Shown here in pieces: positions 1 to 64,000 of a DNA stretch of 64,000 nucleotides; position 1 is the stretch's first letter, and the number at the start of each line of letters is the position of its first letter. The stretch lies in contig JAUQPF010000051.1 in the NCBI GenBank assembly GCA_030550535.1, positions 2,974 through 66,973 of the forward strand, in the 5' to 3' direction. The position numbers and the translations under genes are program-made. The notes under the pieces are model-generated. The model saw only the letters and a list, made by a program, of their open reading frames with translations, searched no databases and had not been told where the DNA came from. Origin of the DNA: Candidatus Bipolaricaulota bacterium (lineage in GTDB: Bacteria > Bipolaricaulota > Bipolaricaulia > Bipolaricaulales > Bipolaricaulaceae).

Positions 1-869
1 TCGGCGTTGGCGAAAAGATCGGGGTCCAAAAGGGCCAGAAGGAGCCGGAAGTTCTCGGGATCCCCCCGATGGGGCGTGGCCGTGAGGCAGAGGAGCAGGC
101 GGGAGTTTTTGGCCAATACTTCCCCCAAGCGGTAACGCTGGGTTTTCTTCGTCTGCTCACCGTAACGGTAGGCCGCAAGCTTGTGGGCCTCGTCCACGAT
201 CACCAAATCCCATTCCACGTCGGCAAGGGTCTGGAGGATCTCCTCTTGTTTAGCGAAGTCCAGGGAGGTGAGGACTTGCGGGAACTCCCGCCACGGGTTT
301 TGGCCATAGGTGTTTTGGAGGAGGCCTCGGTCCACCACGAGGAAGGTTTCCCCGAATTTTTCGCGGAGTTCGCGCAGCCATTGGTCGCGGAGGTGGCCGG
401 GGACCACGAGGAGCACCCGCTCCACCAGGCCCCGGCCCTTGAGCTCCTTGAGGAGGAGGCCCGCCATGATGGTTTTGCCGGCACCGGGGTCGTCGGCCAA
501 AAGGAAGCGCAGGCGGGTCTTGGGGAGCATGTGGAAATAGACGGCGTCGATCTGGTGGGGCAAAGGGTCGATGAGGGAGACGTGCAGGGCATGGAGGGGG
601 TCGAACTGGTGGCTCAGGCGGATGCGGTGGGCCTCCAGGCCCAGGAACACGGCCTCCGGCCGGCCGGAGAAGTCCGGAACCGGCGCGGCTTCAAGGGAAA
701 GTTGGGCAAGCTCGGCCAGGCCAAGCCAGCGCTCACCGAAGTAGCGCCCAGTCCTCGCGCCCACAACAACCAGGCGCCAGACGCTCCCGTGCTCCTCGGC
801 CTGGAGGATGCGCACGGGCTCCGGCCAAAACGGTCCACGGACCTGGGCTCCCGGGCGCAGCTCGGCCAT
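1..869 (-). CDS. SNF2/RapA-like superfamily-2 helicase, N-terminal ~289 codons (gene continues beyond the left edge)
   Basis: Absent from the ORF track because there is no stop inside the window. Own translation of the minus strand from ATG at comp(867-869) gives MAELRPGAQVRGPFWPEPVRIL... Helicase motif I LLADDPGAGKTIMAG, motif II DLVIVDEAHKL, motif III LLCLTATPHRGD. Confidence 0.8.
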   Translation of the reverse strand, partial: MAELRPGAQVRGPFWPEPVRILQAEEHGSVWRLVVVGARTGRYFGERWLGLAELAQLSLEAAPVPDFSGRPEAVFLGLEAHRIRLSHQFDPLHALHVSLIDPLPHQIDAVYFHMLPKTRLRFLLADDPGAGKTIMAGLLLKELKGRGLVERVLLVVPGHLRDQWLRELREKFGETFLVVDRGLLQNTYGQNPWREFPQVLTSLDFAKQEEILQTLADVEWDLVIVDEAHKLAAYRYGEQTKKTQRYRLGEVLAKNSRLLLCLTATPHRGDPENFRLLLALLDPDLFANA

Positions 870-909
870 CGGCCAGGATGGTACCCGGCTCCCCGCGTCC
901 AAAGAAAAA

Positions 910-960
910 CCCCCTCACCCTTTGTCCCTCTCCCCTGGGGAGAGGGTGGGGGTGAGGGGG
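910..960. repeat. REP-like nested palindrome, complete copy (CCCCCTCACCC-n5-CCCTCTCCCC-n1-GGGGAGAGGG-n3-GGGTGAGGGGG)
   Basis: Outer arms 910-920/950-960 and inner arms 926-935/937-946 are perfectly complementary. Lies between the stop of 969-1844 and the helicase start. Related copies at 14913, 20577, 20693 and 20805. Confidence 0.85.
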
Positions 961-968
961 CTTTGCGT

Positions 969-1844
969 TCAGTTAGAGAGCGCGAGCACGAAGGGGAAGG
1001 GCGCGAGGGTCGTGTCCCACTTGATGAGGAGGACGAAGAAGAGGGTGCCCGGCACAGGGGCATTGCCCCATTGGGTGAGGGGTTGATAGGTCTGGGGCCG
1101 GTCCAGGGACACGGAGATCCCGCCGCCGGGCCAGGGCGACCAGGCCATGGCCGTGTTCCAGAAGTTGGGAACCGGTACGACCCACAGCCACACGAAGGCG
1201 CCCGGTCGGTCGTAGGCCACGGACACGCGGAGCGATCCGCCCGTGGTGCTTGCCCATAGGGCCAGGGCGGCGAAACCGCCGGGCAGGGCACCGAGAAGGA
1301 TGGGGTCCTCGGCGTCGCCAAGCTTAGGCCGCTCTTGGGAGCCCTGGACGACCACCTGGGCACCTGCGGCCTGGAGGGCGCTGAGGAGCTGGGCGGGGCT
1401 CATCCCGGGCGTAAGGGGTAGCCGGGGCATCCCGGTGGGGAGGGGAACCTCGGGCATTGTGGGTGGCGTGGGCGGAGTTGGGCCCGGCGCCGCGGGGCTC
1501 GTGCTGATCGTGCCGCAGGCGAACTTCACGGTTTGCCCCATGGGCACCCGCTCCTCGATGGGCTGGCCCCCGGAGAAACCGCGGATCAGCACGTGGGTGG
1601 GCATCACCGCGAGCACCTGGCGCACGGTGTAGCTCTGCCCCTGCCGGATGAGGACTTGGAGGATCTGGAGGCCCACGGCCTGCTCCTCCCGCAGCCAGAC
1701 CACCTGGGTGAGCTGGAACCCCGCGGGACAGGCGTCGTTGGCGATGGTGGCGGAGACCTGAATCCCCGCGGTCTGGGCCAAGGCCGGCACGGCCAAGGCC
1801 ACCAAAAGAACGACCCACAGAACACTACGCGCTTTGCGCAACAT
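969..1844 (-). CDS. hypothetical exported protein (291 aa), two domains joined by a Pro-rich linker
   Basis: C-terminal part of ORF 969..2369. ATG at comp(1842-1844) is preceded by GGAGG (comp 1850-1854). Signal-peptide-like start MLRKARSVLWVVLLVALAVPALAQ. Linker PAAPGPTPPTPPTMPEVPLPTG. No family recognised. Confidence 0.6.
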   Translation of the reverse strand: MLRKARSVLWVVLLVALAVPALAQTAGIQVSATIANDACPAGFQLTQVVWLREEQAVGLQILQVLIRQGQSYTVRQVLAVMPTHVLIRGFSGGQPIEERVPMGQTVKFACGTISTSPAAPGPTPPTPPTMPEVPLPTGMPRLPLTPGMSPAQLLSALQAAGAQVVVQGSQERPKLGDAEDPILLGALPGGFAALALWASTTGGSLRVSVAYDRPGAFVWLWVVPVPNFWNTAMAWSPWPGGGISVSLDRPQTYQPLTQWGNAPVPGTLFFVLLIKWDTTLAPFPFVLALSN

Positions 1845-1930
1845 CTGTGCCTCCTTTCGGTTAAAGACGCGTTTAAGTACACCGCGGAAGCTTCGGCGGT
1901 TCACGAAGCACACGGGCAAAGCGAAGAAAG

Positions 1931-2908
1931 CTAGGCTGAGCCGAACTTTTTGAGCATCCAGCGCCAGGCCGTCTCCACCAGGGGCGCAAGCTCGGTGAAG
2001 CGGGGTTGCCAGCCCATTTCCCGCAGGGCGCGGGAGGGGTCGGCCACAAGCACAGCGGGGTCGCCGGGCCGGCGCGGCCCCTCCCGCACAGGGATATCCC
2101 GTCCCGTCACGCGCCGGCACACCTCCATCACCTCCCGCACGGAGTAGCCCCGGCCAATTCCCAAGTTGTAAACCCGGCTCTCCCCACCGGCCTCCAAGTG
2201 CTGCAACGCCCGCACATGGGCCCGGGCCAGGTCCGTCACGTGGATGTAGTCGCGCACGCCCGTTCCGTCGGGCGTTTCGTAATCCGTGCCGAAGATCTCC
2301 AGATACGGCCGCTTGCCCAAGGCCACCTCCAAGACGATGGGGATGAGGTGGCGCTCGGGCTCGTGCCACTCCCCGATTTCCCCCTCGGGATCGGACCCGG
2401 CGGCGTTGAAGTAGCGCAAGGAGACGTAGCGGAACGCGTAGGCTTTTTCGTAGTCGGCGAGGATCTCCTCCACCATGCGCTTTGTTCGGCCATAGGGGCT
2501 TTTCGGTTGGGCCGGGTGCTCCTCAGGGATCGGGACCTTTTGGGGATCGCCGTAGACGGCGGCGCTGGAGGAGAACACGAAAAGCTTCACCCCATGGGCC
2601 CGCATGGCCTCCAAAACGTTCCAGGTTCCCAGGAGGTTCACCTCGTAGTAGCGAGCGGGATCCTCCACGGACTCCGGCACCGAGGTGAGGGCGGCAAAAT
2701 GCATCACCGCCGTGATGGGATAGCGACGGAAGACTCCGTCCAGCGTGGCGCGATCGCGGATGTCGCCCCGCACGAAGTGCGGGGTGAGCACGAACTCCCG
2801 GTGCCCCGCGGAAAGATCGTCCAGGACAACGACCTCGTAGCCCGCCCGCAGGAGCTCCTTCACCGTGTGGCTTCCGATGTAGCCGGCTCCGCCGGTCACA
2901 AGGATCAC
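1931..2908 (-). CDS. galE: UDP-glucose 4-epimerase
   Basis: ILVTGGAGYIGSHTVKELL Rossmann motif and full-length SDR epimerase similarity. GTG start at comp(2906-2908) with upstream GGAGGGGA, overlapping the upstream stop (GTGA). The longer ORF-track N-terminus is low-complexity and rejected. Confidence 0.9.
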   Translation of the reverse strand: MILVTGGAGYIGSHTVKELLRAGYEVVVLDDLSAGHREFVLTPHFVRGDIRDRATLDGVFRRYPITAVMHFAALTSVPESVEDPARYYEVNLLGTWNVLEAMRAHGVKLFVFSSSAAVYGDPQKVPIPEEHPAQPKSPYGRTKRMVEEILADYEKAYAFRYVSLRYFNAAGSDPEGEIGEWHEPERHLIPIVLEVALGKRPYLEIFGTDYETPDGTGVRDYIHVTDLARAHVRALQHLEAGGESRVYNLGIGRGYSVREVMEVCRRVTGRDIPVREGPRRPGDPAVLVADPSRALREMGWQPRFTELAPLVETAWRWMLKKFGSA

Positions 2909-3958
2909 GAGTCCCCTCCTTCCAGCTCGACCCAGGCATCGTCGCCAAGGAACAGGGAGGCCTGGCCCTTTCCCCGGACGTGGGCGCGGCGCCCCAGGAC
3001 GCTTTCGCCAAGGGAGACGCCCTCCACCCGGGCCTCGTCCATGAGGATGGCGTTGCGAAGGCGCGCGTTTTGAACCTGGGCTTTGGGGCCCACGGCCACG
3101 TTGGGCCCTAGGACGGAGGCGTCCACCTCCGCCCCATGCCCGACCCAAACGGGACCTTCAAGGTGCGAATTTCGCACGCGGGCGCCGCGCTCGATCGCCA
3201 CCTGCCCCTGGAGGCGCGTGTTCGCGTCCAGTTCGCCCTCCACCCGCGGGGAAAGGCGCGCGAAGAGCCGGGCTTGGGCCACAAGGAGGTCCGCAGGGCG
3301 CCCGACATCCTGCCACCACCCGGAAAGGAAGTGGGCGCACACGGGCTCGCCTTCCTCCACGAGCCTTTGGATGGCGTCGGTGAGCTCGAGCTCCTCCCGG
3401 AAGGAAGGGCGGATTTTACGGGCGGCGGCGAAGAGACTGGGGCGGAACACGTAGACCCCCACCACCGCCCAAGGGCTGGGCGGGTCCTTGGGCTTTTCCA
3501 CGAGTTTGAGGATGCGGCCTTCCTCCACCACGGCCACCCCGAACCGACGCGGGTCCTCCACCGCGGCCAGGACCACGGTGTGCGTCCCCTCCTCTTCGAA
3601 GCGGCCTAGGGCCGGACCGAGGCCCTCACCCAAGAGGTTATCGCCCAGGACCACGAGGAAATCCTCGTTTCCCACGAAGCCCTCGGCGCAGAGCACGGCG
3701 TGGGCCAAACCCTTGGGCTCCGGCTGCAGGATGTACGTGATCCGCAGGCCCTCTTCATCCTCCGAGGCTTTTGCGGAAGAGCTCCAGAGTGGCGGGGCTC
3801 ACCACGAGGCCGACCTCCGTGAGACCCGCCTCGCGGACCATGGCGAGGACGTGGCGGATCAAGGGCTTTCCGGCCAGGGGAAGGAGGTGCTTGGGGAGCG
3901 TATGGGTGAAGGGGCGCAGGCGCGTGCCCCAGCCGGCCGCGAGGACCACCGCTTTCAT
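2905..3958 (-). pseudogene. sugar-1-phosphate nucleotidylyltransferase (RmlA-like NTP_transferase plus left-handed beta-helix), reading frame broken once
   Basis: ORF 3755..3958 (MKAVVLAAGWGTRLRPFTHTLPKHLLPLAGKPLI...) and ORF 2905..3708 (...GLAHAVLCAEGFVGNEDFLVVLGDN..., hexapeptide-repeat C-terminus) are two halves of one gene. Removing one base from the A4 run (plus-strand TTTT 3769-3772) restores ...ELFRKASEDEEGLRITYILQPEPKGLAHAVL... Confidence 0.8.
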
Positions 3959-4048
3959 CGCCCCATTGTACCGGGCTCTCCACTCCTACGTTTTCCTGAT
4001 GGACACCAAAGCGGGCTTCAGGTGAGCTTTCCCAAGGAAAGGAGGACG

Positions 4049-4849
4049 ATGCGCAAGCTTTTGGTCTTTGCGGTGGGGGTTGCCGTGGTGGGTTGGGCCG
4101 ACCCTGGGGAGCTCGTGCGGAAAGCTGAAGCGCTCCTTCCCCAGCGCTATCACCTCCCGGTTTTGGAGCAGGTGATCGGCCTTTACGAGGAGGCGCTGCG
4201 CCAGGCCCCCCACGACCGGGAGCTTCTCGTGCGCCTGGCTCAACATTGGTACGAGTGGGGCGTGCTCATGCCTGAGGGCCTGGAGGACCAGGGTTGGCGC
4301 AAGGCCGCGGACTACGCCTTTCGGGCCCTGGGGCTTTCCGGCCTGGACGAGGCCCTGCGGCTTTCCAACGAGGAGTTCCAGGCCTTCCTCAGGAATTGCG
4401 CGGACGGCCGGGCCCTCCTTTGGGCTGGGCACGGCTGGGGCCAGCTCCTCGGAAAAATGAACCCGTTCTCCGCGTTCTTCGCCCTCCCCAAGATCCGGGC
4501 CATCTACGAGCGGGCCATGGAGCTCGCGCCCGAGTACATGGCGGGTTCCGCCTTCCAGGCCTACGGCGCCCTCCTCGCCAACCTCTCCGACTACGGGATC
4601 CTCTTCGGCGTGAAGCTCTCCCAGGCCAAGCCCTACTTCGAGAAGGCCATAACGATCGACCCCACCTACCTCGATCACTACGTGGCCTACGCCAAGGAGT
4701 ACGCGGTGCGCGCGAAGGACCGTGCCCTTTTTGAGACGCTCTTGCGGCACGTGCTGGAGGCGCCCATCGGGGACTGGCCGTTTTGGAACGAGGTGGCCAA
4801 GGACCGGGCCGCCCGATTCCTCGCGGAGATCGACCGCTACTTCAGGTGA
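4049..4849 (+). CDS. TPR-like exported protein, TatT-family-like (tentative)
   Basis: ATG 4049 preceded by GGAGGA (4041-4046). Signal-like MRKLLVFAVGVAVVGWA. The pattern ...LLWAGHGWGQLL...YERAMELAPEY..GSAFQAYGALL...YFEKAITIDPTYL..YVAYAKEYA... resembles TRAP-associated TatT TPR proteins. The N-terminal 187 codons of the ORF-track entry are rejected. Confidence 0.55.
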   Translation: MRKLLVFAVGVAVVGWADPGELVRKAEALLPQRYHLPVLEQVIGLYEEALRQAPHDRELLVRLAQHWYEWGVLMPEGLEDQGWRKAADYAFRALGLSGLDEALRLSNEEFQAFLRNCADGRALLWAGHGWGQLLGKMNPFSAFFALPKIRAIYERAMELAPEYMAGSAFQAYGALLANLSDYGILFGVKLSQAKPYFEKAITIDPTYLDHYVAYAKEYAVRAKDRALFETLLRHVLEAPIGDWPFWNEVAKDRAARFLAEIDRYFR

Positions 4850-5627
4850 GGTTTTCGTCCAGGCGGGGAAGGACGGCTTTGGGCCCGGCCCCATCGCCCA
4901 CGATCCGGAAGGGGATGCCGTAGGCCTGGGCCAAGGCCTCGGGGGCGAGGACGGCCGCGGGATCCCCCTGGCCCAGGACCTGGCCGGCCCGAAGGAGCAG
5001 AACCCTCCCGCCGTACACGAGGGCGGCGTTGGGGTTGTGGGTGGTGGCCAGGATCCCCAAGCCCTCCCGCGCCAACGCGCGCACCAGGGAAAGGACCCGG
5101 TGTTGGTTGGCCGGGTCCAGGTGGGCATCGGGCTCGTCCAAAAGGAGATACGGTGCCTCCTGGGCCAGGGCCCGGGCGATCAAGGCGAGGCGTCTCTCCC
5201 CTCCGCTTAGGGTGTGGATCGGGCGCGTGGCCAGCCCCTCCAGGCCCACCAGGGCCAGGGCCTTTCGGGCCTTTTCGCGGTCCTCCCTTCCCGGCCGGCT
5301 TAGGGGCCCAAGGTGCGGGGCCCGGCCAAAAAGGACCAGGTCCTCCACGGTGAAGGCGAAGACCGCCTCAGAGAACTGGGGCACGTAGGCGATCTTCTTG
5401 GCCCGATCCTTGGGAGAAAGCTGGGGCACAGGGGTTCCGTCCAGGAGCACCGTGCCCTCTTGAGGAAGGCGCAGACCGCCCAGGCACTCCAAAAGGGTGG
5501 TCTTTCCGCTTCCGTTGGGGCCGAGGAGGAACAGGATCTCCCCCGGTTCCACCGCGAGGCTCACCCGCGCGAGCACGGGTCTACCGGGGACGTAGGCGTA
5601 GGTGAGGCCACGGGCGGCGAGGCTCAT
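4842..5627 (-). CDS. ABC transporter ATP-binding protein, FecE/FepC/BtuD type
   Basis: Walker A GPNGSGKTT, signature LSGGERRL, Walker B LLLDEP. ATG comp(5625-5627) overlaps the permease stop (ATGA). Confidence 0.9.
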   Translation of the reverse strand: MSLAARGLTYAYVPGRPVLARVSLAVEPGEILFLLGPNGSGKTTLLECLGGLRLPQEGTVLLDGTPVPQLSPKDRAKKIAYVPQFSEAVFAFTVEDLVLFGRAPHLGPLSRPGREDREKARKALALVGLEGLATRPIHTLSGGERRLALIARALAQEAPYLLLDEPDAHLDPANQHRVLSLVRALAREGLGILATTHNPNAALVYGGRVLLLRAGQVLGQGDPAAVLAPEALAQAYGIPFRIVGDGAGPKAVLPRLDENLT

Positions 5628-6655
5628 CGCCAACCCCCTCCCCGCTGGATCTGGCGCATGAAGAGGAAGAAGAACACGGGGACCCCAAGGAGCCCGGTGA
5701 GGATGTCCAAAGGGATCTCCGTGGCGAAGGCGGTGCGGGCCACGTTGTCCAAAAGAAGGAGGACCCCAGCGCCAAGCCCGGCGGAAGCGGGGATAAGGAA
5801 GAGATGATCCGGCCCGACCAGGGCGCGGGCGGCGTGGGGCACGATCAGGCCCACCCAGCCCACCACCCCGCTCACGGATACGGCCGCGGCGGTGAGCAGG
5901 GTTCCCAACCCGATCACGAGGAACCGAAGCCTTCGCACGGGCAACCCCAAGGCCTTGGCCTCGGCCTCGCTCAAACTGAGGAGGTTCAACCGCCAGCTCA
6001 GGAGAAAAAGGAGCCCCAGCCCCACGGCGCTCATGATGGCCAGGGGCACCACGTCCCGCCAGAGGACCGCGGGAAGGCCGCCCATGAGCCAGAAGGTGAT
6101 CCCTGGAAGCTGCACGTAGGGGTCGGCGAAGTACTTCACGAGGCCCAAGAGCGCGGAGAAGAAGGAGTTCACGAGGATTCCGGAGAGCACGAGCACGAGG
6201 AGGCCGCCCCCGAAGGCCGCGCCCAAAAAGGCGGCGAGCCCGGCGGCGGCCAGCCCCCCGCCAAAGGCCAGGATCTGGATCCCCGCCGGGCCGGCCCGGA
6301 GCACCAGGGCCAGGGCGGCGCCCAGGCCCGCGCCCGCGCTCACCCCGAGGATCCGCGACTCCACGAGGGGGTTGTGGAAGATTCCCTGGAAGGCTGCGCC
6401 GGCCACGGCGAGGTTGGCGCCCACCAGGGCCGCGGCGGTGGCGCGGGGAAGTCGTACCTGGAGCACAAGGCTGCGGATCAAAGGCTCCCCGCGCCCGAGA
6501 AGGGCGGGGACCACGTCCCCTGGAGCCAGGCGGACCCGGCCCAAAAAGAGCGAGACGAAAAGAAGAGGGAAAGGCAGGACGAGCAAAAGACCGCAAAGGA
6601 CGGCCTGCCTTACCCGCCGAGGAGCGCGGACAGTTCCTCGGAGCTTGGTGTGCAT
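5624..6655 (-). CDS. ABC transporter permease, FecCD family
   Basis: Polytopic membrane protein with FecCD-type motifs (LRLPRATAAALVGANLAVAGAAFQGIFHNPLVES...). Start taken at MHTKLRG (comp 6655). Start uncertain. Confidence 0.85.
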   Translation of the reverse strand: MHTKLRGTVRAPRRVRQAVLCGLLLVLPFPLLFVSLFLGRVRLAPGDVVPALLGRGEPLIRSLVLQVRLPRATAAALVGANLAVAGAAFQGIFHNPLVESRILGVSAGAGLGAALALVLRAGPAGIQILAFGGGLAAAGLAAFLGAAFGGGLLVLVLSGILVNSFFSALLGLVKYFADPYVQLPGITFWLMGGLPAVLWRDVVPLAIMSAVGLGLLFLLSWRLNLLSLSEAEAKALGLPVRRLRFLVIGLGTLLTAAAVSVSGVVGWVGLIVPHAARALVGPDHLFLIPASAGLGAGVLLLLDNVARTAFATEIPLDILTGLLGVPVFFFLFMRQIQRGGGWR

Positions 6656-7605
6656 CCGTAGAACTCCCTGTAGAACGTCTGGATGGCGCCCAGAAGATCC
6701 ACCTGAACCCTTTCGGGGTGCAGCCGCGTAGCCATCCACAGGATCCCGAGGACCGACTCCGGAATGGGGGTGTCCCAGGCGAACAGGATCTGGGGCATCT
6801 TGTACACGCGACCTGCCTTCACCGCCGCGAGGGGCTGCCAGAGGGGATCCGCGCGGAGGTCCTCCGCGCGCACGGGGCTATAGGGCACGATGAAGATCAC
6901 TTCCGGGTTCCAAAGGAGGACCTGCTCGATGTTCACGTTCTGCCAGGAGCCGGGGAGGCCCTGGGTGACGGGGAGGCCGCCGGCGAGCTCCACCAGGCGC
7001 GACTGGTACATGGCCCCGCTGGCGACGCGGAAGGGCGCGGTGCCCACCACCAGCACGCGCGGCCGGGCTTCCGAGGGGATCCCGGCGGTGGCCTGGGCCG
7101 CGGCCTCCAGGACGCTCGCGTAGAAGGCGATGAGCCGCTCCGCCCTCTCCTCTCGGCCCAACGCCTGGGCCAAAAGCCGCGTGGTCTCCTGCACCGCCTC
7201 GAACGTCTCCGGCCCCACCAGGATCGTGGGGATCCCCACCACCTCCAGAAGTTGAGCAAGGTCCCGGTGCTTCAGGCCGGCCACAACGAGGTCGGCCTTG
7301 CGGGCGATGATCTCCTCGGCCGTGATTTCGCCGGGCAAAGCCTTGGCTTCGTAGTTGGGATCAAGCTGGGCCATGAGGGCCCGGGAAAGGGGGTGGTCCG
7401 GGACGCCGAGGTACCGGGCGGCCACGATCCTTTCCCCCTCCACCAGGGCATAGAGGTAAGGTGTGGCCACGCCGAAGGCGCAGACGATGCGCTGGGGCTC
7501 CGCAGGAACGAGGACCTCCCGACCGGCTTGGTCCACCACGCGCACCTGGGCCCATACTCCCAGGGAAAGGCCGACAAAAACCGCCAACGCTACGAGCTTG
7601 CGCAT
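6610..7605 (-). CDS. ABC transporter periplasmic substrate-binding protein (iron-siderophore/cobalamin class)
   Basis: Signal peptide MRKLVALAVFVGLSLGVWAQ. FecB/BtuF-like layout (RIVC.., DLVV.., NPEVIFIV). GGAGGTGAAGG precedes the ATG. Confidence 0.85.
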   Translation of the reverse strand: MRKLVALAVFVGLSLGVWAQVRVVDQAGREVLVPAEPQRIVCAFGVATPYLYALVEGERIVAARYLGVPDHPLSRALMAQLDPNYEAKALPGEITAEEIIARKADLVVAGLKHRDLAQLLEVVGIPTILVGPETFEAVQETTRLLAQALGREERAERLIAFYASVLEAAAQATAGIPSEARPRVLVVGTAPFRVASGAMYQSRLVELAGGLPVTQGLPGSWQNVNIEQVLLWNPEVIFIVPYSPVRAEDLRADPLWQPLAAVKAGRVYKMPQILFAWDTPIPESVLGILWMATRLHPERVQVDLLGAIQTFYREFYGCTPSSEELSALLGG

Positions 7606-8117
7606 CCTTCACCTCCGTGGAGCAGGGAATCGATCCAGGCCAGACCCGCGGCGAGCTGATGAAGGCGGAAGCTGCGCAGGGCCTGGCCGAAGGGGTCCTG
7701 GGGGGCCTCGCCCCGCACCTTTTCCGCAAGGTCCCGCAGCACTTCGCGTTGGGCGGAGAGGAGCTCCGGCGCGCGCTCCGGAGCCAAGCGAAGGAGGAAA
7801 AAGAGTTTGGGAAGGAGCTCGGTGCGAAGGAGGCGCAGGCGGGGGACGGGGCTCAGGACCCAGCGCCAAAAGAGTTCTTCCCCCTGGGGGGTGAGGGTGT
7901 AGCGGATGCGGGCCGGGCGGTTCTCCTGCTCCTCGCGGGTGCCCACGATGAGGCCGTGGCGTTCCAGGCGATCCAGGGTGGCGTAGAGCTGGCTTGGGGC
8001 CACGCGCCAGATGCGTCCCAGATCCGCGTGGAGGCGGGCGAGGAGCTCGTAGCCGTGGGCCGGCCCCCCAAGGAGGTAGCCCAGAACCACCGGTCCCACG
8101 GGGAACTCACCCGGCAT
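7590..8117 (-). CDS. PadR-family transcriptional regulator (first gene of the ABC importer operon)
   Basis: The last 175 codons of ORF 7590..9776 read MPGEFPVGPVVLGYLLGGPAHGYELLARL...RIRYTLTPQGEE, a winged-helix PadR pattern. The rest of that 728-aa ORF is antisense to the protease gene and rejected. Confidence 0.8.
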   Translation of the reverse strand: MPGEFPVGPVVLGYLLGGPAHGYELLARLHADLGRIWRVAPSQLYATLDRLERHGLIVGTREEQENRPARIRYTLTPQGEELFWRWVLSPVPRLRLLRTELLPKLFFLLRLAPERAPELLSAQREVLRDLAEKVRGEAPQDPFGQALRSFRLHQLAAGLAWIDSLLHGGEGCASS

Positions 8118-8169
8118 ATTCCGTATTGGAGTATACCAGGGTGGAACCAACGCCTCCAGCCCGCTCCGG

Positions 8170-8175
8170 TACAAT
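8170..8175 (+). promoter_or_regulatory. -10 box TACAAT, 8 nt upstream of the protease ATG (leaderless-type)
   Basis: TACAAT at 8170-8175, ATG at 8184, no Shine-Dalgarno in between. No convincing -35. Confidence 0.45.
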
Positions 8176-8183
8176 CGCCTCCC

Positions 8184-10235
8184 ATGAGGCTTCTGCTCCT
8201 CCTCATCCTCTGGGCCCTCGCGGCCCTCGCCGGCCCCGAAAAGCTCGATCCCCTCTTGCGCATGCTCGTGGAAGCCCCGGCGGAGCTCCGGCCCGCCGTG
8301 CTCGCCCCCTATGGGCAGGAACCCGACCCCTGTCTTCCCGTGTTCGTGGAGCTTCAAAGCGGGGCGGTGTGGTGGGAGCTTCCAGGGGCGCGCTCCCTCT
8401 TTGGGCCCCTGGCCACGGCCACCGTCCCTCTCTCCCAGCTTCCTAGGCTCGCGGAGCATCCGGGCGTCCTGCGGATTTGGGCCAGCCGCCCCCTCGAGCC
8501 CCTCTTGGACCGCTCGGTCCCGGAGATCGGCGCCCCGGCCCTCTGGTACGGCACCCCCGGCACCACGGGCCAAGGCGTGGTCCTGGGGATCGTGGACTCC
8601 GGGGTGGATATCCTCCATCCCGCTTTCCGCACGGAGACCGGCGGCTCGCGCCTCCTTTTTTACTGGGACCAGACGAGCCCAGGGATGGGGTGGTTCCCGC
8701 CGTTTTGGGGGGACGAGCCCGGGGAGGGGCGCTACGGTCGGGTGTACGAGCGGCGGGACCTGGAGGCCGCGCTGCGCGCGGGAACGAATCCCGCCCCCGA
8801 CGCCCTGGGTCACGGCACCCACGTGGCGGGGATCGCCGCGGGCGGCCCCGCCCTTGGCCTTCCCGGCGTGGCCCCCGGCGCGGACCTCGTGGTGGTGAAG
8901 ACGAACTTCTACGAGGACAGCGTCCTTGACGGCATCCGCTTCGTGCTCGAGGCCGCCCGGTACCTGGGCCGGCCGGCGGTGGTGAACCTCTCCCTGGGAG
9001 GGCATGCCGGCTCCCACGACGGCCGCTCCCCGCTCGAGCGCGCCGTGGACCTCCTCGCCCAAACGCCCGGGGCCCTCATCGTCTGCGCGGCCGGTAACGA
9101 AGGGCAAAGCCGCATCCACGTGGGCGGGGAGATCCGCTCCCCCACCACCTGGACCGTGGTGCCCTCCGCGGCCTTTGTGACGGTGCGCTTTTGGTACGAC
9201 GATCCCGCGCGGTTCATCGTGACCGTGCGCGCGCCCACCGGCGAGGCCCTCACCGTCCTTCCTGGACAGAGCCGGTCCGTGGCCACGTCCTCCGGCCTGG
9301 TTTGGCTCGACAACACCCTCTCCCCTCTCGTTCAGGAGCCACGCCAGGTCTTTCTCACCCTGAGCGGAGCCGCTCGGGAAGCCCAATGGCGCGTCACCTT
9401 TGAACCCATCTTTCCCGGGCGCGTGGACGGCTGGATCGAAAGCGCCAAGATGGGCTATTTCCTTGAGGGCGATGGCGAACGCACCATTGCCGAGCCCGGG
9501 AACGCTTTGTCTGTGATCACCGTGGGCGCCTATGTCACCCGCACGTCCTGGATCTCCCAGGCGGGGGAGCAGCGGGCTGAGGGGTACGCGCTTTGGGCCC
9601 TGGCACCGTTTTCCTCGCGGGGTCCCACGCGGGACGGCCGGCTCAAGCCGGAGCTTGCCGCTCCCGGCGCGTGGATCGCCTCCGCCCTCTCCTCCGCGGC
9701 CGCGCCCTCCTCCTGGTACGTCCTCCCCGATGGCAAGCACATGGTGCTCGCGGGCACGAGCATGGCCGCGCCCCATGTGGCCGGTGCCTGCGCCCTTCTG
9801 TTATCGCTCAGGCCCGATCTCACGCGGACGGAGGTGCTGGCGGCGCTCCAGCGGGGCGCCCGCGCAGACACCCACGTGGGAACCGCCCCCAACGCCGCCT
9901 GGGGATGGGGGAAGCTCGATCTTCCCGGTGCGTGGGCTTCTTTGGGGCCGTCCCAGCGGCCGCCCGCGCCCTGGCTTGCGGCCTTGGACAACCCGGCGCG
10001 CACGGGCGCCACCTTCCGCTACGGCTGCCCGGAGGGCACCGGATGGGCGGAGCTTCAGGTCTACGATCTTTTGGGCCGCCTCCTTTGGCGGGAGAGCCTG
10101 AACCCCGCCGGGGGCCTGGTCCGCTGGGACCTCCGCACCCTCCAGGGGCACGCGGTGGCCAGCGGCCTTTACCTCGCGGTCCTGGTCACGGATCGGGGGG
10201 CGAGCCCTCCCGTGCGGGTGGTGGTGCAACGGTGA
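8184..10235 (+). CDS. secreted subtilisin-like S8 serine protease with T9SS-type/FlgD-Ig-like C-terminal domain
   Basis: Signal MRLLLLLILWALAALAG. Catalytic triad contexts GIVDSGVD, HGTHVAGIAAG, GTSMAAPHVAG. C-terminus ...AELQVYDLLGRLLWRESLNPAGGLVRWDLRTLQGHAVASGLYLAVLVTDRG...VVVQR. Confidence 0.9.
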   Translation: MRLLLLLILWALAALAGPEKLDPLLRMLVEAPAELRPAVLAPYGQEPDPCLPVFVELQSGAVWWELPGARSLFGPLATATVPLSQLPRLAEHPGVLRIWASRPLEPLLDRSVPEIGAPALWYGTPGTTGQGVVLGIVDSGVDILHPAFRTETGGSRLLFYWDQTSPGMGWFPPFWGDEPGEGRYGRVYERRDLEAALRAGTNPAPDALGHGTHVAGIAAGGPALGLPGVAPGADLVVVKTNFYEDSVLDGIRFVLEAARYLGRPAVVNLSLGGHAGSHDGRSPLERAVDLLAQTPGALIVCAAGNEGQSRIHVGGEIRSPTTWTVVPSAAFVTVRFWYDDPARFIVTVRAPTGEALTVLPGQSRSVATSSGLVWLDNTLSPLVQEPRQVFLTLSGAAREAQWRVTFEPIFPGRVDGWIESAKMGYFLEGDGERTIAEPGNALSVITVGAYVTRTSWISQAGEQRAEGYALWALAPFSSRGPTRDGRLKPELAAPGAWIASALSSAAAPSSWYVLPDGKHMVLAGTSMAAPHVAGACALLLSLRPDLTRTEVLAALQRGARADTHVGTAPNAAWGWGKLDLPGAWASLGPSQRPPAPWLAALDNPARTGATFRYGCPEGTGWAELQVYDLLGRLLWRESLNPAGGLVRWDLRTLQGHAVASGLYLAVLVTDRGASPPVRVVVQR

Positions 10236-11017
10236 TCCTCGTTCTCCTTTGGGCGTTGGGGGTCGTGGGGCAGCCGGCCACGGTGGGAGGGGACGTGCTG
10301 TTCGAGCTGGCGAAGCCTGCGCGGGCCGCGGCCCTCGCCGGGGTGGACCTTGCCCTTCCCTCTTGGGCCACGAACCCTGGGGCCCTGGGGTTCCGCGGGG
10401 GATGGGAAATCGTTTCCGGTTACGCTTCGCCCTTCTTTGCCGGTCATTTTGGGCACGTGGCCCTTGCGGGCCCGGGCTTGGCCCTCGAGGCCTTCCTGTT
10501 CTATTCGGGAGAGATTGCCCCCGGGCTTTCCTTTCGCGCGGAGGGCGGGGCCGCCTCCCTTGGGCTTTCCCTGGGAGCTTTGGGGCTGGGCGTTCGTGCG
10601 CGCCTCCTCCATTTCGGTCAGCCCCAAGAGGCCTTGGGCGCCGCCCTGGATCTGGGCTTCCTTTGGCGGGGTTCCCTTTGGCTGGGCGGGGTTGTGAAGA
10701 ACGTGGGGTCCCAATCCCCCTTCCCTGGAGAACCCTGGCCCCTTGACCTCGCCTGTGCCCTGGTGCTCCCCCTCCGGCTTTGGGGGTTCACCCTTTACGC
10801 GGGCGCGGCGGCCCAGGACCTCCTCACCCTTCCCCGCTACGCCGGCGCCTTGGCTTGGGAGGCGGGGGGGCTCGCCTTGGTCGCGAGCGCGGGCACCACG
10901 GGCCTGGCCCTGGGCGGAAGCCTCGCCTGGGCTTCTTTTCGCCTGGAGTGGGCTTTCCTTGGCCATCCCTCCTTGCCCTTGGGTTTTCGCGTATCCTTAG
11001 CCCTGCAATGGCCATGA
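10232..11017 (+). CDS. PorV/PorQ-family-like outer-membrane beta-barrel protein, paralog A (261 aa)
   Basis: GTG 10232 overlaps the protease stop (GTGA). Short signal ILVLLWALGVVGQ. Motif ...KPARAAALAGVDLALPSWATNPGALG... Gly/Ala/Leu-rich alternating beta-strand pattern. Alignable with the 14960-15751 product. Confidence 0.6.
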   Translation: MILVLLWALGVVGQPATVGGDVLFELAKPARAAALAGVDLALPSWATNPGALGFRGGWEIVSGYASPFFAGHFGHVALAGPGLALEAFLFYSGEIAPGLSFRAEGGAASLGLSLGALGLGVRARLLHFGQPQEALGAALDLGFLWRGSLWLGGVVKNVGSQSPFPGEPWPLDLACALVLPLRLWGFTLYAGAAAQDLLTLPRYAGALAWEAGGLALVASAGTTGLALGGSLAWASFRLEWAFLGHPSLPLGFRVSLALQWP

Positions 11018-14000
11018 AGCGCGCCTTTCTTGTTGTTTTCGCCTTGGCCTTTTTGGCCGGGGCCGCGGAGCAAACGCCCTCCGAGACCTTCACCCTCAGG
11101 GTCACGGGGCAAAAGACCTGGGGCCTCCGCCTGGGCTTTGGGGACCCTGCACTTCTTTCTCTGGAGAAGCTCGAGCCCGGCGGATTCACGCTCACCCAAT
11201 CCCTCTGGGCCCAGATCGAGGGCACCGTCCTGGATTTCCTCACCATCCGTGCGAGCTTCAACGACCAATTGGGGCCGGGGTTCCAAGATTTCCTCGTCAT
11301 CGTGGACCGTAAACCCTGGTATGCGGAGCTAGGGCGGTTCGTGGTGGGTGGGGAGGGCGATGCCCTGGGCGTTTACAACAAGCGCGTTTTGGGTGCGCGG
11401 GTCGCCCTGGGCCGGGAGGGGGTGAACCTGAGCGGCCTCGTGGCCCGCCTGGAAGGGATCTCTGAATCCCTCACGTTTCAGGGCGAGGTGGCTCAGGCCG
11501 AGCGCACCTTCGCCTACGAGGATCCCCGCGAGCCTTGGCTTCCCGCGCCTTACCACCTTTCCCTGGAGGGCCTTTGGTTTGTGGAGCTGCGCCTTCCTTT
11601 CGTGGAGGGCTTTTCCAAGCCGGTCCTGCGCTTCCGTACCGGCTCGGAGCTCCAAGAGTTCCTGAGCGATTGGGGCCTAGGGTACCTCGCCGAGCTCGTC
11701 CAAAAAGGGCCCGCTTGGGACCTTCCCTCCGGCGCCTATTTGGTGGTTCAGGACCAGGCCTATACCCTCCTCTTCCGTCAGGAACCCAAGGTGCTCCTGC
11801 GCAACCGCATCCTGGACCTTTTGGACGGGTACAACGCCGCCCAAGGCCTCACCGGGAAGGACAAGAAAACCTACCCCTTCGTGGTGGATAGCGACCTTGA
11901 GGGGGCGTTCCTTGCGGGGCTTTTGGGCCTCACCGAGCTTAGGGTGGACGAGGAGACTTACCCCTTGGGGGAGGCCGGGCGCCGGCGGTTCCTCTACCTT
12001 GGGGAGCCAAACGTGCGCGAGGAGAGCCTCGCCCTTTCCGTACGCCTTCCGGGCGAGCAGGATTTCCGGGATATCAACGATCCAGCGCTGAGCTCGTTCA
12101 GTTACAAGCTTTTCGCCGCGGAAGGCGTCCTGCGCTTGGATTTTCCTGGGGACTTCTTCCGCCCCGGTGCCGCGGTGCACGTACGTTTCGAGTATGCGCG
12201 CACCGCCGGCGCCTACTTCCTGGGCCTCGCCGTCCTTCCGGGATCCGAGCGGGTCTACCTGAACGGCGAGCTCTTGGCCCGGGACAAGGACTACACCGTC
12301 GACTATGAGGTGGGCCTCCTCACCCTTTTCCGCGCCGTGGGGCCCCGGGACGTGGTGCGCGTGGACTTCGAGCGCCAGCGCGGCGCCTTGGGCGTCCCCG
12401 TGGAGTACGAGCGCTACTTCCTTGGCGCCACCTTGGAGATCGGATCGGCCCGGATCGGCGTGTACCAGGCCGCGGATTTGGGCACCCCCTCCCCCACCTC
12501 CCGCACCATGCCCAACACCCACTCCGTCCTCGCTCTCTCCTGGCAAGGCGAGCTTGGGGACTGGCGGTACTCCGCCCGGCTGGGGTTCTCCGAGAACGTT
12601 TTCCCGCCGGATCTGGGCGAGCGCATCCCGGCGCCGAACCGGGTGAACGCGATCGCCGCCGTGCGCCTGGCCGAAGGTGAGGCCGTCGTGTTCGCTCACC
12701 AAAATGGGATCACCGTGTACCAAAACGGGCGTTTTGCGAACTACGGGAGTGCCCAGGGCCTGGCGGGCCGAGCAGCCCTTTCCCTCCTTCCCCTACCTGG
12801 CGGCCTCCTCGTGGGCACCGAATCCGGCCTCACCGTGGTGGACCTCACGGAGCCCGGGGCCCTGGACAAGGTGCGAAGCTGGACGCGCATATATGCGAGC
12901 GACTGGAACAAAAACCGGACGGAAAGGATCACGGGCACGAAGATCCTCGCCCTCGCGCAGGATGGGGAGCGGGTGTACATGGCCACGGAGGTGGAGCTCT
13001 TGGCCGCGCGATACACGGAGGTGACGCAACCCGAGCGCTGGGAACGTCGGCCGCTTCCTCCAGGAACACCGCGGGCGCTCCTTTGGGCGGGCGAGCTTCT
13101 CCTCGGCACCACCGAGGGCCTTTTCCGATGGCAGGAGGGTGGCTGGACGGAGATCCTTTGGGGCGAGGTGTTCGCCCTCCTTGCGCGTCCGCCCGAGCTT
13201 TTTGTGGCCACGACCGAGGGGATTCGCATCCTCCGGGACGGGCAGGGAGCGGGCTGGCTCGCGTACGGTGAGCCCGTGCGGGCCTTGGCCCTCTGGGAAG
13301 ACCAGGTCTGGTACGTCACACCAAGCGGGGTTTATCGCGAGGGCGAGCTTGTGGTCTCCGGGAACTTCCTGGTCCTGGGCGCCGCCGCTGGGGCCCTTTG
13401 GGCTGGCCCGCAAGCCGACGGGAGCTTCCAAATGGACCTTTGGCAGGTGGCCCCCACCCTCCAGCGCTTCCCTCAGGCCCAGACCAAGATCGACGGCCGG
13501 GATCTTTCCCATTTCTCGGACCCCCCGCGGGAGGGGCGCGTGCGCCTGGGCCCCTCCGCGAGCCTCTCCCTTTCCCGAAAGCTCGGGGACTGGGAATGGC
13601 GAATTGGCCTCTACTCGCAATTCCCTGGTTACGAGGAGATCGGGTACGCAAGCCGCACCGACGCCCACGGCCTCAGTTTCTCCGGCCGGTACGCAAGGGA
13701 GGCCTGGTCCTTGGCCGTGCGCGGCCGCGCCGACCTTGCGGAACTCACGGCCTCGCCGAAGCTCCGTCTTTCCGGGGGCGTGGAGGGCGCATGGAAAGGC
13801 CCGTGGAATTTTTCGTTCGCTCTAAACCCAACGCTTTTGCCCTCCGGAAGGGCGCCCACGCTTTCCCTGGATTTCGGAGTGGGCCTGAGCGCCGGCGGAA
13901 ACCCCGCCTGGTCCGCCTCCCTCTCCGGGAAGCTCTCCCTTCCCGAGCTCTACGTGGCCGGAAGCTTCGGGGGAAAGGTTTCCTTCACCCTTTGGCCGGG

Positions 14001-14811
14001 CTTTTCCTTGGCCCTTTCCTGGGCCCGGCCGTACCGGAGCCGCGGCGCGCCCGGAACAGAGACCCTTACGCTCTCCGCCCGCCTCTCCGGCGGGGATGGG
14101 CTCGCCTGGAACGCCTCCTGGGAGGAGCGGCTAAGCCATCCCCTGGGGCAGCCAAGTTGGAGGCAAAGCCGCACGTTGTCGGGCGAAGTGCGCCTCCCGA
14201 CCTGGACGCAGCCCTGGGGCAAACTGGCCACCCGGCTCGTCGGAGCTTTGGACATGGACCCGGCCGAACTTCGGTTGCGCGGGAACCTTTCGGCTAACCT
14301 GGATTTCTCGCCTAACCTTTTGCAGCTTACCTTCGGAGCCGAGCAAAGTTTTAGGCCGGCGAGCGAACGCACGGCCACAACCCTCACCCTCACCGCCTCC
14401 TGGAACTCCATGGCTTGGCAAAACGTGCGCCCCTCTCTGACGTATCGGCACACGTGGAGGCTCTTGACCCATCCGCGCTACCCGCCGCAGGTCACGGAAT
14501 CCCCAAGCTTGGAGGCCCAGGTGACCTGGGAGCTGGGCGGCGGGAACCGCAACGAGCTTCGCCTCACCTGGACCCCAAGCGCGGGGATGAAGGCCCAGGA
14601 TCGTCTGATGTGGCGGACGCCGTGGGGGCCGGTGCAGGTGGAGTCCACCCTTTCCTGGACCGCGGAGAGGCTCACGGGCAAGGTGCGGCTGGAGGGGGGA
14701 CTTGCTTTGGCCCCCCAGTGGGGTTTGAACGTTGAAACAGGCCTCCTTTTTGGCGGAGGCCCCCTGCGCCTGGCCGGCTTCCTCGGCGCCACCCTGGTGG
14801 CGAGCTTCTAA
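11014..14811 (+). CDS. 1265-aa outer-membrane protein: SprA/Sov-like N-terminal region, central beta-propeller-like repeats, barrel-like C-terminus (tentative)
   Basis: ATG 11014 overlaps the upstream stop (ATGA); alternative ATG 11008. Signal MKRAFLVVFALAFLAGAAEQ. Long amphipathic beta-strand stretches. ...VYLNGELLARDKDYTVDYEVGLLTLF... Ends ...GFLGATLVASF (aromatic OMP-type terminus). Confidence 0.6.
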   Translation: MKRAFLVVFALAFLAGAAEQTPSETFTLRVTGQKTWGLRLGFGDPALLSLEKLEPGGFTLTQSLWAQIEGTVLDFLTIRASFNDQLGPGFQDFLVIVDRKPWYAELGRFVVGGEGDALGVYNKRVLGARVALGREGVNLSGLVARLEGISESLTFQGEVAQAERTFAYEDPREPWLPAPYHLSLEGLWFVELRLPFVEGFSKPVLRFRTGSELQEFLSDWGLGYLAELVQKGPAWDLPSGAYLVVQDQAYTLLFRQEPKVLLRNRILDLLDGYNAAQGLTGKDKKTYPFVVDSDLEGAFLAGLLGLTELRVDEETYPLGEAGRRRFLYLGEPNVREESLALSVRLPGEQDFRDINDPALSSFSYKLFAAEGVLRLDFPGDFFRPGAAVHVRFEYARTAGAYFLGLAVLPGSERVYLNGELLARDKDYTVDYEVGLLTLFRAVGPRDVVRVDFERQRGALGVPVEYERYFLGATLEIGSARIGVYQAADLGTPSPTSRTMPNTHSVLALSWQGELGDWRYSARLGFSENVFPPDLGERIPAPNRVNAIAAVRLAEGEAVVFAHQNGITVYQNGRFANYGSAQGLAGRAALSLLPLPGGLLVGTESGLTVVDLTEPGALDKVRSWTRIYASDWNKNRTERITGTKILALAQDGERVYMATEVELLAARYTEVTQPERWERRPLPPGTPRALLWAGELLLGTTEGLFRWQEGGWTEILWGEVFALLARPPELFVATTEGIRILRDGQGAGWLAYGEPVRALALWEDQVWYVTPSGVYREGELVVSGNFLVLGAAAGALWAGPQADGSFQMDLWQVAPTLQRFPQAQTKIDGRDLSHFSDPPREGRVRLGPSASLSLSRKLGDWEWRIGLYSQFPGYEEIGYASRTDAHGLSFSGRYAREAWSLAVRGRADLAELTASPKLRLSGGVEGAWKGPWNFSFALNPTLLPSGRAPTLSLDFGVGLSAGGNPAWSASLSGKLSLPELYVAGSFGGKVSFTLWPGFSLALSWARPYRSRGAPGTETLTLSARLSGGDGLAWNASWEERLSHPLGQPSWRQSRTLSGEVRLPTWTQPWGKLATRLVGALDMDPAELRLRGNLSANLDFSPNLLQLTFGAEQSFRPASERTATTLTLTASWNSMAWQNVRPSLTYRHTWRLLTHPRYPPQVTESPSLEAQVTWELGGGNRNELRLTWTPSAGMKAQDRLMWRTPWGPVQVESTLSWTAERLTGKVRLEGGLALAPQWGLNVETGLLFGGGPLRLAGFLGATLVASF

Positions 14812-14912
14812 CCGCTCCTCACCCTCGGCCCCTCTCCCCTCCCCGGGGGGTTGGCGTTTCCGAGAAACCCGGACAAAAAGTCCATCTTCCAGGTTCAGGG
14901 AGCTTAAAAAAT

Positions 14913-14949
14913 CCTCTCCCCTGTGGGGAGAGGGAAAAGGGTTGAGGGG
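14913..14949. repeat. REP-like element, partial copy (inner hairpin plus right outer arm)
   Basis: CCTCTCCCC-TGT-GGGGAGAGG followed by AAAA-GGGTTGAGGGG. Sits between two convergent genes (stops at 14811 and 14960). Confidence 0.8.
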
Positions 14950-14959
14950 CCTTCCCCCT

Positions 14960-15751
14960 TCAGAACCGCAGGCCGAACCCGAAGCGGTGGGAGGGCGAAA
15001 GGAGTGGATGGGTGAGGAGGGCGTAGTCCACCTTGTAGTTCCCGAACCGCACGCCGAGCCCCAGGGCCACGCGGAAAACCCCGCCCTCTTGGCGTAGGCC
15101 GGCGCGCACCTCGGCCATCCCCAACAACGCCCAGCCCACGCCGAGCGCGATGTACTCCGAGGTCAGGTCCAGGGCGGCGGAGAGGCCAAAGGGGCTCACC
15201 CAGGCTCCGGCCAGGACGAACTCCGTGGAAAGCCCTCCAAAGGCGAGCTCCCGCAGGACTAGGGCGGCGCGGATCTCCCCAAAAGGCGAGGGGAAGGAGC
15301 CCAAAACGCCCACATCGATTCCAAATCCTGTCGCGGACTCGCCCGCGATGTTCGTGCTTTGGAAGCGAAGGCCGATTCCGCCAAGGACGGGGAAGCCGAA
15401 GGTGCGGAGGTCCAGGCCGAAGCCCGCCAGCAGGCCGAGCTGGGAAAAGCCAAGGTTTTCGCCGGCGGAAGTTCCGAGGTACCCGATCCCCGCGCCCAGG
15501 CTGGGGAGGGCCGCGCCCACGTAGCCCGCGCCCACCCAGCCCGCGAGGATCGTGGAGTCCACAACGATCCCCCGGACTTTGGCCAGGCCCGCGGGGTTAT
15601 AGAGGAGCCCTTCGGCGTCCTCGGCCAGGGCCGCGTAGGCCCCGCCCAGGCCCATGGCCCGGGTGCCCAGGCCCAGGTCGAAAAGGGAAACCTGGGCCCA
15701 GGCCCCCGCGCTCGCCATCGCCACCCAAAAGGCCAGAAAAATTCTGCGCAT
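14960..15751 (-). CDS. PorV/PorQ-family-like outer-membrane beta-barrel protein, paralog B (263 aa)
   Basis: ATG comp(15749-15751) with GGAGGTAAAG upstream, 4 nt after the stop of the 1013-aa gene. Signal MRRIFLAFWVAMASAGAWAQ. Motif LGLGTRAMGLGGAYAALAEDAEGLLYNPAGLA. Ends ...HRFGFGLRF. Confidence 0.7.
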   Translation of the reverse strand: MRRIFLAFWVAMASAGAWAQVSLFDLGLGTRAMGLGGAYAALAEDAEGLLYNPAGLAKVRGIVVDSTILAGWVGAGYVGAALPSLGAGIGYLGTSAGENLGFSQLGLLAGFGLDLRTFGFPVLGGIGLRFQSTNIAGESATGFGIDVGVLGSFPSPFGEIRAALVLRELAFGGLSTEFVLAGAWVSPFGLSAALDLTSEYIALGVGWALLGMAEVRAGLRQEGGVFRVALGLGVRFGNYKVDYALLTHPLLSPSHRFGFGLRF

Positions 15752-15755
15752 GGCT

Positions 15756-18700
15756 TTACCTCCGCACCAAAATCCGGCCGATCTCCGTGCGCTGGATCTG
15801 CCCCTCGATCCTCGCGGTGACGTAGAAGAGGTAGAGCCCATTGGGGACCAGGCGTCCCTCGCGGTCCTTGAGGTCCCAGGTGAAAGTGCCTACGGAGACG
15901 GGTTTATCCAAGAGCACGGGACGTCCGGCCATGTCCAGGATGGTGAGCTTGACGTCGGTGGCCCCTGCCGGCGCAAAGATCTGGATGCGGCACTGGTTCC
16001 CCGTCACGGGGTTGTCGAGGATGAGGAACCCAAAGGTCACGCCGGCGGGGAAAACGGTGATCGTGCGCGTGTAGGGCACGCTCCAGCCCGCGCTGTTCCG
16101 CGCCCGCACCCGGACCGTATAGGCTCCGGGGTTGGTGTACGTATGCGTTGCAGTGTTGGTTTCCGTGGTGGTCGCGGGAGTGCCGTCGCCGAACTCCCAT
16201 TCCCATTCGCTCACAGGGTCGTTGGCAGGCGCCGTGGTTGTAGCGGTGAAAACCACGGGCTTCCCGGCCTCGGGGTTGGGCGGGGTTAGCGAAACCCCCG
16301 TCACGGTGGGCGGCTGCGGCGCCGGGGGCGTGGGCGTGCCTACCGTCACGTCCCTCTTCGCCGTTTCTGCGGCTCCGCCTTCGTCCGTCACGGTGAGGGT
16401 CACCGTGTAGGTGCCGGCCTGGGCGAACGCGCGGGTGACTGGTTGCGGCCCAGTGGTGGTGACCGTCGGCCCGCCGTCACCGAAGTCCCAACGGAATGTG
16501 GCTTTTGTGATGTCGCCGTCGGGGTCCTCGATGTTCGCCGCGGGCGTGAAGGTGATCGTCTGGTTCACCAAGGGCGAAGCTGGACTGAACGAGAAGTCCA
16601 CGTTCCTGGGGGGAGCGTTGGTGACGGTCACCCTCCGCGTGGCTCGGACCTCGCGGTTCGCGTCGTCGCGCACGGCATAGACCACGGTGAACTCCCCGCC
16701 CTTTCGGTAGGTGTGTTTGATGGGGTCGAGAGGCCGGTCGCCCTCGGCGGTCTTGAGCTCCACCACCCGGCCGTCGCCGAAGTCCCAGCGGGCGTAGACG
16801 ACCCCTGTGGCCGGCGACACGGAGGGGGTAAACGTGATCTCGTCGCTCCACTTCGGCGCATCCGGGCTGTAGGTGAAGGTCACCGTGCGCGGGGTCCCCG
16901 TGGCGGTGGTGAACTCCACCCCGGAGGAGAGGAAGTCCAGGGGCTTGGTGAACGTCTGCCCTCCCTCGGTGTGCTGGACCCGCGCACCAGCCATGAATTT
17001 CAGCCCTGCAGGCACGTCCCCCTTGAGGGTCACCCAGATCTCGATGGTCAAGTTTTTGTCGTCGGGGATGACGTTGTTCGCCGTGGTAGGGACCCAAACC
17101 CCGGTGGTGGTGAGGCCGGAGATGCTTGTGGTCTCCCCTAAGAGCCTTCCGGCCGCGTCGCGGACCTCGATCCGGGCCACGTGGGCGTCGCCCACCACCG
17201 TGCCCGTGCTTAGGTTCTTCACAAGAACCCGGGTGATCGTCACGTCGTAGGGGTCGTCGTCCTGGTCCTCAAGATAGAGACGCTGGGCTAAAAAGGTAAG
17301 TCCAGGGAAAACGTTACGGTCTGGGGGGCTTGGGGTCCGGTTTTCCACCTCCAGGCCCGCCGGGCCGACCACGGTGAACGTGGCGGGGCCCTTGAGAACT
17401 TCGGTGGCCAGAGAAGCCCCGCCCTCGGTATACCAGATCTGCGTCGCCAGTTTCAACTTTCGGCCGAGGGGAGCGGTCTCCCTCAAGGTCACATAGAGCT
17501 CGATCTCCACCTCGGTGTCGTCGGGGATGACGTTGTCCGCGGTGAGGGCGATGCGCACGCCGGTGGTGCTGAGGCCGGAGAGGTCCGTGGCTGACCCGAG
17601 AACCGCCCCATCGGCCCGGCGCTTCACCTCGATGCGCGCCACGTGCTGGTCGGCCAAAGGGTCAGAAGCTGTATTGCGCACGAGGACCGAGCCGAGGATC
17701 ACGTCGTAGGGGTCCGGGTCGCTATCCCTAAGCCGGATGCCCTGGGCGAGGAAGGTCTGCCCCGGCACCACCCCTCGGTCGGGGAGGTCCAAGCGCTCCG
17801 TTTCCAGTCCCAAGTCTTCGCGGTGTACTACGGTGAACTTGGGGGCCTTGCCCGGTTCTCCTACGGCGAAATCCGTGCCCTCCAGGCGCACGCTCGCCCC
17901 CAGTTGGATCTTGTGGCCCAAGGGGGCGTCGGACGCCAGGGTGAGCCACACCTCGAGGAGCACCTGGGAGTAGGCATACACGCGGTTGTTGGCCGTGAGC
18001 GTCACCGCGGTTCCTGTGGTGGCGAACTTGTCGAGCTCGCTTCGCGAGGTCTGTTCCCCAAGGAGGGCCCCGTCCAGGGCCCGGCGGACCTCCACCCGCG
18101 TGAGGTACCGCCCGGCGAGGGGGATGACCCCTGAGCCCGAGGCCACGTTCCGAACAAGGAGGCGGCTCAAGGTGAAATCCAAGGGAACTTCGGAGGCGTC
18201 CACCAGGATCCGGGCGGCGAGGAACCGCTGCCCTCGGTACACGGCCTCGCTTGCATCCTCGATTTCTTGAAAGTCTACCTTCGGGCCCACCACGGTGAAC
18301 GTGGCCGCCGCCGGCGGATAGGTGACGGCGTAAGAAGTTGAAGCGGTGTCCTTGACCGAGGTCTCCCCCAGGGCCAGGGCCTTTCCCACCAAGGCCTCGA
18401 GAGATTTCAGCTTCACCAGGATGAACAGCCGGTGCGTCCCGGCGGTGAACCTATTGTTGGTGGTGAGGGCGATCGTTACCCCAGCCGACTCAAAGCCAGC
18501 GAGGGTGGTTTCCTTCTTGAGGAGCGTTCCCGTTTCGCTTCCCCGGCGGATCTCGATGTACTCAAGATCCCCCGCGGCGATCTTCGTTCCGGTGGCGGTG
18601 TTCTTGACGGTGATCTCCCTCAAATCGAGGGTCTGTCCGGTGGGAACCCGGATCTCGATGATCTGGGCCACGAGGAGCGCCCCCGGAAAGACAAAGGCAT

Positions 18701-18797
18701 CGGGAACGGCCACGTTGGTGACCGTTACGGCCCCCGCAGCCGGAAGAACCCAGGCGGCGAGCATCCCCCACACTGCTCCCATCACTGCCCATCGCAT
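15756..18797 (-). CDS. 1013-aa secreted surface protein: signal peptide, 4 x ~150-aa unassigned repeats, 3 PKD domains, T9SS-type/FlgD-Ig-like C-terminal domain
   Basis: Signal MRWAVMGAVWGMLAAWVLPAAGA. Repeats at about aa 24-170, 171-324, 325-477 and 478-632 (each ends ..FTVVGP/FTVVH). PKD signatures WDFGDG (x2) and WEFGDG. C-terminus ...VKLTILDMAGRPVLLDKPVSVGTFTWDLKDREGRLVPNGLYLFYVTA...ILVRR. Confidence 0.9.
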   Translation of the reverse strand: MRWAVMGAVWGMLAAWVLPAAGAVTVTNVAVPDAFVFPGALLVAQIIEIRVPTGQTLDLREITVKNTATGTKIAAGDLEYIEIRRGSETGTLLKKETTLAGFESAGVTIALTTNNRFTAGTHRLFILVKLKSLEALVGKALALGETSVKDTASTSYAVTYPPAAATFTVVGPKVDFQEIEDASEAVYRGQRFLAARILVDASEVPLDFTLSRLLVRNVASGSGVIPLAGRYLTRVEVRRALDGALLGEQTSRSELDKFATTGTAVTLTANNRVYAYSQVLLEVWLTLASDAPLGHKIQLGASVRLEGTDFAVGEPGKAPKFTVVHREDLGLETERLDLPDRGVVPGQTFLAQGIRLRDSDPDPYDVILGSVLVRNTASDPLADQHVARIEVKRRADGAVLGSATDLSGLSTTGVRIALTADNVIPDDTEVEIELYVTLRETAPLGRKLKLATQIWYTEGGASLATEVLKGPATFTVVGPAGLEVENRTPSPPDRNVFPGLTFLAQRLYLEDQDDDPYDVTITRVLVKNLSTGTVVGDAHVARIEVRDAAGRLLGETTSISGLTTTGVWVPTTANNVIPDDKNLTIEIWVTLKGDVPAGLKFMAGARVQHTEGGQTFTKPLDFLSSGVEFTTATGTPRTVTFTYSPDAPKWSDEITFTPSVSPATGVVYARWDFGDGRVVELKTAEGDRPLDPIKHTYRKGGEFTVVYAVRDDANREVRATRRVTVTNAPPRNVDFSFSPASPLVNQTITFTPAANIEDPDGDITKATFRWDFGDGGPTVTTTGPQPVTRAFAQAGTYTVTLTVTDEGGAAETAKRDVTVGTPTPPAPQPPTVTGVSLTPPNPEAGKPVVFTATTTAPANDPVSEWEWEFGDGTPATTTETNTATHTYTNPGAYTVRVRARNSAGWSVPYTRTITVFPAGVTFGFLILDNPVTGNQCRIQIFAPAGATDVKLTILDMAGRPVLLDKPVSVGTFTWDLKDREGRLVPNGLYLFYVTARIEGQIQRTEIGRILVRR

Positions 18798-19116
18798 CGC
18801 CCCATCACCTCGCTTAGTCTAGCCGGCCGGCCTTTTGCTCGTACCCCATCCACTCCACCATCCCTAGTCTACGCGGGTCCGTCTCCCCGCCTAACCTCAC
18901 AGTTACCTCCGTTCCCGACGTTTTCCCCCCGCCCAAGGCCCATTTGTCCCGCCGGTGTGCCGCCCCCGGTCCAACTCGTAGCGTAATGCCTCCACTTTTT
19001 TGCAGTGTACCGAGGGCGACGCTTGCAGGGCAAGCCTCGAAATTTTGGGGCCGACTTAGCTTAGAGAAGGCCACGCTCGCGCGGCCCCTAGGGGGCGCCC
19101 CTCGCCGCGGTAGGGG

Positions 19117-19146
19117 TTGAAGAAGCGCGCGCGTGCGCTTTAAAGT
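19117..19146 (+). promoter_or_regulatory. sigma-70-type promoter for tRNA-Ala (and probably trmFO)
   Basis: TTGAAG (19117-19122), 18-nt spacer, TAAAGT (19141-19146). The tRNA 5' end lies 10 nt downstream. Confidence 0.5.
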
Positions 19147-19155
19147 CTGAGATGT

Positions 19156-19228
19156 GGGGGCGTAGCTCAGCTGGGAGAGCGCCGGCTTTGCAAGCCGGAA
19201 GTCGGCGGTTCGAGTCCGCTCGCCTCCA
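19156..19228 (+). tRNA. tRNA-Ala (anticodon UGC)
   Basis: Hand-folded cloverleaf: acceptor GGGGGCG/CGCCTCC with the G3:U70 alanine identity pair, anticodon loop TTTGCAA, T-loop GGTTCGAGTCC. CCA not encoded. Confidence 0.95.
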
Positions 19229-19246
19229 CTTCTTTTCTTTCCCGCC

Positions 19247-20560
19247 ATGAACGCCAAGCCCTGGGTCACCGTGGTGGGAGGAGGTTTAGCTGGGGCTGAA
19301 GCGGCCTGGACCCTGGCCCGGCTTGGCCTCCGTGTCCGCCTCTTTGAGATGCGCCCGGGCAAGATGACCCCTGCCCACCGCACCGAGCACTTCGCGGAAC
19401 TCGTGTGCTCCAACTCCCTGGGCGGCGAGGGTCCCGCCAACGCCAAGGGATTGCTTCAAGCGGAACTCCGCGCTGCGGGAAGCCTCGTCATGGAAGCGGC
19501 GGACCGCTTCCGCGTGCCTGCCGGTGCAGCCCTGGCCGTGGACCGCGAGCCCTTTAGCGTCTACATCACCGAGAGGCTCTCCTCCCACCCCCACGTGGAG
19601 GTCGTGCGAGAGGAAGTCACGGAGATCCCTGATCCCATCGCGATCCTGGCCACGGGCCCCCTCACCTCCGACGCCCTGGCCGAGGCCCTCCGGCGTCGTC
19701 TGGGCGAGAACTTTCTTTACTTCTACGATGCGGCCGCGCCCGTGATCCTGGGCGAAACGATCAACATGGAGAAGTGCTTCCGGGGTGGGCGCTTCGAGCA
19801 AAGCCCTGATTACATCAACTGCCCCATGACCGAGGAGGAGTACCGCCGCTTCTATGAGGCGCTCACCCAGGCCCGCCAACACACCCCCCACGACTGGGAG
19901 AACCTCCGGTTCTTCGAGGGGTGCATTCCCATTGAGGAGCTCGCGCGGCGGGGGTACCTCACCCCGGTGTTTGGGCCTCTTAGGCCCGTGGGGATCATCG
20001 ACCCCCGCACGGGAAAGGAGCCGTTCGCCGTGGTGCAGCTCCGCCAGGAGGACCGGGAGGGAAGGCTTTGGAGCCTTGTGGGCTTCCAGACCGGGCTCAA
20101 GTGGCCGGACCAAAAGAAGGTGGTGCAAACCATCCCGGGCCTGGAGAACGCGGAGATCGTGCGCTATGGGGTCATGCACAGAAATACGTACCTCAATGCG
20201 CCCAAGCTCATCCGGGAGACCCTGGAGCTTCGGGATGCGCCGGGCGTGTTCGTGGCTGGGGTCCTGGCGGGGGTGGAGGGCTACATTGAGAGCGCGGCCA
20301 CGGGTTTTCTGGCCGGGCTCAACGCGGGGAGGATGGCGCTCGGGCTTCCTCCCGTGGTTCCGCCTCCAGAGAGCATGCTTGGGGCGCTGGTGCGCTTTTT
20401 GGCCACCGCCGAGCCCGAGAACTTCCAGCCCATGAGCGCCAACTGGGGCCTGGTTCCCCCGCTTGAAGGGAAGATGGACAAGCGGGCCAAGCGGGAGGCC
20501 ATGTTCCGTCGGGGGCTATCGGCTTTTCAGGCCTGGTTTAGCGAAGTTTGGCAGGGTTAG
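19247..20560 (+). CDS. trmFO: methylenetetrahydrofolate--tRNA-(uracil54-C5)-methyltransferase
   Basis: VTVVGGGLAGAEAAW FAD motif, ...AELVCSNSLG..., full-length Gid/TrmFO similarity. Starts 18 nt after tRNA-Ala. Confidence 0.9.
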   Translation: MNAKPWVTVVGGGLAGAEAAWTLARLGLRVRLFEMRPGKMTPAHRTEHFAELVCSNSLGGEGPANAKGLLQAELRAAGSLVMEAADRFRVPAGAALAVDREPFSVYITERLSSHPHVEVVREEVTEIPDPIAILATGPLTSDALAEALRRRLGENFLYFYDAAAPVILGETINMEKCFRGGRFEQSPDYINCPMTEEEYRRFYEALTQARQHTPHDWENLRFFEGCIPIEELARRGYLTPVFGPLRPVGIIDPRTGKEPFAVVQLRQEDREGRLWSLVGFQTGLKWPDQKKVVQTIPGLENAEIVRYGVMHRNTYLNAPKLIRETLELRDAPGVFVAGVLAGVEGYIESAATGFLAGLNAGRMALGLPPVVPPPESMLGALVRFLATAEPENFQPMSANWGLVPPLEGKMDKRAKREAMFRRGLSAFQAWFSEVWQG

Positions 20561-20576
20561 GGCCTCCTCATCCTGA

Positions 20577-20600
20577 CCCTCTCCCCCAAGGGGGAGAGGG
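20577..20600. repeat. REP-like element, inner hairpin only
   Basis: CCCTCTCCCC-CAAG-GGGGAGAGGG. Confidence 0.8.
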
Positions 20601-20692
20601 CTTGTGAAAAAAGCGAAGGCCCCTTTCCTAGGAAACCAGCTTCTTCCCCTTCTTAAGGCTGACGGGCTGGACGAAACGAAATCGGTGTCGTT

Positions 20693-20733
20693 CCACCCTC
20701 TCCCCTTTTGGGGAGAGGGCACAGGGGTGAGGG
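20693..20733. repeat. REP-like element (inner hairpin plus right outer arm)
   Basis: CCACCCTCTCCCC-TTTT-GGGGAGAGGGC-ACA-GGGGTGAGGG. Confidence 0.85.
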
Positions 20734-20804
20734 TTTCCGCACACACGGGGAGCAGAAAAAGGGCCTTGCTGCCCAGCCAAAGTTCGTTCTCCGGTGATTA
20801 AGGG

Positions 20805-20843
20805 CCACCCTCTTCCCTTCGGGGAGAGGGCTTGGGTGAGGGG
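20805..20843. repeat. REP-like element (inner hairpin plus right outer arm)
   Basis: CCACCCTCTTCCC-TTC-GGGGAGAGGGC-TTG-GGTGAGGGG. Abuts the rdgB stop codon (20844-20846). Confidence 0.85.
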
Positions 20844-21449
20844 TCAAACCAAAAGGTCGGGGTTTTCGGCGAGGACGCGAAGGAGGGGCTTTAGGCCCTC
20901 CAGGGCCTTGCGCCGATGGGAAATGGCGTTCTTCTCCTCAGGGGAGAGCTCGGCAAGGGTCCGCGTCTCGCCCTTGGGGATGAAAAGAGGATCGTACCCG
21001 AAGCCTCCGCTTCCCCGGGGCTCTCGGGCGATCTCACCCTCGAGCACTCCTTCGCTCGTCCAGAACCGGCCATCCGGAAGAGCCAGGACGGCCACGGTGC
21101 GGAACCGCGCCCGCCGGTTTTCCGCCCCTTCCAGGAGCTCCAAAAGCTTTCGGTTGTTCGCGGCGTAGTCCTTCTCCCTCCCGGCGAAGCGGGAGGAAAG
21201 GACCCCAGGCGCCCCACCCAGGGCCTCCACCTCAAGCCCCGTGTCCTCGGCGAGGGCGGGCAAACCCGCGCGCTTGGCGTACGTCACGGCCTTGATGATC
21301 GCGTTCTCCTCGAGGGTTTCCCCTTCCTCCTTGGGCTCAGGGAGACCCAAGTGCGAGGCGGAGACCCATTCCACCCCAGGGATCGCGCCCAGGATGGCCA
21401 GAATTTCCGCGAGTTTCGCGGGGTTCCCTGTCCCTAAAAGGACCTTCAC
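20844..21449 (-). CDS. rdgB: dITP/XTP pyrophosphatase (Ham1/RdgB family)
   Basis: [16 protein letters not shown]...[23 protein letters not shown]...FGYDPLFIP... Confidence 0.9.
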
Positions 21450-22474
21450 GCGACCTTCACGCCCCGCAGTTGGAGGTGGTCCGCGAAGTGGCAGGCCACG
21501 TAGTGCTCACCGCCCAGGTCCCGCAGCTCCGGCGTCTCCCGGGAGCACACGTCCTTGGCGTAGGAGCAGCGGGGATGGAAGCGGCAGCCCTTGGGCGGGT
21601 TCACGGGACTGGGCACGTCGCCCTGGAGGATGATGCGCTCGGCCTGGTAATCGGGGTCGGGGACAGGCACGGCGGAAAGGAGGGCCTCGGTGTAGGGATG
21701 CCGCGGACGGAGGAAAAGCTCCTCGGTCTCCGCGAGCTCCACGATTTTTCCGAGGTACATCACGGCCACGCGGTCGGAGATGTGCTTCACCACGGAAAGA
21801 TCGTGGGCCACAAAAAGGTAGGTGAGGCCGAACTGGTCCTGGAGATCCTCAAGGAGGTTCAGGATTTGGGCCTGGATGGAGACGTCCAGGGCGGAGACGG
21901 GCTCGTCGCACACGATGAGCTGAGGGTTGAGGGCTAAGGCGCGGGCGATGCCGATCCTTTGGCGCTGGCCGCCCGAGAACTCATGGGGATAGCGCCGCAT
22001 GTGCTCGGGCTTGAGGCCCACGGCCTCCAAAAGCTCGGCCACGCGCGCCCGCAATTCCTTTCCCCGGGCCATCCGGTGCACCACCAGCGGCTCGCCAATG
22101 ATGTCCCCCACGGTCATGCGGGGGTTCAGGGAGGAGTAGGGGTCCTGGAAGATGATCTGCATTTCCCGGCGCAGGAGCTTCATGGTCCTTTTGTCGGCGT
22201 GGACCACGTCCACCTCCCGGCCCAGCTGTTTGGAGCGGAACCAGACCTCGCCGGAGGTGGGTTCGATCAGGCGCAGGATGGTGCGGGCGCACGTGGTTTT
22301 TCCGCAGCCGGACTCGCCCACGAGGCCCAGGGTCTCCCCTTCCCGGATGAAGAGATCCACCTCGTCCACCGCTTTGACCCAGCCCACGACCCGGCGGAAC
22401 ACGCCCCGCCGCACCGGGAAGTACTTCTTCAGCCGGTTGACGCGAAGGAGGACAAGGTCGCTTTTTACGGCCAT
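21446..22474 (-). CDS. oligopeptide/dipeptide ABC transporter ATP-binding protein (OppF/DppF type)
   Basis: Walker [10 protein letters not shown], signature FSGGQRQR, Walker B IVCDEP, C-terminal GCRFHPRC motif. Confidence 0.9.
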
Positions 22475-22484
22475 CTCTCACCCC

Positions 22485-23465
22485 TCAGGCGTAGAGCCAG
22501 CAGGCGGCCTCATGGTTCGGGGCCACTTCCCGCAAAGGCGGCGTTTCCTTGGTGCAGATTTCCATCACGTGGGGGCAGCGGGGGTTGAAGGGGCAACCCG
22601 GCGGCGCGTCCAGGGGGTCGGGCACGATCCCCTTGATCGGCTCCAGACGCTTCTTCTTCGTGGCCAGGGAGGGGATGGAGTTGAGGAGCCCTTGGGTGTA
22701 GGGGTGCTTGGGCTCGTGGAAAAGCGGGCGCACCAGGGCGTGCTCCACCACCTTCCCCAAGTACATCACCACCACTTCCTGGCACATCTCCGCCACGACC
22801 CCGAGGTTGTGGGTGATGAACATGATGGCCATCTTGAACCGGCTCTGGAGATCCCGCATGAGGTCCAGGACTTGGGCCTGGATGGTCACATCCAAGGCGG
22901 TGGTGGGCTCATCGGCGATGAGGAGCGAGGGGTTGCAGGAGAGGGCCATGGCGATCATGGCCCGCTGGCGCATCCCACCGGAGAGCTGGTGGGGGTACTC
23001 GTCCACCCGCTGCTCGGGCTCTGGGATCCCCACCTGACGCAGCATCTCGATCGCTTTTTTCCGGGCTTCCTTCTTGGAGACCTTTTGGTGGAGCATGATG
23101 GCCTCCATGATCTGGTAGCCGATGGTGAAGACAGGGTTCAGGGAGGTCATGGGCTCCTGGAAGATCATGGCGATCTCTTTGCCCCGGATGGCCCGGTACT
23201 CCTTGCCTTTGGGGGGGAGCTTGGTGAGGTCCACGGTGTTCCCGTCCTTATGGAGAAGGATTTGGCCGCCCACGATCTTCCCCGGGGGCATGGGCACGAG
23301 CCCCATGATGGACAAAGCCGTCACGGATTTTCCGCATCCGGATTCACCGACTATGCCCAAGGTCTGCTGGGGCTCGATCTTGAAGGTGACTCCGTCTACG
23401 GCTTTGACCACCCCGTCCTCGGTATAGAAGTAGGTCTTCAGGTCCTGGACCTGAATGAGCGGCAC
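22485..23465 (-). CDS. oligopeptide/dipeptide ABC transporter ATP-binding protein (OppD/DppD type)
   Basis: GTG start comp(23463-23465) after AGGAGGGA: (M)[25 protein letters not shown]... [35 protein letters not shown]. The ORF-track N-terminal extension overlaps secG and is rejected. Confidence 0.9.
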
Positions 23466-23473
23466 AGTCCCTC

Positions 23474-23704
23474 CTAAAGGACGGCCAAAAGAATCCCCAG
23501 GACGAAAAAGACCGTGCCCAGGACCCCGATGAGGAGCTTTTTGGGGTCGCGGGAGACGTCCCGGCCGAACACGGTGGCGGACATCCCCGCCCCGAAGGCT
23601 CCTCCCAAGGTGGCGTGCTCCGACATGTGCGAGAGCACCAAGGCGATCAAGGCGAAACAGTCCACAAAGAAAAGGGCTAACAAGACGCTGCGAAGGATTC
23701 CCAT
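23474..23704 (-). CDS. secG: preprotein translocase subunit SecG (76 aa)
   Basis: [47 protein letters not shown]...[20 protein letters not shown]. Two TM helices flank the G-rich loop typical of SecG. This is the C-terminal piece of ORF 23474..24571. Confidence 0.8.
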
Positions 23705-23725
23705 CTCCTCGCTCCTCCAAACGCC

Positions 23726-23755
23726 ATTATACGGGCGGAAGCGCATTTGGTGCAA
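23726..23755 (-). promoter_or_regulatory. sigma-70-type promoter of secG-oppDF-rdgB
   Basis: Minus strand: TTGCAC (comp 23750-23755), 18-nt spacer, TATAAT (comp 23726-23731), then a short leader with GGAGGA before the secG ATG. Confidence 0.55.
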
Positions 23756-23773
23756 GATGGCGTGGTTCGTAAA

Positions 23774-25381
23774 ATGCCGACGTTGGCCAAGTACGTTTTC
23801 GTCACGGGCGGCGTGGTCTCCGGCTTGGGCAAGGGGGTGCTCACCGCCTCCTTGGGGTGCCTCCTGCGCAGCCGGGGGGTGCGCGTCACCCTCCAGAAGA
23901 TCGATCCCTACCTCAACGTGGATGCCGGCACCATGAACCCCTACGAGCACGGAGAGGTCTTCGTCACCAAGGACGGCCTGGAGACGGACCTCGACATTGG
24001 GCACTACGAGCGCTTCCTCCATGAGGATCTGAGCCGGGCCAACTACCTCACCACGGGGCAGGTGTACTGGGCCGTGATCCAAAGGGAACGCTGCGGTGAC
24101 TACCTGGGCCAGACCGTTCAGGTGATCCCCCATATCACCGAGGAGATCAAGGGCCGGATCAAAGGGGCCCTGGAGGCCACGGGAAGCGAGCTCGTGGTGG
24201 TGGAGGTGGGGGGCACGGTGGGCGACATCGAGGGCCTCCCGTACCTGGAGGCCATCCGGCAGCTCAGGGATGAGCTTCCCAGGGAGGACGTGGCCGTGGT
24301 GCACCTCGCCTACGTTCCCGTCCTCTCCACCACGGGAGAGCTTAAGACCAAGCCCACCCAGCACTCGGTGAAGGAGTTGCGGGCGGTGGGCATTCAGCCG
24401 GACTTCATCGTGGCCCGCTGTCCTACCCCGCTTCCTTTGGCCCTGCGCAAGAAAATCGCCCTCTTCTGCGACGTCCCTGTGGAGCACGTGATCGAGGACC
24501 GGGATCTGAGCTCCATCTACGAGGTACCCCTGGCCTTGGCCGCGGAGGATTTCGACCGAAAACTTCTGCATCGCCTGGGCCTATCCAGTGCCGCCTCCGA
24601 TCTCGCGGCCTGGGAGGACTTCGTCCGCCGCCTGCAGAACGCGGAGGAGACCCTTCGCATCGGGATCGTGGGGAAGTACGTGGAGCTCAGGGACGCCTAC
24701 CTCTCCATCGTGGAGGCCCTGCGGCACGCGGGCGCCGCCTTGGGGAAAAAGGTGGAGGTCGCCTGGATCCCTGCCCAAAAGGTGGAGGAGCAAGGGGAGA
24801 AGGCGCTTGCGGGCGTGCAAGGGATCCTCGTGCCCGGGGGCTTTGGCGAGCGCGGGATCGCCGGGAAGATCTTTGCCGCCGAGCATGCCCGGCGCACCGG
24901 ACTCCCGTACTTCGGCATCTGCTTGGGAATGCAGGTGGCGGTGATCGCTTTTGCCCGTGCGGTCCTGGGCTGGAGCGAGGCCAATTCCACGGAGTTCGAC
25001 CCGCGGACCCCCTATCCCGTGATCGACCTCCTTCCGGAGCAGGCTGGGGTGAAGGCCAAAGGCGGCACCATGCGCCTTGGGGAGTATCCCGCCAAGGTCC
25101 AGCCGGGCACGCGCCTGCGCGCCGCCTACGGGGAGGCGCAGATTGGCGAGCGCCATCGCCACCGCTACGAGTTCAACCCCCGGTATCTTGAGGAATTTGA
25201 ACGCGCCGGCCTTGTGCCTTGCGCCATCTCCCCGGACGAAAGGCTGGTGGAGGCGGTGGAGCTCCGGGATCACCCCTGGTACGTGGCCGTGCAGTTCCAT
25301 CCAGAGTTCCGTTCCCGCCCGCTGCGGCCGCATCCCCTGTTTTTGGCGTTCTTGCGGGCATGCGCCTCCTTCTCCTCCTGA
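23774..25381 (+). CDS. pyrG: CTP synthase
   Basis: ...AKYVFVTGGVVSGLGKG..., glutamine amidotransferase C-terminal domain (GICLGMQ). ATG 23774 lies inside a TAAAAT hexamer. In-frame TTG 23783 (giving MAKYVFVTGG) is an alternative start. Confidence 0.92.
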   Translation: MPTLAKYVFVTGGVVSGLGKGVLTASLGCLLRSRGVRVTLQKIDPYLNVDAGTMNPYEHGEVFVTKDGLETDLDIGHYERFLHEDLSRANYLTTGQVYWAVIQRERCGDYLGQTVQVIPHITEEIKGRIKGALEATGSELVVVEVGGTVGDIEGLPYLEAIRQLRDELPREDVAVVHLAYVPVLSTTGELKTKPTQHSVKELRAVGIQPDFIVARCPTPLPLALRKKIALFCDVPVEHVIEDRDLSSIYEVPLALAAEDFDRKLLHRLGLSSAASDLAAWEDFVRRLQNAEETLRIGIVGKYVELRDAYLSIVEALRHAGAALGKKVEVAWIPAQKVEEQGEKALAGVQGILVPGGFGERGIAGKIFAAEHARRTGLPYFGICLGMQVAVIAFARAVLGWSEANSTEFDPRTPYPVIDLLPEQAGVKAKGGTMRLGEYPAKVQPGTRLRAAYGEAQIGERHRHRYEFNPRYLEEFERAGLVPCAISPDERLVEAVELRDHPWYVAVQFHPEFRSRPLRPHPLFLAFLRACASFSS

Positions 25382-25965
25382 GCCTTTCCTTGGCGGCCTG
25401 GGCCCAGAGCTTGACCGTCGCGGCGCCCTGGCTTGTGGTCTACGACGCGGAAGGAAGACCGCGCTGGGAGATTCGCCTGGAGAAGCTTTGGCGCACAAAG
25501 GAGGGGTGGGAGGGCGAGGGCGTTTCGGTGACCCTGTTTTGGGCCGGCGAGCCAAGCTTTAAGGTGCAGGCGCAAGCGATCCGAGCGGAGGCCCTGGGCC
25601 GAAGCTGGACGCTTTCCGGGGAGATCGCGGGGGAGGGTTATGGTTTTTCCTTCACGGCGGAAGAAGCCTCCTGGAACGGCAAGCTCCGTCTCAAGCATTT
25701 TCGGGCTCAAGGCCATGGGCTTTCCCTCGTGGCCCAGGAGGCCCGCTGGGAGTTGGAAGGTCCTTTGGAGCTCTTCGCCGCCGAGGGGGAGGGGATGGGC
25801 TGGTCTTTACGTTTCCCCTACGGCCGCTTTGCGGAAGGGGTGCTCGTGGCCCAGGAGCCCGAGGCCGTGGGGCATGGCCTGCGCCTCCGTGCCGAGCTTC
25901 TGGAGCTTTGGGTGGACGAAGGGCGTTTGAAGTTCTGGAGGGTCCAGGTTGTCCGCGGTTCTTGA
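25360..25965 (+). CDS. hypothetical exported protein upstream of lptB (LptC/LptA-like by position only)
   Basis: ATG 25360. Signal MRLLLLLSLSLAAWAQ, about 200 aa, beta-rich. Overlaps the pyrG end and the lptB start. Function inferred only from neighbourhood. Confidence 0.5.
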   Translation: MRLLLLLSLSLAAWAQSLTVAAPWLVVYDAEGRPRWEIRLEKLWRTKEGWEGEGVSVTLFWAGEPSFKVQAQAIRAEALGRSWTLSGEIAGEGYGFSFTAEEASWNGKLRLKHFRAQGHGLSLVAQEARWELEGPLELFAAEGEGMGWSLRFPYGRFAEGVLVAQEPEAVGHGLRLRAELLELWVDEGRLKFWRVQVVRGS

Positions 25966-26665
25966 GGGTTTAAACCTGGTGAAGCGTTTTCGTCACATTC
26001 GCGCTGTGGACGAGCTCACCGTGCGCTTTCGCGCGGGCGAGGTCACCGGCCTTTTGGGGCCGAACGGCGCGGGGAAGACCACCACCCTCTACCTTCTGGC
26101 GGGCTTTCTGCGTCCAAACGCGGGGGAGGTCTTCCTTTCGGGAAAACGGATCACGGGGCTTCCCTTCCACGGTCGGGCGCGGCTGGGCATCCATTACCTT
26201 CCCCAGGAGCCCTCGGTTTTCCTGCGGACTACGGTGGCGGGGAACGTGCGGCTGGCCCTGGCCGGCTTGGGCCTGCGCTGGAATGGCCAAGTGGACAAAG
26301 TTTTGGAGGAATTGGGCCTGCGGAAACTTCTGCGGCGGCGCGTGGCGGAGCTCTCCGCGGGCGAACGCCGCAAGGTTGAGGTGGCCCGGGCCCTCGTCAC
26401 CCGCCCCCTCTTCCTCCTTTTGGACGAGCCGTTTTTGGGCGTGGATCCCCTAACCGTGCAGGAGCTTTCCCAACTTGTGCGGCAGCTCGCGCAAGCTGGA
26501 ATTGGGGTGGTCATTTGCGACCACAACGTGCGCGACACCCTGCGCCTTGTGGACCGGGCCTACCTCATTCAGGCGGGGAAGCTTGTGCTTGAGGGAACGC
26601 CGGCGGAGATCGTGGCCGATGCGCGCGCCCGCCAAAGCTACCTTGGGGAGAACTTCGTCTTATGA
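25949..26665 (+). CDS. lptB: LptB-type ABC transporter ATP-binding protein
   Basis: TTG start. GPNGAGKTT, LSAGERRKVEVARAL, LLLDEPFLGVDP (LptB-characteristic), about 238 aa. Confidence 0.8.
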   Translation: MSAVLEGLNLVKRFRHIRAVDELTVRFRAGEVTGLLGPNGAGKTTTLYLLAGFLRPNAGEVFLSGKRITGLPFHGRARLGIHYLPQEPSVFLRTTVAGNVRLALAGLGLRWNGQVDKVLEELGLRKLLRRRVAELSAGERRKVEVARALVTRPLFLLLDEPFLGVDPLTVQELSQLVRQLAQAGIGVVICDHNVRDTLRLVDRAYLIQAGKLVLEGTPAEIVADARARQSYLGENFVL

Positions 26666-27111
26666 GTGGCCTCCAGGGCCAAAAGCCTTTCCTTCCAGGC
26701 GAGGCCTGGGCCGAACCCCCCAAGCCCCCCTCGGGCCACCACCCGGTGGCAGGGAACAAGGATGGGGAGGGGGTTGTGGGCCAAGGCTTGCCCCACGGCC
26801 CGCGCGGCCTTAGGCCTTCCCAGCTGCGCGGCAAGCTCCCCATAGGTCACGGTTTCCCCATAGGGAATGCGCCGAAGTTCCTCCCAGACCTGGCGGAAGA
26901 AGGGCGGGCCCTCCCAGCGCACCGGCACGGAAAACCCCTCTATCCCTCCTTGGAAGTACGCGGAGAGCTCGGCGGCCAAAACCCCGAACACGGGGCTTTC
27001 CTGGAGCGGCCCTCCGGGCTCCTGGTTGGGGAAACGCAGGGCCACGATGGCCCCGCCCTCCTCCCAAGCATAAAAAACACCCCAGACCGTTGGGACCTTT
27101 CCCCAGGGCAC
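26638..27111 (-). CDS. ogt: methylated-DNA--protein-cysteine methyltransferase
   Basis: C-terminal IPYGETVTYGELA...NPLPILVPCHRVV active-site motif. Start set at GTG comp(27109-27111) because there is no in-frame ATG nearby. Start uncertain. Confidence 0.8.
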   Translation of the reverse strand: MPWGKVPTVWGVFYAWEEGGAIVALRFPNQEPGGPLQESPVFGVLAAELSAYFQGGIEGFSVPVRWEGPPFFRQVWEELRRIPYGETVTYGELAAQLGRPKAARAVGQALAHNPLPILVPCHRVVARGGLGGFGPGLAWKERLLALEATHKTKFSPR

Positions 27112-27144
27112 AGGTAAGCCTAGCCGCGCCTTTTTGCGCGTACA

Positions 27145-28473
27145 ATGCCAGCTGTGCGCGTCCTTGCGGTGAATTGGGATCTCACGGCTCAAGGATTCGT
27201 GGGGGATGAATTCGCTTCTGCCGAGTCCTTCGCCAGCTTCGACGCGGTCGTTTTGGATCCTGGCCCACTGCCCGAGCTTTGGCTTCCCTGGGCGGAGTTG
27301 ACCCCGGATGGAACGCCCGTGGTCCGTCCTGGTCGGGATTTCGGGTTGGCCCGCGCCCTCCTCAACCTTTTTCTTGCCCGCCAAAAGGAGCTGGAGGACC
27401 TCCTTTTCCGGGGCGGGGGGATCCTGGTGGTGCGGGTGCGGCCCGCCGGCGAAGAGCTCCTCCTCCAAGGGGATCCGCCTCGCAGACTCGATCGCTATGC
27501 CTTCCTCCCCCGCGCCTCTCTGGTGCGCGGCTCCCATCATCTTTCCTTGCCCCAGGGGTTACGTTTTTTGCCCCGGCGTGGAAAGGACGTGCAGGTCATC
27601 GCTTCCCTCCATCCCTTGGCCCCCTTTCTTCAGCGCTACGCTTCCCACGGGTATGAGGCCGTCCTGACCACAGCGCTTGGGGCCCCCCTTTCCGCGTTCG
27701 GGGAGGTCCTCGCCCAAAACCGCGTGGGCGACCCTTTGGCCCTGGACCTGCCCGTGGGGCTTGGCCGCATCCTTTTCGTGCCCGCCTTTCCGGAGGCCGA
27801 GGGGGCGGAGGCCGGAGGGCTTTTGCGCCAAGCCCTGGCGGCTCTTCTTTCCCGTCCGCTTCCTGAGGTCGCGCCCGATTGGCTTCCGAACTACCGCTTG
27901 CCCGGCGAGGAGGAGCTGCAAAAAGCTCAGGAGGAACTGGCTAAAGAAAAGGAGCGGCTTGCGCGAAGGGAGGAGGAGCTGGCCCAGGTGCAAAGGGAGT
28001 TCGATCTTTTGCGCGCTCTGCTCTTCCCGCGGGGGAGGGAGGGGCTGAGCCAGGCCGCGGGCGCGGCCTTCGCGAAGCTCGGTTTTTCTGTGGAGCCAGG
28101 CTCTTCCCCCGTTCATCTCCTTTTGAAGGGCCCGGAGGGGGAGTTCTTGGTGCGCGTGGCCCTGGCGCCCTTTGGGCCCGTGGGGCCCGAGGAGCATCGG
28201 GCCTTGCTTTTGGAGCTCGATAGATTGAGGAACGAGGAACGGAGGGAGGTGCGCGGCCTTCTTCTGTGTCTCGCGGAGCCCGAACGCGATCCGCGCCGTC
28301 GCGGTCCGCAATGGACGGAGGCCGTGGAAAGGGCCAGCCGCGATCACCGCTTCGTCTTGGTGGCGGCGTACGACCTTTTTCGGGCGGCGGCCCAGGCTTT
28401 GGCCGGTGCCGATCCTAACAAAATCCGACGGGAACTTTTCGAAACGGAGGGACCGTGGAGGCCCAGGTTCTGA
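27145..28473 (+). CDS. uncharacterised 442-aa cytoplasmic protein (N-terminal alpha/beta domain, coiled coil, C-terminal endonuclease-like fold?)
   Basis: Good coding character. Central EEELQKAQEELAKEKERLARREEELAQVQREFDLLRAL. C-terminus ...AFAKLGFSVEPGSSPVHLLLKGPEGEFLVRVALAP... No family recognised. Possible real start GTG 27154. The 3' end overlaps the mraY start. Confidence 0.75.
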   Translation: MPAVRVLAVNWDLTAQGFVGDEFASAESFASFDAVVLDPGPLPELWLPWAELTPDGTPVVRPGRDFGLARALLNLFLARQKELEDLLFRGGGILVVRVRPAGEELLLQGDPPRRLDRYAFLPRASLVRGSHHLSLPQGLRFLPRRGKDVQVIASLHPLAPFLQRYASHGYEAVLTTALGAPLSAFGEVLAQNRVGDPLALDLPVGLGRILFVPAFPEAEGAEAGGLLRQALAALLSRPLPEVAPDWLPNYRLPGEEELQKAQEELAKEKERLARREEELAQVQREFDLLRALLFPRGREGLSQAAGAAFAKLGFSVEPGSSPVHLLLKGPEGEFLVRVALAPFGPVGPEEHRALLLELDRLRNEERREVRGLLLCLAEPERDPRRRGPQWTEAVERASRDHRFVLVAAYDLFRAAAQALAGADPNKIRRELFETEGPWRPRF

Positions 28474-29444
28474 AGCTCGGCTTGGTCCTTGGTCTCCTTT
28501 TCCTGCCCATCAGCGCCTGGGCCAGCCCGCGCGTAGCCCAGCGGATCCGGGCCCGCCAACACATCCGCCCCGAAGGGCCCTCCACCCACGGGAAGAAGGC
28601 GGGAACCCCCACCATGGGCGGACTCGTCCCCCTTCTTTTGGTGCTGACTGGGGCCGGCGTCCTTTGGGGCCTCCGCGGGCCGGACGGGCCTAGCCTGTTC
28701 GCCTTGGTCGCCATGCTCCTTGGAGGCCTGATTGGGCTTCTTGACGATCTGCGTTCCCAAAGGGGGCGGCGCTCCACCGGCTTTTTTCCCCATCAGACCC
28801 TGGCTGCTCAGCTTGGCGCCTCCGTGCCGCTCATCTTCCTGGCGGCGCAGCTTCCTCAAGAGGTGCGCCTGCCCTTTACCTCGCTTGTCGTGGGCTTGCC
28901 GAAAGGGGTTTGGGTGCCCCTTTTGATCCTGGGCTTCATGGGCACGGTGAACGGGGTGAACCTTGCGGACGGACTCGATGGCCTGGCCACCGGCCTTTTT
29001 CTCCTCGCCCTCCTGGGTCTGTTTCCGCTTCTTTGGCGGACGGCGAGCCTTGCGGCCTTGGGGTTCCTGGCGTTCGGTGTTGGGCTGGGTTTCCTTTGGG
29101 TCAACGCTCATCCTGCCCGCGTCTTTTTAGGGAACGTGGGCTCCATGGGACTAGGCGGACTCCTCTTCGGCCTGGCTTGGAGCTCCGGCGGCGTCCTCTT
29201 CCTCCCCCTTGTGGGCGGCGTGTTCGTGCTGGAGGGGCTCTCCGATATCTTGCAGGTCGGAAGCTATAAACTTACGGGCGTGCGCCTTTTTAAGATGAGC
29301 CCGTTCCACCATCACCTGGAGGACGTGCCCGTGTCCTGGCCCCATCGCCTGCGCGGCCCCAACTGGCCGGAGCCCAAGGTGGTGGTGCGCCTTTGGGTGG
29401 CCGGTGCGTTCTGCGCCCTTTTGGGAATCCTTGCGCTCCTTTAG
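28455..29444 (+). CDS. mraY: phospho-N-acetylmuramoyl-pentapeptide transferase
   Basis: GTG start after GGAGGGA. ...IRPEGPSTHGKKAGTPTMGG..., NGVNLADGLDGLA, FLGNVGSMGLGG, MSPFHHHLE. Confidence 0.92.
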   Translation: MEAQVLKLGLVLGLLFLPISAWASPRVAQRIRARQHIRPEGPSTHGKKAGTPTMGGLVPLLLVLTGAGVLWGLRGPDGPSLFALVAMLLGGLIGLLDDLRSQRGRRSTGFFPHQTLAAQLGASVPLIFLAAQLPQEVRLPFTSLVVGLPKGVWVPLLILGFMGTVNGVNLADGLDGLATGLFLLALLGLFPLLWRTASLAALGFLAFGVGLGFLWVNAHPARVFLGNVGSMGLGGLLFGLAWSSGGVLFLPLVGGVFVLEGLSDILQVGSYKLTGVRLFKMSPFHHHLEDVPVSWPHRLRGPNWPEPKVVVRLWVAGAFCALLGILALL

Positions 29445-29764
29445 GGCCAAATCTCTTTCCCTGTGCGCACGGCTTCCCGCACCACGGTGATCTTCTCCGC
29501 CCGCTCCGCGAACTCTTTGGGCGTGAGCGGGATCGGCTCGAGCCCCACCTCCAGCTCCCAAAGCTCCAGGATGCGGCGCACGCGTTCCGGGTAGGGCAGC
29601 CCTTGAAACGCGGGGGAAACGAGGATTAGATCGTAATCAGAGTGCAGAAGCTCCTCGCGGCGAGCCCGGGAGCCAAAGAGGAAAGCTCGTTCCAAGGGAA
29701 AAACCGCGTGCACGCGCCAAAGGAAGTTTTTCAGCCCTTCCCAGTCAACGCCGAGGTGGCCCAT
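29441..29764 (-). CDS. minimal nucleotidyltransferase (MNT), antitoxin-type partner of HEPN
   Basis: ...AFLFGSRARREELLHSDYDLILV... (GSxxxG..SDxDL pol-beta NTase motif), 107 aa. Overlaps the HEPN gene end by 34 nt. Confidence 0.8.
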   Translation of the reverse strand: MGHLGVDWEGLKNFLWRVHAVFPLERAFLFGSRARREELLHSDYDLILVSPAFQGLPYPERVRRILELWELEVGLEPIPLTPKEFAERAEKITVVREAVRTGKEIWP

Positions 29765-30120
29765 GTTCGCACCTCTTGAGCCACGGAAAGAAGGCTTTCC
29801 GCTTTGCGTCGATCGTAGTTTTCCGCGGGTACCCCATTGGCCGCGTCGGGATACCGCGAGGCCACGTATTCCGGGTTCAAAACGCGCAGGGCGTGCATGA
29901 CCTCCTCAGGCGCACCCAAAAGCTTCCCCAGCTCCACGAGGTTGTGGGTCTTGGGAGGAAGCTCACGTTTGGTCTCGATGTACACGGCTTTGAGCCACTT
30001 TTCCGCAGCTTGGTGGCAGAGGAAAGCCGCGGCGAAGAAGACCCCGGCCTCCCACATCCTGCGGGCGGCCTCGAGGTCGTGCTCCCCTTGGGTCCACCAG
30101 GCCTGAGCTTCCGGGCGCAT
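29731..30120 (-). CDS. HEPN-domain protein (toxin-type partner of MNT)
   Basis: 129 aa, all-helical. ...LCHQAAEKWLKAVY..., an R-x6-H motif (RELPPKTH), ...YVASRYPD... typical of HEPN of HEPN/MNT pairs. The ATG overlaps the upstream stop (TAATG). Confidence 0.8.
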   Translation of the reverse strand: MRPEAQAWWTQGEHDLEAARRMWEAGVFFAAAFLCHQAAEKWLKAVYIETKRELPPKTHNLVELGKLLGAPEEVMHALRVLNPEYVASRYPDAANGVPAENYDRRKAESLLSVAQEVRTWATSALTGKG

Positions 30121-31139
30121 TAGAGCTCCTTAAGCCGGCGTTTCAGTTCCTGAATGGGGCGCACCGGCGTAGGATCGACCCCGTTGAGGAGCGCCAAATA
30201 GAAGCTCACCCAGTCGCCAAAATACAGGAGCCAAAGGGCTTGGGAAAGGGCATCCTCACCCTCCCCCCACACCTCAAAAAAGGCCAGGCCACGGGAGGAG
30301 AGCACCTCCTTGAGAATTTCCACGCGTTTGGCGACACGGGGATGATCGAAGGAGGTGCGGAGGAAGATTACAATTCCCTGCGCAAACACTTTTGTTGCGA
30401 GCTCATAGCCCACGATCTCGTTGTGGCAAAGCTCGGGAAGCTCCGCCCAGTACGCGGGCTGTTTGGCGTTTTCGTTGATCTGGGTTTTCCAGCGGTAGGC
30501 CACGGGTCCCGTGATGCCCGCCCCGTAGATCACCGGGACTTTTTGGAACAGGGCCTGGGCGAGGGTCTGCGCCGCGTTTTCGTTGTGATCAGGCAAGCAG
30601 GCCTCCCGAAGCCTGCGGAGAAGCGGGGCGACGGCAAAGGGATTTCCCTGAAGGTGGCCCAAGCGGGAAAAGCAGCCCAAAAGGGGGAAGAGGAGGAAGG
30701 CCAGGGCCGCGCGGGGTTGGAACCCCGGGGGCACGGGCACCCACGGGATTTCCCACTCCTCGCAAAGGGCGGCGAGGGCCCCGCCGGTGGTGAGGGCCAC
30801 GGCCCGTCGGGTGCGTCGGAGGCCCTCCCGAAAAGCGCTCAGGGTCTCCTCGGTTTCCCCGGAGTAGGAGATGGCGACAAGCAGGGTGTCCGCGTTCACC
30901 CAGCCTGGGAGCGCGTAATCCCGTACGGTCACCACGGGAACGGTGGCGAAGCGAGCCAGAAGATCGCCGGCGATGGCCGATCCCCCCATGCCCAGGACCA
31001 CGGCGTTTTTGAAGCCCTGAACGCTGTTGGGAACCCGACAAGCCAGTCCGAGGGCCCGCTCGATCTGTTCAGGAAAATCTCGGAGGGCCCAAAGCATCTT
31101 GCCCTCGTCCAAAGCCAAGAGATCTTGCCAGTTGAGCAT
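30120..31139 (-). CDS. bifunctional phosphoglucose/phosphomannose isomerase (SIS domain)
   Basis: ...VVLGMGGSAIAGDLL..., ...VAISYSGETEETL..., about 339 aa archaeal/bacterial PGI-PMI family layout. Confidence 0.8.
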   Translation of the reverse strand: MLNWQDLLALDEGKMLWALRDFPEQIERALGLACRVPNSVQGFKNAVVLGMGGSAIAGDLLARFATVPVVTVRDYALPGWVNADTLLVAISYSGETEETLSAFREGLRRTRRAVALTTGGALAALCEEWEIPWVPVPPGFQPRAALAFLLFPLLGCFSRLGHLQGNPFAVAPLLRRLREACLPDHNENAAQTLAQALFQKVPVIYGAGITGPVAYRWKTQINENAKQPAYWAELPELCHNEIVGYELATKVFAQGIVIFLRTSFDHPRVAKRVEILKEVLSSRGLAFFEVWGEGEDALSQALWLLYFGDWVSFYLALLNGVDPTPVRPIQELKRRLKEL

Positions 31140-31156
31140 GTTCGAAGTTTACTCCT

Positions 31157-31942
31157 TCAGCCTGGGTTTTGGGCCACCGCTACACACCGTCGCGACTCGA
31201 GGCCCAAGGGCCCCATATCAAGTCCGCCGTACGCCGCACAATATTTCCAACCCGCTTCCTGAAGCATATGGATGAGCTCGTGCAGGGCGTAAGCACGGAG
31301 GTTCATCGTGGCCATCCCGGCATAGCGCCAGCCCTCTCCCTCGGGCAGGAAGAAAAACCAGCGGGAGGAAATGCGAGAAGTGACAAGGTCGAAGGAGATT
31401 TCCTGTACGATCATGTGGCTTTTGGTCATGCCAACGTGGATTGGCTGGAAAGACCGGATGATTCGGTCGCGGGGAAACGGATCGAGGACGAAAACCCCAC
31501 CTGGGCGTAAAAGCTCCCGCACTGAGGTGAAGAACTTTTGGTCCTCTTCCTCGCTGTAGTAGCCGACGAAGGAGGAGAACAGGCAAAGGGCCGCGTCAAA
31601 ACCCTTGTGCGGGAAGTTTTGAAGCTGTCGAGCGTCCCAAAGCACGAAAGCCGCTCGATCTTGCACGTCGGCCTCTTTGGCCAAGATTTGCGCTCTTTCC
31701 AAGAATCTTAGGGAGAAGTCCACGCCCACGACGTTATAACCGCGTTTGGCCAAGGCCACGCTGTGCCGACCGATGCCGCAGCACAGGTCGATGATCCTGG
31801 CGGCTGCGGGGACACCGTGCGTGGCGAGGAGTTTGACGAGGTGATCTGCTTCCGCTTCGGCCTGCGCAAGCCGCTCCTCCAGCTGCAGAAGGTATAAATC
31901 CGCTTTTTCCACGAAGAGCTCGTGCGGCCAATCTTCCGTCAT
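31157..31942 (-). CDS. class I SAM-dependent methyltransferase
   Basis: ATG comp(31940-31942). Motif I IIDLCCGIGRHSVALAKRGYNVVGVDFS. Post-I/II motifs ...DAALCLFSSF..., ...LRPGGVFVLD. Confidence 0.8.
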   Translation of the reverse strand: MTEDWPHELFVEKADLYLLQLEERLAQAEAEADHLVKLLATHGVPAAARIIDLCCGIGRHSVALAKRGYNVVGVDFSLRFLERAQILAKEADVQDRAAFVLWDARQLQNFPHKGFDAALCLFSSFVGYYSEEEDQKFFTSVRELLRPGGVFVLDPFPRDRIIRSFQPIHVGMTKSHMIVQEISFDLVTSRISSRWFFFLPEGEGWRYAGMATMNLRAYALHELIHMLQEAGWKYCAAYGGLDMGPLGLESRRCVAVAQNPG

Positions 31943-31964
31943 TTCGCACCCCCCTATGCTTATG

Positions 31965-32534
31965 CTAAATCCCTGGGTTTGAGAAGGGGAGCTCGGTGGG
32001 CGGGAGTTTCTCCGCAAGCTCGGGCTTGAGGATCACCCAAGGTTTTGGGGCGAGCACGATGGCCCCGGGCGGCACGTCGTCCCGCACCACCGCGCCAGCG
32101 CCGATGCGCGCGTTCTTGCCCACCCGAATCGGCCCAAGAAGCACGGCGTTCGCCCCGATCACCACCCCCGCCTCCACCGTGGGATGCCGCTTCTTCTTTT
32201 CCGTGGAAACGCCGCCGAGCACCACTCCAGAATAGATATGCACGTCGTCGCCGATCTCCGCGGTCTCCCCAATCACCACGCCCATCCCGTGGTCAATGGT
32301 CACTCGTCTCCCCAGCTTCGCTCCGGGATGGATCTCCACGCCCGTAAGGAGGCGCACGAGGTGGGCGAGTAAACGGGCAAGAAAACGCAAACGGTGTTGC
32401 CAAAGCCAGTGGTTGAGGCGGTGGGCCCAGATCGCCTGCATCCCAGGGTAAAAGAGGAGGACCTCGAGGGCATTACGGGCCGCGGGATCCCGGGCAAGGA
32501 CCGCACGGATGTCCTCACGAATTCCCCGAAACAT
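31965..32534 (-). CDS. cysE: serine O-acetyltransferase
   Basis: [19 protein letters not shown]..., hexapeptide repeats ...[29 protein letters not shown]... ATG comp 32534 has GGAGGA upstream. The ORF-track TTG 32546 is less likely. Confidence 0.9.
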
Positions 32535-33468
32535 GGTTTCCTCCAAAGTTTCCGCCGAAAAGGCCGGTGGAGAGGTAGCGTTCCCCGGTGTCGGGAAGGA
32601 TCACGACGAGCACTTTTCCGGCGCTATCGGGGCGTGCCGCCACTTTCAGGGCTGCCGCCACCGCGGCTCCCGAGGATATCCCCACCAAAAGCCCTTCCTC
32701 TCGGGCGAGCCGGCGGGTGGTCTCCACGGCCTCCTCGTCCGTCACGGGGATGACCTCATCGATGACGGAACGATCCAAAACCCTCGGGACGAAGCCCGCG
32801 CCGATGCCCTGGATGCGGTGCCGCCCGGGCTTCCCACCCGAAAGGACCGGCGAAGCCGCGGGCTCCACCGCGACCACCCTCACGCTCGGTTTACGGGCCT
32901 TGAGCACGCGCCCCACCCCGGTGAGCGTGCCGCCCGTGCCCACCCCAGCCACAAAGATGTCCACCCTCCCCTCCGTGTCGTTCCAGATTTCCTCCGCCGT
33001 GGTCCGCTCGTGGATCTTGGGGTTCGCGGGATTTTCAAACTGGTGGGGCATGAAGGCGCCGTAACGCTTGGCCAATTCGTGGGCGGCACGCACTGCTCCC
33101 GCCATTCCCTCCTCCGCTGGGGTGAGCACGAGCTCCGCCCCCAAAGCCTGAAGGATGGCCCGCCGCTCCAGACTCATCGTCTCGGGCATGGTGAGGATAA
33201 GCCGATACCCTCGGATGGCGCACACAAAAGCTAGGCCGATTCCGGTGTTTCCGGAGGTTGGCTCCACCACGATCCCTCCAGGCCGAAGAAGCCCTCGTTC
33301 CTCGGCGTCGCGGATCATGGCCCAGGCAATGCGGTCCTTCACGCTTCCCAAGGGGTTTTTGGACTCAAGCTTCCCCAGGATCTCACACGGAAGCCCTTTC
33401 CCAATGCGAGAAAGCCGCACAAGAGGGGTATTCCCAATGAGGTCGAGCGCACTTTCCGCCACCCGCAT
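32515..33468 (-). CDS. cysK: cysteine synthase A (O-acetylserine sulfhydrylase)
   Basis: [19 protein letters not shown]...[11 protein letters not shown]...[12 protein letters not shown]... ATG comp(33466-33468) after AAAGGAGGGGA. Confidence 0.92.
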
Positions 33469-33646
33469 TTCCCCTCCTTTCGCCCTTTGCGCGCAAAAAC
33501 CCAAGCACCCTTGCGGAGACGTAACCGAACGGGGAAAAAGCGGGCTAGCGGCTACACAAGGGGGCGAAGGTCCAAGGGCCAAGGAGTCTACGGGCCGAAA
33601 ACGCTGGGCTTACCCTCTTCGTCATCCTTCACCCCCGTCGGTGTGC

Positions 33647-33675
33647 ACTATAGGGCGGAAATGGGGCCGCGTCAA
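33647..33675 (-). promoter_or_regulatory. near-consensus sigma-70 promoter of cysK-cysE
   Basis: Minus strand TTGACG (comp 33670-33675), 17-nt spacer, TATAGT (comp 33647-33652). Leaves a ~170-nt leader before the cysK ATG. The -35 overlaps the hypF stop. Confidence 0.6.
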
Positions 33676-35915
33676 TAGCGGGCTTGCCCCAAGAGCCAGG
33701 AAGCCTGCAGGAGTTGGCCGAAGGAGAGGCCTCCGTCGCCGGGGGGAACCCTGCGGTGGGCGAGGAACCGAAGCCCCGCCCTTTCCACCTCCTCCCTCAC
33801 CGTCTGGCTCAAGGCGAAGTTCACGGCCGCTCCCCCCGTGATCCCCACCCTCGGGATCCCCGCCTCTTGGGCCGCGCCCACGGCGATGCGCGCAAGCCCC
33901 CGCGCGAGCGCGGCCTGGGCTGTGGCCGCGAGGTCCTCGGGCCGCGCCCCCTTCTTTCGGAGCTTCCAGAGCTCCCGAAAGAGGGCCACGGTGTCCACCA
34001 CGAGCCCTCCGCCGCTTGGGACGAGGGGCGGCTCCAGGGGGAGGGCTCGACCCTTGGCGGCGAAGGCCTCCAATTTCATGGCCGGCTCGCCTTCATACGT
34101 ACGTTCCTTACAGATCCCAAGCCAGGCGGCCACCGCGTCCAAAAACCTTCCCGCACTTGTGGCAAGCGGCGCGTTCACCCCCCTTTCGATCTGCGCTAGA
34201 ACCAGCTGGAGCTCCTCCTTGGGGAGTCCGGACTCCTCGGGCGGAAGTCCGGCGGCGAAGAGGAGGCTTGCGGCCATGCGGCCAGGGCGGAGGGCCGCGA
34301 GATCCCCTCCCGGCATGGGCACGGGCCGAAGGTGCCCCACCCGCTTGAACTCCCCACGGCGCCAAAGGATCACCTCTCCCCCCCACGCCGTGCCGTCCAC
34401 GCCGTACCCGTAACCATCCATGGCGATGCCCACGAGCTCCTGGACCCTATGTTCTCCGGCCAGCCCCGCTACATGGGCCACGTGGTGCTGGACAGGAATG
34501 GCTTCGCCCAGCTCTTCCGCGAGCCTTCGCGTGGGAAAAGCGGGATGGAGATCGCACGCGATTTTCCTGGGCAGGGAAAGGCCCAAGAGCCGGAGGAAAT
34601 GGTCCAAGGCCTCGCGCAGGAACTCCAGGGTCTCGAGTTCCTCAGTGTTCCCGATGTGCTGGGAGAGGAAGATCTTCCCACGGGCGTAGAGGGCAAAGGT
34701 CACGTTGAGGTCTCCGCCCAGGGCGAGGAGGGGCTCCTCCCCCAGATCAAGGGGGATGGGCTCGGGGACCCAGCCGCGGGAGCGGCGTAGGAACACCGGC
34801 CCTGTGGGCCCCATTCGCACCACGGAGTCATCGCAGCGGGCCACGATCCGGCGGTTGTGGAGGAGGAAGGCGTCCGCTACCGAAGCGAGCTCCTCAAGAA
34901 TACGGACGTTTTCGATGAGCATGGGCCGCCCAGGGAAATTGGCGCTCGTCATGACCAGGGGGAAGGGAAGGCCGCGCAAAAGGAGGTGATGGAGCCCACT
35001 GTAGGGGAGCATGACCCCTACGGTGTGGAGGCCTGGGGCCACGGAGGGCGCAAGGTACCCGGGTTTATGGAGGAGCACGACGATGGGCCGTCGAGGGGAG
35101 CGCAAAAGCTTCCACTCCTCCTCGTTAGGCTCAGCGAAAAGCGGGATTTGATCTTCCCGGGCCATGAGGGCGAAGGGCTGAGCCGGCCGGCCCAATCGCC
35201 GCCGAAGCTCCGCCACCACCTCCTCCCGTGTGGCCTCGCAGGCCAAGTGCGTCCCCCCCAAACCCTTGATGGCCAAGATCCTCCCCTCCCTCAGGGCCTC
35301 CAGGGCCAGGAGGATGGGGTCCCCAGGGATCTCGCGGCCCTCCCTCACGAACGAAAGCTTGGGCCCACAGGCTGGACAGGCGATGGTTTGCGCATGGTAA
35401 CGACGATCCAGGGGATCCTTGTAGTCGCGCTCGCACTCCGGGCACAGGGGGAAATCGCGGAACGCCGTGCGCGGACGGTCGTAGGGCAAGGCCTCCACCA
35501 CCGTGAACCTGGGGCCGCAGTCCGTGCAGCTCGTGGCCCAATACCCGTGAAAGCGGCTGTTGGGGTCCAGGATATCGCGTAGGCAGTGGGGACAAGTGGC
35601 CGTATCCGGGGGGATCAGCCCGGAGCCCTCGCCGCTGTCCCGTGAAGGGAGGATGCGGAACGTGCGTTCCCCCGAGGGCGCAAGCTTTTGGATGTTTATC
35701 CGTTCAATTTCCGCAAGCGGGGGCTTTTCCTCCCGCAGCGCCGCGAGAAATTGGTCCAGGGCCGAGGGCGGCCCCTCCACCTCGATCTCCACCCCGGCCT
35801 CGCCCAGGTTGCGCACATACCCGGAGAGCCCATGGCGCACGGCGATCCGGTAAACGAAGGGACGAAAACCCACACCCTGAACGGTGCCCTCAACCTGAAT
35901 GCGTAGGCGCTGCAT
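33672..35915 (-). CDS. hypF: [NiFe]-hydrogenase maturation carbamoyltransferase HypF
   Basis: MQRLRIQVEGTVQGVGFRPFVYR (acylphosphatase domain). Zn fingers CPHCLRD...CTDCGPRFT and CPECERD...CPACGP. YrdC-like and Kae1-like C-terminal domains. ATG comp(35913-35915). Confidence 0.92.
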   Translation of the reverse strand: MQRLRIQVEGTVQGVGFRPFVYRIAVRHGLSGYVRNLGEAGVEIEVEGPPSALDQFLAALREEKPPLAEIERINIQKLAPSGERTFRILPSRDSGEGSGLIPPDTATCPHCLRDILDPNSRFHGYWATSCTDCGPRFTVVEALPYDRPRTAFRDFPLCPECERDYKDPLDRRYHAQTIACPACGPKLSFVREGREIPGDPILLALEALREGRILAIKGLGGTHLACEATREEVVAELRRRLGRPAQPFALMAREDQIPLFAEPNEEEWKLLRSPRRPIVVLLHKPGYLAPSVAPGLHTVGVMLPYSGLHHLLLRGLPFPLVMTSANFPGRPMLIENVRILEELASVADAFLLHNRRIVARCDDSVVRMGPTGPVFLRRSRGWVPEPIPLDLGEEPLLALGGDLNVTFALYARGKIFLSQHIGNTEELETLEFLREALDHFLRLLGLSLPRKIACDLHPAFPTRRLAEELGEAIPVQHHVAHVAGLAGEHRVQELVGIAMDGYGYGVDGTAWGGEVILWRRGEFKRVGHLRPVPMPGGDLAALRPGRMAASLLFAAGLPPEESGLPKEELQLVLAQIERGVNAPLATSAGRFLDAVAAWLGICKERTYEGEPAMKLEAFAAKGRALPLEPPLVPSGGGLVVDTVALFRELWKLRKKGARPEDLAATAQAALARGLARIAVGAAQEAGIPRVGITGGAAVNFALSQTVREEVERAGLRFLAHRRVPPGDGGLSFGQLLQASWLLGQARY

Positions 35916-36003
35916 GGAACAGCAAGTATAGCGGCCACTTGTCCGCTTTCGCGGGGTCGGCGGGCCTTCTTTCCCCCGTTCAAGGGGGCTTGAAATTAGG
36001 GCC

Positions 36004-37083
36004 ATGGTTCACGCGGAGGTGGACCTCCGGGCGATCCGCGCAAACCTCGAGCGCCTGCGGGATTGGCTCCCCAAACGCGTGGCCCTCATGTTCGTGGTCA
36101 AGGAGGACGCTTACGGGCACGGCCTTGGGCCCGTGGCGAGGATCGCCGCGGAAGTGGTGGACTGGTTTGGGGTGGCCCACGTGGAGGAGGCCCGGGCTTT
36201 GCGCGCGGCCGGCCTTTCCCACCCCATTTTCCTCATGATCCCCCCCGTGGGCGAGGAGCTCGTGGAGGCCATCCGTCAAGGTTTTCATATCCCGCTTGGG
36301 GACCTGGGCATGGTGGCGGAGGTGCGGGAGGCGGCGCGCCGGGCCGGCCGGAAAGCCTTGGTGCACTTGGAGATCGACACGGGGATGGGCCGCTTCGGCC
36401 TCCTTCCTGAGGAGGCCGAAAAGGCCTTGGCGCTTTTTGACCCCCAACACCTGGAGCTCGCGGGGATCTTCTCCCACCTTTCCTCGGCGTATGGGACGAC
36501 GCCCGAGGATCTGGAGTTCACCCGAGCGCAGGTATGGTGGTTCCGAAAGATCCTGCAGGAGTGGGAGGGGCGGGTGGAGGCCCCCTGGAAGCATTTGGCC
36601 AACTCCGCCGCGGTTTTGGCCTTCCATGAGGCCACGGCGCCGCCCCTGAACATGGTGCGGGTGGGCACTGCGGCCTACGGCTACCCTGAGGGGCCGGCGA
36701 AACCCCCTGTTCCCCTCAAACCCGCGGCCCGGGTATGGACGCGGATCGCCGCGGTGCGCGAGGTGCCGGCGGGTTGGCCCGTGGGCTACGGCCGCACCTT
36801 CGTCACGGAGAAGCCGGCGAGGCTCGCCATCCTCGCCGCGGGCTACAGCCATGGCCTTCGCCCCGAACTCCGCGACGTCCTCGTACGGGAGCGGCGCGCG
36901 CCCCTCGTGGGGAAGATCGCCATGGACACCGTGGCCTGTGACGTGACCGAGGTTTTTCGGGTGCATAGGGGGGATCCCGCGGTGCTGTTCGGGCCCGAGG
37001 TGGAACGGCCCGGTTGGGTTTGCCCTATATTGGTTCCCGTCCTTCTTTCCGCGCGGCGAAGTTTTGTGGGGGCTGAAAAATAA
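36004..37083 (+). CDS. alr: alanine racemase
   Basis: ...MFVVKEDAYGHG (PLP-lysine context), ...EIDTGMGRFG..., ...GYGRTF..., ...VGKIAMD... Confidence 0.88.
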   Translation: MVHAEVDLRAIRANLERLRDWLPKRVALMFVVKEDAYGHGLGPVARIAAEVVDWFGVAHVEEARALRAAGLSHPIFLMIPPVGEELVEAIRQGFHIPLGDLGMVAEVREAARRAGRKALVHLEIDTGMGRFGLLPEEAEKALALFDPQHLELAGIFSHLSSAYGTTPEDLEFTRAQVWWFRKILQEWEGRVEAPWKHLANSAAVLAFHEATAPPLNMVRVGTAAYGYPEGPAKPPVPLKPAARVWTRIAAVREVPAGWPVGYGRTFVTEKPARLAILAAGYSHGLRPELRDVLVRERRAPLVGKIAMDTVACDVTEVFRVHRGDPAVLFGPEVERPGWVCPILVPVLLSARRSFVGAEK

Positions 37084-37087
37084 AAAC

Positions 37088-37165
37088 TGGTACGCCCGGC
37101 AGGATTTGAACCTGCGACCTCTGGCTCCGGAGGCCAGCGCTCTGTCCGGGCTGAGCTACGGGCGC
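37088..37165 (-). tRNA. tRNA-Arg (anticodon CCG), CCA encoded
   Basis: Reverse complement GCGCCCGTAGCTCAGCCCGGACAGAGCGCTGGCCTCCGGAGCCAGAGGTCGCAGGTTCAAATCCTGCCGGGCGTACCA folds as a cloverleaf. Anticodon loop CTCCGGA. Confidence 0.93.
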
Positions 37166-37167
37166 TG

Positions 37168-37259
37168 CGGAGGGAGCGGGATTCGAACCCGCGGCCAGGG
37201 TTTTAAGCCCCGGCAACGGCTTAGCAAGCCGTCCTCTTCGGCCCCTCGAGCATCCCTCC
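37168..37259 (-). tRNA. tRNA-Ser (anticodon GCU), long variable arm
   Basis: Reverse complement GGAGGGATGCTCGAGGGGCCGAAGAGGACGGCTTGCTAAGCCGT... 3-bp D stem, anticodon loop TTGCTAA, 7-bp variable stem, T arm GCGGGTTCGAATCCCGC, acceptor GGAGGGA/TCCCTCC. Confidence 0.92.
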
Positions 37260-37267
37260 CACCCCGC

Positions 37268-37295
37268 ATTCTATGCGCTTGGGCCCGGGAGTCAA
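37268..37295 (-). promoter_or_regulatory. promoter of the tRNA-Ser/tRNA-Arg pair
   Basis: Minus strand TTGACT (comp 37290-37295), 16-nt spacer, TAGAAT (comp 37268-37273). The tRNA-Ser 5' end lies 9 nt downstream. Confidence 0.6.
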
Positions 37296-37317
37296 ACGCT
37301 GAAGGAGCAGGGCGAAG

Positions 37318-37346
37318 TGGACAAGGGGCGGGGAAGCTTGTACAAT
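37318..37346 (+). promoter_or_regulatory. orphan sigma-70-type promoter (drives the candidate sRNA)
   Basis: TGGACA (37318-37323), 17-nt spacer, TACAAT (37341-37346). Back-to-back with the tRNA promoter. Confidence 0.55.
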
Positions 37347-37352
37347 ACTCTT

Positions 37353-37438
37353 GCTTCATGGGCCTTTCCGCCTGAGACCCACCCCATTCCACCTCACGCC
37401 TCACCTCCCCCGGGCGGAAAGGCCCCTTTTCTTTTGTT
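37353..37438 (+). ncRNA. candidate ~85-nt small RNA: 13-bp stem closing a 40-nt C-rich loop, followed by a U-tract
   Basis: Predicted TSS ~37353. GGGCCTTTCCGCC (37360-37372) pairs perfectly with GGCGGAAAGGCCC (37413-37425). The loop is TGAGACCCACCCCATTCCACCTCACGCCTCACCTCCCCCG. Followed by CTTTTCTTTTGTT (37426-37438). Only a 5-codon ORF (MGLSA) fits inside. Confidence 0.45.
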
Positions 37439-38218
37439 CGGCATCGCGGGGCATCCCACCCAAGCCTCCTTGAACTTTTGGTTCGCCAACTGCCCGCTGT
37501 CCAACCTCAGAATCACAAGACAAAGCGTTGGCCAGCAGAGCCAGCGGGAACGGCGAAGGAACCCTGTGCGGCGACGGCCCCATCCTGGGCCTTAACCCGG
37601 CGGAAGGGCTCTGGCCTTGATGTTCACAGGGTTCGCAGGGGTTCCCTTTATTTCTCCGTAGACGGGCTCGAGGGGCAGGGGAATACCCACCGTTTCCTCT
37701 TCCCAGGTGGTTCCCGGGAGGTTTTGGACGGCGCGGATGGGGGCTAGGGGATCAGCGGACCTTGGGCCCTAAAACCTCACGATGTCCTTCACCCCGCCCT
37801 CCAGCGCCGCGGCCCTGGGATGGCTTGGTCCAAGCCAGAGCACGAAAGGGCGCCGTTAAGAGGGGCACAGGGGAAGGGGACACTCGGCCTCTTTGGGGCG
37901 TTCAGGGAGGATCTTGTCGGGGAAGAGAGGGTTCGGAAGGGCGCGCCGCGTACATCCATCCTCATGGCCTTGCCTACCTCAAAAACGGCAACGCTGATGA
38001 AAATCCTCGCGTTTTCCTACCGAGGCGATGCGTGCCACAGGTTAGCTCACTCTTTGGGGACCACTTCGAACAGGCCTACCACCCCAAGGTGGTCGGAAAC
38101 GGTGCAGCTTGTGATGTTACCCCAACGGTAGGGCGGAACCCTGGGATTTTCGGGTTACGCGCCACGGAAAGGAGCGCAAGCTGAAGGGGCTGCAAGCCCG
38201 GGTTTCCACGAGGAACGA

Positions 38219-38247
38219 TTGACAGGCGAGCGGACTTTGGGTATGAC
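38219..38247 (+). promoter_or_regulatory. promoter of nadE (leaderless-type)
   Basis: TTGACA (38219-38224), 17-nt spacer, TATGAC (38242-38247). GTG start 38254 is only 6 nt downstream, with no SD. Confidence 0.55.
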
Positions 38248-38253
38248 CATCTC

Positions 38254-39888
38254 GTGAAGATCGCAATTGGCCAGATCAACCCTAAAGTCGGCGATTTTTC
38301 GGAGAACCTCGGGAAGATTCGGGAGAGCGTGGCTTGGGCTCAGGAAGCGGGCGCGGATTTGGTGGTGTTCCCCGAGCTCGCCCTTCTGGGATATCCGCCG
38401 AGGGATCTTCTTTTGCGCCGAGGCTTTGTGGAGGCAGCGGAAGCCGCGTTTCAGGAGGTTTTAAAGGAGAGCACGAAGATGCCCATCGTGATCGGCCACA
38501 TTCAACCGGCTTCCCCCCAGCCAACCAACCGCGCCGATCCCTCCGCGAATTCTTGGCACCCCTACTTCCTCCACAACGCCGTTTTCCTTTTGGATGGTGG
38601 GGAAATCCTGGGCTTCCAGGCCAAGGTGCGTCTCCCTTCCTTCGACGTTTTCGAGGAAGAGCGCTATTTCGTTCCGGGAAAGCAATGCGAGGTGTTGAGT
38701 TGGCGGGGGCTGCGCTTGGGCCTCTCAGTCTGCGAGGATTTTTGGTACGAGGATGGCGTTCTTGCAGCCCAAAGCCAGGCCGGCGTCGACCTTCTTCTCA
38801 ACGTCTCCGCTTCCCCCTATTTCCGGGGCAAACCCTCCGTGCGGTGGCGGTTGGGACAGGCCTGGGCGGCCCAGGCCGGTGTTCCCCTCGTGTACGCGAA
38901 CTTGGTGGGTGCTCAAGACGAGCTCGTCTTTGATGGGCGTTCGTTCGTTGTGCGTCCGGATGGCGCTTTTCTTCTGGACTGTCCGGCGTTTCGGGAGGGG
39001 GTGTTCCTCGCGGATTTGGCAGGCGCGCCTTGCGCCACTCCCCGCGAGGCGGGGATTGCGGACGTGCACCGGGCCCTTGTCCTCGGGATCCGGGATTATT
39101 GTCAAAAGAACGGGATCCCCCGCGTCGTGATCGGGATTTCGGGAGGGGTGGATTCGGCGGTAGTGGCGGCGCTGGCTGTGGAGGCCTTGGGCAAGGAGAG
39201 CGTGATCGGGGCCTTCCTTCCCGGGCCGTACACGAGCGCGGTCTCTCGGGAATGCGCCCAGGCTTTAGCAGAGAACTTGGGCATCAAGCTTTTGGTCCTC
39301 TCCATCAACGCCGCGTTTGAGGAGGCCAAAAGAGCTTTGGGGGCGGCCATCCCCGTGGAGGGCGTGGTGGCGGAGAACCTCCAGGCTCGCCTGCGTGGCC
39401 TCTTCCTCATGGCCCTGGCCAACGCCCTTGGAGCCATCGTCCTTTGCCCGGGGAACAAGGCGGAGATCGCCATGGGCTACAACACGCTCTATGGGGATAC
39501 AGTGGGCGCGTTGGCCCCCATCGGCGACCTCCTCAAACACGAGGTGTACGAGCTCGCGCGTTTTCTGAACGAAAAAGCCGGCCATGCCCTTATCCCTGAA
39601 GAGATCCTGAGGCGTCCACCGTCCGCGGAGCTTCGCCCGGACCAGAAGGACGAGGATGATCTTCCGCCTTATTCCATTCTGGATCCCTTGCTTAAGGCCC
39701 TCGTGGAGGCGAACGCCTCGCCTGAGGAGCTGGCCCAGCGTTTCGAAGCGGCTTTGGTGCGAGAGGTTTTGCGACGCCTCCGCCGTGCCGAATACAAACG
39801 TCGTCAGCTTCCGCTGGTGCTCAAGGTAAGCCCCAAGGCGTTCGGACTGGGCTGGCGTTTCCCCGTGACCTCGGGTTTCCTAGACTAG
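38254..39888 (+). CDS. nadE: glutamine-dependent NAD+ synthetase
   Basis: N-terminal CN-hydrolase domain (...DLVVFPELALLGYPP...) plus C-terminal synthetase with the PP-loop GISGGVDSAV. 544 aa. Confidence 0.92.
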   Translation: MKIAIGQINPKVGDFSENLGKIRESVAWAQEAGADLVVFPELALLGYPPRDLLLRRGFVEAAEAAFQEVLKESTKMPIVIGHIQPASPQPTNRADPSANSWHPYFLHNAVFLLDGGEILGFQAKVRLPSFDVFEEERYFVPGKQCEVLSWRGLRLGLSVCEDFWYEDGVLAAQSQAGVDLLLNVSASPYFRGKPSVRWRLGQAWAAQAGVPLVYANLVGAQDELVFDGRSFVVRPDGAFLLDCPAFREGVFLADLAGAPCATPREAGIADVHRALVLGIRDYCQKNGIPRVVIGISGGVDSAVVAALAVEALGKESVIGAFLPGPYTSAVSRECAQALAENLGIKLLVLSINAAFEEAKRALGAAIPVEGVVAENLQARLRGLFLMALANALGAIVLCPGNKAEIAMGYNTLYGDTVGALAPIGDLLKHEVYELARFLNEKAGHALIPEEILRRPPSAELRPDQKDEDDLPPYSILDPLLKALVEANASPEELAQRFEAALVREVLRRLRRAEYKRRQLPLVLKVSPKAFGLGWRFPVTSGFLD

Positions 39889-40944
39889 CCCTTCCGACTT
39901 CGTGCGGCGGATGAACGCGGGGATGTCGTAGTCGTCGCGGATGATGCCCTCTTGCTGGAGCTTGGTAAGGAGGGCCGTGCGCTCCTCCACCTCCGGCTCG
40001 CTTGGGGCCACGGGGGAAAAGCCGGTGGCGATCACGGTAACACGGGTGCGGCCGAACCCCTCCCAGATGGTGGCGCCGAAGAAGATGTCCGCCCGCTCCG
40101 AGAGGGCCTCGCGCACGACGCTCGCCGCGGCCACCACCTCCTCCAGGGTGAGGTCCTCCCCGCCGGTGATGTTGAGGATCGCTTTCTTGGCGTCCTTGAT
40201 GCTGAAGTCCAAAAGAGGGGAGGCGATGGCCCGACGGGCGGCTTCCCGGGTGCGGTTCTCGCCCTCGGCCTCGCCGATTCCCATGAGGGCCGTGCCCGCT
40301 CCGCGCAGGACCGCCTCCAAATCCGCGAAATCCAGGTTGATAAGGCCCGGCACGGTCACGAGCTCCGTCACCCCTTGAACCCCTTGATGCAAAACCTCGT
40401 CCGCAAGTTCGAAGGCCTTGGTGATGGGCATGTCGGGTGGGGCGATCTTGAGGAGCTTGTCGTTGGAGATGGTGATGAGGGCGTCCACCACTTTGGCCAG
40501 GCGCTGGATGCCCATTTCGGCCTTTTGGGCCCGGGCCGGGCCCTCGAAGGAGAAGGGGCGCGTGACGATGGCCACAGTGAGGATCCCCAATTCCTTGGCG
40601 ATCTCAGCGACCACGGGAGCCCCGCCGGTTCCGGTGCCCCCGCCCATGCCCGCGGTGATGAACACCAAATCCGCGCCTTCAAGCACGTCGGCGATGTCCT
40701 CGCGGGACTCCTCGGCGGCCTTGCGGCCCACCTCGGGATCGCCGCCGGCGCCCAAGCCGCCTGTGAGGCGCGGCCCAAGCTGCACGTGTTTGTGGGCCTG
40801 CACAAGGGAGAGCACCTGCACATCGGTGTTCATGGCCACGAGCTCCACGCCGCGCAGGCCCGCACGGAACATGCGGTTGACGGCGTTCCCACCGCCCCCG
40901 CCTACCCCCACCACGAGGATGCGCGCCGGAGATTCGCCGTTCAT
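39880..40944 (-). CDS. ftsZ: cell division protein FtsZ
   Basis: ARILVVGVGGGGGNAVNRM, GGGTGTGGAPV tubulin signature. ATG comp(40942-40944) overlaps the ftsA stop (ATGA). Confidence 0.95.
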   Translation of the reverse strand: MNGESPARILVVGVGGGGGNAVNRMFRAGLRGVELVAMNTDVQVLSLVQAHKHVQLGPRLTGGLGAGGDPEVGRKAAEESREDIADVLEGADLVFITAGMGGGTGTGGAPVVAEIAKELGILTVAIVTRPFSFEGPARAQKAEMGIQRLAKVVDALITISNDKLLKIAPPDMPITKAFELADEVLHQGVQGVTELVTVPGLINLDFADLEAVLRGAGTALMGIGEAEGENRTREAARRAIASPLLDFSIKDAKKAILNITGGEDLTLEEVVAAASVVREALSERADIFFGATIWEGFGRTRVTVIATGFSPVAPSEPEVEERTALLTKLQQEGIIRDDYDIPAFIRRTKSEGLV

Positions 40945-42179
40945 GCGCCGCCCCGCAAAAACTGTCGGAACCACCCAAAGAGGCGGGAGAGCATGCCCTT
41001 GGAACGCCGGGCCTGAAGGGTGCGGGCGAAGTCCCGGCCCTCCACGGCGAACTTCAACAGGCCCACGCCGGTGGCGAAGATGGGGGACTCCACGATCTCT
41101 TGGAACCCATGAACGTTCTTGGGGACGCTTCCGCGCCGCACGGTGATGCCGTAGCGGCGCTGGGCGAACTCCACGATGCCATGGAGGAGGGAAGTCCCGC
41201 CGGTGAGAACCATTCCGGCCGGGATGAGGTCGCGGTAACCCGCCTCCTCCACCTCCTGCATGGCCAAGTCCAAAATCTCCTCCACGCGCGGCTCGATGAT
41301 CTTCGCGAGCTTCTTACGGGAGACCTGACGCGTGCCTTCCCCGCCCAAGGTGGCCACCTCGATTTTCTCGTCGTCGCCCACGGCGTCCACAAGACATGTG
41401 CCATAAAGCTTTTTGATGCGCTCGGCCTCCTCAATGGGGGTCTGCAAGCCCACGGTGATGTCGTTGGTGATGTGCTCCCCTGCAATGGGGATGGTCTTGG
41501 AGAACCAAATATCGCCCCCGCGAAAGACGGAGATATCGGTGGTGCCTCCTCCGCAGTCCACAAGCATCACCCCGAGCTCCTTCTCCGCGGAGGAGAGGAC
41601 GGCCATGGCCGAGGCCAGGGGCTCCAGCACGATCTGTTTCACGCCAATCCCCACGGCCTCCACGCAGCGCACGAGGTTGTGCACGGCGGTGACTGAGCCC
41701 AAAACGATGTGCACGTCGGCCTCCAGGCGCGTGCCCGTCATGCCCACCGGATCGGTGATCCCCTCTTGGCCGTCCACGATGTACTGGCGGGGGATGATGT
41801 GGATGATCTGAAGGTCCGGGGAGATGGGGATGGCGCGTGCGGCCTCGATCACGCGCCGCACGTCCTCCTGGGTGATGATGCGGTCGGAGCGGGCGATGGA
41901 GATGACGGCGCTGTTGTTGATGGAGCGGATGTGCTTTCCGGCGATGCCCACGTAGGCCTCCCGGACCTTCACATCCGCCATGTTCTCCGCTTCCTCCACG
42001 GCTTTGCGGATGGACTGGATCGTTCGGCCGATGTCCACCACCACGCCCTTCTCCAGGCCACGGGAGGGAGCCACCCCCACCCCGATGATCTCGATGAAAT
42101 CGTCCACCACGTTGGCAATAAGACACGCGACCTTCGTCGTGCCCACGTCCAGCCCCACCACCAACCGCTCCCGCTTCAT
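40941..42179 (-). CDS. ftsA: cell division protein FtsA
   Basis: LVVGLDVGTTKVACLI..., actin-like ATPase fold motifs ...VDCGGGTTDISVF... Confidence 0.93.
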   Translation of the reverse strand: MKRERLVVGLDVGTTKVACLIANVVDDFIEIIGVGVAPSRGLEKGVVVDIGRTIQSIRKAVEEAENMADVKVREAYVGIAGKHIRSINNSAVISIARSDRIITQEDVRRVIEAARAIPISPDLQIIHIIPRQYIVDGQEGITDPVGMTGTRLEADVHIVLGSVTAVHNLVRCVEAVGIGVKQIVLEPLASAMAVLSSAEKELGVMLVDCGGGTTDISVFRGGDIWFSKTIPIAGEHITNDITVGLQTPIEEAERIKKLYGTCLVDAVGDDEKIEVATLGGEGTRQVSRKKLAKIIEPRVEEILDLAMQEVEEAGYRDLIPAGMVLTGGTSLLHGIVEFAQRRYGITVRRGSVPKNVHGFQEIVESPIFATGVGLLKFAVEGRDFARTLQARRSKGMLSRLFGWFRQFLRGGA

Positions 42180-42183
42180 GCCA

Positions 42184-42849
42184 TCACCGTCCCTTAGCCC
42201 GCTTGAGCACCACTATGTCGCGAAAACGCAAATCCACAAGGGCTTGCCCCTCCAATAACCCCTCCCGCCAAAGCGCCGAGAGGATACCGAGTTTTTCGGG
42301 AACCTGGCAAATCGCACCGAGGAGAAGGACCGGAGGGCCGGGGGCCACGGCCTCCTGGCCCGTGAGGTCCAACACAGGAAAGCGCTCGGCCAAGGCCCTG
42401 GGAAGCCGCTCCCAGGCCAAGGCCGTCTCCACGAGCTCCGGGGCCACCCGCCCCGGCGCCACCGCTTTCGCGCGCACGCGCGCGCCCGCCGCCGGCTCCA
42501 GGATCACCCCCTCCCGGTCCACCCAGAAGCTCCCCTGCCCGACGATCTCTAAAGCCACAAGGGGCGAACGCTCCCGAATTTCGATTTCCAGGCGCAAACG
42601 AAAAAAGTTTAGGCGCGCTTGCGCGCCCAGAACCCGAGAATCCCGAGCGAGTTCCGTCCATAAAGGCCTCAGATCCAACCGAAGTATATTGGCGCCCAAA
42701 AAGCGGCCTGTCAACTTTTCCACGGCCACGTAGCGCGCGGGATTCACCCGCACCTCCCGAACGCGTAGCCACCCTCCCCACCGGAAGGCCGTTCCGGCAA
42801 GGAGCAGGACAAGGAGGACTAAAACGAGGAGGCGAAGGAATTTGATCAC
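42184..42849 (-). CDS. ftsQ: cell division protein FtsQ/DivIB
   Basis: N-terminal TM LRLLVLVLLVLLLAG followed by a POTRA-like segment (VREVRVNPARYV...). Position between murB and ftsA. Confidence 0.8.
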   Translation of the reverse strand: MIKFLRLLVLVLLVLLLAGTAFRWGGWLRVREVRVNPARYVAVEKLTGRFLGANILRLDLRPLWTELARDSRVLGAQARLNFFRLRLEIEIRERSPLVALEIVGQGSFWVDREGVILEPAAGARVRAKAVAPGRVAPELVETALAWERLPRALAERFPVLDLTGQEAVAPGPPVLLLGAICQVPEKLGILSALWREGLLEGQALVDLRFRDIVVLKRAKGR

Positions 42850-43730
42850 GCGGGTACGACTTCGAGCTCCAGCTCCAGCCTCACCCGGAAAAGCTTTTCC
42901 ACGCGCTCTTGGGCAAGGGCGACGAGAGCGAGCACCTCCGTGGCCCTGGCCTGGCCGAGGTTCACGATGAAGTTCGCGTGCTTTGGGGAGATCTGGGCGT
43001 CGCCGATGCGCAGGCCCTTGAGGCCGGCCTGGTCAATGAGCCAGCCCGCGGAGAGGTTGGGAGGGTTGCGGAAAACGCAGCCGGCCGAAGGAAGGCCCAA
43101 AGGCTGCGTGCGCCGCCGCTCCGCCAGGAGCTCCTCCACCGCGCGCTTCTCCTTGGGCTTGCGCAGTTCCACGCCCAAAACGGGAAGCCGCTGCAGGCGA
43201 AAGAGGGAGGTGCGGTAGCCGAACCCGCACTCCTCCTTGGGAACGAGCCGAACGTTTCCGTCCGGAAGCAGGGTCTGCACGGCCACGACATAGGAGGAGA
43301 TGGAGCCATGCTTGGTCCCGGCGTTCATCACCACCGCCCCTCCGGCGGTGCCGGGGATGCCCGCGAGCTCCCACAGGCCCTGGCGCACCAGGCCCGCAAG
43401 GGGGTAGCCGGGCTCCACCCAAAGCGTCTCGCCTCGGTCCTCCACGTGCCGCAAAAGGCCCGTGTGCAGGATCACACCGGGGAAGCCCTCGTCGGCGAAG
43501 AGGAGCTTGGCCCCGCCCCCGATGACGCGGTGGGGCACGCCCTCGCCGCGCAGGCGGCGCACGGCCTCCACCAGGGCCTCCACGGTGGTCGGCCAGTACA
43601 TGACCCAGGCCGGGCCGCCGATGCGAAAAGTGGTGTGGGAGCTCAAGGGTTCGCCCACCCGCCGCGGCCCCGGCAAATCCGCTAGGAGCCGGAGGAGAGG
43701 GAGCGCGCCATCTCGCGGCTGAGCTTCCAT
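42846..43730 (-). CDS. murB: UDP-N-acetylenolpyruvoylglucosamine reductase
   Basis: ...PLSSHTTFRIGGPA..., ...VIGGGAKLL..., ...SAGCVFRNP... Start ambiguous: ATG comp 43730 overlaps murC by 49 nt; TTG comp 43676 gives no overlap. Confidence 0.88.
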   Translation of the reverse strand: MEAQPRDGALPLLRLLADLPGPRRVGEPLSSHTTFRIGGPAWVMYWPTTVEALVEAVRRLRGEGVPHRVIGGGAKLLFADEGFPGVILHTGLLRHVEDRGETLWVEPGYPLAGLVRQGLWELAGIPGTAGGAVVMNAGTKHGSISSYVVAVQTLLPDGNVRLVPKEECGFGYRTSLFRLQRLPVLGVELRKPKEKRAVEELLAERRRTQPLGLPSAGCVFRNPPNLSAGWLIDQAGLKGLRIGDAQISPKHANFIVNLGQARATEVLALVALAQERVEKLFRVRLELELEVVPA

Positions 43731-45037
43731 ATGTCCCCCGCACCGAAACCGACCACGATGTCGCCCGGCCGGATGAGCTCGGCCGCGGCGTCCATGGCCT
43801 GGAGGAGCTCGGGACGGAACAAGGCCCGGCCGCCGCACCGCAGCACGGCCTCGGCCACCTGGCGGCCACTCACCCCAGGAATGGGCGGCTCAAACGCGGG
43901 GTAGATCTCGGTGACCACCACCCAATCCGCCCGGGCGAGGACCGCGCCGAAGGCTTCCGCCAAAAGGGCGGTGCGCGTGAACCGGTGGGGCTGGAACACG
44001 GCGACGATGCGCCGGCCCGGCCAGCCCCCCCGCAGGGCGGAAAGCCCCGCCGCGAGCTCTGTGGGATGGTGGGCGTAGTCGTCCACCACGAGGTAGCCGT
44101 TCTCCTCGAGGATCTCCAGCCGGCGCTTGGGGCGGGGCGCGGAGGCCAGGTTCGCCACCATTTCCGAAAGGCCGAGGCCGAGGACGTGTCCGGCGGCCAG
44201 GGCGGCCAAGGCGTTGCGCACGTTGTGCACCCCTGGCCCGGGCACCTCCACCACGCCCCGGCTCCGGCCGAAGGCGTGCAGCTCGAAAAACGCCCGTTCC
44301 CCCTGGAACCGCAAACCTCGCGCTTGGAAGTGCGTTCCCCGTGTCAGGCCGAAGGTGAGGCAATCCCGGGCTTCCCGGGCGAGGGCCAGGGCCACGGGGT
44401 CGTCCCCGGCCACCACTGCCTTCTCCGCGCGGGCCAGGAACAGGGAGAAAGCCCTCTTCAGGCCGGAAAAACCGTGGTACGTGCCCAGGTGGTCCGTGTC
44501 CACCGAGGTGAGGACCGCGAGCTTGGGCTGAAGATGGACGAAACGGCCGTCCGACTCGTCGATTTCGGCCACAAAGAGGCGCTCGTGGCCCCAGGACGCG
44601 CAAGGAAGCCCAGGCACCTGCCCGCCGATGTAGTGCCCGGGCATCAGGCCGCCCGCGCGCAGCAGGTGGGTGATCCAGGTGGTGGTGGTGGTTTTTCCGT
44701 GCGTACCCGCCACGGCCACCAGATCCCGCCCCTCCCAAAGGTGGCGAAGGGCATAGAGGCGAGGAAGCACGAGAACGCCGCTTTTGACCGCACAAAGCTC
44801 GGGGTTATCCGGCTTCACCGCGGAGGAGAAGACCAGGGCATCCAAGCCCTCGGGCAGGTTTTCGGGAGCGTGACCCACCGCCACTTCCGCCCACTCCGCC
44901 ACCTCCCAGAGCTTGGGCGAGGCGCAGAGGTCGGAGCCGGAGACCTTGGCCCCGCCCTGCCAGAGGAGGCGGGCCAAGCCCGCCATGCCATCCCCTGCGA
45001 TCCCCACCAGGTGGACCCGCCGAAAATCCGTGCTCAT
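43682..45037 (-). CDS. murC: UDP-N-acetylmuramate--L-alanine ligase
   Basis: MSTDFRRVHLVGIAGDGMAGLA..., AGTHGKTTTT, ...DESDG... ATG comp(45035-45037) overlaps the murG stop (ATGA). The 307-codon ORF-track N-terminal extension is rejected. Confidence 0.93.
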   Translation of the reverse strand: MSTDFRRVHLVGIAGDGMAGLARLLWQGGAKVSGSDLCASPKLWEVAEWAEVAVGHAPENLPEGLDALVFSSAVKPDNPELCAVKSGVLVLPRLYALRHLWEGRDLVAVAGTHGKTTTTTWITHLLRAGGLMPGHYIGGQVPGLPCASWGHERLFVAEIDESDGRFVHLQPKLAVLTSVDTDHLGTYHGFSGLKRAFSLFLARAEKAVVAGDDPVALALAREARDCLTFGLTRGTHFQARGLRFQGERAFFELHAFGRSRGVVEVPGPGVHNVRNALAALAAGHVLGLGLSEMVANLASAPRPKRRLEILEENGYLVVDDYAHHPTELAAGLSALRGGWPGRRIVAVFQPHRFTRTALLAEAFGAVLARADWVVVTEIYPAFEPPIPGVSGRQVAEAVLRCGGRALFRPELLQAMDAAAELIRPGDIVVGFGAGDIWKLSREMARSLSSGS

Positions 45038-46110
45038 AGGCCTTCCTTCCTTTGCCCCAATTCCCGAAGGGTCTGGGCCACGGCGCGGGCGGCCTCCGGC
45101 CGGGCCTGGGCCCGGGCTGCCGCGGCCATGCGCTCCAAGGCGGCCCCGTCGGCCCAAAGCTCCCCCACAAGGGGCGCAAGCCGCGCGGGCAACTCCTTTT
45201 CGCGCACCAAAACGGCGGCCCCGCAAGCGGCGAAATACGCGGCATTGCGGGCCTGGTGCCCATCGGCCGCGCCCTCCCAGGGGACGAGGAGGGCCGGGCG
45301 CCCCGCGCAGGCGAGCTCCGCCAAGGTGGAGGCACCGGCCCGGGCCAGCACCAGCCGCGCCCGACCCAGGAGCCCGTCCATCCTCTCCGTGAAGGCCAGG
45401 GCTTGGGCTTCCACGCCCGCGCGGCGCAAGGCCTCCTCCACGCCCTTCGGATCCCCGGCCCTTCCCACCACCACCCGCAGGCGCAGGCCGGGGATGCGCG
45501 CAAGCTCGGGCGCGGCCTGGATCACGGCCTCCACGAGCCGCCGCGACCCCAGCGACCCCCCGAGGACGAGGAGCTCCTCCCCCAATTCCCTGGGCACTGT
45601 GGTGATCTCCCGGCGCACGGGGTTCCCGGTGACCCGCGTTCTCGCCCCCCTGGGGCAGCCCGAGGTTTGGGGGAACGTGAGGAGAACGGCGTCGGCCAGA
45701 CGGGCCAGGAGGCGGTTGGCGAGGCCCATTTTGGCGTTCTGCTCGTGGATGGCCACCGGGATCCCTAGGAGCTTGGCGGCCAGGGCCGGAGCCACCGCGG
45801 GATAGCCGCCCATGGCCAGGAGCACGTGGGGCCGGAAGGCCGCAAGGAGGCGGCGCGCTCGGACCAGGGCGTGGGCATCGTGGGCGAGGGCCGCGGGCCA
45901 CCGCCACGGTTCTCCCCGGGGAAGGCCCCGGCTGGGGATGGGGAAAAACGTGATCCACGGCCGTTTCTCCAGGACTTTTTGTTCGAGCCCATCGGGTTTC
46001 CCGATCCAGCCGGCCGCGGAAAGCCCCTCTTGGGCGCGCAGCTCCTCCAGGACGGCGAGGGCCGGGAACACATGGCCGCCGGAGCCGCCCGCTGCCACCA
46101 TCACCCGCAT
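45034..46110 (-). CDS. murG: undecaprenyldiphospho-muramoylpentapeptide beta-N-acetylglucosaminyltransferase
   Basis: MRVMVAAGGSGGHVFPALAV..., GT28 layout. Confidence 0.92.
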   Translation of the reverse strand: MRVMVAAGGSGGHVFPALAVLEELRAQEGLSAAGWIGKPDGLEQKVLEKRPWITFFPIPSRGLPRGEPWRWPAALAHDAHALVRARRLLAAFRPHVLLAMGGYPAVAPALAAKLLGIPVAIHEQNAKMGLANRLLARLADAVLLTFPQTSGCPRGARTRVTGNPVRREITTVPRELGEELLVLGGSLGSRRLVEAVIQAAPELARIPGLRLRVVVGRAGDPKGVEEALRRAGVEAQALAFTERMDGLLGRARLVLARAGASTLAELACAGRPALLVPWEGAADGHQARNAAYFAACGAAVLVREKELPARLAPLVGELWADGAALERMAAAARAQARPEAARAVAQTLRELGQRKEGL

Positions 46111-46114
46111 CGTC

Positions 46115-47221
46115 CTAGACCTCCGGCATCACCCATACCCCCGGGGAAACGCGCGCCGCGCGGGCCACGCCCAGGATCAGCCCGACCAGGCCCAGGCTCA
46201 CCACCACGGAGGTGCCCCCGTAGCTGAGGAAGGGCAGGGTCAGGCCGGTCACAGGAAGGACCCCGACCACCACCCCCAGGTTCAGCACCGTCTGGAGCCC
46301 CAAAAGGAAGGAGGCACCCATGGCGTAGAGGGCACCCAGTTTGTCCGGCGCGCGCCGTGCGGTCTGAAAGCCGAAGACCACGAGCGCCGCGTAGAGGGCC
46401 ATGAGCAAGGAGACGCCCAAAAAACCGATCTCCTCGGCCACCACAGCGAACACAAAGTCGTTGTGGGCCGAAGGAAGATAAAAGAGCTTGGCCCGCGAGG
46501 CCCCTAACCCCCGGCCCAGGATCCCGCCCGAGCCGATGGCGATCACCGCCTGGTAGAGCTGGTAGGCCAGGGTGTGGCGGTAGGCCTCGGGGTTGAGGAA
46601 CGCCAGGAATCGCTCCAGGCGGTAGCGGGCGGAGAGGAGGAGGACGGCGCCCAAAGGGAGGCTAGCCAGGCCGGTGAGGAGGAGGTGACGGGCGGGCACC
46701 CCCCCTGCCCAAAGGAGGAACACCGTGAGGCACGCGTACACCGCGAGCATGCCGAAATCCGGCTGCAGAAGAAGGATCACAGCGAAAAGCCCGAGCACGA
46801 AGAGGTGCGGAAGGAGCCCGTGTTTCGGGAGGTGGAGGAGTCCCTCCCGGCGCAGGAGGGATCCGGAGAGGTAAAGGAGAAGGGCGATTTTCCCAAGCTC
46901 CGAGGGCTGGAAGACGAGGGGGCCGCGGCCGAGCCAGCGGGCGCCCGCGCTTAAAGGGGGGACGAGGGTCAAGGCGGTGAGGAGCCAGGCGCCCCCAAGG
47001 AGGATGTCGTCCACCTCGGCCCAGCGGTGGTAGTCCACGCGCCAAAAGAGGAGGAGGGCGAGGAGGCCCAAGCCTACGGCCACCGCTTGCCGCCGGAGCA
47101 TGGCCCAGGGATCGCCATAAAGCCGGGCGGAGACGGGGGCGGAGGCCGTGCTCACAAACAGGAGCCCCGCCAGGACAAGGAAGGCGGCCACCACCAAGAC
47201 CCTCTCCTCCAGGCCGAGCAT
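46115..47221 (-). CDS. ftsW: SEDS-family peptidoglycan glycosyltransferase FtsW
   Basis: Polytopic. ...PSELGKIALLLY..., ...HNDFVFAVVAEEIGFLG..., ...LPFLSYGGTS. ATG comp 47221 has GGAGGG upstream and is preferred over TTG 47257. Confidence 0.9.
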   Translation of the reverse strand: MLGLEERVLVVAAFLVLAGLLFVSTASAPVSARLYGDPWAMLRRQAVAVGLGLLALLLFWRVDYHRWAEVDDILLGGAWLLTALTLVPPLSAGARWLGRGPLVFQPSELGKIALLLYLSGSLLRREGLLHLPKHGLLPHLFVLGLFAVILLLQPDFGMLAVYACLTVFLLWAGGVPARHLLLTGLASLPLGAVLLLSARYRLERFLAFLNPEAYRHTLAYQLYQAVIAIGSGGILGRGLGASRAKLFYLPSAHNDFVFAVVAEEIGFLGVSLLMALYAALVVFGFQTARRAPDKLGALYAMGASFLLGLQTVLNLGVVVGVLPVTGLTLPFLSYGGTSVVVSLGLVGLILGVARAARVSPGVWVMPEV

Positions 47222-47319
47222 GGCCCTCCAGTGTCGTTCCAAAGGACCGTTGCCCAAAGGAAAGACCGGGCCGCTTGAGGGGTCCTACGTGCGGAGCGAA
47301 GGTGCGGAACGTCCCCGAT

Positions 47320-48597
47320 TTAGGGGACGGCTGGCCCTTCTTGGGCCAGGCGCCAAAACGCCTGCTTGAAGGCCTCGCCGCGGTGGGCGTAGTCCCGGAA
47401 CTGGTCGAAGCTGGCGCAGGCGGGGGAGAGGAGGACGGTGTCGCCCGGCTGGGCCAGCTCATAGGCCTTGCGCAGGGCGTCATCGGGGTCGGAGGCCAAG
47501 AGGTAGGGGACATCCCAGGCCTGAAGGAGCGCGGCGAAGAACCCCTGGGATTCGCCGATGAGGACGCAGGCGCGGACTTTCTCGCGCAAAAGGGGCTCCA
47601 AGGCCGCGTAGCCGCCGCGTTTGTGGCGGCCGCCCAGGATGAGCACCACCGGACCCGGCATGGCCCGCAGGGCCGCGCAGGTGGCGTGGGCGTTGGTCCC
47701 CTTGGAGTCGTTGACGAAGGGGATGCCCCGGATCTCCCCCACCCGCTCCAACCGATGGGGCTGGCGGAGGATCGGCTCCAGGGCGGAAAAGGGTGGAGGA
47801 TCGTGGGGAAGGAGGGCGGAGCAGGCGGCCCACGCGGCCCGGAGGTTGCAGCCCAGGTGCTCAGGAACCCCCTTCCTCCAATCCCCAGGGAGCTCCGTCT
47901 CCTCGATGAGGCGCACCCGCGCCCGCGGGGCCACCTGGCTCAGGATCTCCCGGCCCAGGACGGCGAGGTCCTCTTCCCTCTGCCTTCGGAGGAGGTTGGC
48001 TTTGGCCGCAAAGTAGTGGGCTAGGTTGGGGTGGTAGTCGAGGTGATCAGGGGCAAAATTCAGCCACACCGCCGCCTCAGGCCGGAACCGCTCCGTCCAC
48101 AGGAGCTGGAAGGAGCTGACCTCCAAAACCCATGGTTTTCCGGCCGCCGCGTCGACCGTGCCGATCGCGGGCCGGCCGATGTTCCCCGCCACCACGGGTT
48201 CCTGCCCCCACGCCCGCAGGATGGCGCCCACGAGCTCCGTGGTCGTGGATTTTCCGTTGGTGCCGGTGATGGCCACGGTGAACGCGGGCGAGGCCAGTCG
48301 CCAGGCGAGCTCGATCTCCGACCAGACCGGGATCCTCCGTCGCACCGCCTCCGCCACCACCGGGGTGTGGGGAGGGACCCCGGGGCTGGGCACGAGGAGC
48401 TCGGCCTCCAAACAGGCGGGGCTGTGCCCGCCCTCTTCGTAGGGCACATTGTGCTCCTCCAGGAACGCCCGCTCCTCGGGGGAAAGGCTTCGGGACTCGG
48501 ACAGGAAAAGCTGAGCTTTTCCGGAGAGGGTCTCCACGAGGGCCCGGCCGGTGCGGCCCAAACCCAGGATCGTGATCCTTCGGGGGAGGTCGGTCAT
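47320..48597 (-). CDS. murD: UDP-N-acetylmuramoylalanine--D-glutamate ligase
   Basis: ITILGLGRTGRAL..., ITGTNGKSTTT, ...NDSKGTN... Confidence 0.93.
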   Translation of the reverse strand: MTDLPRRITILGLGRTGRALVETLSGKAQLFLSESRSLSPEERAFLEEHNVPYEEGGHSPACLEAELLVPSPGVPPHTPVVAEAVRRRIPVWSEIELAWRLASPAFTVAITGTNGKSTTTELVGAILRAWGQEPVVAGNIGRPAIGTVDAAAGKPWVLEVSSFQLLWTERFRPEAAVWLNFAPDHLDYHPNLAHYFAAKANLLRRQREEDLAVLGREILSQVAPRARVRLIEETELPGDWRKGVPEHLGCNLRAAWAACSALLPHDPPPFSALEPILRQPHRLERVGEIRGIPFVNDSKGTNAHATCAALRAMPGPVVLILGGRHKRGGYAALEPLLREKVRACVLIGESQGFFAALLQAWDVPYLLASDPDDALRKAYELAQPGDTVLLSPACASFDQFRDYAHRGEAFKQAFWRLAQEGPAVP

Positions 48598-49505
48598 CCG
48601 CGCAGGGCCTCCGCGATCCTGCGCTCCAGGACCTGGGCCAGCGAGAAGCGCTCCAGCTGCAGGTAGTACTCGGCCACCTGGACCAGGGCCTCCTCGGGGA
48701 TGAGCCCCACGATCTCCGTGCCCACGACAGGGACGCCAAAGCGCTGGGCCTCCCTGCGCACGAGCTCCAGGACCCGGGGGAGCGGGGTCTTCCGAAAGTT
48801 CGTGAGGTTCATGGAGACCTGGACGATCCCGCGTTCTTTGAGCTCCATCCCCAGGGCCTTGACATGGCGCAGCCCGCCGGAGGAGAACCGCACGGCCTTG
48901 GCGATCTCCTGAGCGATCCGGAGGTCGTTTGTGCCCAAATTCACGTTGAAGGCGATGAGGAACTCCCGGGCGCCCACGGCGGTGACCCCGGCCGTGGGAT
49001 GCACCACGGGCTCCCCAAAGTCCGGGGCCCAGCGGGGATCCTTGATCTTCTCGAAGAAGCCCTCGAACTCGCCTTTGCGGATCTCCGCGAGGTCCTGGCG
49101 CTCGGGCCGGGTGGCGGCCTCCGCGTAGAGGTAAACGGGAACGCGAAAGCGCTCCCAGATCTCCTTGCCCACGGTTTTGGCCAGGGCCACGCAGTCGGCC
49201 ATCTTGACCCCCCGCACGGGCACGAAAGGCACGACGTCCACCGCGCCCATGCGCGGGTGCTCCCCGCGGTGGACGCGCAGATCGATGCGGGGAAGCGCCG
49301 CCGCGAACAGGCGGTACACGGCCTCGGCCACACCCTCCGGTTCGCCGACGAACGTGAAAACGGTGCGGTTGTGGTCGGGGTCGGACTGGACGTCGAGAAG
49401 GCGCACGGTGGGTACGGCGCGGATGGCTTCGGCCATGGCCTCGATGGACTCCCTATTGCGGCCCTCCGAGACGTTGGGCACGCACTCAACGAGCTTCTCC
49501 CACAT
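48594..49505 (-). CDS. glutamate formimidoyltransferase
   Basis: Hallmark N-terminus LVECVPNVSEGRN..., ...HNRTVFTFVG..., ...HPRMGAVDVVPFVP... The stop overlaps the murD start (ATGA). Confidence 0.88.
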   Translation of the reverse strand: MWEKLVECVPNVSEGRNRESIEAMAEAIRAVPTVRLLDVQSDPDHNRTVFTFVGEPEGVAEAVYRLFAAALPRIDLRVHRGEHPRMGAVDVVPFVPVRGVKMADCVALAKTVGKEIWERFRVPVYLYAEAATRPERQDLAEIRKGEFEGFFEKIKDPRWAPDFGEPVVHPTAGVTAVGAREFLIAFNVNLGTNDLRIAQEIAKAVRFSSGGLRHVKALGMELKERGIVQVSMNLTNFRKTPLPRVLELVRREAQRFGVPVVGTEIVGLIPEEALVQVAEYYLQLERFSLAQVLERRIAEALRG

Positions 49506-49911
49506 CCCGCACCACCAGGGTGATCTCGGCCTCGGCCACGGGCTCCCCTTCCACCTCGGCTTGGACCTGGGCCTGGAGGACGGGCCCCCGGCGGCGGAGG
49601 AGCTTGGCCCGGAAGGTGAGGCGGTCCCCGGGCACGACAGGCCGGCGGAACCGGGCCCGCCCCACCTCCGCCAACACCGCGAGCTTCCCCTCCCCCAAAA
49701 GAAGCCCGGCCGTTTGGGCCATCCCCTCCAGGATCATCGTGCCGGGCATGACGGAGGGGAAGGGCGGCCGAAAGTGGCCCTGAAAATAGGGCTCATTGAC
49801 CGTCACGCACTTTTGGGCCACCACCTCCTCCTCGGTGCGGGAAAGCACGCGGTCGAGGAGGAGGTAGGGATAGCCCAGGGGCAGGGCCCGCTTGAGCGCC
49901 TCGATGTCCAT
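49486..49911 (-). CDS. fabZ: 3-hydroxyacyl-ACP dehydratase
   Basis: ...LPLGYPYLLLDRV..., ...NEPYFQGHF..PVMPGTMILEGMAQ... The ATG comp 49911 shares one base with the skp stop (TGATG). Confidence 0.9.
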   Translation of the reverse strand: MDIEALKRALPLGYPYLLLDRVLSRTEEEVVAQKCVTVNEPYFQGHFRPPFPSVMPGTMILEGMAQTAGLLLGEGKLAVLAEVGRARFRRPVVPGDRLTFRAKLLRRRGPVLQAQVQAEVEGEPVAEAEITLVVRDVGEAR

Positions 49912-50708
49912 CAATTGGCGGGGAACAGGTTCCAAAGGCGCTTCTCCACCTCAGAAGTCAGGTTCGCCACGGCCGGGGCCCGCTGGTACATGACCACGTC
50001 CTTCGTGCGCAGGACGATGTCATAACCCAGCTCCTGGGCCACCTGCTGGGAGATCTCCAGGATCTTCACGGCCGCGACCTGGGTGAGGAGCTGGTCCACC
50101 TGCTGGAACGCCGCCTGAAGCTGCTGGACCTGGGCGAGGAAATCGGTCACGTTGAGGATCGTGACCTGGGCCTGTTTCACGAGGGCTTCCACTTGGTCCG
50201 CCAAGGGCTTCGCTTGGTCCCGCAGGTTCTGGAGGTCCGCGCGCAGGTTGGCAAATCCTGGCGAGGCGATCATTTTGTTGAGCATGGACATGTTCACCTG
50301 GACCTGGGCCTGGAGGTACTCGGCCTGGAGCTTAGCGTACTGCTGCTGGAAGGCGTCCGGCCTGATCTGGCCCTGCGCGTACTTGGTCTGAAGGTCCCGG
50401 ATGGCCTGGGCCTTGGCCAGAAGGGCGCTGCGCTCCGCGGCCACCTGGGGCAAGAACACGGTGGTGAAGAGGTTTTCCGCGTCCACCACCCCGATCTTGA
50501 GGCTCGTTCCCGAAGCAGCGGGAAGATTGGCGACTTTACCCTCCAGGATCTGCACGCGGGCCTGGAGCGCCCCCAAGTCCTTGGCCAATCCGGCGGTGTC
50601 CCCGCTCTTTGGGGAGAACACCATTCCGCCCACGATCCCGCCCGCAAACCCAAGGATCAACGAGCCCACGACACCCCCGACGATCCACACCGCAAGCTTC
50701 CCGTTCAT
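49911..50708 (-). CDS. OmpH/Skp-like periplasmic chaperone with long Q/A-rich coiled coil
   Basis: N-terminal hydrophobic anchor LAVWIVGGVVGSLILGFAGGIVGG, then heptad-like QA-rich helices. Position between bamA and fabZ. Confidence 0.65.
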   Translation of the reverse strand: MNGKLAVWIVGGVVGSLILGFAGGIVGGMVFSPKSGDTAGLAKDLGALQARVQILEGKVANLPAASGTSLKIGVVDAENLFTTVFLPQVAAERSALLAKAQAIRDLQTKYAQGQIRPDAFQQQYAKLQAEYLQAQVQVNMSMLNKMIASPGFANLRADLQNLRDQAKPLADQVEALVKQAQVTILNVTDFLAQVQQLQAAFQQVDQLLTQVAAVKILEISQQVAQELGYDIVLRTKDVVMYQRAPAVANLTSEVEKRLWNLFPAN

Positions 50709-50730
50709 TTCTCCTCCTTGGTTTTTCGCC

Positions 50731-52854
50731 TCAGAACATGGGGCTCATCCCGAACTCGAAGGCCGGCACCCAGGTGGGTTCCCGGTCGTTCGGCCAGGAG
50801 GCGGCGATGCGCACGAACATGCCCCCCAGGTTCACGGCGACCTCGAACCCCGGGGCCATCTTCATGGTGCTTGTGCGCAGATCCCATCCCAAATCGAGGA
50901 ATGGGGCGAACCATGCGCCCTGAGCGAGCTCAATGCGGAACTCCGCGTTGAGGAGGGCCAGCCGGTCCGTCTGGGACTTCTTTGCGCCGCGTACGGAATC
51001 CACCCCGCCCAGGGTGAACCAATATTCGCGAGGCAGATCGAGGCCGAACCGGAGAAGGGCGCGCACCGCCAAGGCCGCCCGCTGCTCCCCAAGGTCATGG
51101 GGCCAGAACCTCGCGAGCTCCCACCTCCCCGCGAGGTACTCCGCGCCCGGGGCGAACGTGCCCGCCTTCTCCAGGCTCAGCTGGCTTCGGCTCCCCTTGC
51201 GCGGGAAGAAGGGGCTATCCCGGTCATCCCAGACCAGCCCGGCTTCCACGACGTTGCGTGGGGGAAGGGGCTGGTCCGGGAGCTCCAGGGTTTCCTCTTT
51301 CGTGAAGCCCAGGCTCAGATCCAGGTAATCCGCGAGGGGATAGGCCACCTTGACCCCCCCTCCCGTGGTCAGGCGTGTTCCCTCCTCTTTGCGGTAGAGC
51401 TGCACCTGGACCTGGGTGAACCCGGGGAAGGCCCGGCCCACGTAGTCCAGGCTCCAGGTGGTCTCCCCGCTTCCGGTGAGGCCGCGGGAGAAGGTGAGGG
51501 ACACGTCCTGCGCCGTGCCGAACAGGTTCTTCTGGGAGTAGGTGAGGTTCCCCACGATCCCCCCGGCCTCAGGGGAGAGGCTCACGGAGCCCGTGATGCT
51601 CCCGAGTCTGTCGAGCTCCTTGACCTCCACGGTGAGGAGGACGTGCTCCCCCTCCCAGGCGGGGATGAGGGAAACATCGCTGAAGTAGCCCAAAGCCATG
51701 AGGTTTTGGCGGGCCACGAGGAGCTTGGCCTCCGTGAGGGCCTGGCCTGGCTGCAGCTTCAAAACGCGGCGCACCACCCACTCCGCCGTGCGCGCAAGCC
51801 CCCGGATCTCCAGGCGCCCAAGCTCCCCCTCCCGCACGCGCACGAAGAGGATCCCGTTCTCCACCTTCTCCGCCCCGAAATCCACGAGGAAATAGCCCTC
51901 ACGGCGGTAGTAGTCGTACAAAGGACGAAGGGCGTTCAAAACCTCGAGGTTGCCCACGATCCCCCGAGGAAGCGGGGCCAACAAACCCTGAGCCCGTTCC
52001 GTGGGGATGGCCTTCGTCCCTACCACCACGATCCCCTGCAGCGCCTGCGGCTCCGCGAGGACCGTGCGCTCCGTGACCTGCCAGACCAACCTCACCCCGC
52101 CGGGCACGACCTCCGGGATCACCTGGGCCTGGGCGAAGTACACGGAGCGCGTGAGCCGCCCCAGGGACTCCTGGATCTTGGAAATCCGGCCCACCTCGCC
52201 CAAAGGCACGTCGATCAGGGCCAACGCGGTTTCCCTGGGAACGGTGGATAGGCCGCGGACCTCATGGGCCACCACGGGGAGCTCCTCAAACCGGAGGACG
52301 AGCTTTTCCCCCGGCACAATTTCGCCCACCTGCACCGTGCCCATGTCCTTTTTGCGGTACTCCTCGAGCACGGCATGCAAGGCCTTCTCCAGTTTCTTGC
52401 GGTTGAGGACCTCGCCGGGTTTGACCCCGTTTTCGCTGAGGATCTCGCGCACCCGCCGCTCGTACACGCGCGGGGGCTGGGTGAGCTCGCCCCACCACAC
52501 CAAAAGCCAGGACCACAGGGTTTTACCCCCTTTGGGCTCGGGTGGGACGCCCAAAATCACGACTTCTTGGATCTTGGGGAACTCCACGACGCGGTAGCGC
52601 ACGACCACCTGGTTTTCCTCCAGGGTCACCTCGGGCGTGACCTGCGCGAAATAACCCAGGTCCTCCAGGGCCTTGGCTCCGGCGAGGACCTTGTCGCGGT
52701 CCACCACGTCGCCCACCTTGAACGGCAGGGCCGCCAGGATGTCCCTGGTGGGGACGTTCTGGTTCCCCAGGATCTCGAGCTTCTCCACGGGGAAAGTCTG
52801 GGCCCAAGCACCAAGGCTGAAAAGAAGGAGCGCAAGACCTATCCTCACGGCCAT
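50731..52854 (-). CDS. bamA: outer membrane protein assembly factor BamA (Omp85)
   Basis: Signal MAVRIGLALLLFSLGAWAQ. POTRA repeats (...LEILGNQNVPTRDILAAL...). C-terminal barrel ending ...FEFGMSPMF. Confidence 0.88.
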   Translation of the reverse strand: MAVRIGLALLLFSLGAWAQTFPVEKLEILGNQNVPTRDILAALPFKVGDVVDRDKVLAGAKALEDLGYFAQVTPEVTLEENQVVVRYRVVEFPKIQEVVILGVPPEPKGGKTLWSWLLVWWGELTQPPRVYERRVREILSENGVKPGEVLNRKKLEKALHAVLEEYRKKDMGTVQVGEIVPGEKLVLRFEELPVVAHEVRGLSTVPRETALALIDVPLGEVGRISKIQESLGRLTRSVYFAQAQVIPEVVPGGVRLVWQVTERTVLAEPQALQGIVVVGTKAIPTERAQGLLAPLPRGIVGNLEVLNALRPLYDYYRREGYFLVDFGAEKVENGILFVRVREGELGRLEIRGLARTAEWVVRRVLKLQPGQALTEAKLLVARQNLMALGYFSDVSLIPAWEGEHVLLTVEVKELDRLGSITGSVSLSPEAGGIVGNLTYSQKNLFGTAQDVSLTFSRGLTGSGETTWSLDYVGRAFPGFTQVQVQLYRKEEGTRLTTGGGVKVAYPLADYLDLSLGFTKEETLELPDQPLPPRNVVEAGLVWDDRDSPFFPRKGSRSQLSLEKAGTFAPGAEYLAGRWELARFWPHDLGEQRAALAVRALLRFGLDLPREYWFTLGGVDSVRGAKKSQTDRLALLNAEFRIELAQGAWFAPFLDLGWDLRTSTMKMAPGFEVAVNLGGMFVRIAASWPNDREPTWVPAFEFGMSPMF

Positions 52855-54368
52855 CCCTCCTCGGCGAAAGCCCGGTATTGCAGGGCTTCGGCCACGTGCT
52901 CGGCCTCGATGGTATCGGCGCCGCCCAGATCCGCAATGGTGCGGGCCACCTTGAGCGTGCGCACATAGCCCCTTCCCGTGAGGGCGAACCGGTCGATGGC
53001 CTTGGCCAAGAGGGCCTTGGCTTGGGGCGAAAGCACGCAGAACTTGCGCACCTCTTTGGGGCCCATCTCCGCGTTCACGAAGAGCTTCCCCGCGAAGCGA
53101 CGGCGCTGGATCTCCCGGGCCTCCATGACCCTTTTTCGCACGGCCTCGGAAGGCTCGCCCCCGCCCTCGCCCAAGAGCTCCTCTTTCGTGAGGCGCGGGA
53201 CGTGGACGAAGAGGTCGATGCGGTCCAGGAAGGGGCCGGAAAGTTTCTTTCGGTACTGCACGATCTCGTGGGGGCGGCAGCGGCAGGGCCGTAAGGCGTC
53301 CCCAAAGTGGCCGCAGGGGCAGGGGTTCATGGCCCCCACGAGCATGAAAGAAGCGGGGAAGGTCACGCTCACCCCCGCCCGCACCACCGTGATCTTCCGG
53401 TCCTCCAAGGGCTGGCGCAGGGCCTCCAGGACCCTCCGGTCGAACTCCGGAAGCTCGTCCAGGAAAAGGACGCCGTGGTGGGCGAGGCTGATCTCCCCCG
53501 GCACAGGGATCCCGTGTCCTCCGCCCACCAGGCCCACGTAGGAGATGGTGTGGTGGGGGGCGCGAAAGGGCCGCCAGCGCAGAAGCGGCCGGTCCGGAGG
53601 GAGAAGCCCGGCCACGGAGTGGACGCGGCTCACCTCCAGGGCCTCTTCAAAGGAGAGGGGCGGGAGGATCCCAGGGAGGCAGCGGGCGAGGAGGGATTTG
53701 CCCGCGCCGGGAGGGCCGATCAGGAGGAGGTGGTGGCCGCCGGCCGCGGCGATCTCCAGGGCCCGCCGGGCATGCTCCTGCCCCTTCACCAGCCCAAGGT
53801 CGATCCAGTCCGGCGGTGGGGCCTCGGGGATGACCCGCGGGGCGGGCGGGATCTCCCGCTCGCCCCGGAGGAAGGCCACGGCCTCCCCGAGGTCCGCCAC
53901 GGGGAAAACCTGGAGCCCCTCCACCAGGGCGGCCTCAGGGGCGGAGTCCCGGGCCACCACCAGGCGCGCGAGCCCTGCTTCCTTGGCGGCCAGGGCCACG
54001 GCCAGAACCCCCCGCACCGGCCGCACCCCACCGTCCAGGGAAAGCTCGCCCAAGAACACCGTGTCCCGCGTGCGGTCCTTGGGGACCTGGCCGGTGGCCA
54101 CCAGGAGGGCCACGGCCAAGGCGAGGTCGAACCCGGCGCCCTCCTTGCGCAGGTCCGCGGGGGCCAGGTTCGCGGTGATGCGCAGCTGGGGGAACTCCAG
54201 GCCTAAATTGCGGATGGCCGCGCGCACCCGGTCCCGCGCCTCCGAGACCTCCTTCTCGGGGAGGCCCACCACGGCGAAGCCCGGGAGGCCCGGGCCCACA
54301 TCGCACTGGACCTCCACGAGCCGCGCCTCCACCCCGTACGGGGTCCCGCTAAGCACCTGCGCGAACAT
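52845..54368 (-). CDS. YifB/ComM-family Mg-chelatase-like AAA+ ATPase
   Basis: MFAQVLSGTPYGVEARLVEVQCDV..., Walker A GPPGAGKS, ...FLDELPEF..., ...MNPCPCG... Confidence 0.9.
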   Translation of the reverse strand: MFAQVLSGTPYGVEARLVEVQCDVGPGLPGFAVVGLPEKEVSEARDRVRAAIRNLGLEFPQLRITANLAPADLRKEGAGFDLALAVALLVATGQVPKDRTRDTVFLGELSLDGGVRPVRGVLAVALAAKEAGLARLVVARDSAPEAALVEGLQVFPVADLGEAVAFLRGEREIPPAPRVIPEAPPPDWIDLGLVKGQEHARRALEIAAAGGHHLLLIGPPGAGKSLLARCLPGILPPLSFEEALEVSRVHSVAGLLPPDRPLLRWRPFRAPHHTISYVGLVGGGHGIPVPGEISLAHHGVLFLDELPEFDRRVLEALRQPLEDRKITVVRAGVSVTFPASFMLVGAMNPCPCGHFGDALRPCRCRPHEIVQYRKKLSGPFLDRIDLFVHVPRLTKEELLGEGGGEPSEAVRKRVMEAREIQRRRFAGKLFVNAEMGPKEVRKFCVLSPQAKALLAKAIDRFALTGRGYVRTLKVARTIADLGGADTIEAEHVAEALQYRAFAEEGWP

Positions 54369-54696
54369 CCTCGGCGGTGAACGCGCCCTTGATGTGGCGG
54401 ATTCCTCTGGGGGTCACGGCCACCACGTCGAACCGCACGGGAACCGTGGGTTTCCCGGCCAAGTACGCCTGGGCCGTGCGCCGAAGCCTGGCCCTTTTGC
54501 CCGCGTCCACGGCCTCCTCGGGGAGGGCGAAGCCCTCGTCGGCCCGGCCCTTCACCTCCACGAACACGAGGGTGGGGCCGTCTTTAGCGATGATGTCTAC
54601 CTCGCCGCCGCGCCAGCGCCAGTTGCGGGCCACAATGAGCATCCCCTGCTCCCGCAGGTACCGGCAGGCCAGCTCCTCTGCGGTGCGTCCCTCCAC
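54349..54696 (-). CDS. YraN-family (UPF0102) endonuclease-like protein
   Basis: ...GRTAEELACRYLREQGMLIVARNWRWRGGEVDIIAKDG.TLVFVEVKGR... Start set at GTG comp 54696 (115 aa, typical length). ATG comp 54762 is the longer alternative. Confidence 0.8.
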   Translation of the reverse strand: MEGRTAEELACRYLREQGMLIVARNWRWRGGEVDIIAKDGPTLVFVEVKGRADEGFALPEEAVDAGKRARLRRTAQAYLAGKPTVPVRFDVVAVTPRGIRHIKGAFTAEDVRAGA

Positions 54697-54760
54697 GGCC
54701 CTCCATCTTACCCCGGGGAAGTTGTCCCCGGAGGGCTTTTTCGCCTTATACTGCGGGGTC

Positions 54761-56047
54761 ATGCGCGTCCTTATCCGCGGGGCGATGGTGTGGCCGCGGC
54801 CGGAGGGCCCCCTCCTCCCCAAGGCCGACGTGGTCATCGAGGGACGGAGGTTTGCTGCCGTCCTCACCGAGGAGAGCCCCCAGGGTCCGTTCGACCTCGT
54901 GGTGGAGGGCGAGGGAAGGCTTCTCCTTCCGGGCTTGGTGAACGCCCACACCCATCTCGCCATGACCCTGTTCCGTGGGCTGGCGCAGGACCGGCCGCTC
55001 ATGCAGTGGCTCACCGAGGAGGTCTGGCCCCGGGAGAAGAGGCTCACGGGCGAGGTGGTGTATTGGTTCTCCCTTTTGGGCCTGGCGGAGATGATCAAGG
55101 GCGGCACCACGGCCTTTGCCGACATGTACTTCTTCATGGAGGAGGTGGCGGAGGCCGTGGAGCGGGCGGGGGTACGGGCCCTCCTCTCCTACGGGGTGAT
55201 CGCGCCCACCCCCGAGCGCATGGAGTCCGAGCTCCGGAAGGCCGAGGAGTTCGCGCGGGAGTGGGAGGGACGCGCGGAGGGGCGCATCCGCGTGGCCCTC
55301 TCCCCGCACGCCCCCTACACCTGCGGCCCGGAGGTGTGGAAGAGGGCGGTGGCCTTGGCGAGGGAGCTGCGCATCCCCATCCACACCCACCTTGCCGAGA
55401 CCAAGGAGGAGGTGGAGCGGGTGCGGGCGGAGCGCGGCCGCTCGCCCGTGGAGTGGCTGGAGGAGCTCGGTGTTTTCGGGGTTCCCGTGCTCGCCGCCCA
55501 TTGCGTACATCTCTCCGAAAAGGACATGGAGATCCTCGCTGCCCACGGCGTCCACGCCGTGCACTGTCCCACTTCCAACCTCAAGCTCGCCTGCGGGATC
55601 GCCCCGGTGGTGGAGATGCTGCGCACCGGGGTCAACGTATGTCTGGGCACGGACGGCGCGGGCTCTGCCGGCGACCTGAACATGCTGGAGGAGATGCGGC
55701 TTGCCGCCCTTTTGGCCAAGGTGCGCACGGGCGATCCCCAGGCCCTCTCCGCTCGCGAGGCCTTGGGCTTGGCCACTTGGCGCGGGGCCGTGGCCCTGGG
55801 ATGGGGCAAGGAGTTGGGTACAATTGAAGAGGGCCGGCGAGCGGACGGCATCCTCGTCCGGCTGGATCGGGTTCATCTCTTTCCCGATTACGATCCGGTG
55901 GCCAACCTCGTGTACGCTGGCCAGGCCGCGGATGTGGAGGCCCTGTTCGTGGATGGCCGCTTCCTCCTCCGCGACGGCCAGTTGCAGACGCTGGACGAAG
56001 AGGAGATCCTTGGCCGGTGCCGGGAGCTCGCCAAAAAATTCCGTTGA
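54761..56047 (+). CDS. mtaD: amidohydrolase, 5-methylthioadenosine/S-adenosylhomocysteine deaminase-like
   Basis: MRVLIRGAMVW..., ...LPGLVNAHTHLAMT..., ...HTHLAET..., ...CLGTDGAGS... Confidence 0.8.
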   Translation: MRVLIRGAMVWPRPEGPLLPKADVVIEGRRFAAVLTEESPQGPFDLVVEGEGRLLLPGLVNAHTHLAMTLFRGLAQDRPLMQWLTEEVWPREKRLTGEVVYWFSLLGLAEMIKGGTTAFADMYFFMEEVAEAVERAGVRALLSYGVIAPTPERMESELRKAEEFAREWEGRAEGRIRVALSPHAPYTCGPEVWKRAVALARELRIPIHTHLAETKEEVERVRAERGRSPVEWLEELGVFGVPVLAAHCVHLSEKDMEILAAHGVHAVHCPTSNLKLACGIAPVVEMLRTGVNVCLGTDGAGSAGDLNMLEEMRLAALLAKVRTGDPQALSAREALGLATWRGAVALGWGKELGTIEEGRRADGILVRLDRVHLFPDYDPVANLVYAGQAADVEALFVDGRFLLRDGQLQTLDEEEILGRCRELAKKFR

Positions 56048-56052
56048 CCGAA

Positions 56053-56078
56053 CCCTTTCCCTCGCGCCGGGGAAAGGG
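56053..56078 (+). promoter_or_regulatory. 9-bp hairpin in the rpsO leader (possible S15 operator)
   Basis: CCCTTTCCC (56053-56061) pairs with GGGAAAGGG (56070-78) around an 8-nt loop. No U-tract. Followed by GGAGGTGAGA and the GTG start. Confidence 0.35.
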
Positions 56079-56095
56079 CGATTGGAGGTGAGAAC

Positions 56096-56368
56096 GTGGC
56101 GCTTTCCAAGGAGCAGAAGCAGGAGATCATCGCGAAGTTCGCGCAGGGTCCCAACGATACGGGCTCCGTGGAGGTGCAGGTGGCGCTCCTCACGGCCCGG
56201 ATCAACCAGCTCACGGAACACCTAAGGGTCCACCGCAAGGACTTCCACTCCCGGCGGGGGCTGTACATCCTTGTGGGGCGGAGGCGCCGCCTGCTGCGGT
56301 ACCTTCGGGAGAAGGACCCTGCCCGCTACCGCCGCCTCCTCCAGACCTTGGGTCTGCGCGAGGTGTAG
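56096..56368 (+). CDS. rpsO: 30S ribosomal protein S15
   Basis: (M)[55 protein letters not shown]... GTG start. Confidence 0.95.
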
Positions 56369-56374
56369 CCGCCT

Positions 56375-58717
56375 ATGCCTGAGGTGCAGACAGAGCTCGG
56401 CGGAAAAGTGGTGAAGCTGGAGACGGGAAGCCTAGCCCGGCAGGCCAGCGCGGCCGTCCTCGTCACCTGGGGCGACACCAAGGTCCTGGTGACGGTGGTG
56501 TGCCAGCCCCTCCAGCAGGACCCCGGGTACTTCCCGCTGCGCGTGGACTACGAGGAGAGGTTTTACGCGGGCGGGAAGATCCCGGGCGGCTTCTTCAAGC
56601 GGGAGGGGAAGCCCTCGGACGAGGCGATCCTCGCGGCGCGCCTCATTGACCGCCCCATTCGTCCCCTCTTCCCCAAGGGCTATAAGGAAGAGGTGCACAT
56701 TGTGGCCACGGTGCTTTCGGCGGAGAAGGACGCGCCGCCCGATGTGGCCGGGCTTTTGGGGGCCTCGGCCGCCCTGATGCTTTCGCCCGCGCCGTTTTTG
56801 GGCCCTGTGGCCGGGGTGCGCGTGGGCCTGAAGGACGGGCAGTTCCTCCTCCACCCCACCGATCAGGACCGGGAGACCGGGCTCATGGACATCGTGGTCG
56901 CCGGCACCCGTGGGACCGTGACCATGGTGGAGGGCCTGATGAAGGAGGTGGACGAGGAGGACGTGGTGCGGGCCATCACCCTGGCCCACGCGGAGATCCA
57001 AAAGCTTTTGGATCTCCAGGAGGAGCTCGCTCGTCAGGTCCCGGTGGTGAAGAAGGAGGTTCCTCCGCCGGATCCCCTCGAGGCCGAGGTGCGGGAGAAG
57101 GTCAAGGCCCACGTGTGGGAAAAGCTCCATGAGCTCAAGCGCGCTCCGGGGAAGAAGGCCCGGGAGGGCCTGGCCGAGGCCTTGGCCGAGGAGGCGGCCC
57201 AGGCCGTGGCTCAGGGCTACCCCGAGGCGGACCAGGAGAAGGTCAAGACCCTGGCCAAGGCCCTCTTTGACGACGTGTACCGGGAGTACGTGCGCTGGTC
57301 CATCCTGGAGCTTGGGGAGCGCATGGACGGCCGTCGGCCCGAGGAGCTCCGCCCCATCTCCATCCAGGTTGGGCTTTTGCCGCGTGTGCACGGCTCGGCC
57401 CTCTTCACCCGCGGGGAGACCCAGTCCCTGGGCACCTGCACCCTCGGGGCCACCCGCAAGGACGCCCAGATCATCGACCTCATGATGGAGGAGGGCCTCA
57501 AGCGCTTCATGTTCCACTACAACTTCCCGCCCTTCTGCACGGGGGAGGCCGGTCGGATCGGCGCGCCCTCCCGCCGGGAGATCGGGCATGGGAAGCTCGC
57601 GGAGAACGCCCTTCTGGCCGTGATCCCCTCCGAGGAGGAGTTCCCCTACATCATCCGGGTGGTCTCGGAGATCCTGGAGTCCAACGGGTCTTCCTCCATG
57701 GCCTCGGTGTGCTCGGGGTGTCTGGCCATGATGGACGCGGGGGTGCCGGTGAAGCGGCACGTGGCCGGGGTGGCCATGGGGCTTGTGACCGACCCCGCCA
57801 CCGGAAAGTACCGGATCCTCACGGACATCCTGGGCCTGGAGGACCATTACGGCGACATGGACTTCAAGGTGGCCGGGACCCGGCTGGGGGTCACGGCGTT
57901 CCAGCTGGACGTGAAGACGGGCGGGCTCACCCCGGAGCTCATGCGCGAGGCCCTGGCCCAGGCCAAGGCCGCCCGCTTCCACATCCTGGACCTCATGGAG
58001 CAGGCCTTGCCCAAGCCGCGCGCTTCCCTGTCCCCTTACGCCCCCTACCTGGATGTCTTCAAGATCAACCCCGAAAAGATCGGGATCGTGATCGGCCCAG
58101 GCGGCCGCACCATCCGCAAGATCCAGGAGGAGACGAACACCGAGATCGAGATCGAGGACGATGGCACGGTGAAGGTGGTGGGCGAGGGCCTGGCCGCGGT
58201 GCAGCGGGCCAAGGAGATGATCCAGGAGCTCACCGAGGAGATCGAGGTGGGCATGACCTTCCGGGGGAGGGTCACGCGCATCGTGCCGTTTGGGGCCATC
58301 GTGGAGATCCGGCCCGGCGTGGACGGCCTCATCCACATCTCCCAGCTTGCCAACGGTTATGTCAAGCGCGTGGAGGACGTGGTCAAAGTGGGCGACGAGG
58401 TCACCGTCGAGGTCATCGACACCGACGAGCTTGGGCGCCCCCGGTTCAAGCTCGTGCAGGAGAAGCCCACATTCAAGGTGGGCGACATCGTTCCCGGGAA
58501 GGTCACGAACGTTGTGGACTACGGGATCTTCGTGGAGATCGCGCCGGGCGTACGGGGGCTTGTGCATAAATCCCGCCTGGGCACGAACGAGGAGCCCGCG
58601 AAAGTCGCCAAGAAGGGCGACCGGATGCTTGTGGAGATCGTGGAGATCGACGAGGAGGGCCGGTACAAGCTGCGGCGGGTGGTGCCCAAAGGTCCTGTGC
58701 GGTTGGACGCGAAATGA
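56375..58717 (+). CDS. pnp: polyribonucleotide nucleotidyltransferase (PNPase)
   Basis: Two RNase PH domains (...FPLRVDYEERFYAGGKIPGGFFKREG...), KH (...IGIVIGPGGRTIRKI...) and S1 (...G.VT.IV.FGA.VEI..G..GL.HIS...), plus an extra S1-like repeat. Confidence 0.95.
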   Translation: MPEVQTELGGKVVKLETGSLARQASAAVLVTWGDTKVLVTVVCQPLQQDPGYFPLRVDYEERFYAGGKIPGGFFKREGKPSDEAILAARLIDRPIRPLFPKGYKEEVHIVATVLSAEKDAPPDVAGLLGASAALMLSPAPFLGPVAGVRVGLKDGQFLLHPTDQDRETGLMDIVVAGTRGTVTMVEGLMKEVDEEDVVRAITLAHAEIQKLLDLQEELARQVPVVKKEVPPPDPLEAEVREKVKAHVWEKLHELKRAPGKKAREGLAEALAEEAAQAVAQGYPEADQEKVKTLAKALFDDVYREYVRWSILELGERMDGRRPEELRPISIQVGLLPRVHGSALFTRGETQSLGTCTLGATRKDAQIIDLMMEEGLKRFMFHYNFPPFCTGEAGRIGAPSRREIGHGKLAENALLAVIPSEEEFPYIIRVVSEILESNGSSSMASVCSGCLAMMDAGVPVKRHVAGVAMGLVTDPATGKYRILTDILGLEDHYGDMDFKVAGTRLGVTAFQLDVKTGGLTPELMREALAQAKAARFHILDLMEQALPKPRASLSPYAPYLDVFKINPEKIGIVIGPGGRTIRKIQEETNTEIEIEDDGTVKVVGEGLAAVQRAKEMIQELTEEIEVGMTFRGRVTRIVPFGAIVEIRPGVDGLIHISQLANGYVKRVEDVVKVGDEVTVEVIDTDELGRPRFKLVQEKPTFKVGDIVPGKVTNVVDYGIFVEIAPGVRGLVHKSRLGTNEEPAKVAKKGDRMLVEIVEIDEEGRYKLRRVVPKGPVRLDAK

Positions 58718-59997
58718 CCGAGATCTACCCCGGGTGTTTCGCGGGGGAAACCTCCTCCGGTCTAGAGGTCTTGGTGGAGCCCATGCCGGGCTTTCGCGGG
58801 GTGGCCCTGGGCCTTTGGGTCAAGGCCGGGGGCCGGGAGGACCCGCCGGGCCGGGAGGGCCTGGCCCACTTCGTGGAGCACATGACCTTCAAGGGGACCA
58901 CGAGGCGCACGGCCCTGGCGCTCGCCCAGAGCATCGACGCCCTCGGCGGGCACCTCAACGCCGCCACCACCGCGGAGTACACGTTCTTCTACACCGAGGT
59001 CCTGAGCGCCCATCTTCCTGAGGCCTGGGAGATCCTCGTGGAGCTCGTGACCTCCCCGCGCTTCGCCCCGGAGGACCTCGTGCGGGAGCGCGTGGTCATC
59101 GCGGAGGAGATCCGTTCCGCGGAGGACGACCCTGAGGACACGGCGTTCCGGCTCCTTGGGGAGCTTCTGTGGAAGGATGGGCACCCGCTGGGGAGGCCCG
59201 TGATCGGCCGCCTGGACTCCGTGTCCCGCATCGAGCTTGAGGATCTGTGGGGCTTCTTTGGACGGCATTATCACCCCAAGGACATGATCTTTGTGGCCTG
59301 CGGCGGGGTGGAACCCGCACAAATTTTTTCTTTGGCCGAGGGCTTTCCCTCCCGTCCCGGGTCGGGGAACGTTCCCCTCCGCACTCCGCCCCAGGTGGGC
59401 GCCGGGCTCACCCTCGCCGAGCGCGACATCAACCAGGTCCACTTGGTTTTGGGCTTCCCCACCGTTCCGGCCTCCGCGCCCGAGCGCTACGCCCTGGAGG
59501 TGTTGAACGCCATCCTCGGCGGAGGCGTGAGCTCCCGGCTCTTCCAGCGGGTGCGGGAGGAGCTTGGGCTGGTGTACGCGGTGTTCTCGGCCACCGCCTA
59601 CTTTTCGGACGCGGGGGTGATCTCCGTCTACGCCGCTGCGGAGGAGAAAAAACTCCCGCAGGTGGTGGAGGCCATCTGGGTGGAGCTGGAGGCTTTGCGC
59701 CGGGCGCCCCCCTCTAAGGAGGACGTGGAGCGGGCGGTGCAGCGCCTTTGCAATGCATTTTTGCTCAATTTGGACGACCCAAGCGGCCGCATGGTGCGGC
59801 TGGGGACGCTCGCGGCCCTGGGCCGGCGGCCCCTCTCCCCCAAGGAGGTGCTCCGCCGCTTTTCCGAGGTCACCCCGGAGGCGGTGCAGGAGCTGGCCCA
59901 GCGGTTCCTTGGGCCGGAGCAGGCGGCCTGGGCGGCCGTGGGACCCTCAGGCGAACGCATTCGTCGGGCCCTGCGGCCCTTCGTGGAGGTGGGCTGA
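58714..59997 (+). CDS. M16-family zinc peptidase (pitrilysin-like)
   Basis: Inverted zinc motif GLAHFVEHMTFKGT. The ATG overlaps the pnp stop (ATGA). Confidence 0.88.
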   Translation: MTEIYPGCFAGETSSGLEVLVEPMPGFRGVALGLWVKAGGREDPPGREGLAHFVEHMTFKGTTRRTALALAQSIDALGGHLNAATTAEYTFFYTEVLSAHLPEAWEILVELVTSPRFAPEDLVRERVVIAEEIRSAEDDPEDTAFRLLGELLWKDGHPLGRPVIGRLDSVSRIELEDLWGFFGRHYHPKDMIFVACGGVEPAQIFSLAEGFPSRPGSGNVPLRTPPQVGAGLTLAERDINQVHLVLGFPTVPASAPERYALEVLNAILGGGVSSRLFQRVREELGLVYAVFSATAYFSDAGVISVYAAAEEKKLPQVVEAIWVELEALRRAPPSKEDVERAVQRLCNAFLLNLDDPSGRMVRLGTLAALGRRPLSPKEVLRRFSEVTPEAVQELAQRFLGPEQAAWAAVGPSGERIRRALRPFVEVG

Positions 59998-60512
59998 TGC
60001 GCATCGCCCTTTACCCGGGAAGCTTTGACCCCATCACCTACGGCCACATCGACGTCCTGCGCCGGGCCAAACGGCTTTTCGACAAACTGATCGTGGCCGT
60101 GGTGGAAAACCCCCGGAAAACCCCGCTTTTCACCGCGGAGGAGCGCAAAAAACTGGTGGAGGAGGCCCTGGCGGAGGAGGGGATCTGTGGGGTGGAGGTG
60201 ATCACCTACTCGGGACTCCTTATCGAGTGCGCAAAGAAGGTGGGGGCGGTGGCGGTGGTGCGGGGACTGCGCGCCACCTCCGACTTCGACTACGAGTTCC
60301 AGCTGGCCCTCACCAACCGGGATTTGGATAGTGAGATCGAGACGGTGTTCCTCATGACCGCTGGCCAGTACTCCTTTTTGTCGAGCTCCATCGTAAAGGA
60401 GGTCAAGCTCTACGGCGGGGACGTCTCGAAGTTTGTGCCCCGCTGCGTGGAGCGCGCTTTGGAGGCGAAGTTCAAGGCCCTGGGGGCGAAGGTCAACCCC
60501 CACGCCCTTTAG
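59997..60512 (+). CDS. coaD: phosphopantetheine adenylyltransferase
   Basis: MRIALYPGSFDPITYGHIDV..., ...SSSIVKEV... The ATG shares a base with the upstream stop (TGATG). Confidence 0.93.
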   Translation: MRIALYPGSFDPITYGHIDVLRRAKRLFDKLIVAVVENPRKTPLFTAEERKKLVEEALAEEGICGVEVITYSGLLIECAKKVGAVAVVRGLRATSDFDYEFQLALTNRDLDSEIETVFLMTAGQYSFLSSSIVKEVKLYGGDVSKFVPRCVERALEAKFKALGAKVNPHAL

Positions 60513-61256
60513 TCCGCGCGTCGTCCCACGGGAGCTAGGTACACGGTGAACTCCTCTTCGCCGTCCACTTCCAAAAGCGCGTCCATTTTCCTTTGGTCAT
60601 AGGCTGCGACGGTGCGGGTGGCCAGCCCAGGGCTTCGCACGCCAAATACAGATTTTGGCACACATGGCCTGCATCGATGGCGATGACCTTGTGCGAGGGC
60701 ACGTGATCGCGCCATTCCGCGCGATAAGGCACGGCCGTCCAGACGAAAACCACAGCAGCTTCGCCCACAAAGGTCTGCCCCAGCGCGGCCTCCGCTATTT
60801 TTGGGGCAAGCCCCCGTCTGGGCGCAAGAAAACGAGCTGGTGCGTGAGCGGCAGGTAACGGTACACACCGGGGATCAGATCCTGCACACGGTGCACGGCG
60901 AGGTAGGTTTCGAAGGGGTGACGGGCGCCCGCGGAGGGCACCGTCCGCCACGTGGCGATTCCATCCCGGATTATTTTGTGCACGCCTTGGGTGGTCCAAA
61001 GGAGAAAGGACAACTCGGGGAGCGAAATCGGTTCCGGGGAAAAGCGGCGGCGGCTGCGCCGGCTCGCCAGGCGTTGGACAAAGTCCTGTGGGGGGAGGCT
61101 TAGGGCCGCGGGCGCAGGCAGATCCAAAACTTCTGCGCCCTTAGGAACGGGTCGCTGCAGGGGCGGAGCCGGCAGGCCCTTCTTCTGGTCCGTCTCCAAG
61201 GGTCCTCCCCAAAGGTCCGCGCGCAACCATTTCCGCCCGTCTTCCAGCGTGGCCAA
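60509..61256 (-). pseudogene. SagB-type dehydrogenase / nitroreductase-family gene interrupted by two frameshifts
   Basis: Three consecutive ORF pieces in three frames: ...RRFSPEPISLPELSFLLWTTQGV...RTVPSAGARHPFETYL...THQLVFLRPDGG | LAPKIAEAALGQTFVGEAAVVFVWTAV...DAGHVCQNLYLACEALG | LATRTVAAYDQRKMDALLEVDGEEEFTVYLAPVGRRAD. TTG start comp 61256 after AAGGAGGGGA. Confidence 0.75.
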
Positions 61257-61266
61257 GTTCCCCTCC

Positions 61267-62037
61267 TTACCTTTGGCAGCGGGGGCAAAAATAGGTGCCC
61301 CGGCCGCCGAGCTCGATCCGCTCAATGGGCGTCCCGCACACCTTGCAGGGAAGCCCCTCCCGCCCGTACACCCAGGGCTCGTAGTCCCCGGCCTCACCCT
61401 CCGGGGTCTGATAAGCCCCGTCCGCAAGCGTCGTCCCCAGGGCCTCGATGGCCTCCGTGAGGACCTCCGGGATGGCCTCTTTGAGGCGCTGCACCGCGCG
61501 GGGGCCCAGGGAGTTCGCGGGCCGGCGGGGATCGATCCCCGCCCGGAACAGGATCTCCGCGGCGTAGATGTTCCCGATCCCCGCGATGTTCCGCTGGTCC
61601 AAAAGCCAGACCTTGATGGGCGCCCGACTCCCCTTCAAGGCCTCCGGAAGGAAGGAGAGGTCGGAAAGGGCGTCGGGCCCAAGCTCCTCGGTGAACTCCG
61701 GGACGACCTCCACCGTGCCCAGCCGACGCACGTCCACAAAGAGGACGTTCCCTTGCGGAAATTCAAGGACGAGGCGGGTGTGCGGGGGCCGCGCTTGACC
61801 CTCCTCCCACAGGAGCCGGCCGGACATGCGCAGATGCACGACCAGCCAGAGATCACCCAGGCCGAACAGGATGTATTTCCCCCGCCGCTCCAAAGCGCGT
61901 ACCTGGGCCGGAAGGGAAAGGGATTTGGGCACGGGATCAAACACGGGATCCAAAGCGTGAGCGCGAAGGAGGGTTTGGCCCAGGACCTTGGGGCGCAGGG
62001 CCCGCACGGTGCTCTCCACCTCGGGAAGCTCGGGCAT
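61267..62037 (-). CDS. mutM: formamidopyrimidine-DNA glycosylase
   Basis: MPELPEVE N-terminus, H2TH region ...LLDQRNIAGIGNIYAAEILF..., C-terminal zinc finger CKVCGTPI...GRGTYFCPRCQ. Confidence 0.93.
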   Translation of the reverse strand: MPELPEVESTVRALRPKVLGQTLLRAHALDPVFDPVPKSLSLPAQVRALERRGKYILFGLGDLWLVVHLRMSGRLLWEEGQARPPHTRLVLEFPQGNVLFVDVRRLGTVEVVPEFTEELGPDALSDLSFLPEALKGSRAPIKVWLLDQRNIAGIGNIYAAEILFRAGIDPRRPANSLGPRAVQRLKEAIPEVLTEAIEALGTTLADGAYQTPEGEAGDYEPWVYGREGLPCKVCGTPIERIELGGRGTYFCPRCQR

Positions 62038-62039
62038 AC

Positions 62040-63530
62040 CTAGCGGCTGAACACGAGTTCCCCAGCCACGAACGTGGCGTCCACTTGGAGGTCCTTTGGG
62101 GGCACGCGGCCGGGATCGCCGGAGAGGACCACGAAGTCCGCCCACTTGCCCGGGGCAATGGTGCCAAGCTCGTCCTCGGCGAAGGCGGCGAAGGCCGCGC
62201 CCTGGGTATAGGCCTGGAGTGCTTCCTCCCAGGTGACCCGCTGGGGATAGTAAGGAGGATCCAGGGCCAAGCCGATCCCGTAGAGGGGACCCAGGGGCAT
62301 CCCGTCGGAGCCGAAGGCCAAGGGGATGCCGCGCTCCAAGACCCAGCGGTGGGGGTCGATGCGCGCGTCCCGTGTGGGCCCCAGGCGATCCTCGTACATC
62401 CGTCCCGGCCCCGACCACTGCAGGAAGTTGGGCTGCATGGAGGCCACGAGGCCCAGCTCCTTCACGCGGTCCAACTGGTGGGGGGTGGGGAGCTCCAGGT
62501 GCTCCACGCGGTGGCGGTCCAGGGCGCCCACGCCCGCAAGGCGCGCCGCGGCCAACACCTCCTCGATGGCCCGATCGCCGATGGCGTGCACAGCGAGTTG
62601 GAGCTCCGCTTCCATGACCTTCCGCCAAAGCCGGGCGAGTTCCCCCCGGCCCAAAAGCACCCGGCCTTTACCCATCTCGCCCTGGTAGGGCTCGAACAAG
62701 GCCGCGGTCTTAGCCCCAATGGAGCCGTCCACGAACGCCTTCACCCCGCAGATGCGCAAGAAGGGGGAGCCGAAGCCCCGCCGCAGGCCCAGGCCAACGA
62801 GCTGGGGAAGGAGGTCGGCCTTCCCATAGGCGAAGATGCGCGTGCGCAGAAGCCCTCGACGCTCGGCCGTGGCATAGGCCCGGAACGCCAAGGCCTCCGT
62901 GTCCATGTCGGCCACCGCCGTGACCCCCAAGGAAGCGGCGTAGCGGGAGGCCGCGGCCACCGCTTCCACCAGGGCCTCCTGGCTTGGCCGCACGAGGGAA
63001 AGCACCTCGAAAACCGCGTCCTCAAAGAGATGGCCGCGCGCGCGGTCCACGAGCTCTCCTTCGGGGCGCACGCAGCGGGCCAGGGCCAGGGTGTTGGCCA
63101 CCATCATGTGGCCGTCCACGCGCACGGCGCAGCAGGGCTGGCGGGGCACGGCGCGATCCAGGTCCGCCCGTTCCAGATACCGCTTCTCCGGCCAGCGGGA
63201 CTCGTCCCAGCCCCGCCCCACCACCCACTCGCCCGGCCGCTCCTGGGCCCGGGCCCGCAAAAGCTCCAAGGCCTCCGAGAGCGTGCGGGCTTGGGAGAGG
63301 TCCACGAAGAACGTGCGATCCAGGCCGACCTTCAAAAAGTGAACATGGGCGTCGAAGAAGCCGGGGAGGAGCGGCCGCCCCTCCAGACGAAAGACTTGGG
63401 TTTTGGGGCCGCGCAGGTTCCCCAGCTCCGGAGCGCGCCCGACCACCACGATGCGCCCGCACCGCACCCCCACGGCATCGGCGCCGGGATGCCCGTGGAT
63501 GGGGCCGCCCTGCACGATCAGGTCCAGCAT
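62040..63530 (-). CDS. amidohydrolase-3 family metal-dependent hydrolase (YtcJ-like)
   Basis: ...LLPGFFDAHVHF..., ...HAIGDRA..., ...FGSDGMP... 496 aa. Confidence 0.8.
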   Translation of the reverse strand: MLDLIVQGGPIHGHPGADAVGVRCGRIVVVGRAPELGNLRGPKTQVFRLEGRPLLPGFFDAHVHFLKVGLDRTFFVDLSQARTLSEALELLRARAQERPGEWVVGRGWDESRWPEKRYLERADLDRAVPRQPCCAVRVDGHMMVANTLALARCVRPEGELVDRARGHLFEDAVFEVLSLVRPSQEALVEAVAAASRYAASLGVTAVADMDTEALAFRAYATAERRGLLRTRIFAYGKADLLPQLVGLGLRRGFGSPFLRICGVKAFVDGSIGAKTAALFEPYQGEMGKGRVLLGRGELARLWRKVMEAELQLAVHAIGDRAIEEVLAAARLAGVGALDRHRVEHLELPTPHQLDRVKELGLVASMQPNFLQWSGPGRMYEDRLGPTRDARIDPHRWVLERGIPLAFGSDGMPLGPLYGIGLALDPPYYPQRVTWEEALQAYTQGAAFAAFAEDELGTIAPGKWADFVVLSGDPGRVPPKDLQVDATFVAGELVFSR

Positions 63531-63589
63531 CTCTGCGCCATTATAAGACGCGCTGGGTTCCGGGCGAACTTTCCGCTAGGATAGCGGCG

Positions 63590-64000
63590 ATGGAGGTTCT
63601 AGCGCCGGATGCACAGGGGATCGCGCGGGCCGCCCGAATCCTGCGGGAAGGAGGGCTCGTGGCCTTCCCCACGGAGACCGTCTACGGCCTGGGTGCCCAT
63701 GCCCTCTCCGCGGAGGCCGTGGCCCGCGTCTTCGCCGTGAAAAACCGCCCGCGTTTTGATCCCGTGATCGTCCACGTGGCGGCATCCCAGGAGGCCGAAG
63801 GGCTTTGGCAAGAGGTGCCGGAGCTGGCCCGCCGGCTCATGGCGCGGTTCTGGCCCGGCCCCCTCACCCTGGTCCTCCCCAAGCGGCCGGTGGTCCCGGA
63901 CCTCGTGACCGCGGGGCTCCCCACGGTGGCCGTGCGCATGCCCGCCCACCCCGTGGCGTTGGCCCTGATCCGGGAGGCCGGGGTGCCCATCGCCGCGCCC
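63590..64000 (+). CDS. tsaC: L-threonylcarbamoyladenylate synthase (YrdC/Sua5 domain), 5' part; runs off the right edge
   Basis: Not in the ORF track. Own translation from ATG 63590: MEVLAPDAQGIARAARILREGGLVAFPTETVYGLGAHALSAEAVARVFAVKNRPRFDPVIVHV...WPGPLTLVLP...VAVRMPAHPVALALI... Confidence 0.85.
   Translation, partial: MEVLAPDAQGIARAARILREGGLVAFPTETVYGLGAHALSAEAVARVFAVKNRPRFDPVIVHVAASQEAEGLWQEVPELARRLMARFWPGPLTLVLPKRPVVPDLVTAGLPTVAVRMPAHPVALALIREAGVPIAAP

What the first reader, a model, noticed from the sequence alone, without database searches (positions are those of the whole stretch)
11014..14811. Half-size SprA-like giant OMP with an embedded propeller-like segment
The 1265-aa product has a signal peptide and an N-terminal ~540 aa of long amphipathic beta strands (FTLRVTGQKTWGLRLGFG, LTIRASFNDQ, VLGARVALG, and YLNGELLARDKDYTVDYEVGLLTLF, which I associate with SprA-family proteins). 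A central segment of about aa 545-810 (nt ~12646-13444) carries short repeats such as GITVYQNG.F, GLLVGTESGLTVVD, LLLGTTEGLFRW, LFVATTEGIRIL, VWYVTPSGVY. These resemble two-component-regulator-propeller / YVTN repeats of the kind found in PorZ. The C-terminal ~400 aa are rich in S/G/L/W alternating strands and end in ...LVASF. A propeller inside a giant barrel protein is not an architecture I can match to a described family.
Basis: partly seen in the sequence, partly recalled or inferred. Interest (0 to 1): 0.7.

Follow-up and report, generated by a model that had tools for sequence, protein, structure and literature searches.

The report
Compact SprA-like outer-membrane secretion pore
A 1265-residue outer-membrane barrel with a built-in propeller, always encoded beside a tagged protease and a small PorV-type barrel in the deep-branching phylum Bipolaricaulota, looks like a half-size Type 9 secretion pore, a system so far described only in Bacteroidota and their relatives.

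Summary
The ORF is real (window 11014/11008..14811, +). It has a signal peptide and an invariant C-terminal Phe. AlphaFold2 (aa 68-1267, pLDDT 86.7) gives about 39 long beta strands in three blocks, a 300-aa globular domain and a roughly seven-bladed propeller. The best solved-structure matches are the four SprA chains of the Type 9 secretion translocon (Foldseek E 7e-17 to 1e-8); the next hits are at about 4e-7.

The only sequence link to SprA is a 50-70 residue motif. It recurs in 7 of 7 diverse family members and is the family's most conserved stretch. The protein falls far below the SprA family cut-off, and its isolated globular domain does not match SprA.

Context is the strongest evidence. 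About 50 of 55 Bipolaricaulota loci carry the overlapping operon S8 peptidase (with a T9SS type-A-like C-terminal domain), then a PorV/PorQ-family barrel, then the giant barrel. The same trio recurs beside a longer relative in another lineage.

My best reading is a compact T9SS-like export module in an LPS-free diderm (confidence about 0.57). It is a new variant of a known kind. No Pfam or NCBIfam family covers it, and I found no paper describing it. Still untested: motor components, the lateral opening, and whether the protease is cargo or the tag-removing enzyme.

The parts
8184..10235 (+). S8 (subtilisin-type) serine peptidase, 683 aa, with a signal peptide. It is the first gene of the operon, and its stop overlaps the next start (GTGA).
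   Evidence: Pfam Peptidase_S8 E 3.7e-43. The D/H/S motifs are visible in the translation. The overlap was read. It is syntenic in about 50/55 loci.
9963..10232 (+). C-terminal ~90 aa of the S8 peptidase: a T9SS type-A-like C-terminal sorting domain (CTD).
   Evidence: TIGR04183 Por_Secre_tail E 2.6e-4 for this copy. 14/15 aligned CTDs hit it (best 4e-9), and 11/15 hit the PorU CTD (best 1.8e-12). Pfam FlgD_ig hits 12/15 and Por_Secre_tail 6/15. It is 35% identical to the CTD of the PKD protein.
10232..11017 (+). 261-aa small beta-barrel-type protein, a divergent PorV/PorQ-family member. Its stop overlaps the start of the giant gene (ATGA).
   Evidence: This copy has no direct family hit. Syntenic orthologues aligned with it (A3) hit NCBIfam PorV_fam at E 3.9e-17, PorQ at 1.5e-7 and PorV at 9e-5. 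The equivalent gene in L088 hits PorV_fam at E 7.6e-20 over the whole model.
11014..14811 (+). Giant outer-membrane protein, 1265 aa (1267 from the ATG at 11008): the finding itself.
11086..11514 (+). N-terminal block of about 10 long beta strands (aa ~27-169).
   Evidence: DSSP of the AF2 model for aa 68-169. The first three strands were read from the sequence only, because they were cut from the model.
11515..12408 (+). Globular insert (aa 170-467): a helical subdomain followed by beta-sandwich subdomains. I infer it is part of an extracellular cap.
   Evidence: AF2 alone gives pLDDT 90.5 and pTM 0.76. Foldseek gives only generic tandem-Ig matches and no SprA.
12223..12375 (+). SprA-like motif (aa 406-456, VYLNGELLARDKDYTVDYEVGLLTLF...), the most conserved stretch of the family.
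   Evidence: TIGR04189 E 1.4e-4, model positions 601-653. 7/7 family members hit it, best 4.3e-8. 5/6 long relatives hit the same model region. Conservation profile.
12409..12600 (+). Four long beta strands (aa 468-531) with the invariant loop motif MPNTH between them.
   Evidence: DSSP. Invariant M501, P502 and nearly invariant N503, H505.
12625..13518 (+). Embedded beta-propeller of about seven blades (aa ~540-837), of the Reg_prop type.
   Evidence: About 30 short strands in groups of four. PDB profile hit 3ott/3va6 at E 3e-6. Reg_prop/PorZ_N_b_propeller proteins are the best non-family hits. The window segment itself has no direct Pfam hit.
13540..14811 (+). C-terminal block of 25 long beta strands (aa 845-1267) ending in an invariant Phe (BAM-type beta-signal).
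   Evidence: DSSP, with pLDDT mostly above 90. F1267 is invariant.
14960..15751 (-). Second PorV/PorQ-family protein, 263 aa, convergent with the giant gene and directly downstream of the PKD-CTD gene.
   Evidence: NCBIfam PorV_fam E 6.9e-9 and PorV2 4e-6, N-terminal motif only. Weak C-terminal similarity to the 261-aa protein.
15756..18797 (-). 1013-aa secreted protein with N-terminal repeats, three PKD domains and the same CTD (15759-16028). It is a candidate second cargo.
   Evidence: Pfam PKD E 1e-36 to 4e-39, FlgD_ig 9e-7; NCBIfam Por_Secre_tail 1e-3. CTD alignment. Equivalent convergent CTD genes occur in at least 12 other loci.

Best explanation
The gene encodes the pore subunit of a compact, Type-9-like protein export module of the toga-type, LPS-free outer membrane of Bipolaricaulota.

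Proposed mechanism. Proteins carrying a ~90-aa C-terminal sorting domain cross the inner membrane by Sec. Two such proteins are encoded here: the co-encoded S8 peptidase and the neighbouring PKD-repeat protein. In the periplasm they enter a very large single-chain beta barrel of about 38-40 strands. The outer end of this barrel is covered by two inserts: a globular domain carrying the SprA-like motif, and a seven-bladed propeller. A small PorV/PorQ-type barrel encoded next door acts as carrier or anchor. It receives the sorting domain and takes the cargo out of the pore onto the cell surface, as PorV does at the lateral opening of SprA.

The S8 peptidase is translationally coupled to both barrels. 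It is either the main cargo, held on its PorV-like partner by an uncleaved tag as PorU is held on PorV, or additionally the enzyme that removes the tag from other cargo.

Shown here: gene structure, fold class, best structural match, family distribution, synteny, and the family assignments of the neighbours.

Inferred only: the topology (cap and propeller outside), carrier docking, transport itself, and the role of the peptidase.
For: Structure. The AF2 model of aa 68-1267 has pLDDT 86.7, with long-strand blocks, a globular insert and a propeller. The four best PDB matches are SprA chains 8gl8_A, 8gl6_A, 6h3i_A and 6h3j_A, at E 7e-17 to 1e-8. WD40 and LptD follow at about 4e-7, and the 30-strand SlpA barrel at 2e-4 to 5e-4.

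Sequence. SprA (TIGR04189) is the only NCBIfam hit shared by all 7 members scanned (best 4.3e-8). Five of six long relatives hit the same model positions, ~579-653. That motif is the most conserved stretch of the family.

Context in the window. The order is S8 peptidase, small barrel, giant barrel, with GTGA and ATGA overlaps.

Context elsewhere. The same order holds in P0009, P0037 and P0069 (59%, 45% and 30% identity) although all other flanking genes differ. It holds in about 50 of 55 species-level loci with enough upstream DNA.

Small barrel. Its orthologues hit PorV_fam at E 3.9e-17.

Sorting domain. 14/15 CTDs hit T9SS Por_Secre_tail, and 11/15 hit the PorU CTD.

A second set. A second CTD protein with its own PorV-like gene lies convergent to the giant gene here and in at least 12 other loci. 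These include paralogous giant genes that lack the S8 gene.

Another lineage. An independent lineage (L088) has an S8+PKD+CTD protein, then a PorV_fam protein (E 7.6e-20), two small intervening genes, and a 1628-aa relative of the giant.

Host envelope. Bipolaricaulota are diderms without LPS genes and with a toga-like outer membrane (PMC6092417; bioRxiv 10.1101/2025.11.21.689855; 10.1101/2021.05.31.446380).

Reference mechanism. The SprA-PorV-CTD mechanism used as the template is described in PMC10994853.
Against: The curated SprA family threshold is missed by a wide margin: 19 bits against 200, and the hit covers only ~50 residues.

Profiles of the family and of its long relatives do not hit SprA among PDB sequences, even at E<=10.

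The isolated globular domain finds no SprA counterpart. Foldseek gives only generic Ig tandems, E>=1.5e-3 and TMq<=0.17.

Global TM-scores to SprA are low (0.32/0.20, rmsd 23 A). Part of the Foldseek score may only reflect that both proteins are exceptionally long barrels.

The window's own 261-aa protein has no direct PorV hit.

No other T9SS component was seen in the parts of the 64-kb window I scanned. That covers the cluster and its flanks, about 1.9-25.4 kb; the remainder was not scanned. GldK/L/M/N, SprE, SprT, PorU, PorZ and Plug could not be searched genome-wide.

There is no LPS to which cargo could be attached.

The DSSP strand count is odd (about 39), so the topology is not fully resolved. 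No model coordinates were available to look for a lateral opening.
Confidence: 0.57

Rival explanations
1. A dedicated surface-display or secretion device for the one co-encoded S8 protease, analogous to a two-partner or autotransporter-like arrangement. The giant barrel and the small barrel serve only to export and anchor this protease for extracellular protein degradation. The resemblance to T9SS parts would reflect shared ancient domains, not a general tag-directed secretion pathway.
For: The protease, small barrel and giant barrel are translationally coupled and almost invariably syntenic. S8 peptidases also lie near the Bacillota-type relatives. The CTD homologue search found few additional tagged proteins.
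Against: A second, unrelated CTD protein (PKD-repeat) with its own PorV-like gene sits next to the giant gene here and in at least 12 other loci. Some paralogous giant genes pair with such a set and have no S8 gene. NCBI already names a Bipolaricaulaceae fragment as a T9SS type A sorting domain protein. Together these point to a modular tag.
Confidence: 0.2
2. A structural or uptake component of the toga outer membrane. On this reading it is a very large porin-like or S-layer-anchoring barrel (as SlpA is in Deinococcus), whose propeller binds envelope or nutrient polymers. The FadL-related small barrels would import hydrophobic or peptide products released by the protease.
For: Large barrels of other function also match the model: LptD at 5e-7, SlpA at 2e-4 to 5e-4, ushers at 2e-4. 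PorV belongs to the FadL-like class, and the 263-aa protein weakly hits a FadL/OmpP1 model. The cultured relative has an S-layer on its toga, and its authors propose transport roles for the toga (10.1101/2025.11.21.689855).
Against: SprA matches are 10 or more orders of magnitude better than any other barrel. The conserved SprA motif and the T9SS-type CTDs on adjacent genes are not explained by this reading. There is no SLH or coiled-coil anchoring domain.
Confidence: 0.13
3. The SprA likeness is purely a length artefact and the three genes are functionally unrelated neighbours.
For: TM-scores are low. There is no SprA hit for the isolated domain or by PDB sequence profile.
Against: Synteny holds across 30-100% identity with changing flanks, and with overlapping start and stop codons. 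The trio recurs in another lineage. The SprA motif hit is reproduced in 12 of 13 proteins scanned, at the same model positions.
Confidence: 0.05

Closest known systems
SprA/Sov, the Type 9 secretion system outer-membrane translocon of Bacteroidota (TIGR04189; PDB 6H3I, 6H3J, 8GL6, 8GL8)
   Same: Both are very large single-chain outer-membrane barrels with folded inserts. SprA is the best solved-structure match. They share a conserved motif at SprA model positions ~579-653. The gene is adjacent to a PorV/PorQ-family gene and to genes with type-A-like CTDs.
   Different: This protein is half the length (1265 against ~2300-2400 aa). It scores 19 bits against a cut-off of 200. One of its inserts is a seven-bladed Reg_prop-type propeller, which I do not recall for SprA (from memory, not checked here). 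Its globular insert has no detectable SprA counterpart. It occurs in Bipolaricaulota, Fraserbacteria and Bacillota-labelled MAGs, whereas the T9SS papers retrieved here place T9SS only in Bacteroidota or the FCB group (abstracts listed). No motor or ring genes lie nearby.
PorU-PorV and PorZ-PorQ attachment complexes of the T9SS
   Same: A peptidase carrying a T9SS-type CTD is encoded with a PorV/PorQ-family barrel. A second CTD protein is paired with a second PorV/Q-like barrel. The attachment-complex composition (PorQ, U, V, Z) is stated in PMC12365241.
   Different: The peptidase here is a serine S8 enzyme, not a PorU-type one. The barrels are shorter (261-263 aa, against NCBIfam models of 326-367 positions). 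There is no LPS to attach cargo to (PMC6092417). The propeller is fused into the pore protein, whereas PorZ is a separate protein.
Periplasmic sensor propellers of hybrid two-component systems (Reg_prop, PF07494; PDB 3OTT, 3VA6, 4A2L)
   Same: The repeat type of the central segment is the same. The family profile hits 3ott/3va6 at E 3e-6, and the long relatives hit 4a2l at 2e-4.
   Different: Here there is a single propeller inserted between strands of an outer-membrane barrel. There is no Y_Y_Y, kinase or regulator domain.
LptD, the 26-strand LPS-insertion barrel
   Same: Both are large outer-membrane barrels. LptD is a secondary Foldseek match at E 5e-7.
   Different: The match is far weaker than to SprA. 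There is no LptD family hit. The phylum lacks LPS genes (PMC6092417).

Membership tests
SprA/Sov T9SS translocon (TIGR04189) | Whole-protein score at or above the curated cut-off (200 bits) of the equivalog model | tested here: not met
   19.2 bits, E 1.4e-4, only aa 406-456 against model 601-653. The best family member scores E 4.3e-8, still a local hit.
SprA/Sov T9SS translocon (TIGR04189) | Giant single-chain outer-membrane beta barrel (36 strands in SprA) that resembles solved SprA | tested here: met
   About 39 long strands by DSSP. SprA chains are the top four Foldseek hits, E 7e-17 to 1e-8, prob 1.0, but TM is only 0.32/0.20.
SprA/Sov T9SS translocon (TIGR04189) | Extracellular cap domains homologous to those of SprA | tested here: not met
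   The isolated insert aa 170-467 (pLDDT 90.5) finds no SprA chain; best hits are generic Ig tandems, E>=1.5e-3.
SprA/Sov T9SS translocon (TIGR04189) | Lateral opening of the barrel to which PorV docks | not testable with these tools
SprA/Sov T9SS translocon (TIGR04189) | Works with a PorV-family carrier and with CTD-tagged substrates | tested here: met
   This is met at the genomic level only. An adjacent PorV/PorQ-family gene is present (orthologues E 3.9e-17; L088 E 7.6e-20). Adjacent genes carry a Por_Secre_tail-type CTD (14/15).
SprA/Sov T9SS translocon (TIGR04189) | Co-occurrence with GldK/L/M/N (PorK/L/M/N) motor and ring, SprE/PorW and SprT/PorT | tested here: inconclusive
   None was seen in the scanned parts of the window (cluster and flanks, ~1.9-25.4 kb). 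None appears in the called genes of L001-L005. Whole genomes could not be searched.
SprA/Sov T9SS translocon (TIGR04189) | Restriction to Bacteroidota / FCB group, as stated in the T9SS papers retrieved here (abstracts) | tested here: not met
   Hosts are Bipolaricaulota/Acetothermia, one Fraserbacteria MAG, and Bacillota/Limnochordaceae MAGs for the long relatives.
PorV/PorQ family (NF033709), for the 261-aa neighbour | Match to the subfamily model (cut-off 90 bits) | tested here: inconclusive
   The window copy has no hit. 2/9 syntenic orthologues hit, best E 3.9e-17. The L088 equivalent scores 71.7 bits over the full model, below the cut-off. The 263-aa paralogue hits at E 6.9e-9, N-terminal motif only.
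T9SS type A C-terminal sorting domain (TIGR04183 / PF18962), for the S8 and PKD proteins | Match to the domain model at the extreme C-terminus | tested here: met
   14/15 CTDs hit TIGR04183 (best 4e-9), and 6/15 hit PF18962 (best 2.9e-8). The window copies score 20.9 and 19.0 bits, just under the 23-bit cut-off.
Reg_prop beta-propeller (PF07494), for the central segment | Repeats matching the Reg_prop model and a propeller fold | tested here: inconclusive
   The fold is about seven four-stranded blades. The family profile hits HTCS propellers 3ott/3va6 at E 3e-6 and Reg_prop proteins at E~1e-40. The window segment has no Pfam hit at E<=0.01, and only faint precomputed PF07494 hits exist in distant members.
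   There are no Pfam or NCBIfam hits. LptD scores Foldseek E 5e-7, ten orders of magnitude worse than SprA, and no TamB/AsmA chain is among the 50 listed hits.

The most novel reading that the evidence does not exclude
A minimal, possibly motor-independent Type-9-like secretion pathway exists in LPS-free diderm lineages outside the FCB group: Bipolaricaulota, Fraserbacteria, and Bacillota-labelled MAGs including a Limnochordaceae MAG. It would be built from a half-size SprA-type pore with a fused propeller cap, a short PorV-type carrier, and a serine (S8) peptidase that takes the role PorU plays in Bacteroidota. If so, tag-directed SprA/PorV secretion is far older and more widespread than thought.
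Probability: 0.3. Interest if true: 0.9.

Novelty: new variant of a known kind. Interest (0 to 1): 0.74.

Why it matters
The T9SS papers retrieved here describe Type 9 secretion as specific to Bacteroidota or the FCB group (abstracts listed). Its pore, SprA, is a 2400-residue protein that is hard to study.

A half-size relative, conserved across the sampled Bipolaricaulota and tightly coupled to a PorV-type barrel and a tagged protease, would do three things. It would extend this secretion principle to deep-branching bacteria with LPS-free, toga-like outer membranes. It would give a minimal three-gene system in which to ask what a SprA-type pore needs in order to work, including whether a motor is required. 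It would offer a first candidate route for surface protein export in a phylum whose first isolate has only just been reported (bioRxiv 10.1101/2025.11.21.689855).

All members found carry the label 'hypothetical protein' or no name at all.

Tried and rejected
I used aa 68-1267 for the model and aa 86-1267 for the profile.

2. PDB sequence-profile searches, with the family and with the long relatives, found only Reg_prop sensor propellers and never SprA.

3. I modelled the globular insert alone to test SprA cap homology independently of barrel length. The model was confident but had no specific match. Cap homology is therefore not claimed.

4. A PDB profile search with the small barrel found nothing useful.

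5. The word-indexed search with the 261-aa protein returned only six close relatives. The search with the CTD profile returned only seven short fragments. The size of the cargo repertoire therefore remains unknown.

6. The LptD and TamB/AsmA assignments were rejected.

7. A PorZ-specific origin of the propeller was rejected in favour of the general Reg_prop class. The giant protein has no PorZ model hit, and PorZ chains are not among the 50 Foldseek hits listed.

8. A look-up of the exact window protein in the contig index found nothing.

9. The 210-aa ORF at 18814..19446 (-) was dropped as spurious because a tRNA-Ala gene lies inside it.

10. My first automatic synteny count (41/55) was too low, because stop-to-stop ORFs run far upstream in this GC-rich DNA. 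Inspection of the per-locus table gives about 50/55.
Full report
**The observation**

The window is GC-rich (about 67%), so many spurious ORFs overlap the real genes. The ORF in question runs in frame from 10780 to 14811. Its plausible starts are the ATG at 11008 (1267 aa) and the ATG at 11014 (1265 aa). The 11014 start overlaps the stop of the upstream gene as ATGA, and homologues begin MxR. Residue numbers below count from 11008.

The N-terminus is a Sec-type signal. The C-terminal Phe is invariant in 39 aligned homologues, as expected for a protein inserted by the BAM machinery. Pfam finds nothing in the protein. NCBIfam finds only a weak local hit to the SprA model TIGR04189: E 1.4e-4, aa 406-456 against model positions 601-653, 19 bits against a cut-off of 200.

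**Family and host**

A word-indexed search found 71 homologues of 1257-1404 aa, down to 30% identity. Every one that carries a source name is from Candidatus Bipolaricaulota (Acetothermia, OP1). None has a function name.

A scan of one genome per species found 199 stretches encoding a relative. The best 80 are almost all Bipolaricaulota. Some are labelled 'uncultured Thermotogae', one is a Fraserbacteria MAG, and a few carry probably mis-binned labels.

The exhaustive profile search found 114 cluster representatives at E<1e-30. Most of the listed hits above E~1e-60 are family members of about 1260-1460 aa or fragments of them. A group of longer relatives (1460-1730 aa) aligns over the insert, propeller and barrel. 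Those with names come from Bacillota and Limnochordaceae MAGs.

According to the literature held here, Bipolaricaulota lack LPS genes but have outer-membrane markers (PMC6092417). They have an OmpM-like tether of the Thermotogae type (bioRxiv 10.1101/2021.05.31.446380). The first isolate shows a toga-like outer membrane with an S-layer (bioRxiv 10.1101/2025.11.21.689855). A large outer-membrane protein is therefore plausible in this host.

**Structure**

The prediction tool is limited to 1200 residues, so I modelled aa 68-1267 with the 71-sequence alignment. The result was mean pLDDT 86.7 and pTM 0.53. The secondary structure shows:
- eight long strands at aa 69-169, with about three more readable in the part that was cut off, one of them continuous with the first modelled strand (about 10 in all);
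- a mixed helical and beta-sandwich insert at aa 170-467;
- four long strands at aa 468-531;
- about 30 short strands in about seven groups of four at aa ~540-837, that is, a propeller;
- 25 long strands running to the C-terminus.

Taking the C-terminus as periplasmic, the odd number of C-terminal strands places the propeller outside the cell. The four strands between the two inserts place the globular insert on the same side. With this assignment the 'outside' loops average about 5 residues and the 'inside' turns about 3, which is the usual asymmetry. This topology is inference, not demonstration. The total strand count of about 39 is odd, so one element is miscounted.

**Comparison with solved structures**

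Foldseek against the PDB puts four SprA chains first: 8gl8_A at 7e-17, 8gl6_A at 1e-16, 6h3i_A at 5e-15 and 6h3j_A at 1e-8. WD40 propellers (4e-7) and LptD (5e-7) follow. The 30-strand Deinococcus SlpA barrel scores only 2e-4 to 5e-4. TM-scores to SprA are low (0.32 by query, 0.20 by target), as expected for a half-length protein. Part of the score may come simply from both proteins being very long barrels.

To test homology independently of barrel length, I modelled the globular insert alone (pLDDT 90.5, pTM 0.76). It found no SprA chain, only generic tandem-Ig matches. Sequence profiles of the family, and of its long relatives, do not reach SprA among PDB sequences either.

Against these negatives, the local TIGR04189 hit is highly reproducible. 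It appears in 7 of 7 diverse family members (best 4.3e-8) and in 5 of 6 long relatives (3e-8 to 4e-5), always at model positions ~579-653. This motif (aa ~391-460) is the most conserved stretch of the whole family.

**The propeller**

The family profile hits the periplasmic sensor propellers of hybrid two-component systems (3ott/3va6, E 3e-6). The long relatives hit 4a2l and 3v9f. Of the five non-family hits of the exhaustive search that I scanned with Pfam, two are Reg_prop proteins that also match the Pfam PorZ N-terminal propeller model. The other three are BNR/sortilin-type propeller proteins.

The window segment itself has no direct Pfam hit. A specific link to PorZ is not.

**Genomic context**

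Context is the most informative result. The gene is the third of three overlapping genes.

1. An S8 serine peptidase at 8184..10235 (Pfam E 3.7e-43). Its last ~90 residues are a T9SS type-A-like sorting domain.
2. A 261-aa protein at 10232..11017. Its start overlaps the peptidase stop as GTGA.
3. The giant gene, with its ATGA overlap.

The same order is found next to homologues of 59%, 45% and 30% identity, although every other flanking gene differs. It holds in about 50 of 55 species-level loci that have at least 3 kb of upstream DNA.

The small protein has no family hit in this window. Its syntenic orthologues do show the PorV/PorQ signature, hitting NCBIfam PorV_fam at E 3.9e-17, PorQ at 1.5e-7 and PorV at 9e-5.

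The C-terminal domains of the peptidase orthologues align well (NP..., GRLV, WDL, NGLYL...R). Of 15 aligned domains, 14 hit TIGR04183 Por_Secre_tail (best 4e-9), 11 hit the CTD of the PorU model (1.8e-12), 12 hit Pfam FlgD_ig and 6 hit Pfam Por_Secre_tail.

Convergent with the giant gene lies a second pair. A 1013-aa protein with repeats, three PKD domains and the same CTD (35% identical to the peptidase CTD) is followed by a 263-aa protein that hits PorV_fam at E 6.9e-9. Equivalent convergent CTD genes occur in at least 12 other loci. They also occur next to paralogous giant genes that lack the S8 gene.

In a different lineage (locus L088, long relative P0150), a 1373-aa S8+PKD protein with the CTD is followed by a 316-aa protein that matches PorV_fam over the whole model (E 7.6e-20). 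Two small genes later comes the 1628-aa giant relative. In Limnochordaceae-type loci, an S8 peptidase with a CarboxypepD_reg domain lies two genes away.

Of the rest of the window I scanned only the flanks at about 1.9-7.6 kb and 18.8-25.4 kb, and those genes are housekeeping. The region beyond about 25.4 kb was not scanned against family libraries.

**Interpretation**

In Bacteroidota, substrates with a C-terminal domain enter the capped SprA barrel from the periplasm. They bind loops of the carrier PorV, which protrude through a lateral opening, and they leave with PorV (PMC10994853). PorU and PorZ sit on PorV and PorQ in attachment complexes (PMC12365241).

The module here has counterparts of the pore, the carrier and the tag, plus a peptidase that carries the tag itself. 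The most economical reading is a compact Type-9-like export module. The globular insert (with the conserved SprA-like motif) and the propeller would form the cap. The small barrels would act as carriers or anchors. The peptidase would be the main cargo, the tag-removing enzyme, or both.

The case rests on a convergence of independent weak-to-moderate signals together with very strong synteny. No single decisive match supports it. I put it at about 0.57.

The rivals are these:
- A device dedicated to the one protease (0.2).
- A structural or uptake barrel of the toga (0.13).
- Chance resemblance between unrelated neighbouring genes (0.05).

**Membership and novelty**

The protein is not a member of the curated SprA family. 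It fails the threshold, the length, the taxonomic range and the cap-domain test. It should be described as SprA-like, not as SprA.

No paper in the held library links T9SS with Bipolaricaulota, Thermotogota or Limnochordia. The T9SS papers retrieved describe the system as confined to Bacteroidota or the FCB group (abstracts listed). NCBI's pipeline already names one Bipolaricaulaceae fragment a 'T9SS type A sorting domain-containing protein', so the tag has been noticed automatically. The pore and the module have not.

I rate it a new variant of a known kind, interest 0.74. It would rank higher if the motor-independent, ancient-origin reading proved true.

Noticed in passing
window 15756..18797 (-): The 1013-aa CTD protein begins with about four tandem copies of a ~165-aa domain that has no Pfam match. 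Three PKD domains and the sorting domain follow. No DNA-level tandem repeat is detected. It could be an adhesin or an S-layer or toga surface protein.
   Followed up: partly
window 18814..19446 (-) and 19156..19229 (+): A 210-aa ORF upstream of the PKD gene has no family hit and contains a tRNA-Ala(TGC) gene on the other strand, so the ORF is probably spurious. tRNA-Arg(CCG) and tRNA-Ser(GCT) lie at 37088..37259 (-).
   Followed up: yes
L086 313..10362 and L089 8001..17287: In Limnochordaceae/Bacillota MAGs, the longer relatives (1464-1603 aa) are followed by a ~900-aa NAGPA-domain protein and a convergent CarboxypepD_reg + S8 peptidase. This neighbourhood differs from the Bipolaricaulota one but is also recurrent.
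   Followed up: partly
L025, L034, L039, L042 (one MAG, T3Sed10_47): One Acetothermia MAG has four contigs with giant-barrel paralogues. Two of them are paired with a convergent CTD protein plus a PorV-like gene, and have no upstream S8 peptidase.
   Followed up: partly
L068, L078, L085: Three distant family members (about 900 bits to the family profile) have neither the S8 gene nor the small barrel nearby. Their neighbourhoods were not examined.
   Followed up: no
L007, L012, L016, L026, L044 and others: Many genomes carrying this Bipolaricaulota-type operon are titled 'uncultured Thermotogae/Thermotogaceae' or 'Thermotoga sp.' in their records. One is titled Neomarinimicrobiota and one MAG (two contigs, L037 and L056) Chloroflexi. 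These are probably labelling or binning issues, not real hosts.
   Followed up: no
window ~4842..7605 (-); L001 3323..6600: Genes for a FecCD-type permease and a periplasmic binding protein lie just upstream of the S8 gene in the window. The 59%-identity relative L001 has FecCD, ABC ATPase and binding-protein genes plus a PadR regulator at the same place. This flank is shared only among close relatives.
   Followed up: partly
giant protein aa 497-548 (window ~12496..12651): Two invariant loop motifs, RTMPNTH and NVFP...R....N, flank the last pair of strands before the propeller. By the inferred topology they lie at the outer rim of the barrel, and they are candidate functional sites.
   Followed up: partly

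What the first reader, a model, noticed from the sequence alone, without database searches (positions are those of the whole stretch)
37318..37438. Orphan promoter plus terminator predicts an ~85-nt sRNA with an anti-Shine-Dalgarno-like C-rich loop
TGGACA-n17-TACAAT (37318-37346) is followed, 13 nt after the -10, by a perfect 13-bp stem (37360-37372 / 37413-37425) and then CTTTTCTTTTGTT. This is the layout of a self-contained transcription unit. It can encode only MGLSA. The 40-nt loop has almost no G and contains CCACCUCACGCCUCACCUCCCCC. UCACCUCC is the sequence I recall at the 16S rRNA 3' end (the anti-SD), and it is complementary to the GGAGGTGA-type ribosome-binding sites seen throughout this window (for example upstream of rpsO, the ABC binding protein and the 1013-aa gene). 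It could be a translational repressor sRNA or an SD sponge. It is divergent from the tRNA-Ser/Arg promoter.
Basis: partly seen in the sequence, partly recalled or inferred. Interest (0 to 1): 0.65.

Follow-up and report, generated by a model that had tools for sequence, protein, structure and literature searches.

The report
Conserved small RNA with anti-Shine-Dalgarno loop
This is a real, expressed small RNA gene of about 77 nt, absent from Rfam and conserved in the uncultured phylum Bipolaricaulota. Its large unpaired loop carries the same 8-nt sequence the ribosome uses to recognise mRNAs, so it most likely blocks ribosome-binding sites, although no target has been found.

Summary
TGGACA-17-TACAAT sits 13 nt before a stem that is 13 bp perfect and 15 bp as folded. 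The stem closes a 36-nt G-poor loop and is followed by a T-rich tail.

It is not a REP-like repeat. It occurs once in the window and once per related locus. I found 18 homologues (16 distinct sequences) in Bipolaricaulota genomes and metagenomes, in at least four genomic contexts.

Promoter hexamers and their spacing are conserved while the spacer and flanks diverge. The helix keeps pairing in 99% of cells and has 5 compensatory pairs. GCCUCACCUCCC is invariant in all 18.

Metatranscriptomes show the RNA. Stranded reads come only from the + strand. One 107-nt circular unitig gives a 77-nt unit that starts 6-8 nt after the -10 and ends inside the U tract. Rfam 15 has no match.

Best reading: an independent trans-acting sRNA that pairs with Shine-Dalgarno regions, working like the actinobacterial 6C/B11 and staphylococcal RsaE RNAs. 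No target was identified, so the mechanism remains an inference.

In three relatives (L002, L007, L008) the U tract is missing. In L007 and L008 the element may serve as the nadE leader.

The parts
37318..37323 (+). -35 hexamer TGGACA
   Evidence: In the 16 aligned close sequences T, G, A and C at hexamer positions 1, 3, 4 and 5 are invariant, while the 17-nt spacer diverges.
37341..37346 (+). -10 hexamer TACAAT
   Evidence: The TAnnAT positions are invariant in the 16 aligned sequences. The divergent homologues have TATAAT or TATACT.
37352..37354 (+). Inferred transcription start, most likely G37353
   Evidence: Transferred from homologue L113. There the head-to-tail joint in a metatranscriptome contig puts the 5' end 6-8 nt after the -10. 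It was not mapped in the window's own strain.
37360..37374 (+). 5' arm of the 15-bp helix
   Evidence: fold. Searches show 99-100% of cells paired and 5 pairs with changes on both sides.
37375..37410 (+). 36-nt unpaired C-rich loop
   Evidence: no internal structure predicted. (nearly invariant among the close homologues).
37398..37409 (+). GCCTCACCTCCC, the block invariant in all 18 homologues. It contains TCACCTCC (37401-37408), which is identical to the canonical anti-SD.
   Evidence: alignment A3. One search shows that CCTCACCTCC (up to 1 mismatch, either strand; one orientation gives GGAGGTGAGG-type sites) occurs 4-fold more often in the window than in shuffles.
37411..37425 (+). 3' arm of the helix
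37426..37438 (+). T-rich terminator tail CTTTTCTTTTGTT
   Evidence: A T-rich tail is present in 15 of 18 homologues. The 3' end maps inside the tract in L113.
37268..37295 (-). Divergent promoter of tRNA-Ser(GCT)/tRNA-Arg(CCG). This is context, not part of the RNA.
38219..38247 (+). nadE's own promoter, TTGACA-17-TATGAC. It ends 6 nt before the GTG start at 38254, so nadE does not depend on the sRNA promoter. This is context.
   Evidence: The same layout is seen in L001, L002, L088, L093, L102 and L121.

Best explanation
Window 37353 to about 37430 (+) is an independent gene for a small non-coding RNA of about 77 nt. It belongs to a family not present in Rfam.

A near-consensus sigma-70-type promoter drives the transcript. 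After a 5-7-nt leader the RNA folds into one 15-bp G+C-rich helix. The helix acts as the terminator stem and as a clamp that displays a 36-nt G-poor, unstructured loop.

The loop carries the invariant GCCUCACCUCCC, which includes the anti-SD octamer UCACCUCC. The inferred mechanism is that this loop pairs in trans with G-rich Shine-Dalgarno regions (GGGAGGUGAGGC-like) of one or more mRNAs and so competes with the 30S subunit to lower translation.

Shown: the gene, its structure, its conservation, its strand and its approximate ends. Inferred: trans pairing with SD regions and the effect on translation.
For: - Anatomy and statistics.
- Single copy in the window and one copy per related locus. 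None in viral contigs.
- 18 homologues (16 distinct) in Bipolaricaulota.
- Promoter hexamers, the 17-nt spacing and the roughly 11-14-nt distance to the stem (13 nt in the window) are conserved while spacer and flanks diverge.
- Helix: 99.2% of cells paired and 5 pairs changed on both sides. 0 of 500 shuffles reach this. The covariation score is 0.208, against at most 0.108 for slid registers.
- The genomic context changes: divergent from tRNA-Ser, upstream of tRNA-Leu, upstream of nadE, or other. The next gene has its own promoter in the window and in L002, L088, L093, L102 and L121 (nadE), and an apparent one before tRNA-Leu in the L095 group.
- Words of the element occur in nine metatranscriptome assemblies from sediment, oil-facility and hot-spring samples, and it was laid on contigs of seven of them.
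- All 10 stranded reads in X11 have the orientation of a + strand RNA. The co-laid + strand tRNA-Leu calibrates this.
- The X5 contig is 107 nt = 77 + 30. That fits a circular k=31 unitig, assuming Logan's usual k. It shows no branch into the flanks, and its joint defines L113:4350-4426 (+0 to 2). This is 6-8 nt after the -10 and 2-4 U into the tract.
- GCCUCACCUCCC is the only long block invariant in the three divergent members as well.
- The 10-mer CCTCACCTCC (up to 1 mismatch, either strand; one orientation gives GGAGGTGAGG-type SD sites) occurs 44 times in the window against 10.5 expected.
- The hairpin is predicted stable at 70-80 C. A 12-nt G+C duplex is still -14.4 kcal/mol at 70 C, against -6.5 for 8 nt.
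- Published precedent: chaperone-independent C-rich-loop pairing in high-GC bacteria (PMC6486639).
Against: - No target was identified. The duplex scans of the window and the 12-mer scan of about 296 kb of Bipolaricaulota sequence gave only the element itself, coding-sequence artefacts and generic SD matches.
- A sequence complementary to nearly every strong SD is a poor discriminator of targets.
- The whole 64-nt stem-loop is nearly invariant among relatives whose NadE is only 65-79% identical. That is more than a seed needs and hints at a protein or ribosomal partner.
- A 36-nt loop is atypical for an intrinsic terminator.
- L002, L007 and L008 lack a U tract.
- The ends were mapped in one homologue from one contig, not in this strain.
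- Contig depth is a weak measure of expression.
- The 19-nt search pattern biases the apparent conservation of that part of the loop among the metagenome hits.
Confidence: 0.55

Rival explanations
1. Decoy or sponge for a protein or for the ribosome, rather than an antisense regulator. The C-rich unstructured loop would mimic the 16S rRNA 3' tail, or a Rho or S1 binding site. It would titrate a factor that recognises such RNA, for example bS1, bS21, Rho or a 16S 3'-end maturation enzyme.
For: Among the 15 close homologues the full 36-40-nt loop is nearly invariant while promoter spacers and flanks are scrambled. That fits a fixed macromolecular partner better than a short seed. The loop has 23 C and 4 G in 40 nt, which is the composition that Rho and S1 are known to prefer (general knowledge). 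The promoter is near consensus, with no obvious regulator site.
Against: In the divergent members L006-L008 much of the loop does change and only GCCUCACCUCCC and CCAU..CC persist. That is the pattern expected of a seed. There is no conserved neighbouring protein gene. Nothing here tests binding.
Confidence: 0.2
2. Cis-acting 5' leader of nadE. Transcription from this promoter would read into nadE, and the hairpin or its anti-SD loop would control nadE expression.
For: The element lies upstream of nadE on the same strand in the window and in L002, L006, L007, L008, L088, L093, L102 and L121. L002, L007 and L008 have no U tract. In L008 the only promoter-like site upstream of nadE is the element's own, and in L007 no site at all passes the scan. 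In both, nadE has an SD.
Against: In the window, 815 nt separate the two. nadE has its own TTGACA-17-TATGAC promoter ending 6 nt before the start codon, so its mRNA is leaderless and has no SD to sequester. The same holds in L002, L088, L093, L102 and L121. In other lineages the element precedes tRNA-Leu or unrelated genes, or stays with the tRNA-Ser locus while nadE is elsewhere. The 77-nt circular unitig shows no read-through k-mers. In L007 and L008 the loop and the nadE SD can form only 5-6 bp, by my manual inspection of the sequences; no tool scored this pairing.
Confidence: 0.12
3. Not a gene: a chance promoter-like site next to a REP-like palindrome or a stray terminator.
For: The window does contain a palindrome family (CCCTCTCCCC...GGGGAGAGGG) and many hairpins.
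Against: The element is single-copy. It is conserved together with its promoter in at least four contexts. It shows covariation, strand-specific reads and defined ends. No upstream + strand gene could use it as a terminator, because minus-strand tRNA genes intervene.
Confidence: 0.03

Closest known systems
6C / B11 sRNA of Actinobacteria (Rfam RF01066; PMC6486639, PMC5014011)
   Same: Both are short, strongly promoted and highly conserved sRNAs of high-GC bacteria. In both, unpaired C-rich hairpin loops are the binding surface for G-rich mRNA regions. G-C-rich pairing is thought to be enough without Hfq or ProQ.
   Different: 6C has two C-rich stem-loops with small loops, whereas this RNA has one 15-bp helix with a single 36-nt loop. 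There is no sequence or covariance-model similarity. The phyla differ. The motif here is the full anti-SD octamer plus flanks, not just a run of C.
RsaE/RoxS and the C-rich hairpins of S. aureus RNAIII (UCCC-motif sRNAs of Firmicutes)
   Same: All use C-rich loop motifs complementary to the SD to block ribosome binding.
   Different: Those RNAs carry several short UCCC motifs in small loops and unpaired regions, and their targets are known. No Rfam match was found here, and the targets here are unknown.
3' tail of 16S rRNA (the anti-Shine-Dalgarno sequence)
   Same: It shares the octamer UCACCUCC, so both can pair with the same GGAGGUGA sites.
   Different: Here the octamer sits in a hairpin loop of a 77-nt RNA and is flanked by GCC and CCC(C). 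It therefore prefers GGGGAGGUGAGGC over the AAGGAGGUGAUC that the canonical tail prefers. This genome's own 16S end was not available.
Intrinsic (Rho-independent) terminator
   Same: It has a G+C-rich stem followed by a U tract, and the 3' end falls inside the tract.
   Different: The loop is 36 nt rather than 3-8 nt, and it is the most conserved part. The hairpin is essentially the whole gene product, not an appendage to one.

Membership tests
Independent bacterial sRNA gene (own promoter and own terminator) | Sigma-70-type -35/-10 at the correct spacing, conserved across relatives | tested here: met
   The hexamers and the 17-nt spacing are conserved while the spacer sequence is not.
Independent bacterial sRNA gene (own promoter and own terminator) | A discrete transcript with ends at the predicted start site and terminator, from the predicted strand | tested here: met
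   The 77-nt unit in the X5 circular unitig was mapped on L113. 10 of 10 X11 reads have the + strand RNA orientation, calibrated by tRNA-Leu. This was not done on the window's own strain, and no Northern blot exists.
Independent bacterial sRNA gene (own promoter and own terminator) | Independence from neighbouring genes | tested here: met
   At least four contexts were seen. The downstream gene has its own promoter in the window and in L002, L088, L093, L102 and L121. The exception is L007/L008.
Structured RNA family | A helix supported by compensatory changes | tested here: met
   5 of 15 pairs change on both sides and 99.2% of cells are paired. 0 of 500 shuffles reach this, and slid registers score lower. 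Caveat: alignment A3 was fitted to the model. The MAFFT alignment A2 alone gives 1 such pair.
SD-targeting C-rich-loop sRNAs (working like 6C, RsaE, RNAIII) | An unpaired C-rich motif complementary to the SD, conserved | tested here: met
   GCCUCACCUCCC is invariant in 18 of 18 and lies in a loop with no predicted structure.
SD-targeting C-rich-loop sRNAs (working like 6C, RsaE, RNAIII) | Identified mRNA target(s) with a translational effect | tested here: inconclusive
   Searches found no specific or conserved target in the window plus about 296 kb of related loci. Whole genomes and experiments are needed.
6C RNA (RF01066), RsaE (RF01820) or any other Rfam 15 family | A match to the family covariance model | tested here: not met
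   There is no + strand match on 37353-37438 even at E <= 10. Only a chance minus-strand snoU82P hit overlaps it.
REP-like / repeated palindromic element | Many dispersed copies per genome | tested here: not met
   One copy in 64 kb. One copy per related locus. One contig per metagenome sample among the 34 hits.
Canonical intrinsic terminator | A short loop (3-8 nt) between the G+C-rich arms | tested here: not met
   The loop is 36-40 nt. The consensus terminator scan does not list it.
Canonical intrinsic terminator | A U tract directly after the stem, with the 3' end inside it | tested here: met
   (15 of 18 homologues). (3' end after 2-4 U in L113). The tract is absent in L002, L007 and L008.
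Riboswitch / cis leader of nadE | An obligatory position in the 5' UTR of the regulated gene | tested here: not met
   nadE is leaderless here and the element occurs away from nadE in several lineages. It remains possible in L007/L008.
Anti-SD mimic | Identity to this organism's own 16S rRNA 3' end | not testable with these tools
   There is no rRNA gene in the window or in the held loci. UCACCUCC as the bacterial anti-SD is general knowledge. Enrichment of GGAGGTGAGG-type sites is indirect support.

The most novel reading that the evidence does not exclude
The RNA is not an ordinary target-specific riboregulator but a global anti-SD mimic. As an abundant free copy of the ribosome's mRNA-recognition sequence, it would either compete with 30S subunits for all strong SD sites or act as a decoy for a factor that reads the 16S 3' tail. 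It might exist partly as a circular or end-joined molecule, as the head-to-tail joint in X5 hints. This would explain why among the 15 close homologues, spanning several Bipolaricaulota lineages, the whole loop is frozen, not just a seed.
Probability: 0.15. Interest if true: 0.8.

Novelty: new member of a known kind. Interest (0 to 1): 0.55.

Why it matters
I found no sRNA described for Bipolaricaulota (Acetothermia), a largely uncultured candidate phylum known mainly from metagenome-assembled genomes from hot springs, oil reservoirs and sediments. A full-text search found no relevant paper, and Rfam has no matching family.

This gives one concrete RNA that is conserved and detected in metatranscriptomes. 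It has a simple architecture and an obvious testable surface.

It extends the C-rich loop versus G-rich SD mode of regulation, known from Firmicutes and Actinobacteria, to a deep-branching and probably thermophilic lineage. There a long G+C seed held on a 15-bp clamp makes physical sense.

If it proves to be a general anti-SD competitor rather than a specific regulator, that would be a new way of setting global translation.

The covariance model built here can be used to annotate the family in MAGs.

Tried and rejected
1. REP or repeat family. Searches for the stem and for inverted repeats show a single copy. Rejected.
2. Known RNA family. Rfam at gathering thresholds and at E <= 10 gives nothing.
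3. Coding. MGLSA is not conserved. The minus-strand ORFs through the element are open-frame artefacts. The gap ORFs have no Pfam hit.
4. Phage or mobile origin. There are no matches in viral contigs.
5. Target prediction.
   - A whole-window duplex scan gives many long imperfect G-rich matches of -43 to -55 kcal/mol with no clear signal.
   - The scan around guessed start codons is unreliable because starts were not properly called. The GGAGG-anchored start survey was likewise contaminated by internal sites.
   - The 12-mer scan of about 296 kb found a recurrent hit that is only the antisense of tyrS coding sequence.
   - Contigs L089 and L109, which share 22 nt with the loop, have unrelated, very G+C-rich stress-protein-like ORFs (my guess: haloarchaeal), and I take the match as chance.
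6. Raw-read end mapping.
   - X9 and X10 gave no reads.
   - The size-fractionated X14 gave none.
   - X11 gave 10 reads whose flanks do not match the window, and no loose-end consensus was returned.
7. An exact-protein look-up for the window's nadE found nothing on record.
8. The tRNA-Leu/fabH loci of three further Bipolaricaulota genomes lack the element there. This says nothing about the rest of those genomes.
9. A broader model, R2, found no more members in the held loci.

Full report
**What is in the sequence**

- TGGACA lies at 37318-37323, followed by a 17-nt spacer and TACAAT at 37341-37346.
- Thirteen nt later, GGGCCTTTCCGCC (37360-37372) is the perfect complement of GGCGGAAAGGCCC (37413-37425).
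- CTTTTCTTTTGTT follows at 37426-37438.

Folding extends the helix to 15 bp (37360-37374 / 37411-37425) and leaves a 36-nt loop with no predicted internal structure. The energy is -29.9 kcal/mol, z = -4.5, and 0 of 200 shuffles fold as well. The 40 nt between the 13-bp arms are A7 C23 G4 U6.

The consensus scan finds two promoter-like sites in 5 kb, against 0.4 expected. One is this site. The other is the divergent TTGACT-16-TAGAAT (37295..37268, minus strand), which serves tRNA-Ser(GCT) at 37167-37259 and tRNA-Arg(CCG) at 37088-37165.

Rfam 15 has no family matching the + strand here, even at E <= 10. The stem is single-copy in the window. The element is therefore not a member of the CCCTCTCCCC/GGGGAGAGGG palindrome family that the window also contains.

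**Surroundings**

Upstream on the + strand is alanine racemase (36004-37083), followed by the two minus-strand tRNA genes. No + strand gene could therefore use the hairpin as its terminator.

Downstream lie 815 nt with no convincing ORF and no Pfam hit, and then glutamine-dependent NAD+ synthetase, nadE (38254-39888). nadE has its own TTGACA-17-TATGAC promoter (38219-38247), which ends 6 nt before the GTG start. Its mRNA is therefore leaderless.

**Organism and relatives**

The closest nadE and alr relatives are all from Candidatus Bipolaricaulota (Acetothermia) MAGs.

Homologues of the element were found in three ways.
- By synteny. L002 has alr, tRNA-Arg, tRNA-Ser, the element and nadE. L081 and L082, from MAG SKYB41 and another MAG, have alr, the tRNAs and the element.
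- By a 19-nt loop pattern searched in metagenome contigs. Of 34 hits, 15 are true homologues with stem and promoter. One of these, L096, is a sequence duplicate of L002. The rest are chance matches or heptad repeats.
- By a covariance model. This found three divergent members upstream of nadE: L006, L007 and L008, at 51-54 bits.

In total there are 18 sequences in the final alignment, 16 of them distinct. There is one copy per locus and none in viral contigs.

The group with the tRNA-Leu context is also Bipolaricaulota, judged by its FabH relatives.

**Pattern of conservation**

Among 16 close sequences the -35 positions (T-GAC-) and the -10 positions (TA---T) are invariant, and the spacing is fixed at 17 nt. 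The distance from the -10 to the stem stays at about 11-14 nt. The spacer and everything outside the hairpin have diverged. This is the signature of selection on a promoter plus a transcript.

The helix behaves as follows.
- On the MAFFT alignment of the close members, all 195 cells pair. The four variable pairs change only in pair-preserving ways: G-C, G-U and A-U at pair 2, C-G versus U-A at pair 6, and two C-G to U-G changes.
- With the divergent members added, 99.2% of cells pair and 5 of 15 pairs change on both sides. 0 of 500 column shuffles reach this. The covariation score is 0.208, against at most 0.108 for slid registers.
- Caveat: that second alignment was fitted to the model.

In the loop, the close members are nearly identical throughout. 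That is partly forced by my 19-nt search pattern, but the other 20 or so loop positions are also invariant. In L006-L008 much of the loop changes. What survives in all 18 is GCCUCACCUCCC, plus a CCAU..CC block. The anti-SD-like block is therefore the best-conserved part of the molecule.

**Independence from neighbours**

The element occurs in several contexts.
- Divergent from tRNA-Ser(GCT): the window, L098, L081 and L002.
- About 50 nt upstream of tRNA-Leu(GAG), with an apparent promoter in between: the seven L095/L099-type loci.
- Directly upstream of a leaderless nadE that has its own promoter: L088, L093, L102 and L121.
- Elsewhere: L090 and L111.

In assembly ERZ1685331 the alr-tRNA locus lacks the element (L085, coverage 19.99), while another contig of equal coverage carries it (L111, coverage 19.57). 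This suggests the gene has moved within a lineage.

Three further genomes lack it upstream of tRNA-Leu, and L084 lacks it after tRNA-Ser. These absences apply to the locus only, not to the genome.

**Expression**

Words of the element occur in nine metatranscriptome assemblies from sediment, an oil production facility and hot springs. It was laid on contigs of seven of them: X1, X2, X3, X5, X6, X7 and X8.
- In X1, which contains the window's own strain, summed contig depth is 520 over 37362-37385 against 84 in the upstream flank. Contig depth is only a rough guide.
- In raw stranded reads of X11, all 10 reads on the element belong to pairs whose first mate lies on the minus strand. Reads on the + strand tRNA-Leu of L113 show the same orientation. 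This calibrates the library and puts the RNA on the + strand. The X11 variant has the window's U-A at pair 6.
- The most informative item is an X5 contig of 107 nt (depth 39.6). It matches L113 perfectly and 'goes back 77' from 4426 to 4350, with an ambiguity of 2.
  - 107 = 77 + 30. I read this as a closed cycle in a k=31 de Bruijn graph, taking Logan's usual word size. No k-mers lead into the genomic flanks, and there is one dominant head-to-tail junction.
  - On L113 the -10 is at 4339-4344, the helix at 4357-4371 / 4408-4422, and the U tract at 4425-4429.
  - The 5' end is therefore 6-8 nt after the -10, and the 3' end falls after 2-4 U.
  - Transferred to the window, this gives a start at 37352-37354 (G37353 is likely) and an end near 37428-37431, about 77-78 nt.
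- Why the ends are joined is unknown. It could be in-vivo circularisation, ligation during library construction or template switching.

**Mechanism**

Shown: a conserved, independently promoted and terminated small RNA consisting of a clamp helix and a displayed single-stranded loop.

Inferred: the loop pairs with G-rich SD regions.

Arguments for this inference:
- The invariant block contains UCACCUCC, the canonical anti-SD (general knowledge; this organism's own 16S was not available).
- The 10-mer CCTCACCTCC (up to 1 mismatch, either strand), which in one orientation gives GGAGGTGAGG-type sites, is 4-fold enriched in the window (44 against 10.5).
- The loop is G-poor and therefore cannot fold on itself.
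- A 12-nt G+C duplex remains at -14.4 kcal/mol at 70 C, whereas an 8-mer is marginal at -6.5. The helix stays folded at -15.6 kcal/mol. This suits organisms from hot habitats.
- Chaperone-independent pairing of C-rich loops with mRNAs is established for the actinobacterial 6C sRNA (PMC6486639).

Arguments against it, or left open:
- No target was found.
- Complementarity to nearly every strong SD gives little specificity.
- The frozen full loop among the 15 close homologues suggests an additional partner.

**Rival explanations**

- A protein or ribosome-factor decoy (0.2) would fit the whole-loop invariance and the C-rich, Rho/S1-like composition. It is untested.
- A nadE leader (0.12) is contradicted in the window and in most lineages. 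It is plausible in L007 and L008, which have no U tract. In L008 the only promoter-like site before nadE is the element's own, and in L007 none passes the scan. By my manual inspection of those sequences, the loop can form only 5-6 bp with the nadE SD.
- A chance or REP-type element (0.03) is contradicted by the copy number, covariation, strand-specific reads and defined ends.

**Comparison with known RNAs**

The RNA works like 6C/B11, RsaE/RoxS and the C-rich hairpins of RNAIII. It is not a member of any of these families. It has no covariance-model match, a different architecture (one helix with one very large loop) and a different phylum.

It resembles an intrinsic terminator in stem and tail but not in loop size.

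I file it as a new member of a known kind: a new sRNA family of the C-rich-loop, SD-complementary type.

**Verdict**

- Observation: confirmed.
- Interpretation: partly supported. The gene is supported; the function is not tested.
- Interest: 0.55.
- Confidence: about 0.9 that this is a genuine conserved, expressed small RNA gene; 0.55 for the SD-pairing mechanism.

Noticed in passing
window 38219-38256; also L001, L002, L088, L093, L102, L121: nadE appears to be a leaderless mRNA. A TTGACA-17-TATGAC/TATCAC promoter ends 1-6 nt before the GTG/ATG start (6 nt in the window), and this layout is conserved across several Bipolaricaulota lineages. L007 and L008 instead have an SD-led nadE.
   Followed up: partly
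window 37440-38253: An 815-nt stretch has no convincing ORF, no Pfam hit and no Rfam hit. It is absent from L002, L088 and L121, where nadE follows the element within 40-90 nt. Against the near-identical strain L098, 37634-38201 is 95.6% identical, 37478-37633 is replaced, and the match ends at 38201, before nadE. An X1 contig shows a similar replacement ('skips 180, 107 letters between'). It could be a decayed insertion or an unrecognised RNA.
   Followed up: partly
L113:4350-4426 (run X5); equivalent to window about 37352-37431: The metatranscriptome unitig is circular (107 = 77 + 30 nt), so 3' and 5' ends of the RNA are joined head to tail in some molecules. The cause could be a circular RNA, a ligation concatemer or template switching. 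This was not resolved.
   Followed up: partly
window 37361-37412 (run X1): Two low-depth short contigs (80 and 83 nt, depth 7-9) carry a joint from 37412 back to 37361 with one extra T. This does not fit the 77-nt unit and is unexplained. It may be a reverse-transcription artefact at the hairpin.
   Followed up: no
window 37259-37295 (minus strand): The tRNA-Ser promoter's -10 ends 8 nt before the mature tRNA 5' end. The primary transcript would therefore have a 5' leader of only about 0-2 nt.
   Followed up: no
window 897-973; 14814-14950; 20577-20719: A palindrome family is built on CCCTCTCCCC...GGGGAGAGGG. At 897-973 it is nested inside a second inverted repeat (CCCCCTCACCC/GGGTGAGGGGG) flanked by A-rich and T-rich runs, which looks like a bidirectional terminator. 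The sRNA is not part of it. The CM scores 897-973 at about 20 bits on both strands because of the hairpin shape only.
   Followed up: partly
L007:1907-2040; L008:2021-2205: In these divergent relatives the hairpin has no U tract. In L008 the element's own promoter is the only promoter-like site before nadE, and in L007 no site at all passes the scan. The element may therefore act as the nadE 5' leader there. This suggests an evolutionary link between a leader and a free-standing sRNA.
   Followed up: partly
L099:3764-5974 (minus strand), and likewise in L095, L097, L113, L120, L121: A large beta-helix-type lipoprotein gene (signal peptide ...LATLFGCSA) starts about 40 nt from the element's -35 and runs divergently. 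Mechanical ORF calling extends its frame through the element and the tRNA, which would mis-annotate the sRNA as coding.
   Followed up: no
L085 versus L111 (assembly ERZ1685331): Two contigs have the same coverage. The alr-tRNA locus lacks the element and another contig carries it, so the gene has apparently relocated within this lineage.
   Followed up: partly
L002:3714-3813: A run of 100 N lies directly upstream of the element's -35. Contig L096 starts exactly at the -35, so this is a scaffold gap and not deliberate masking.
   Followed up: yes
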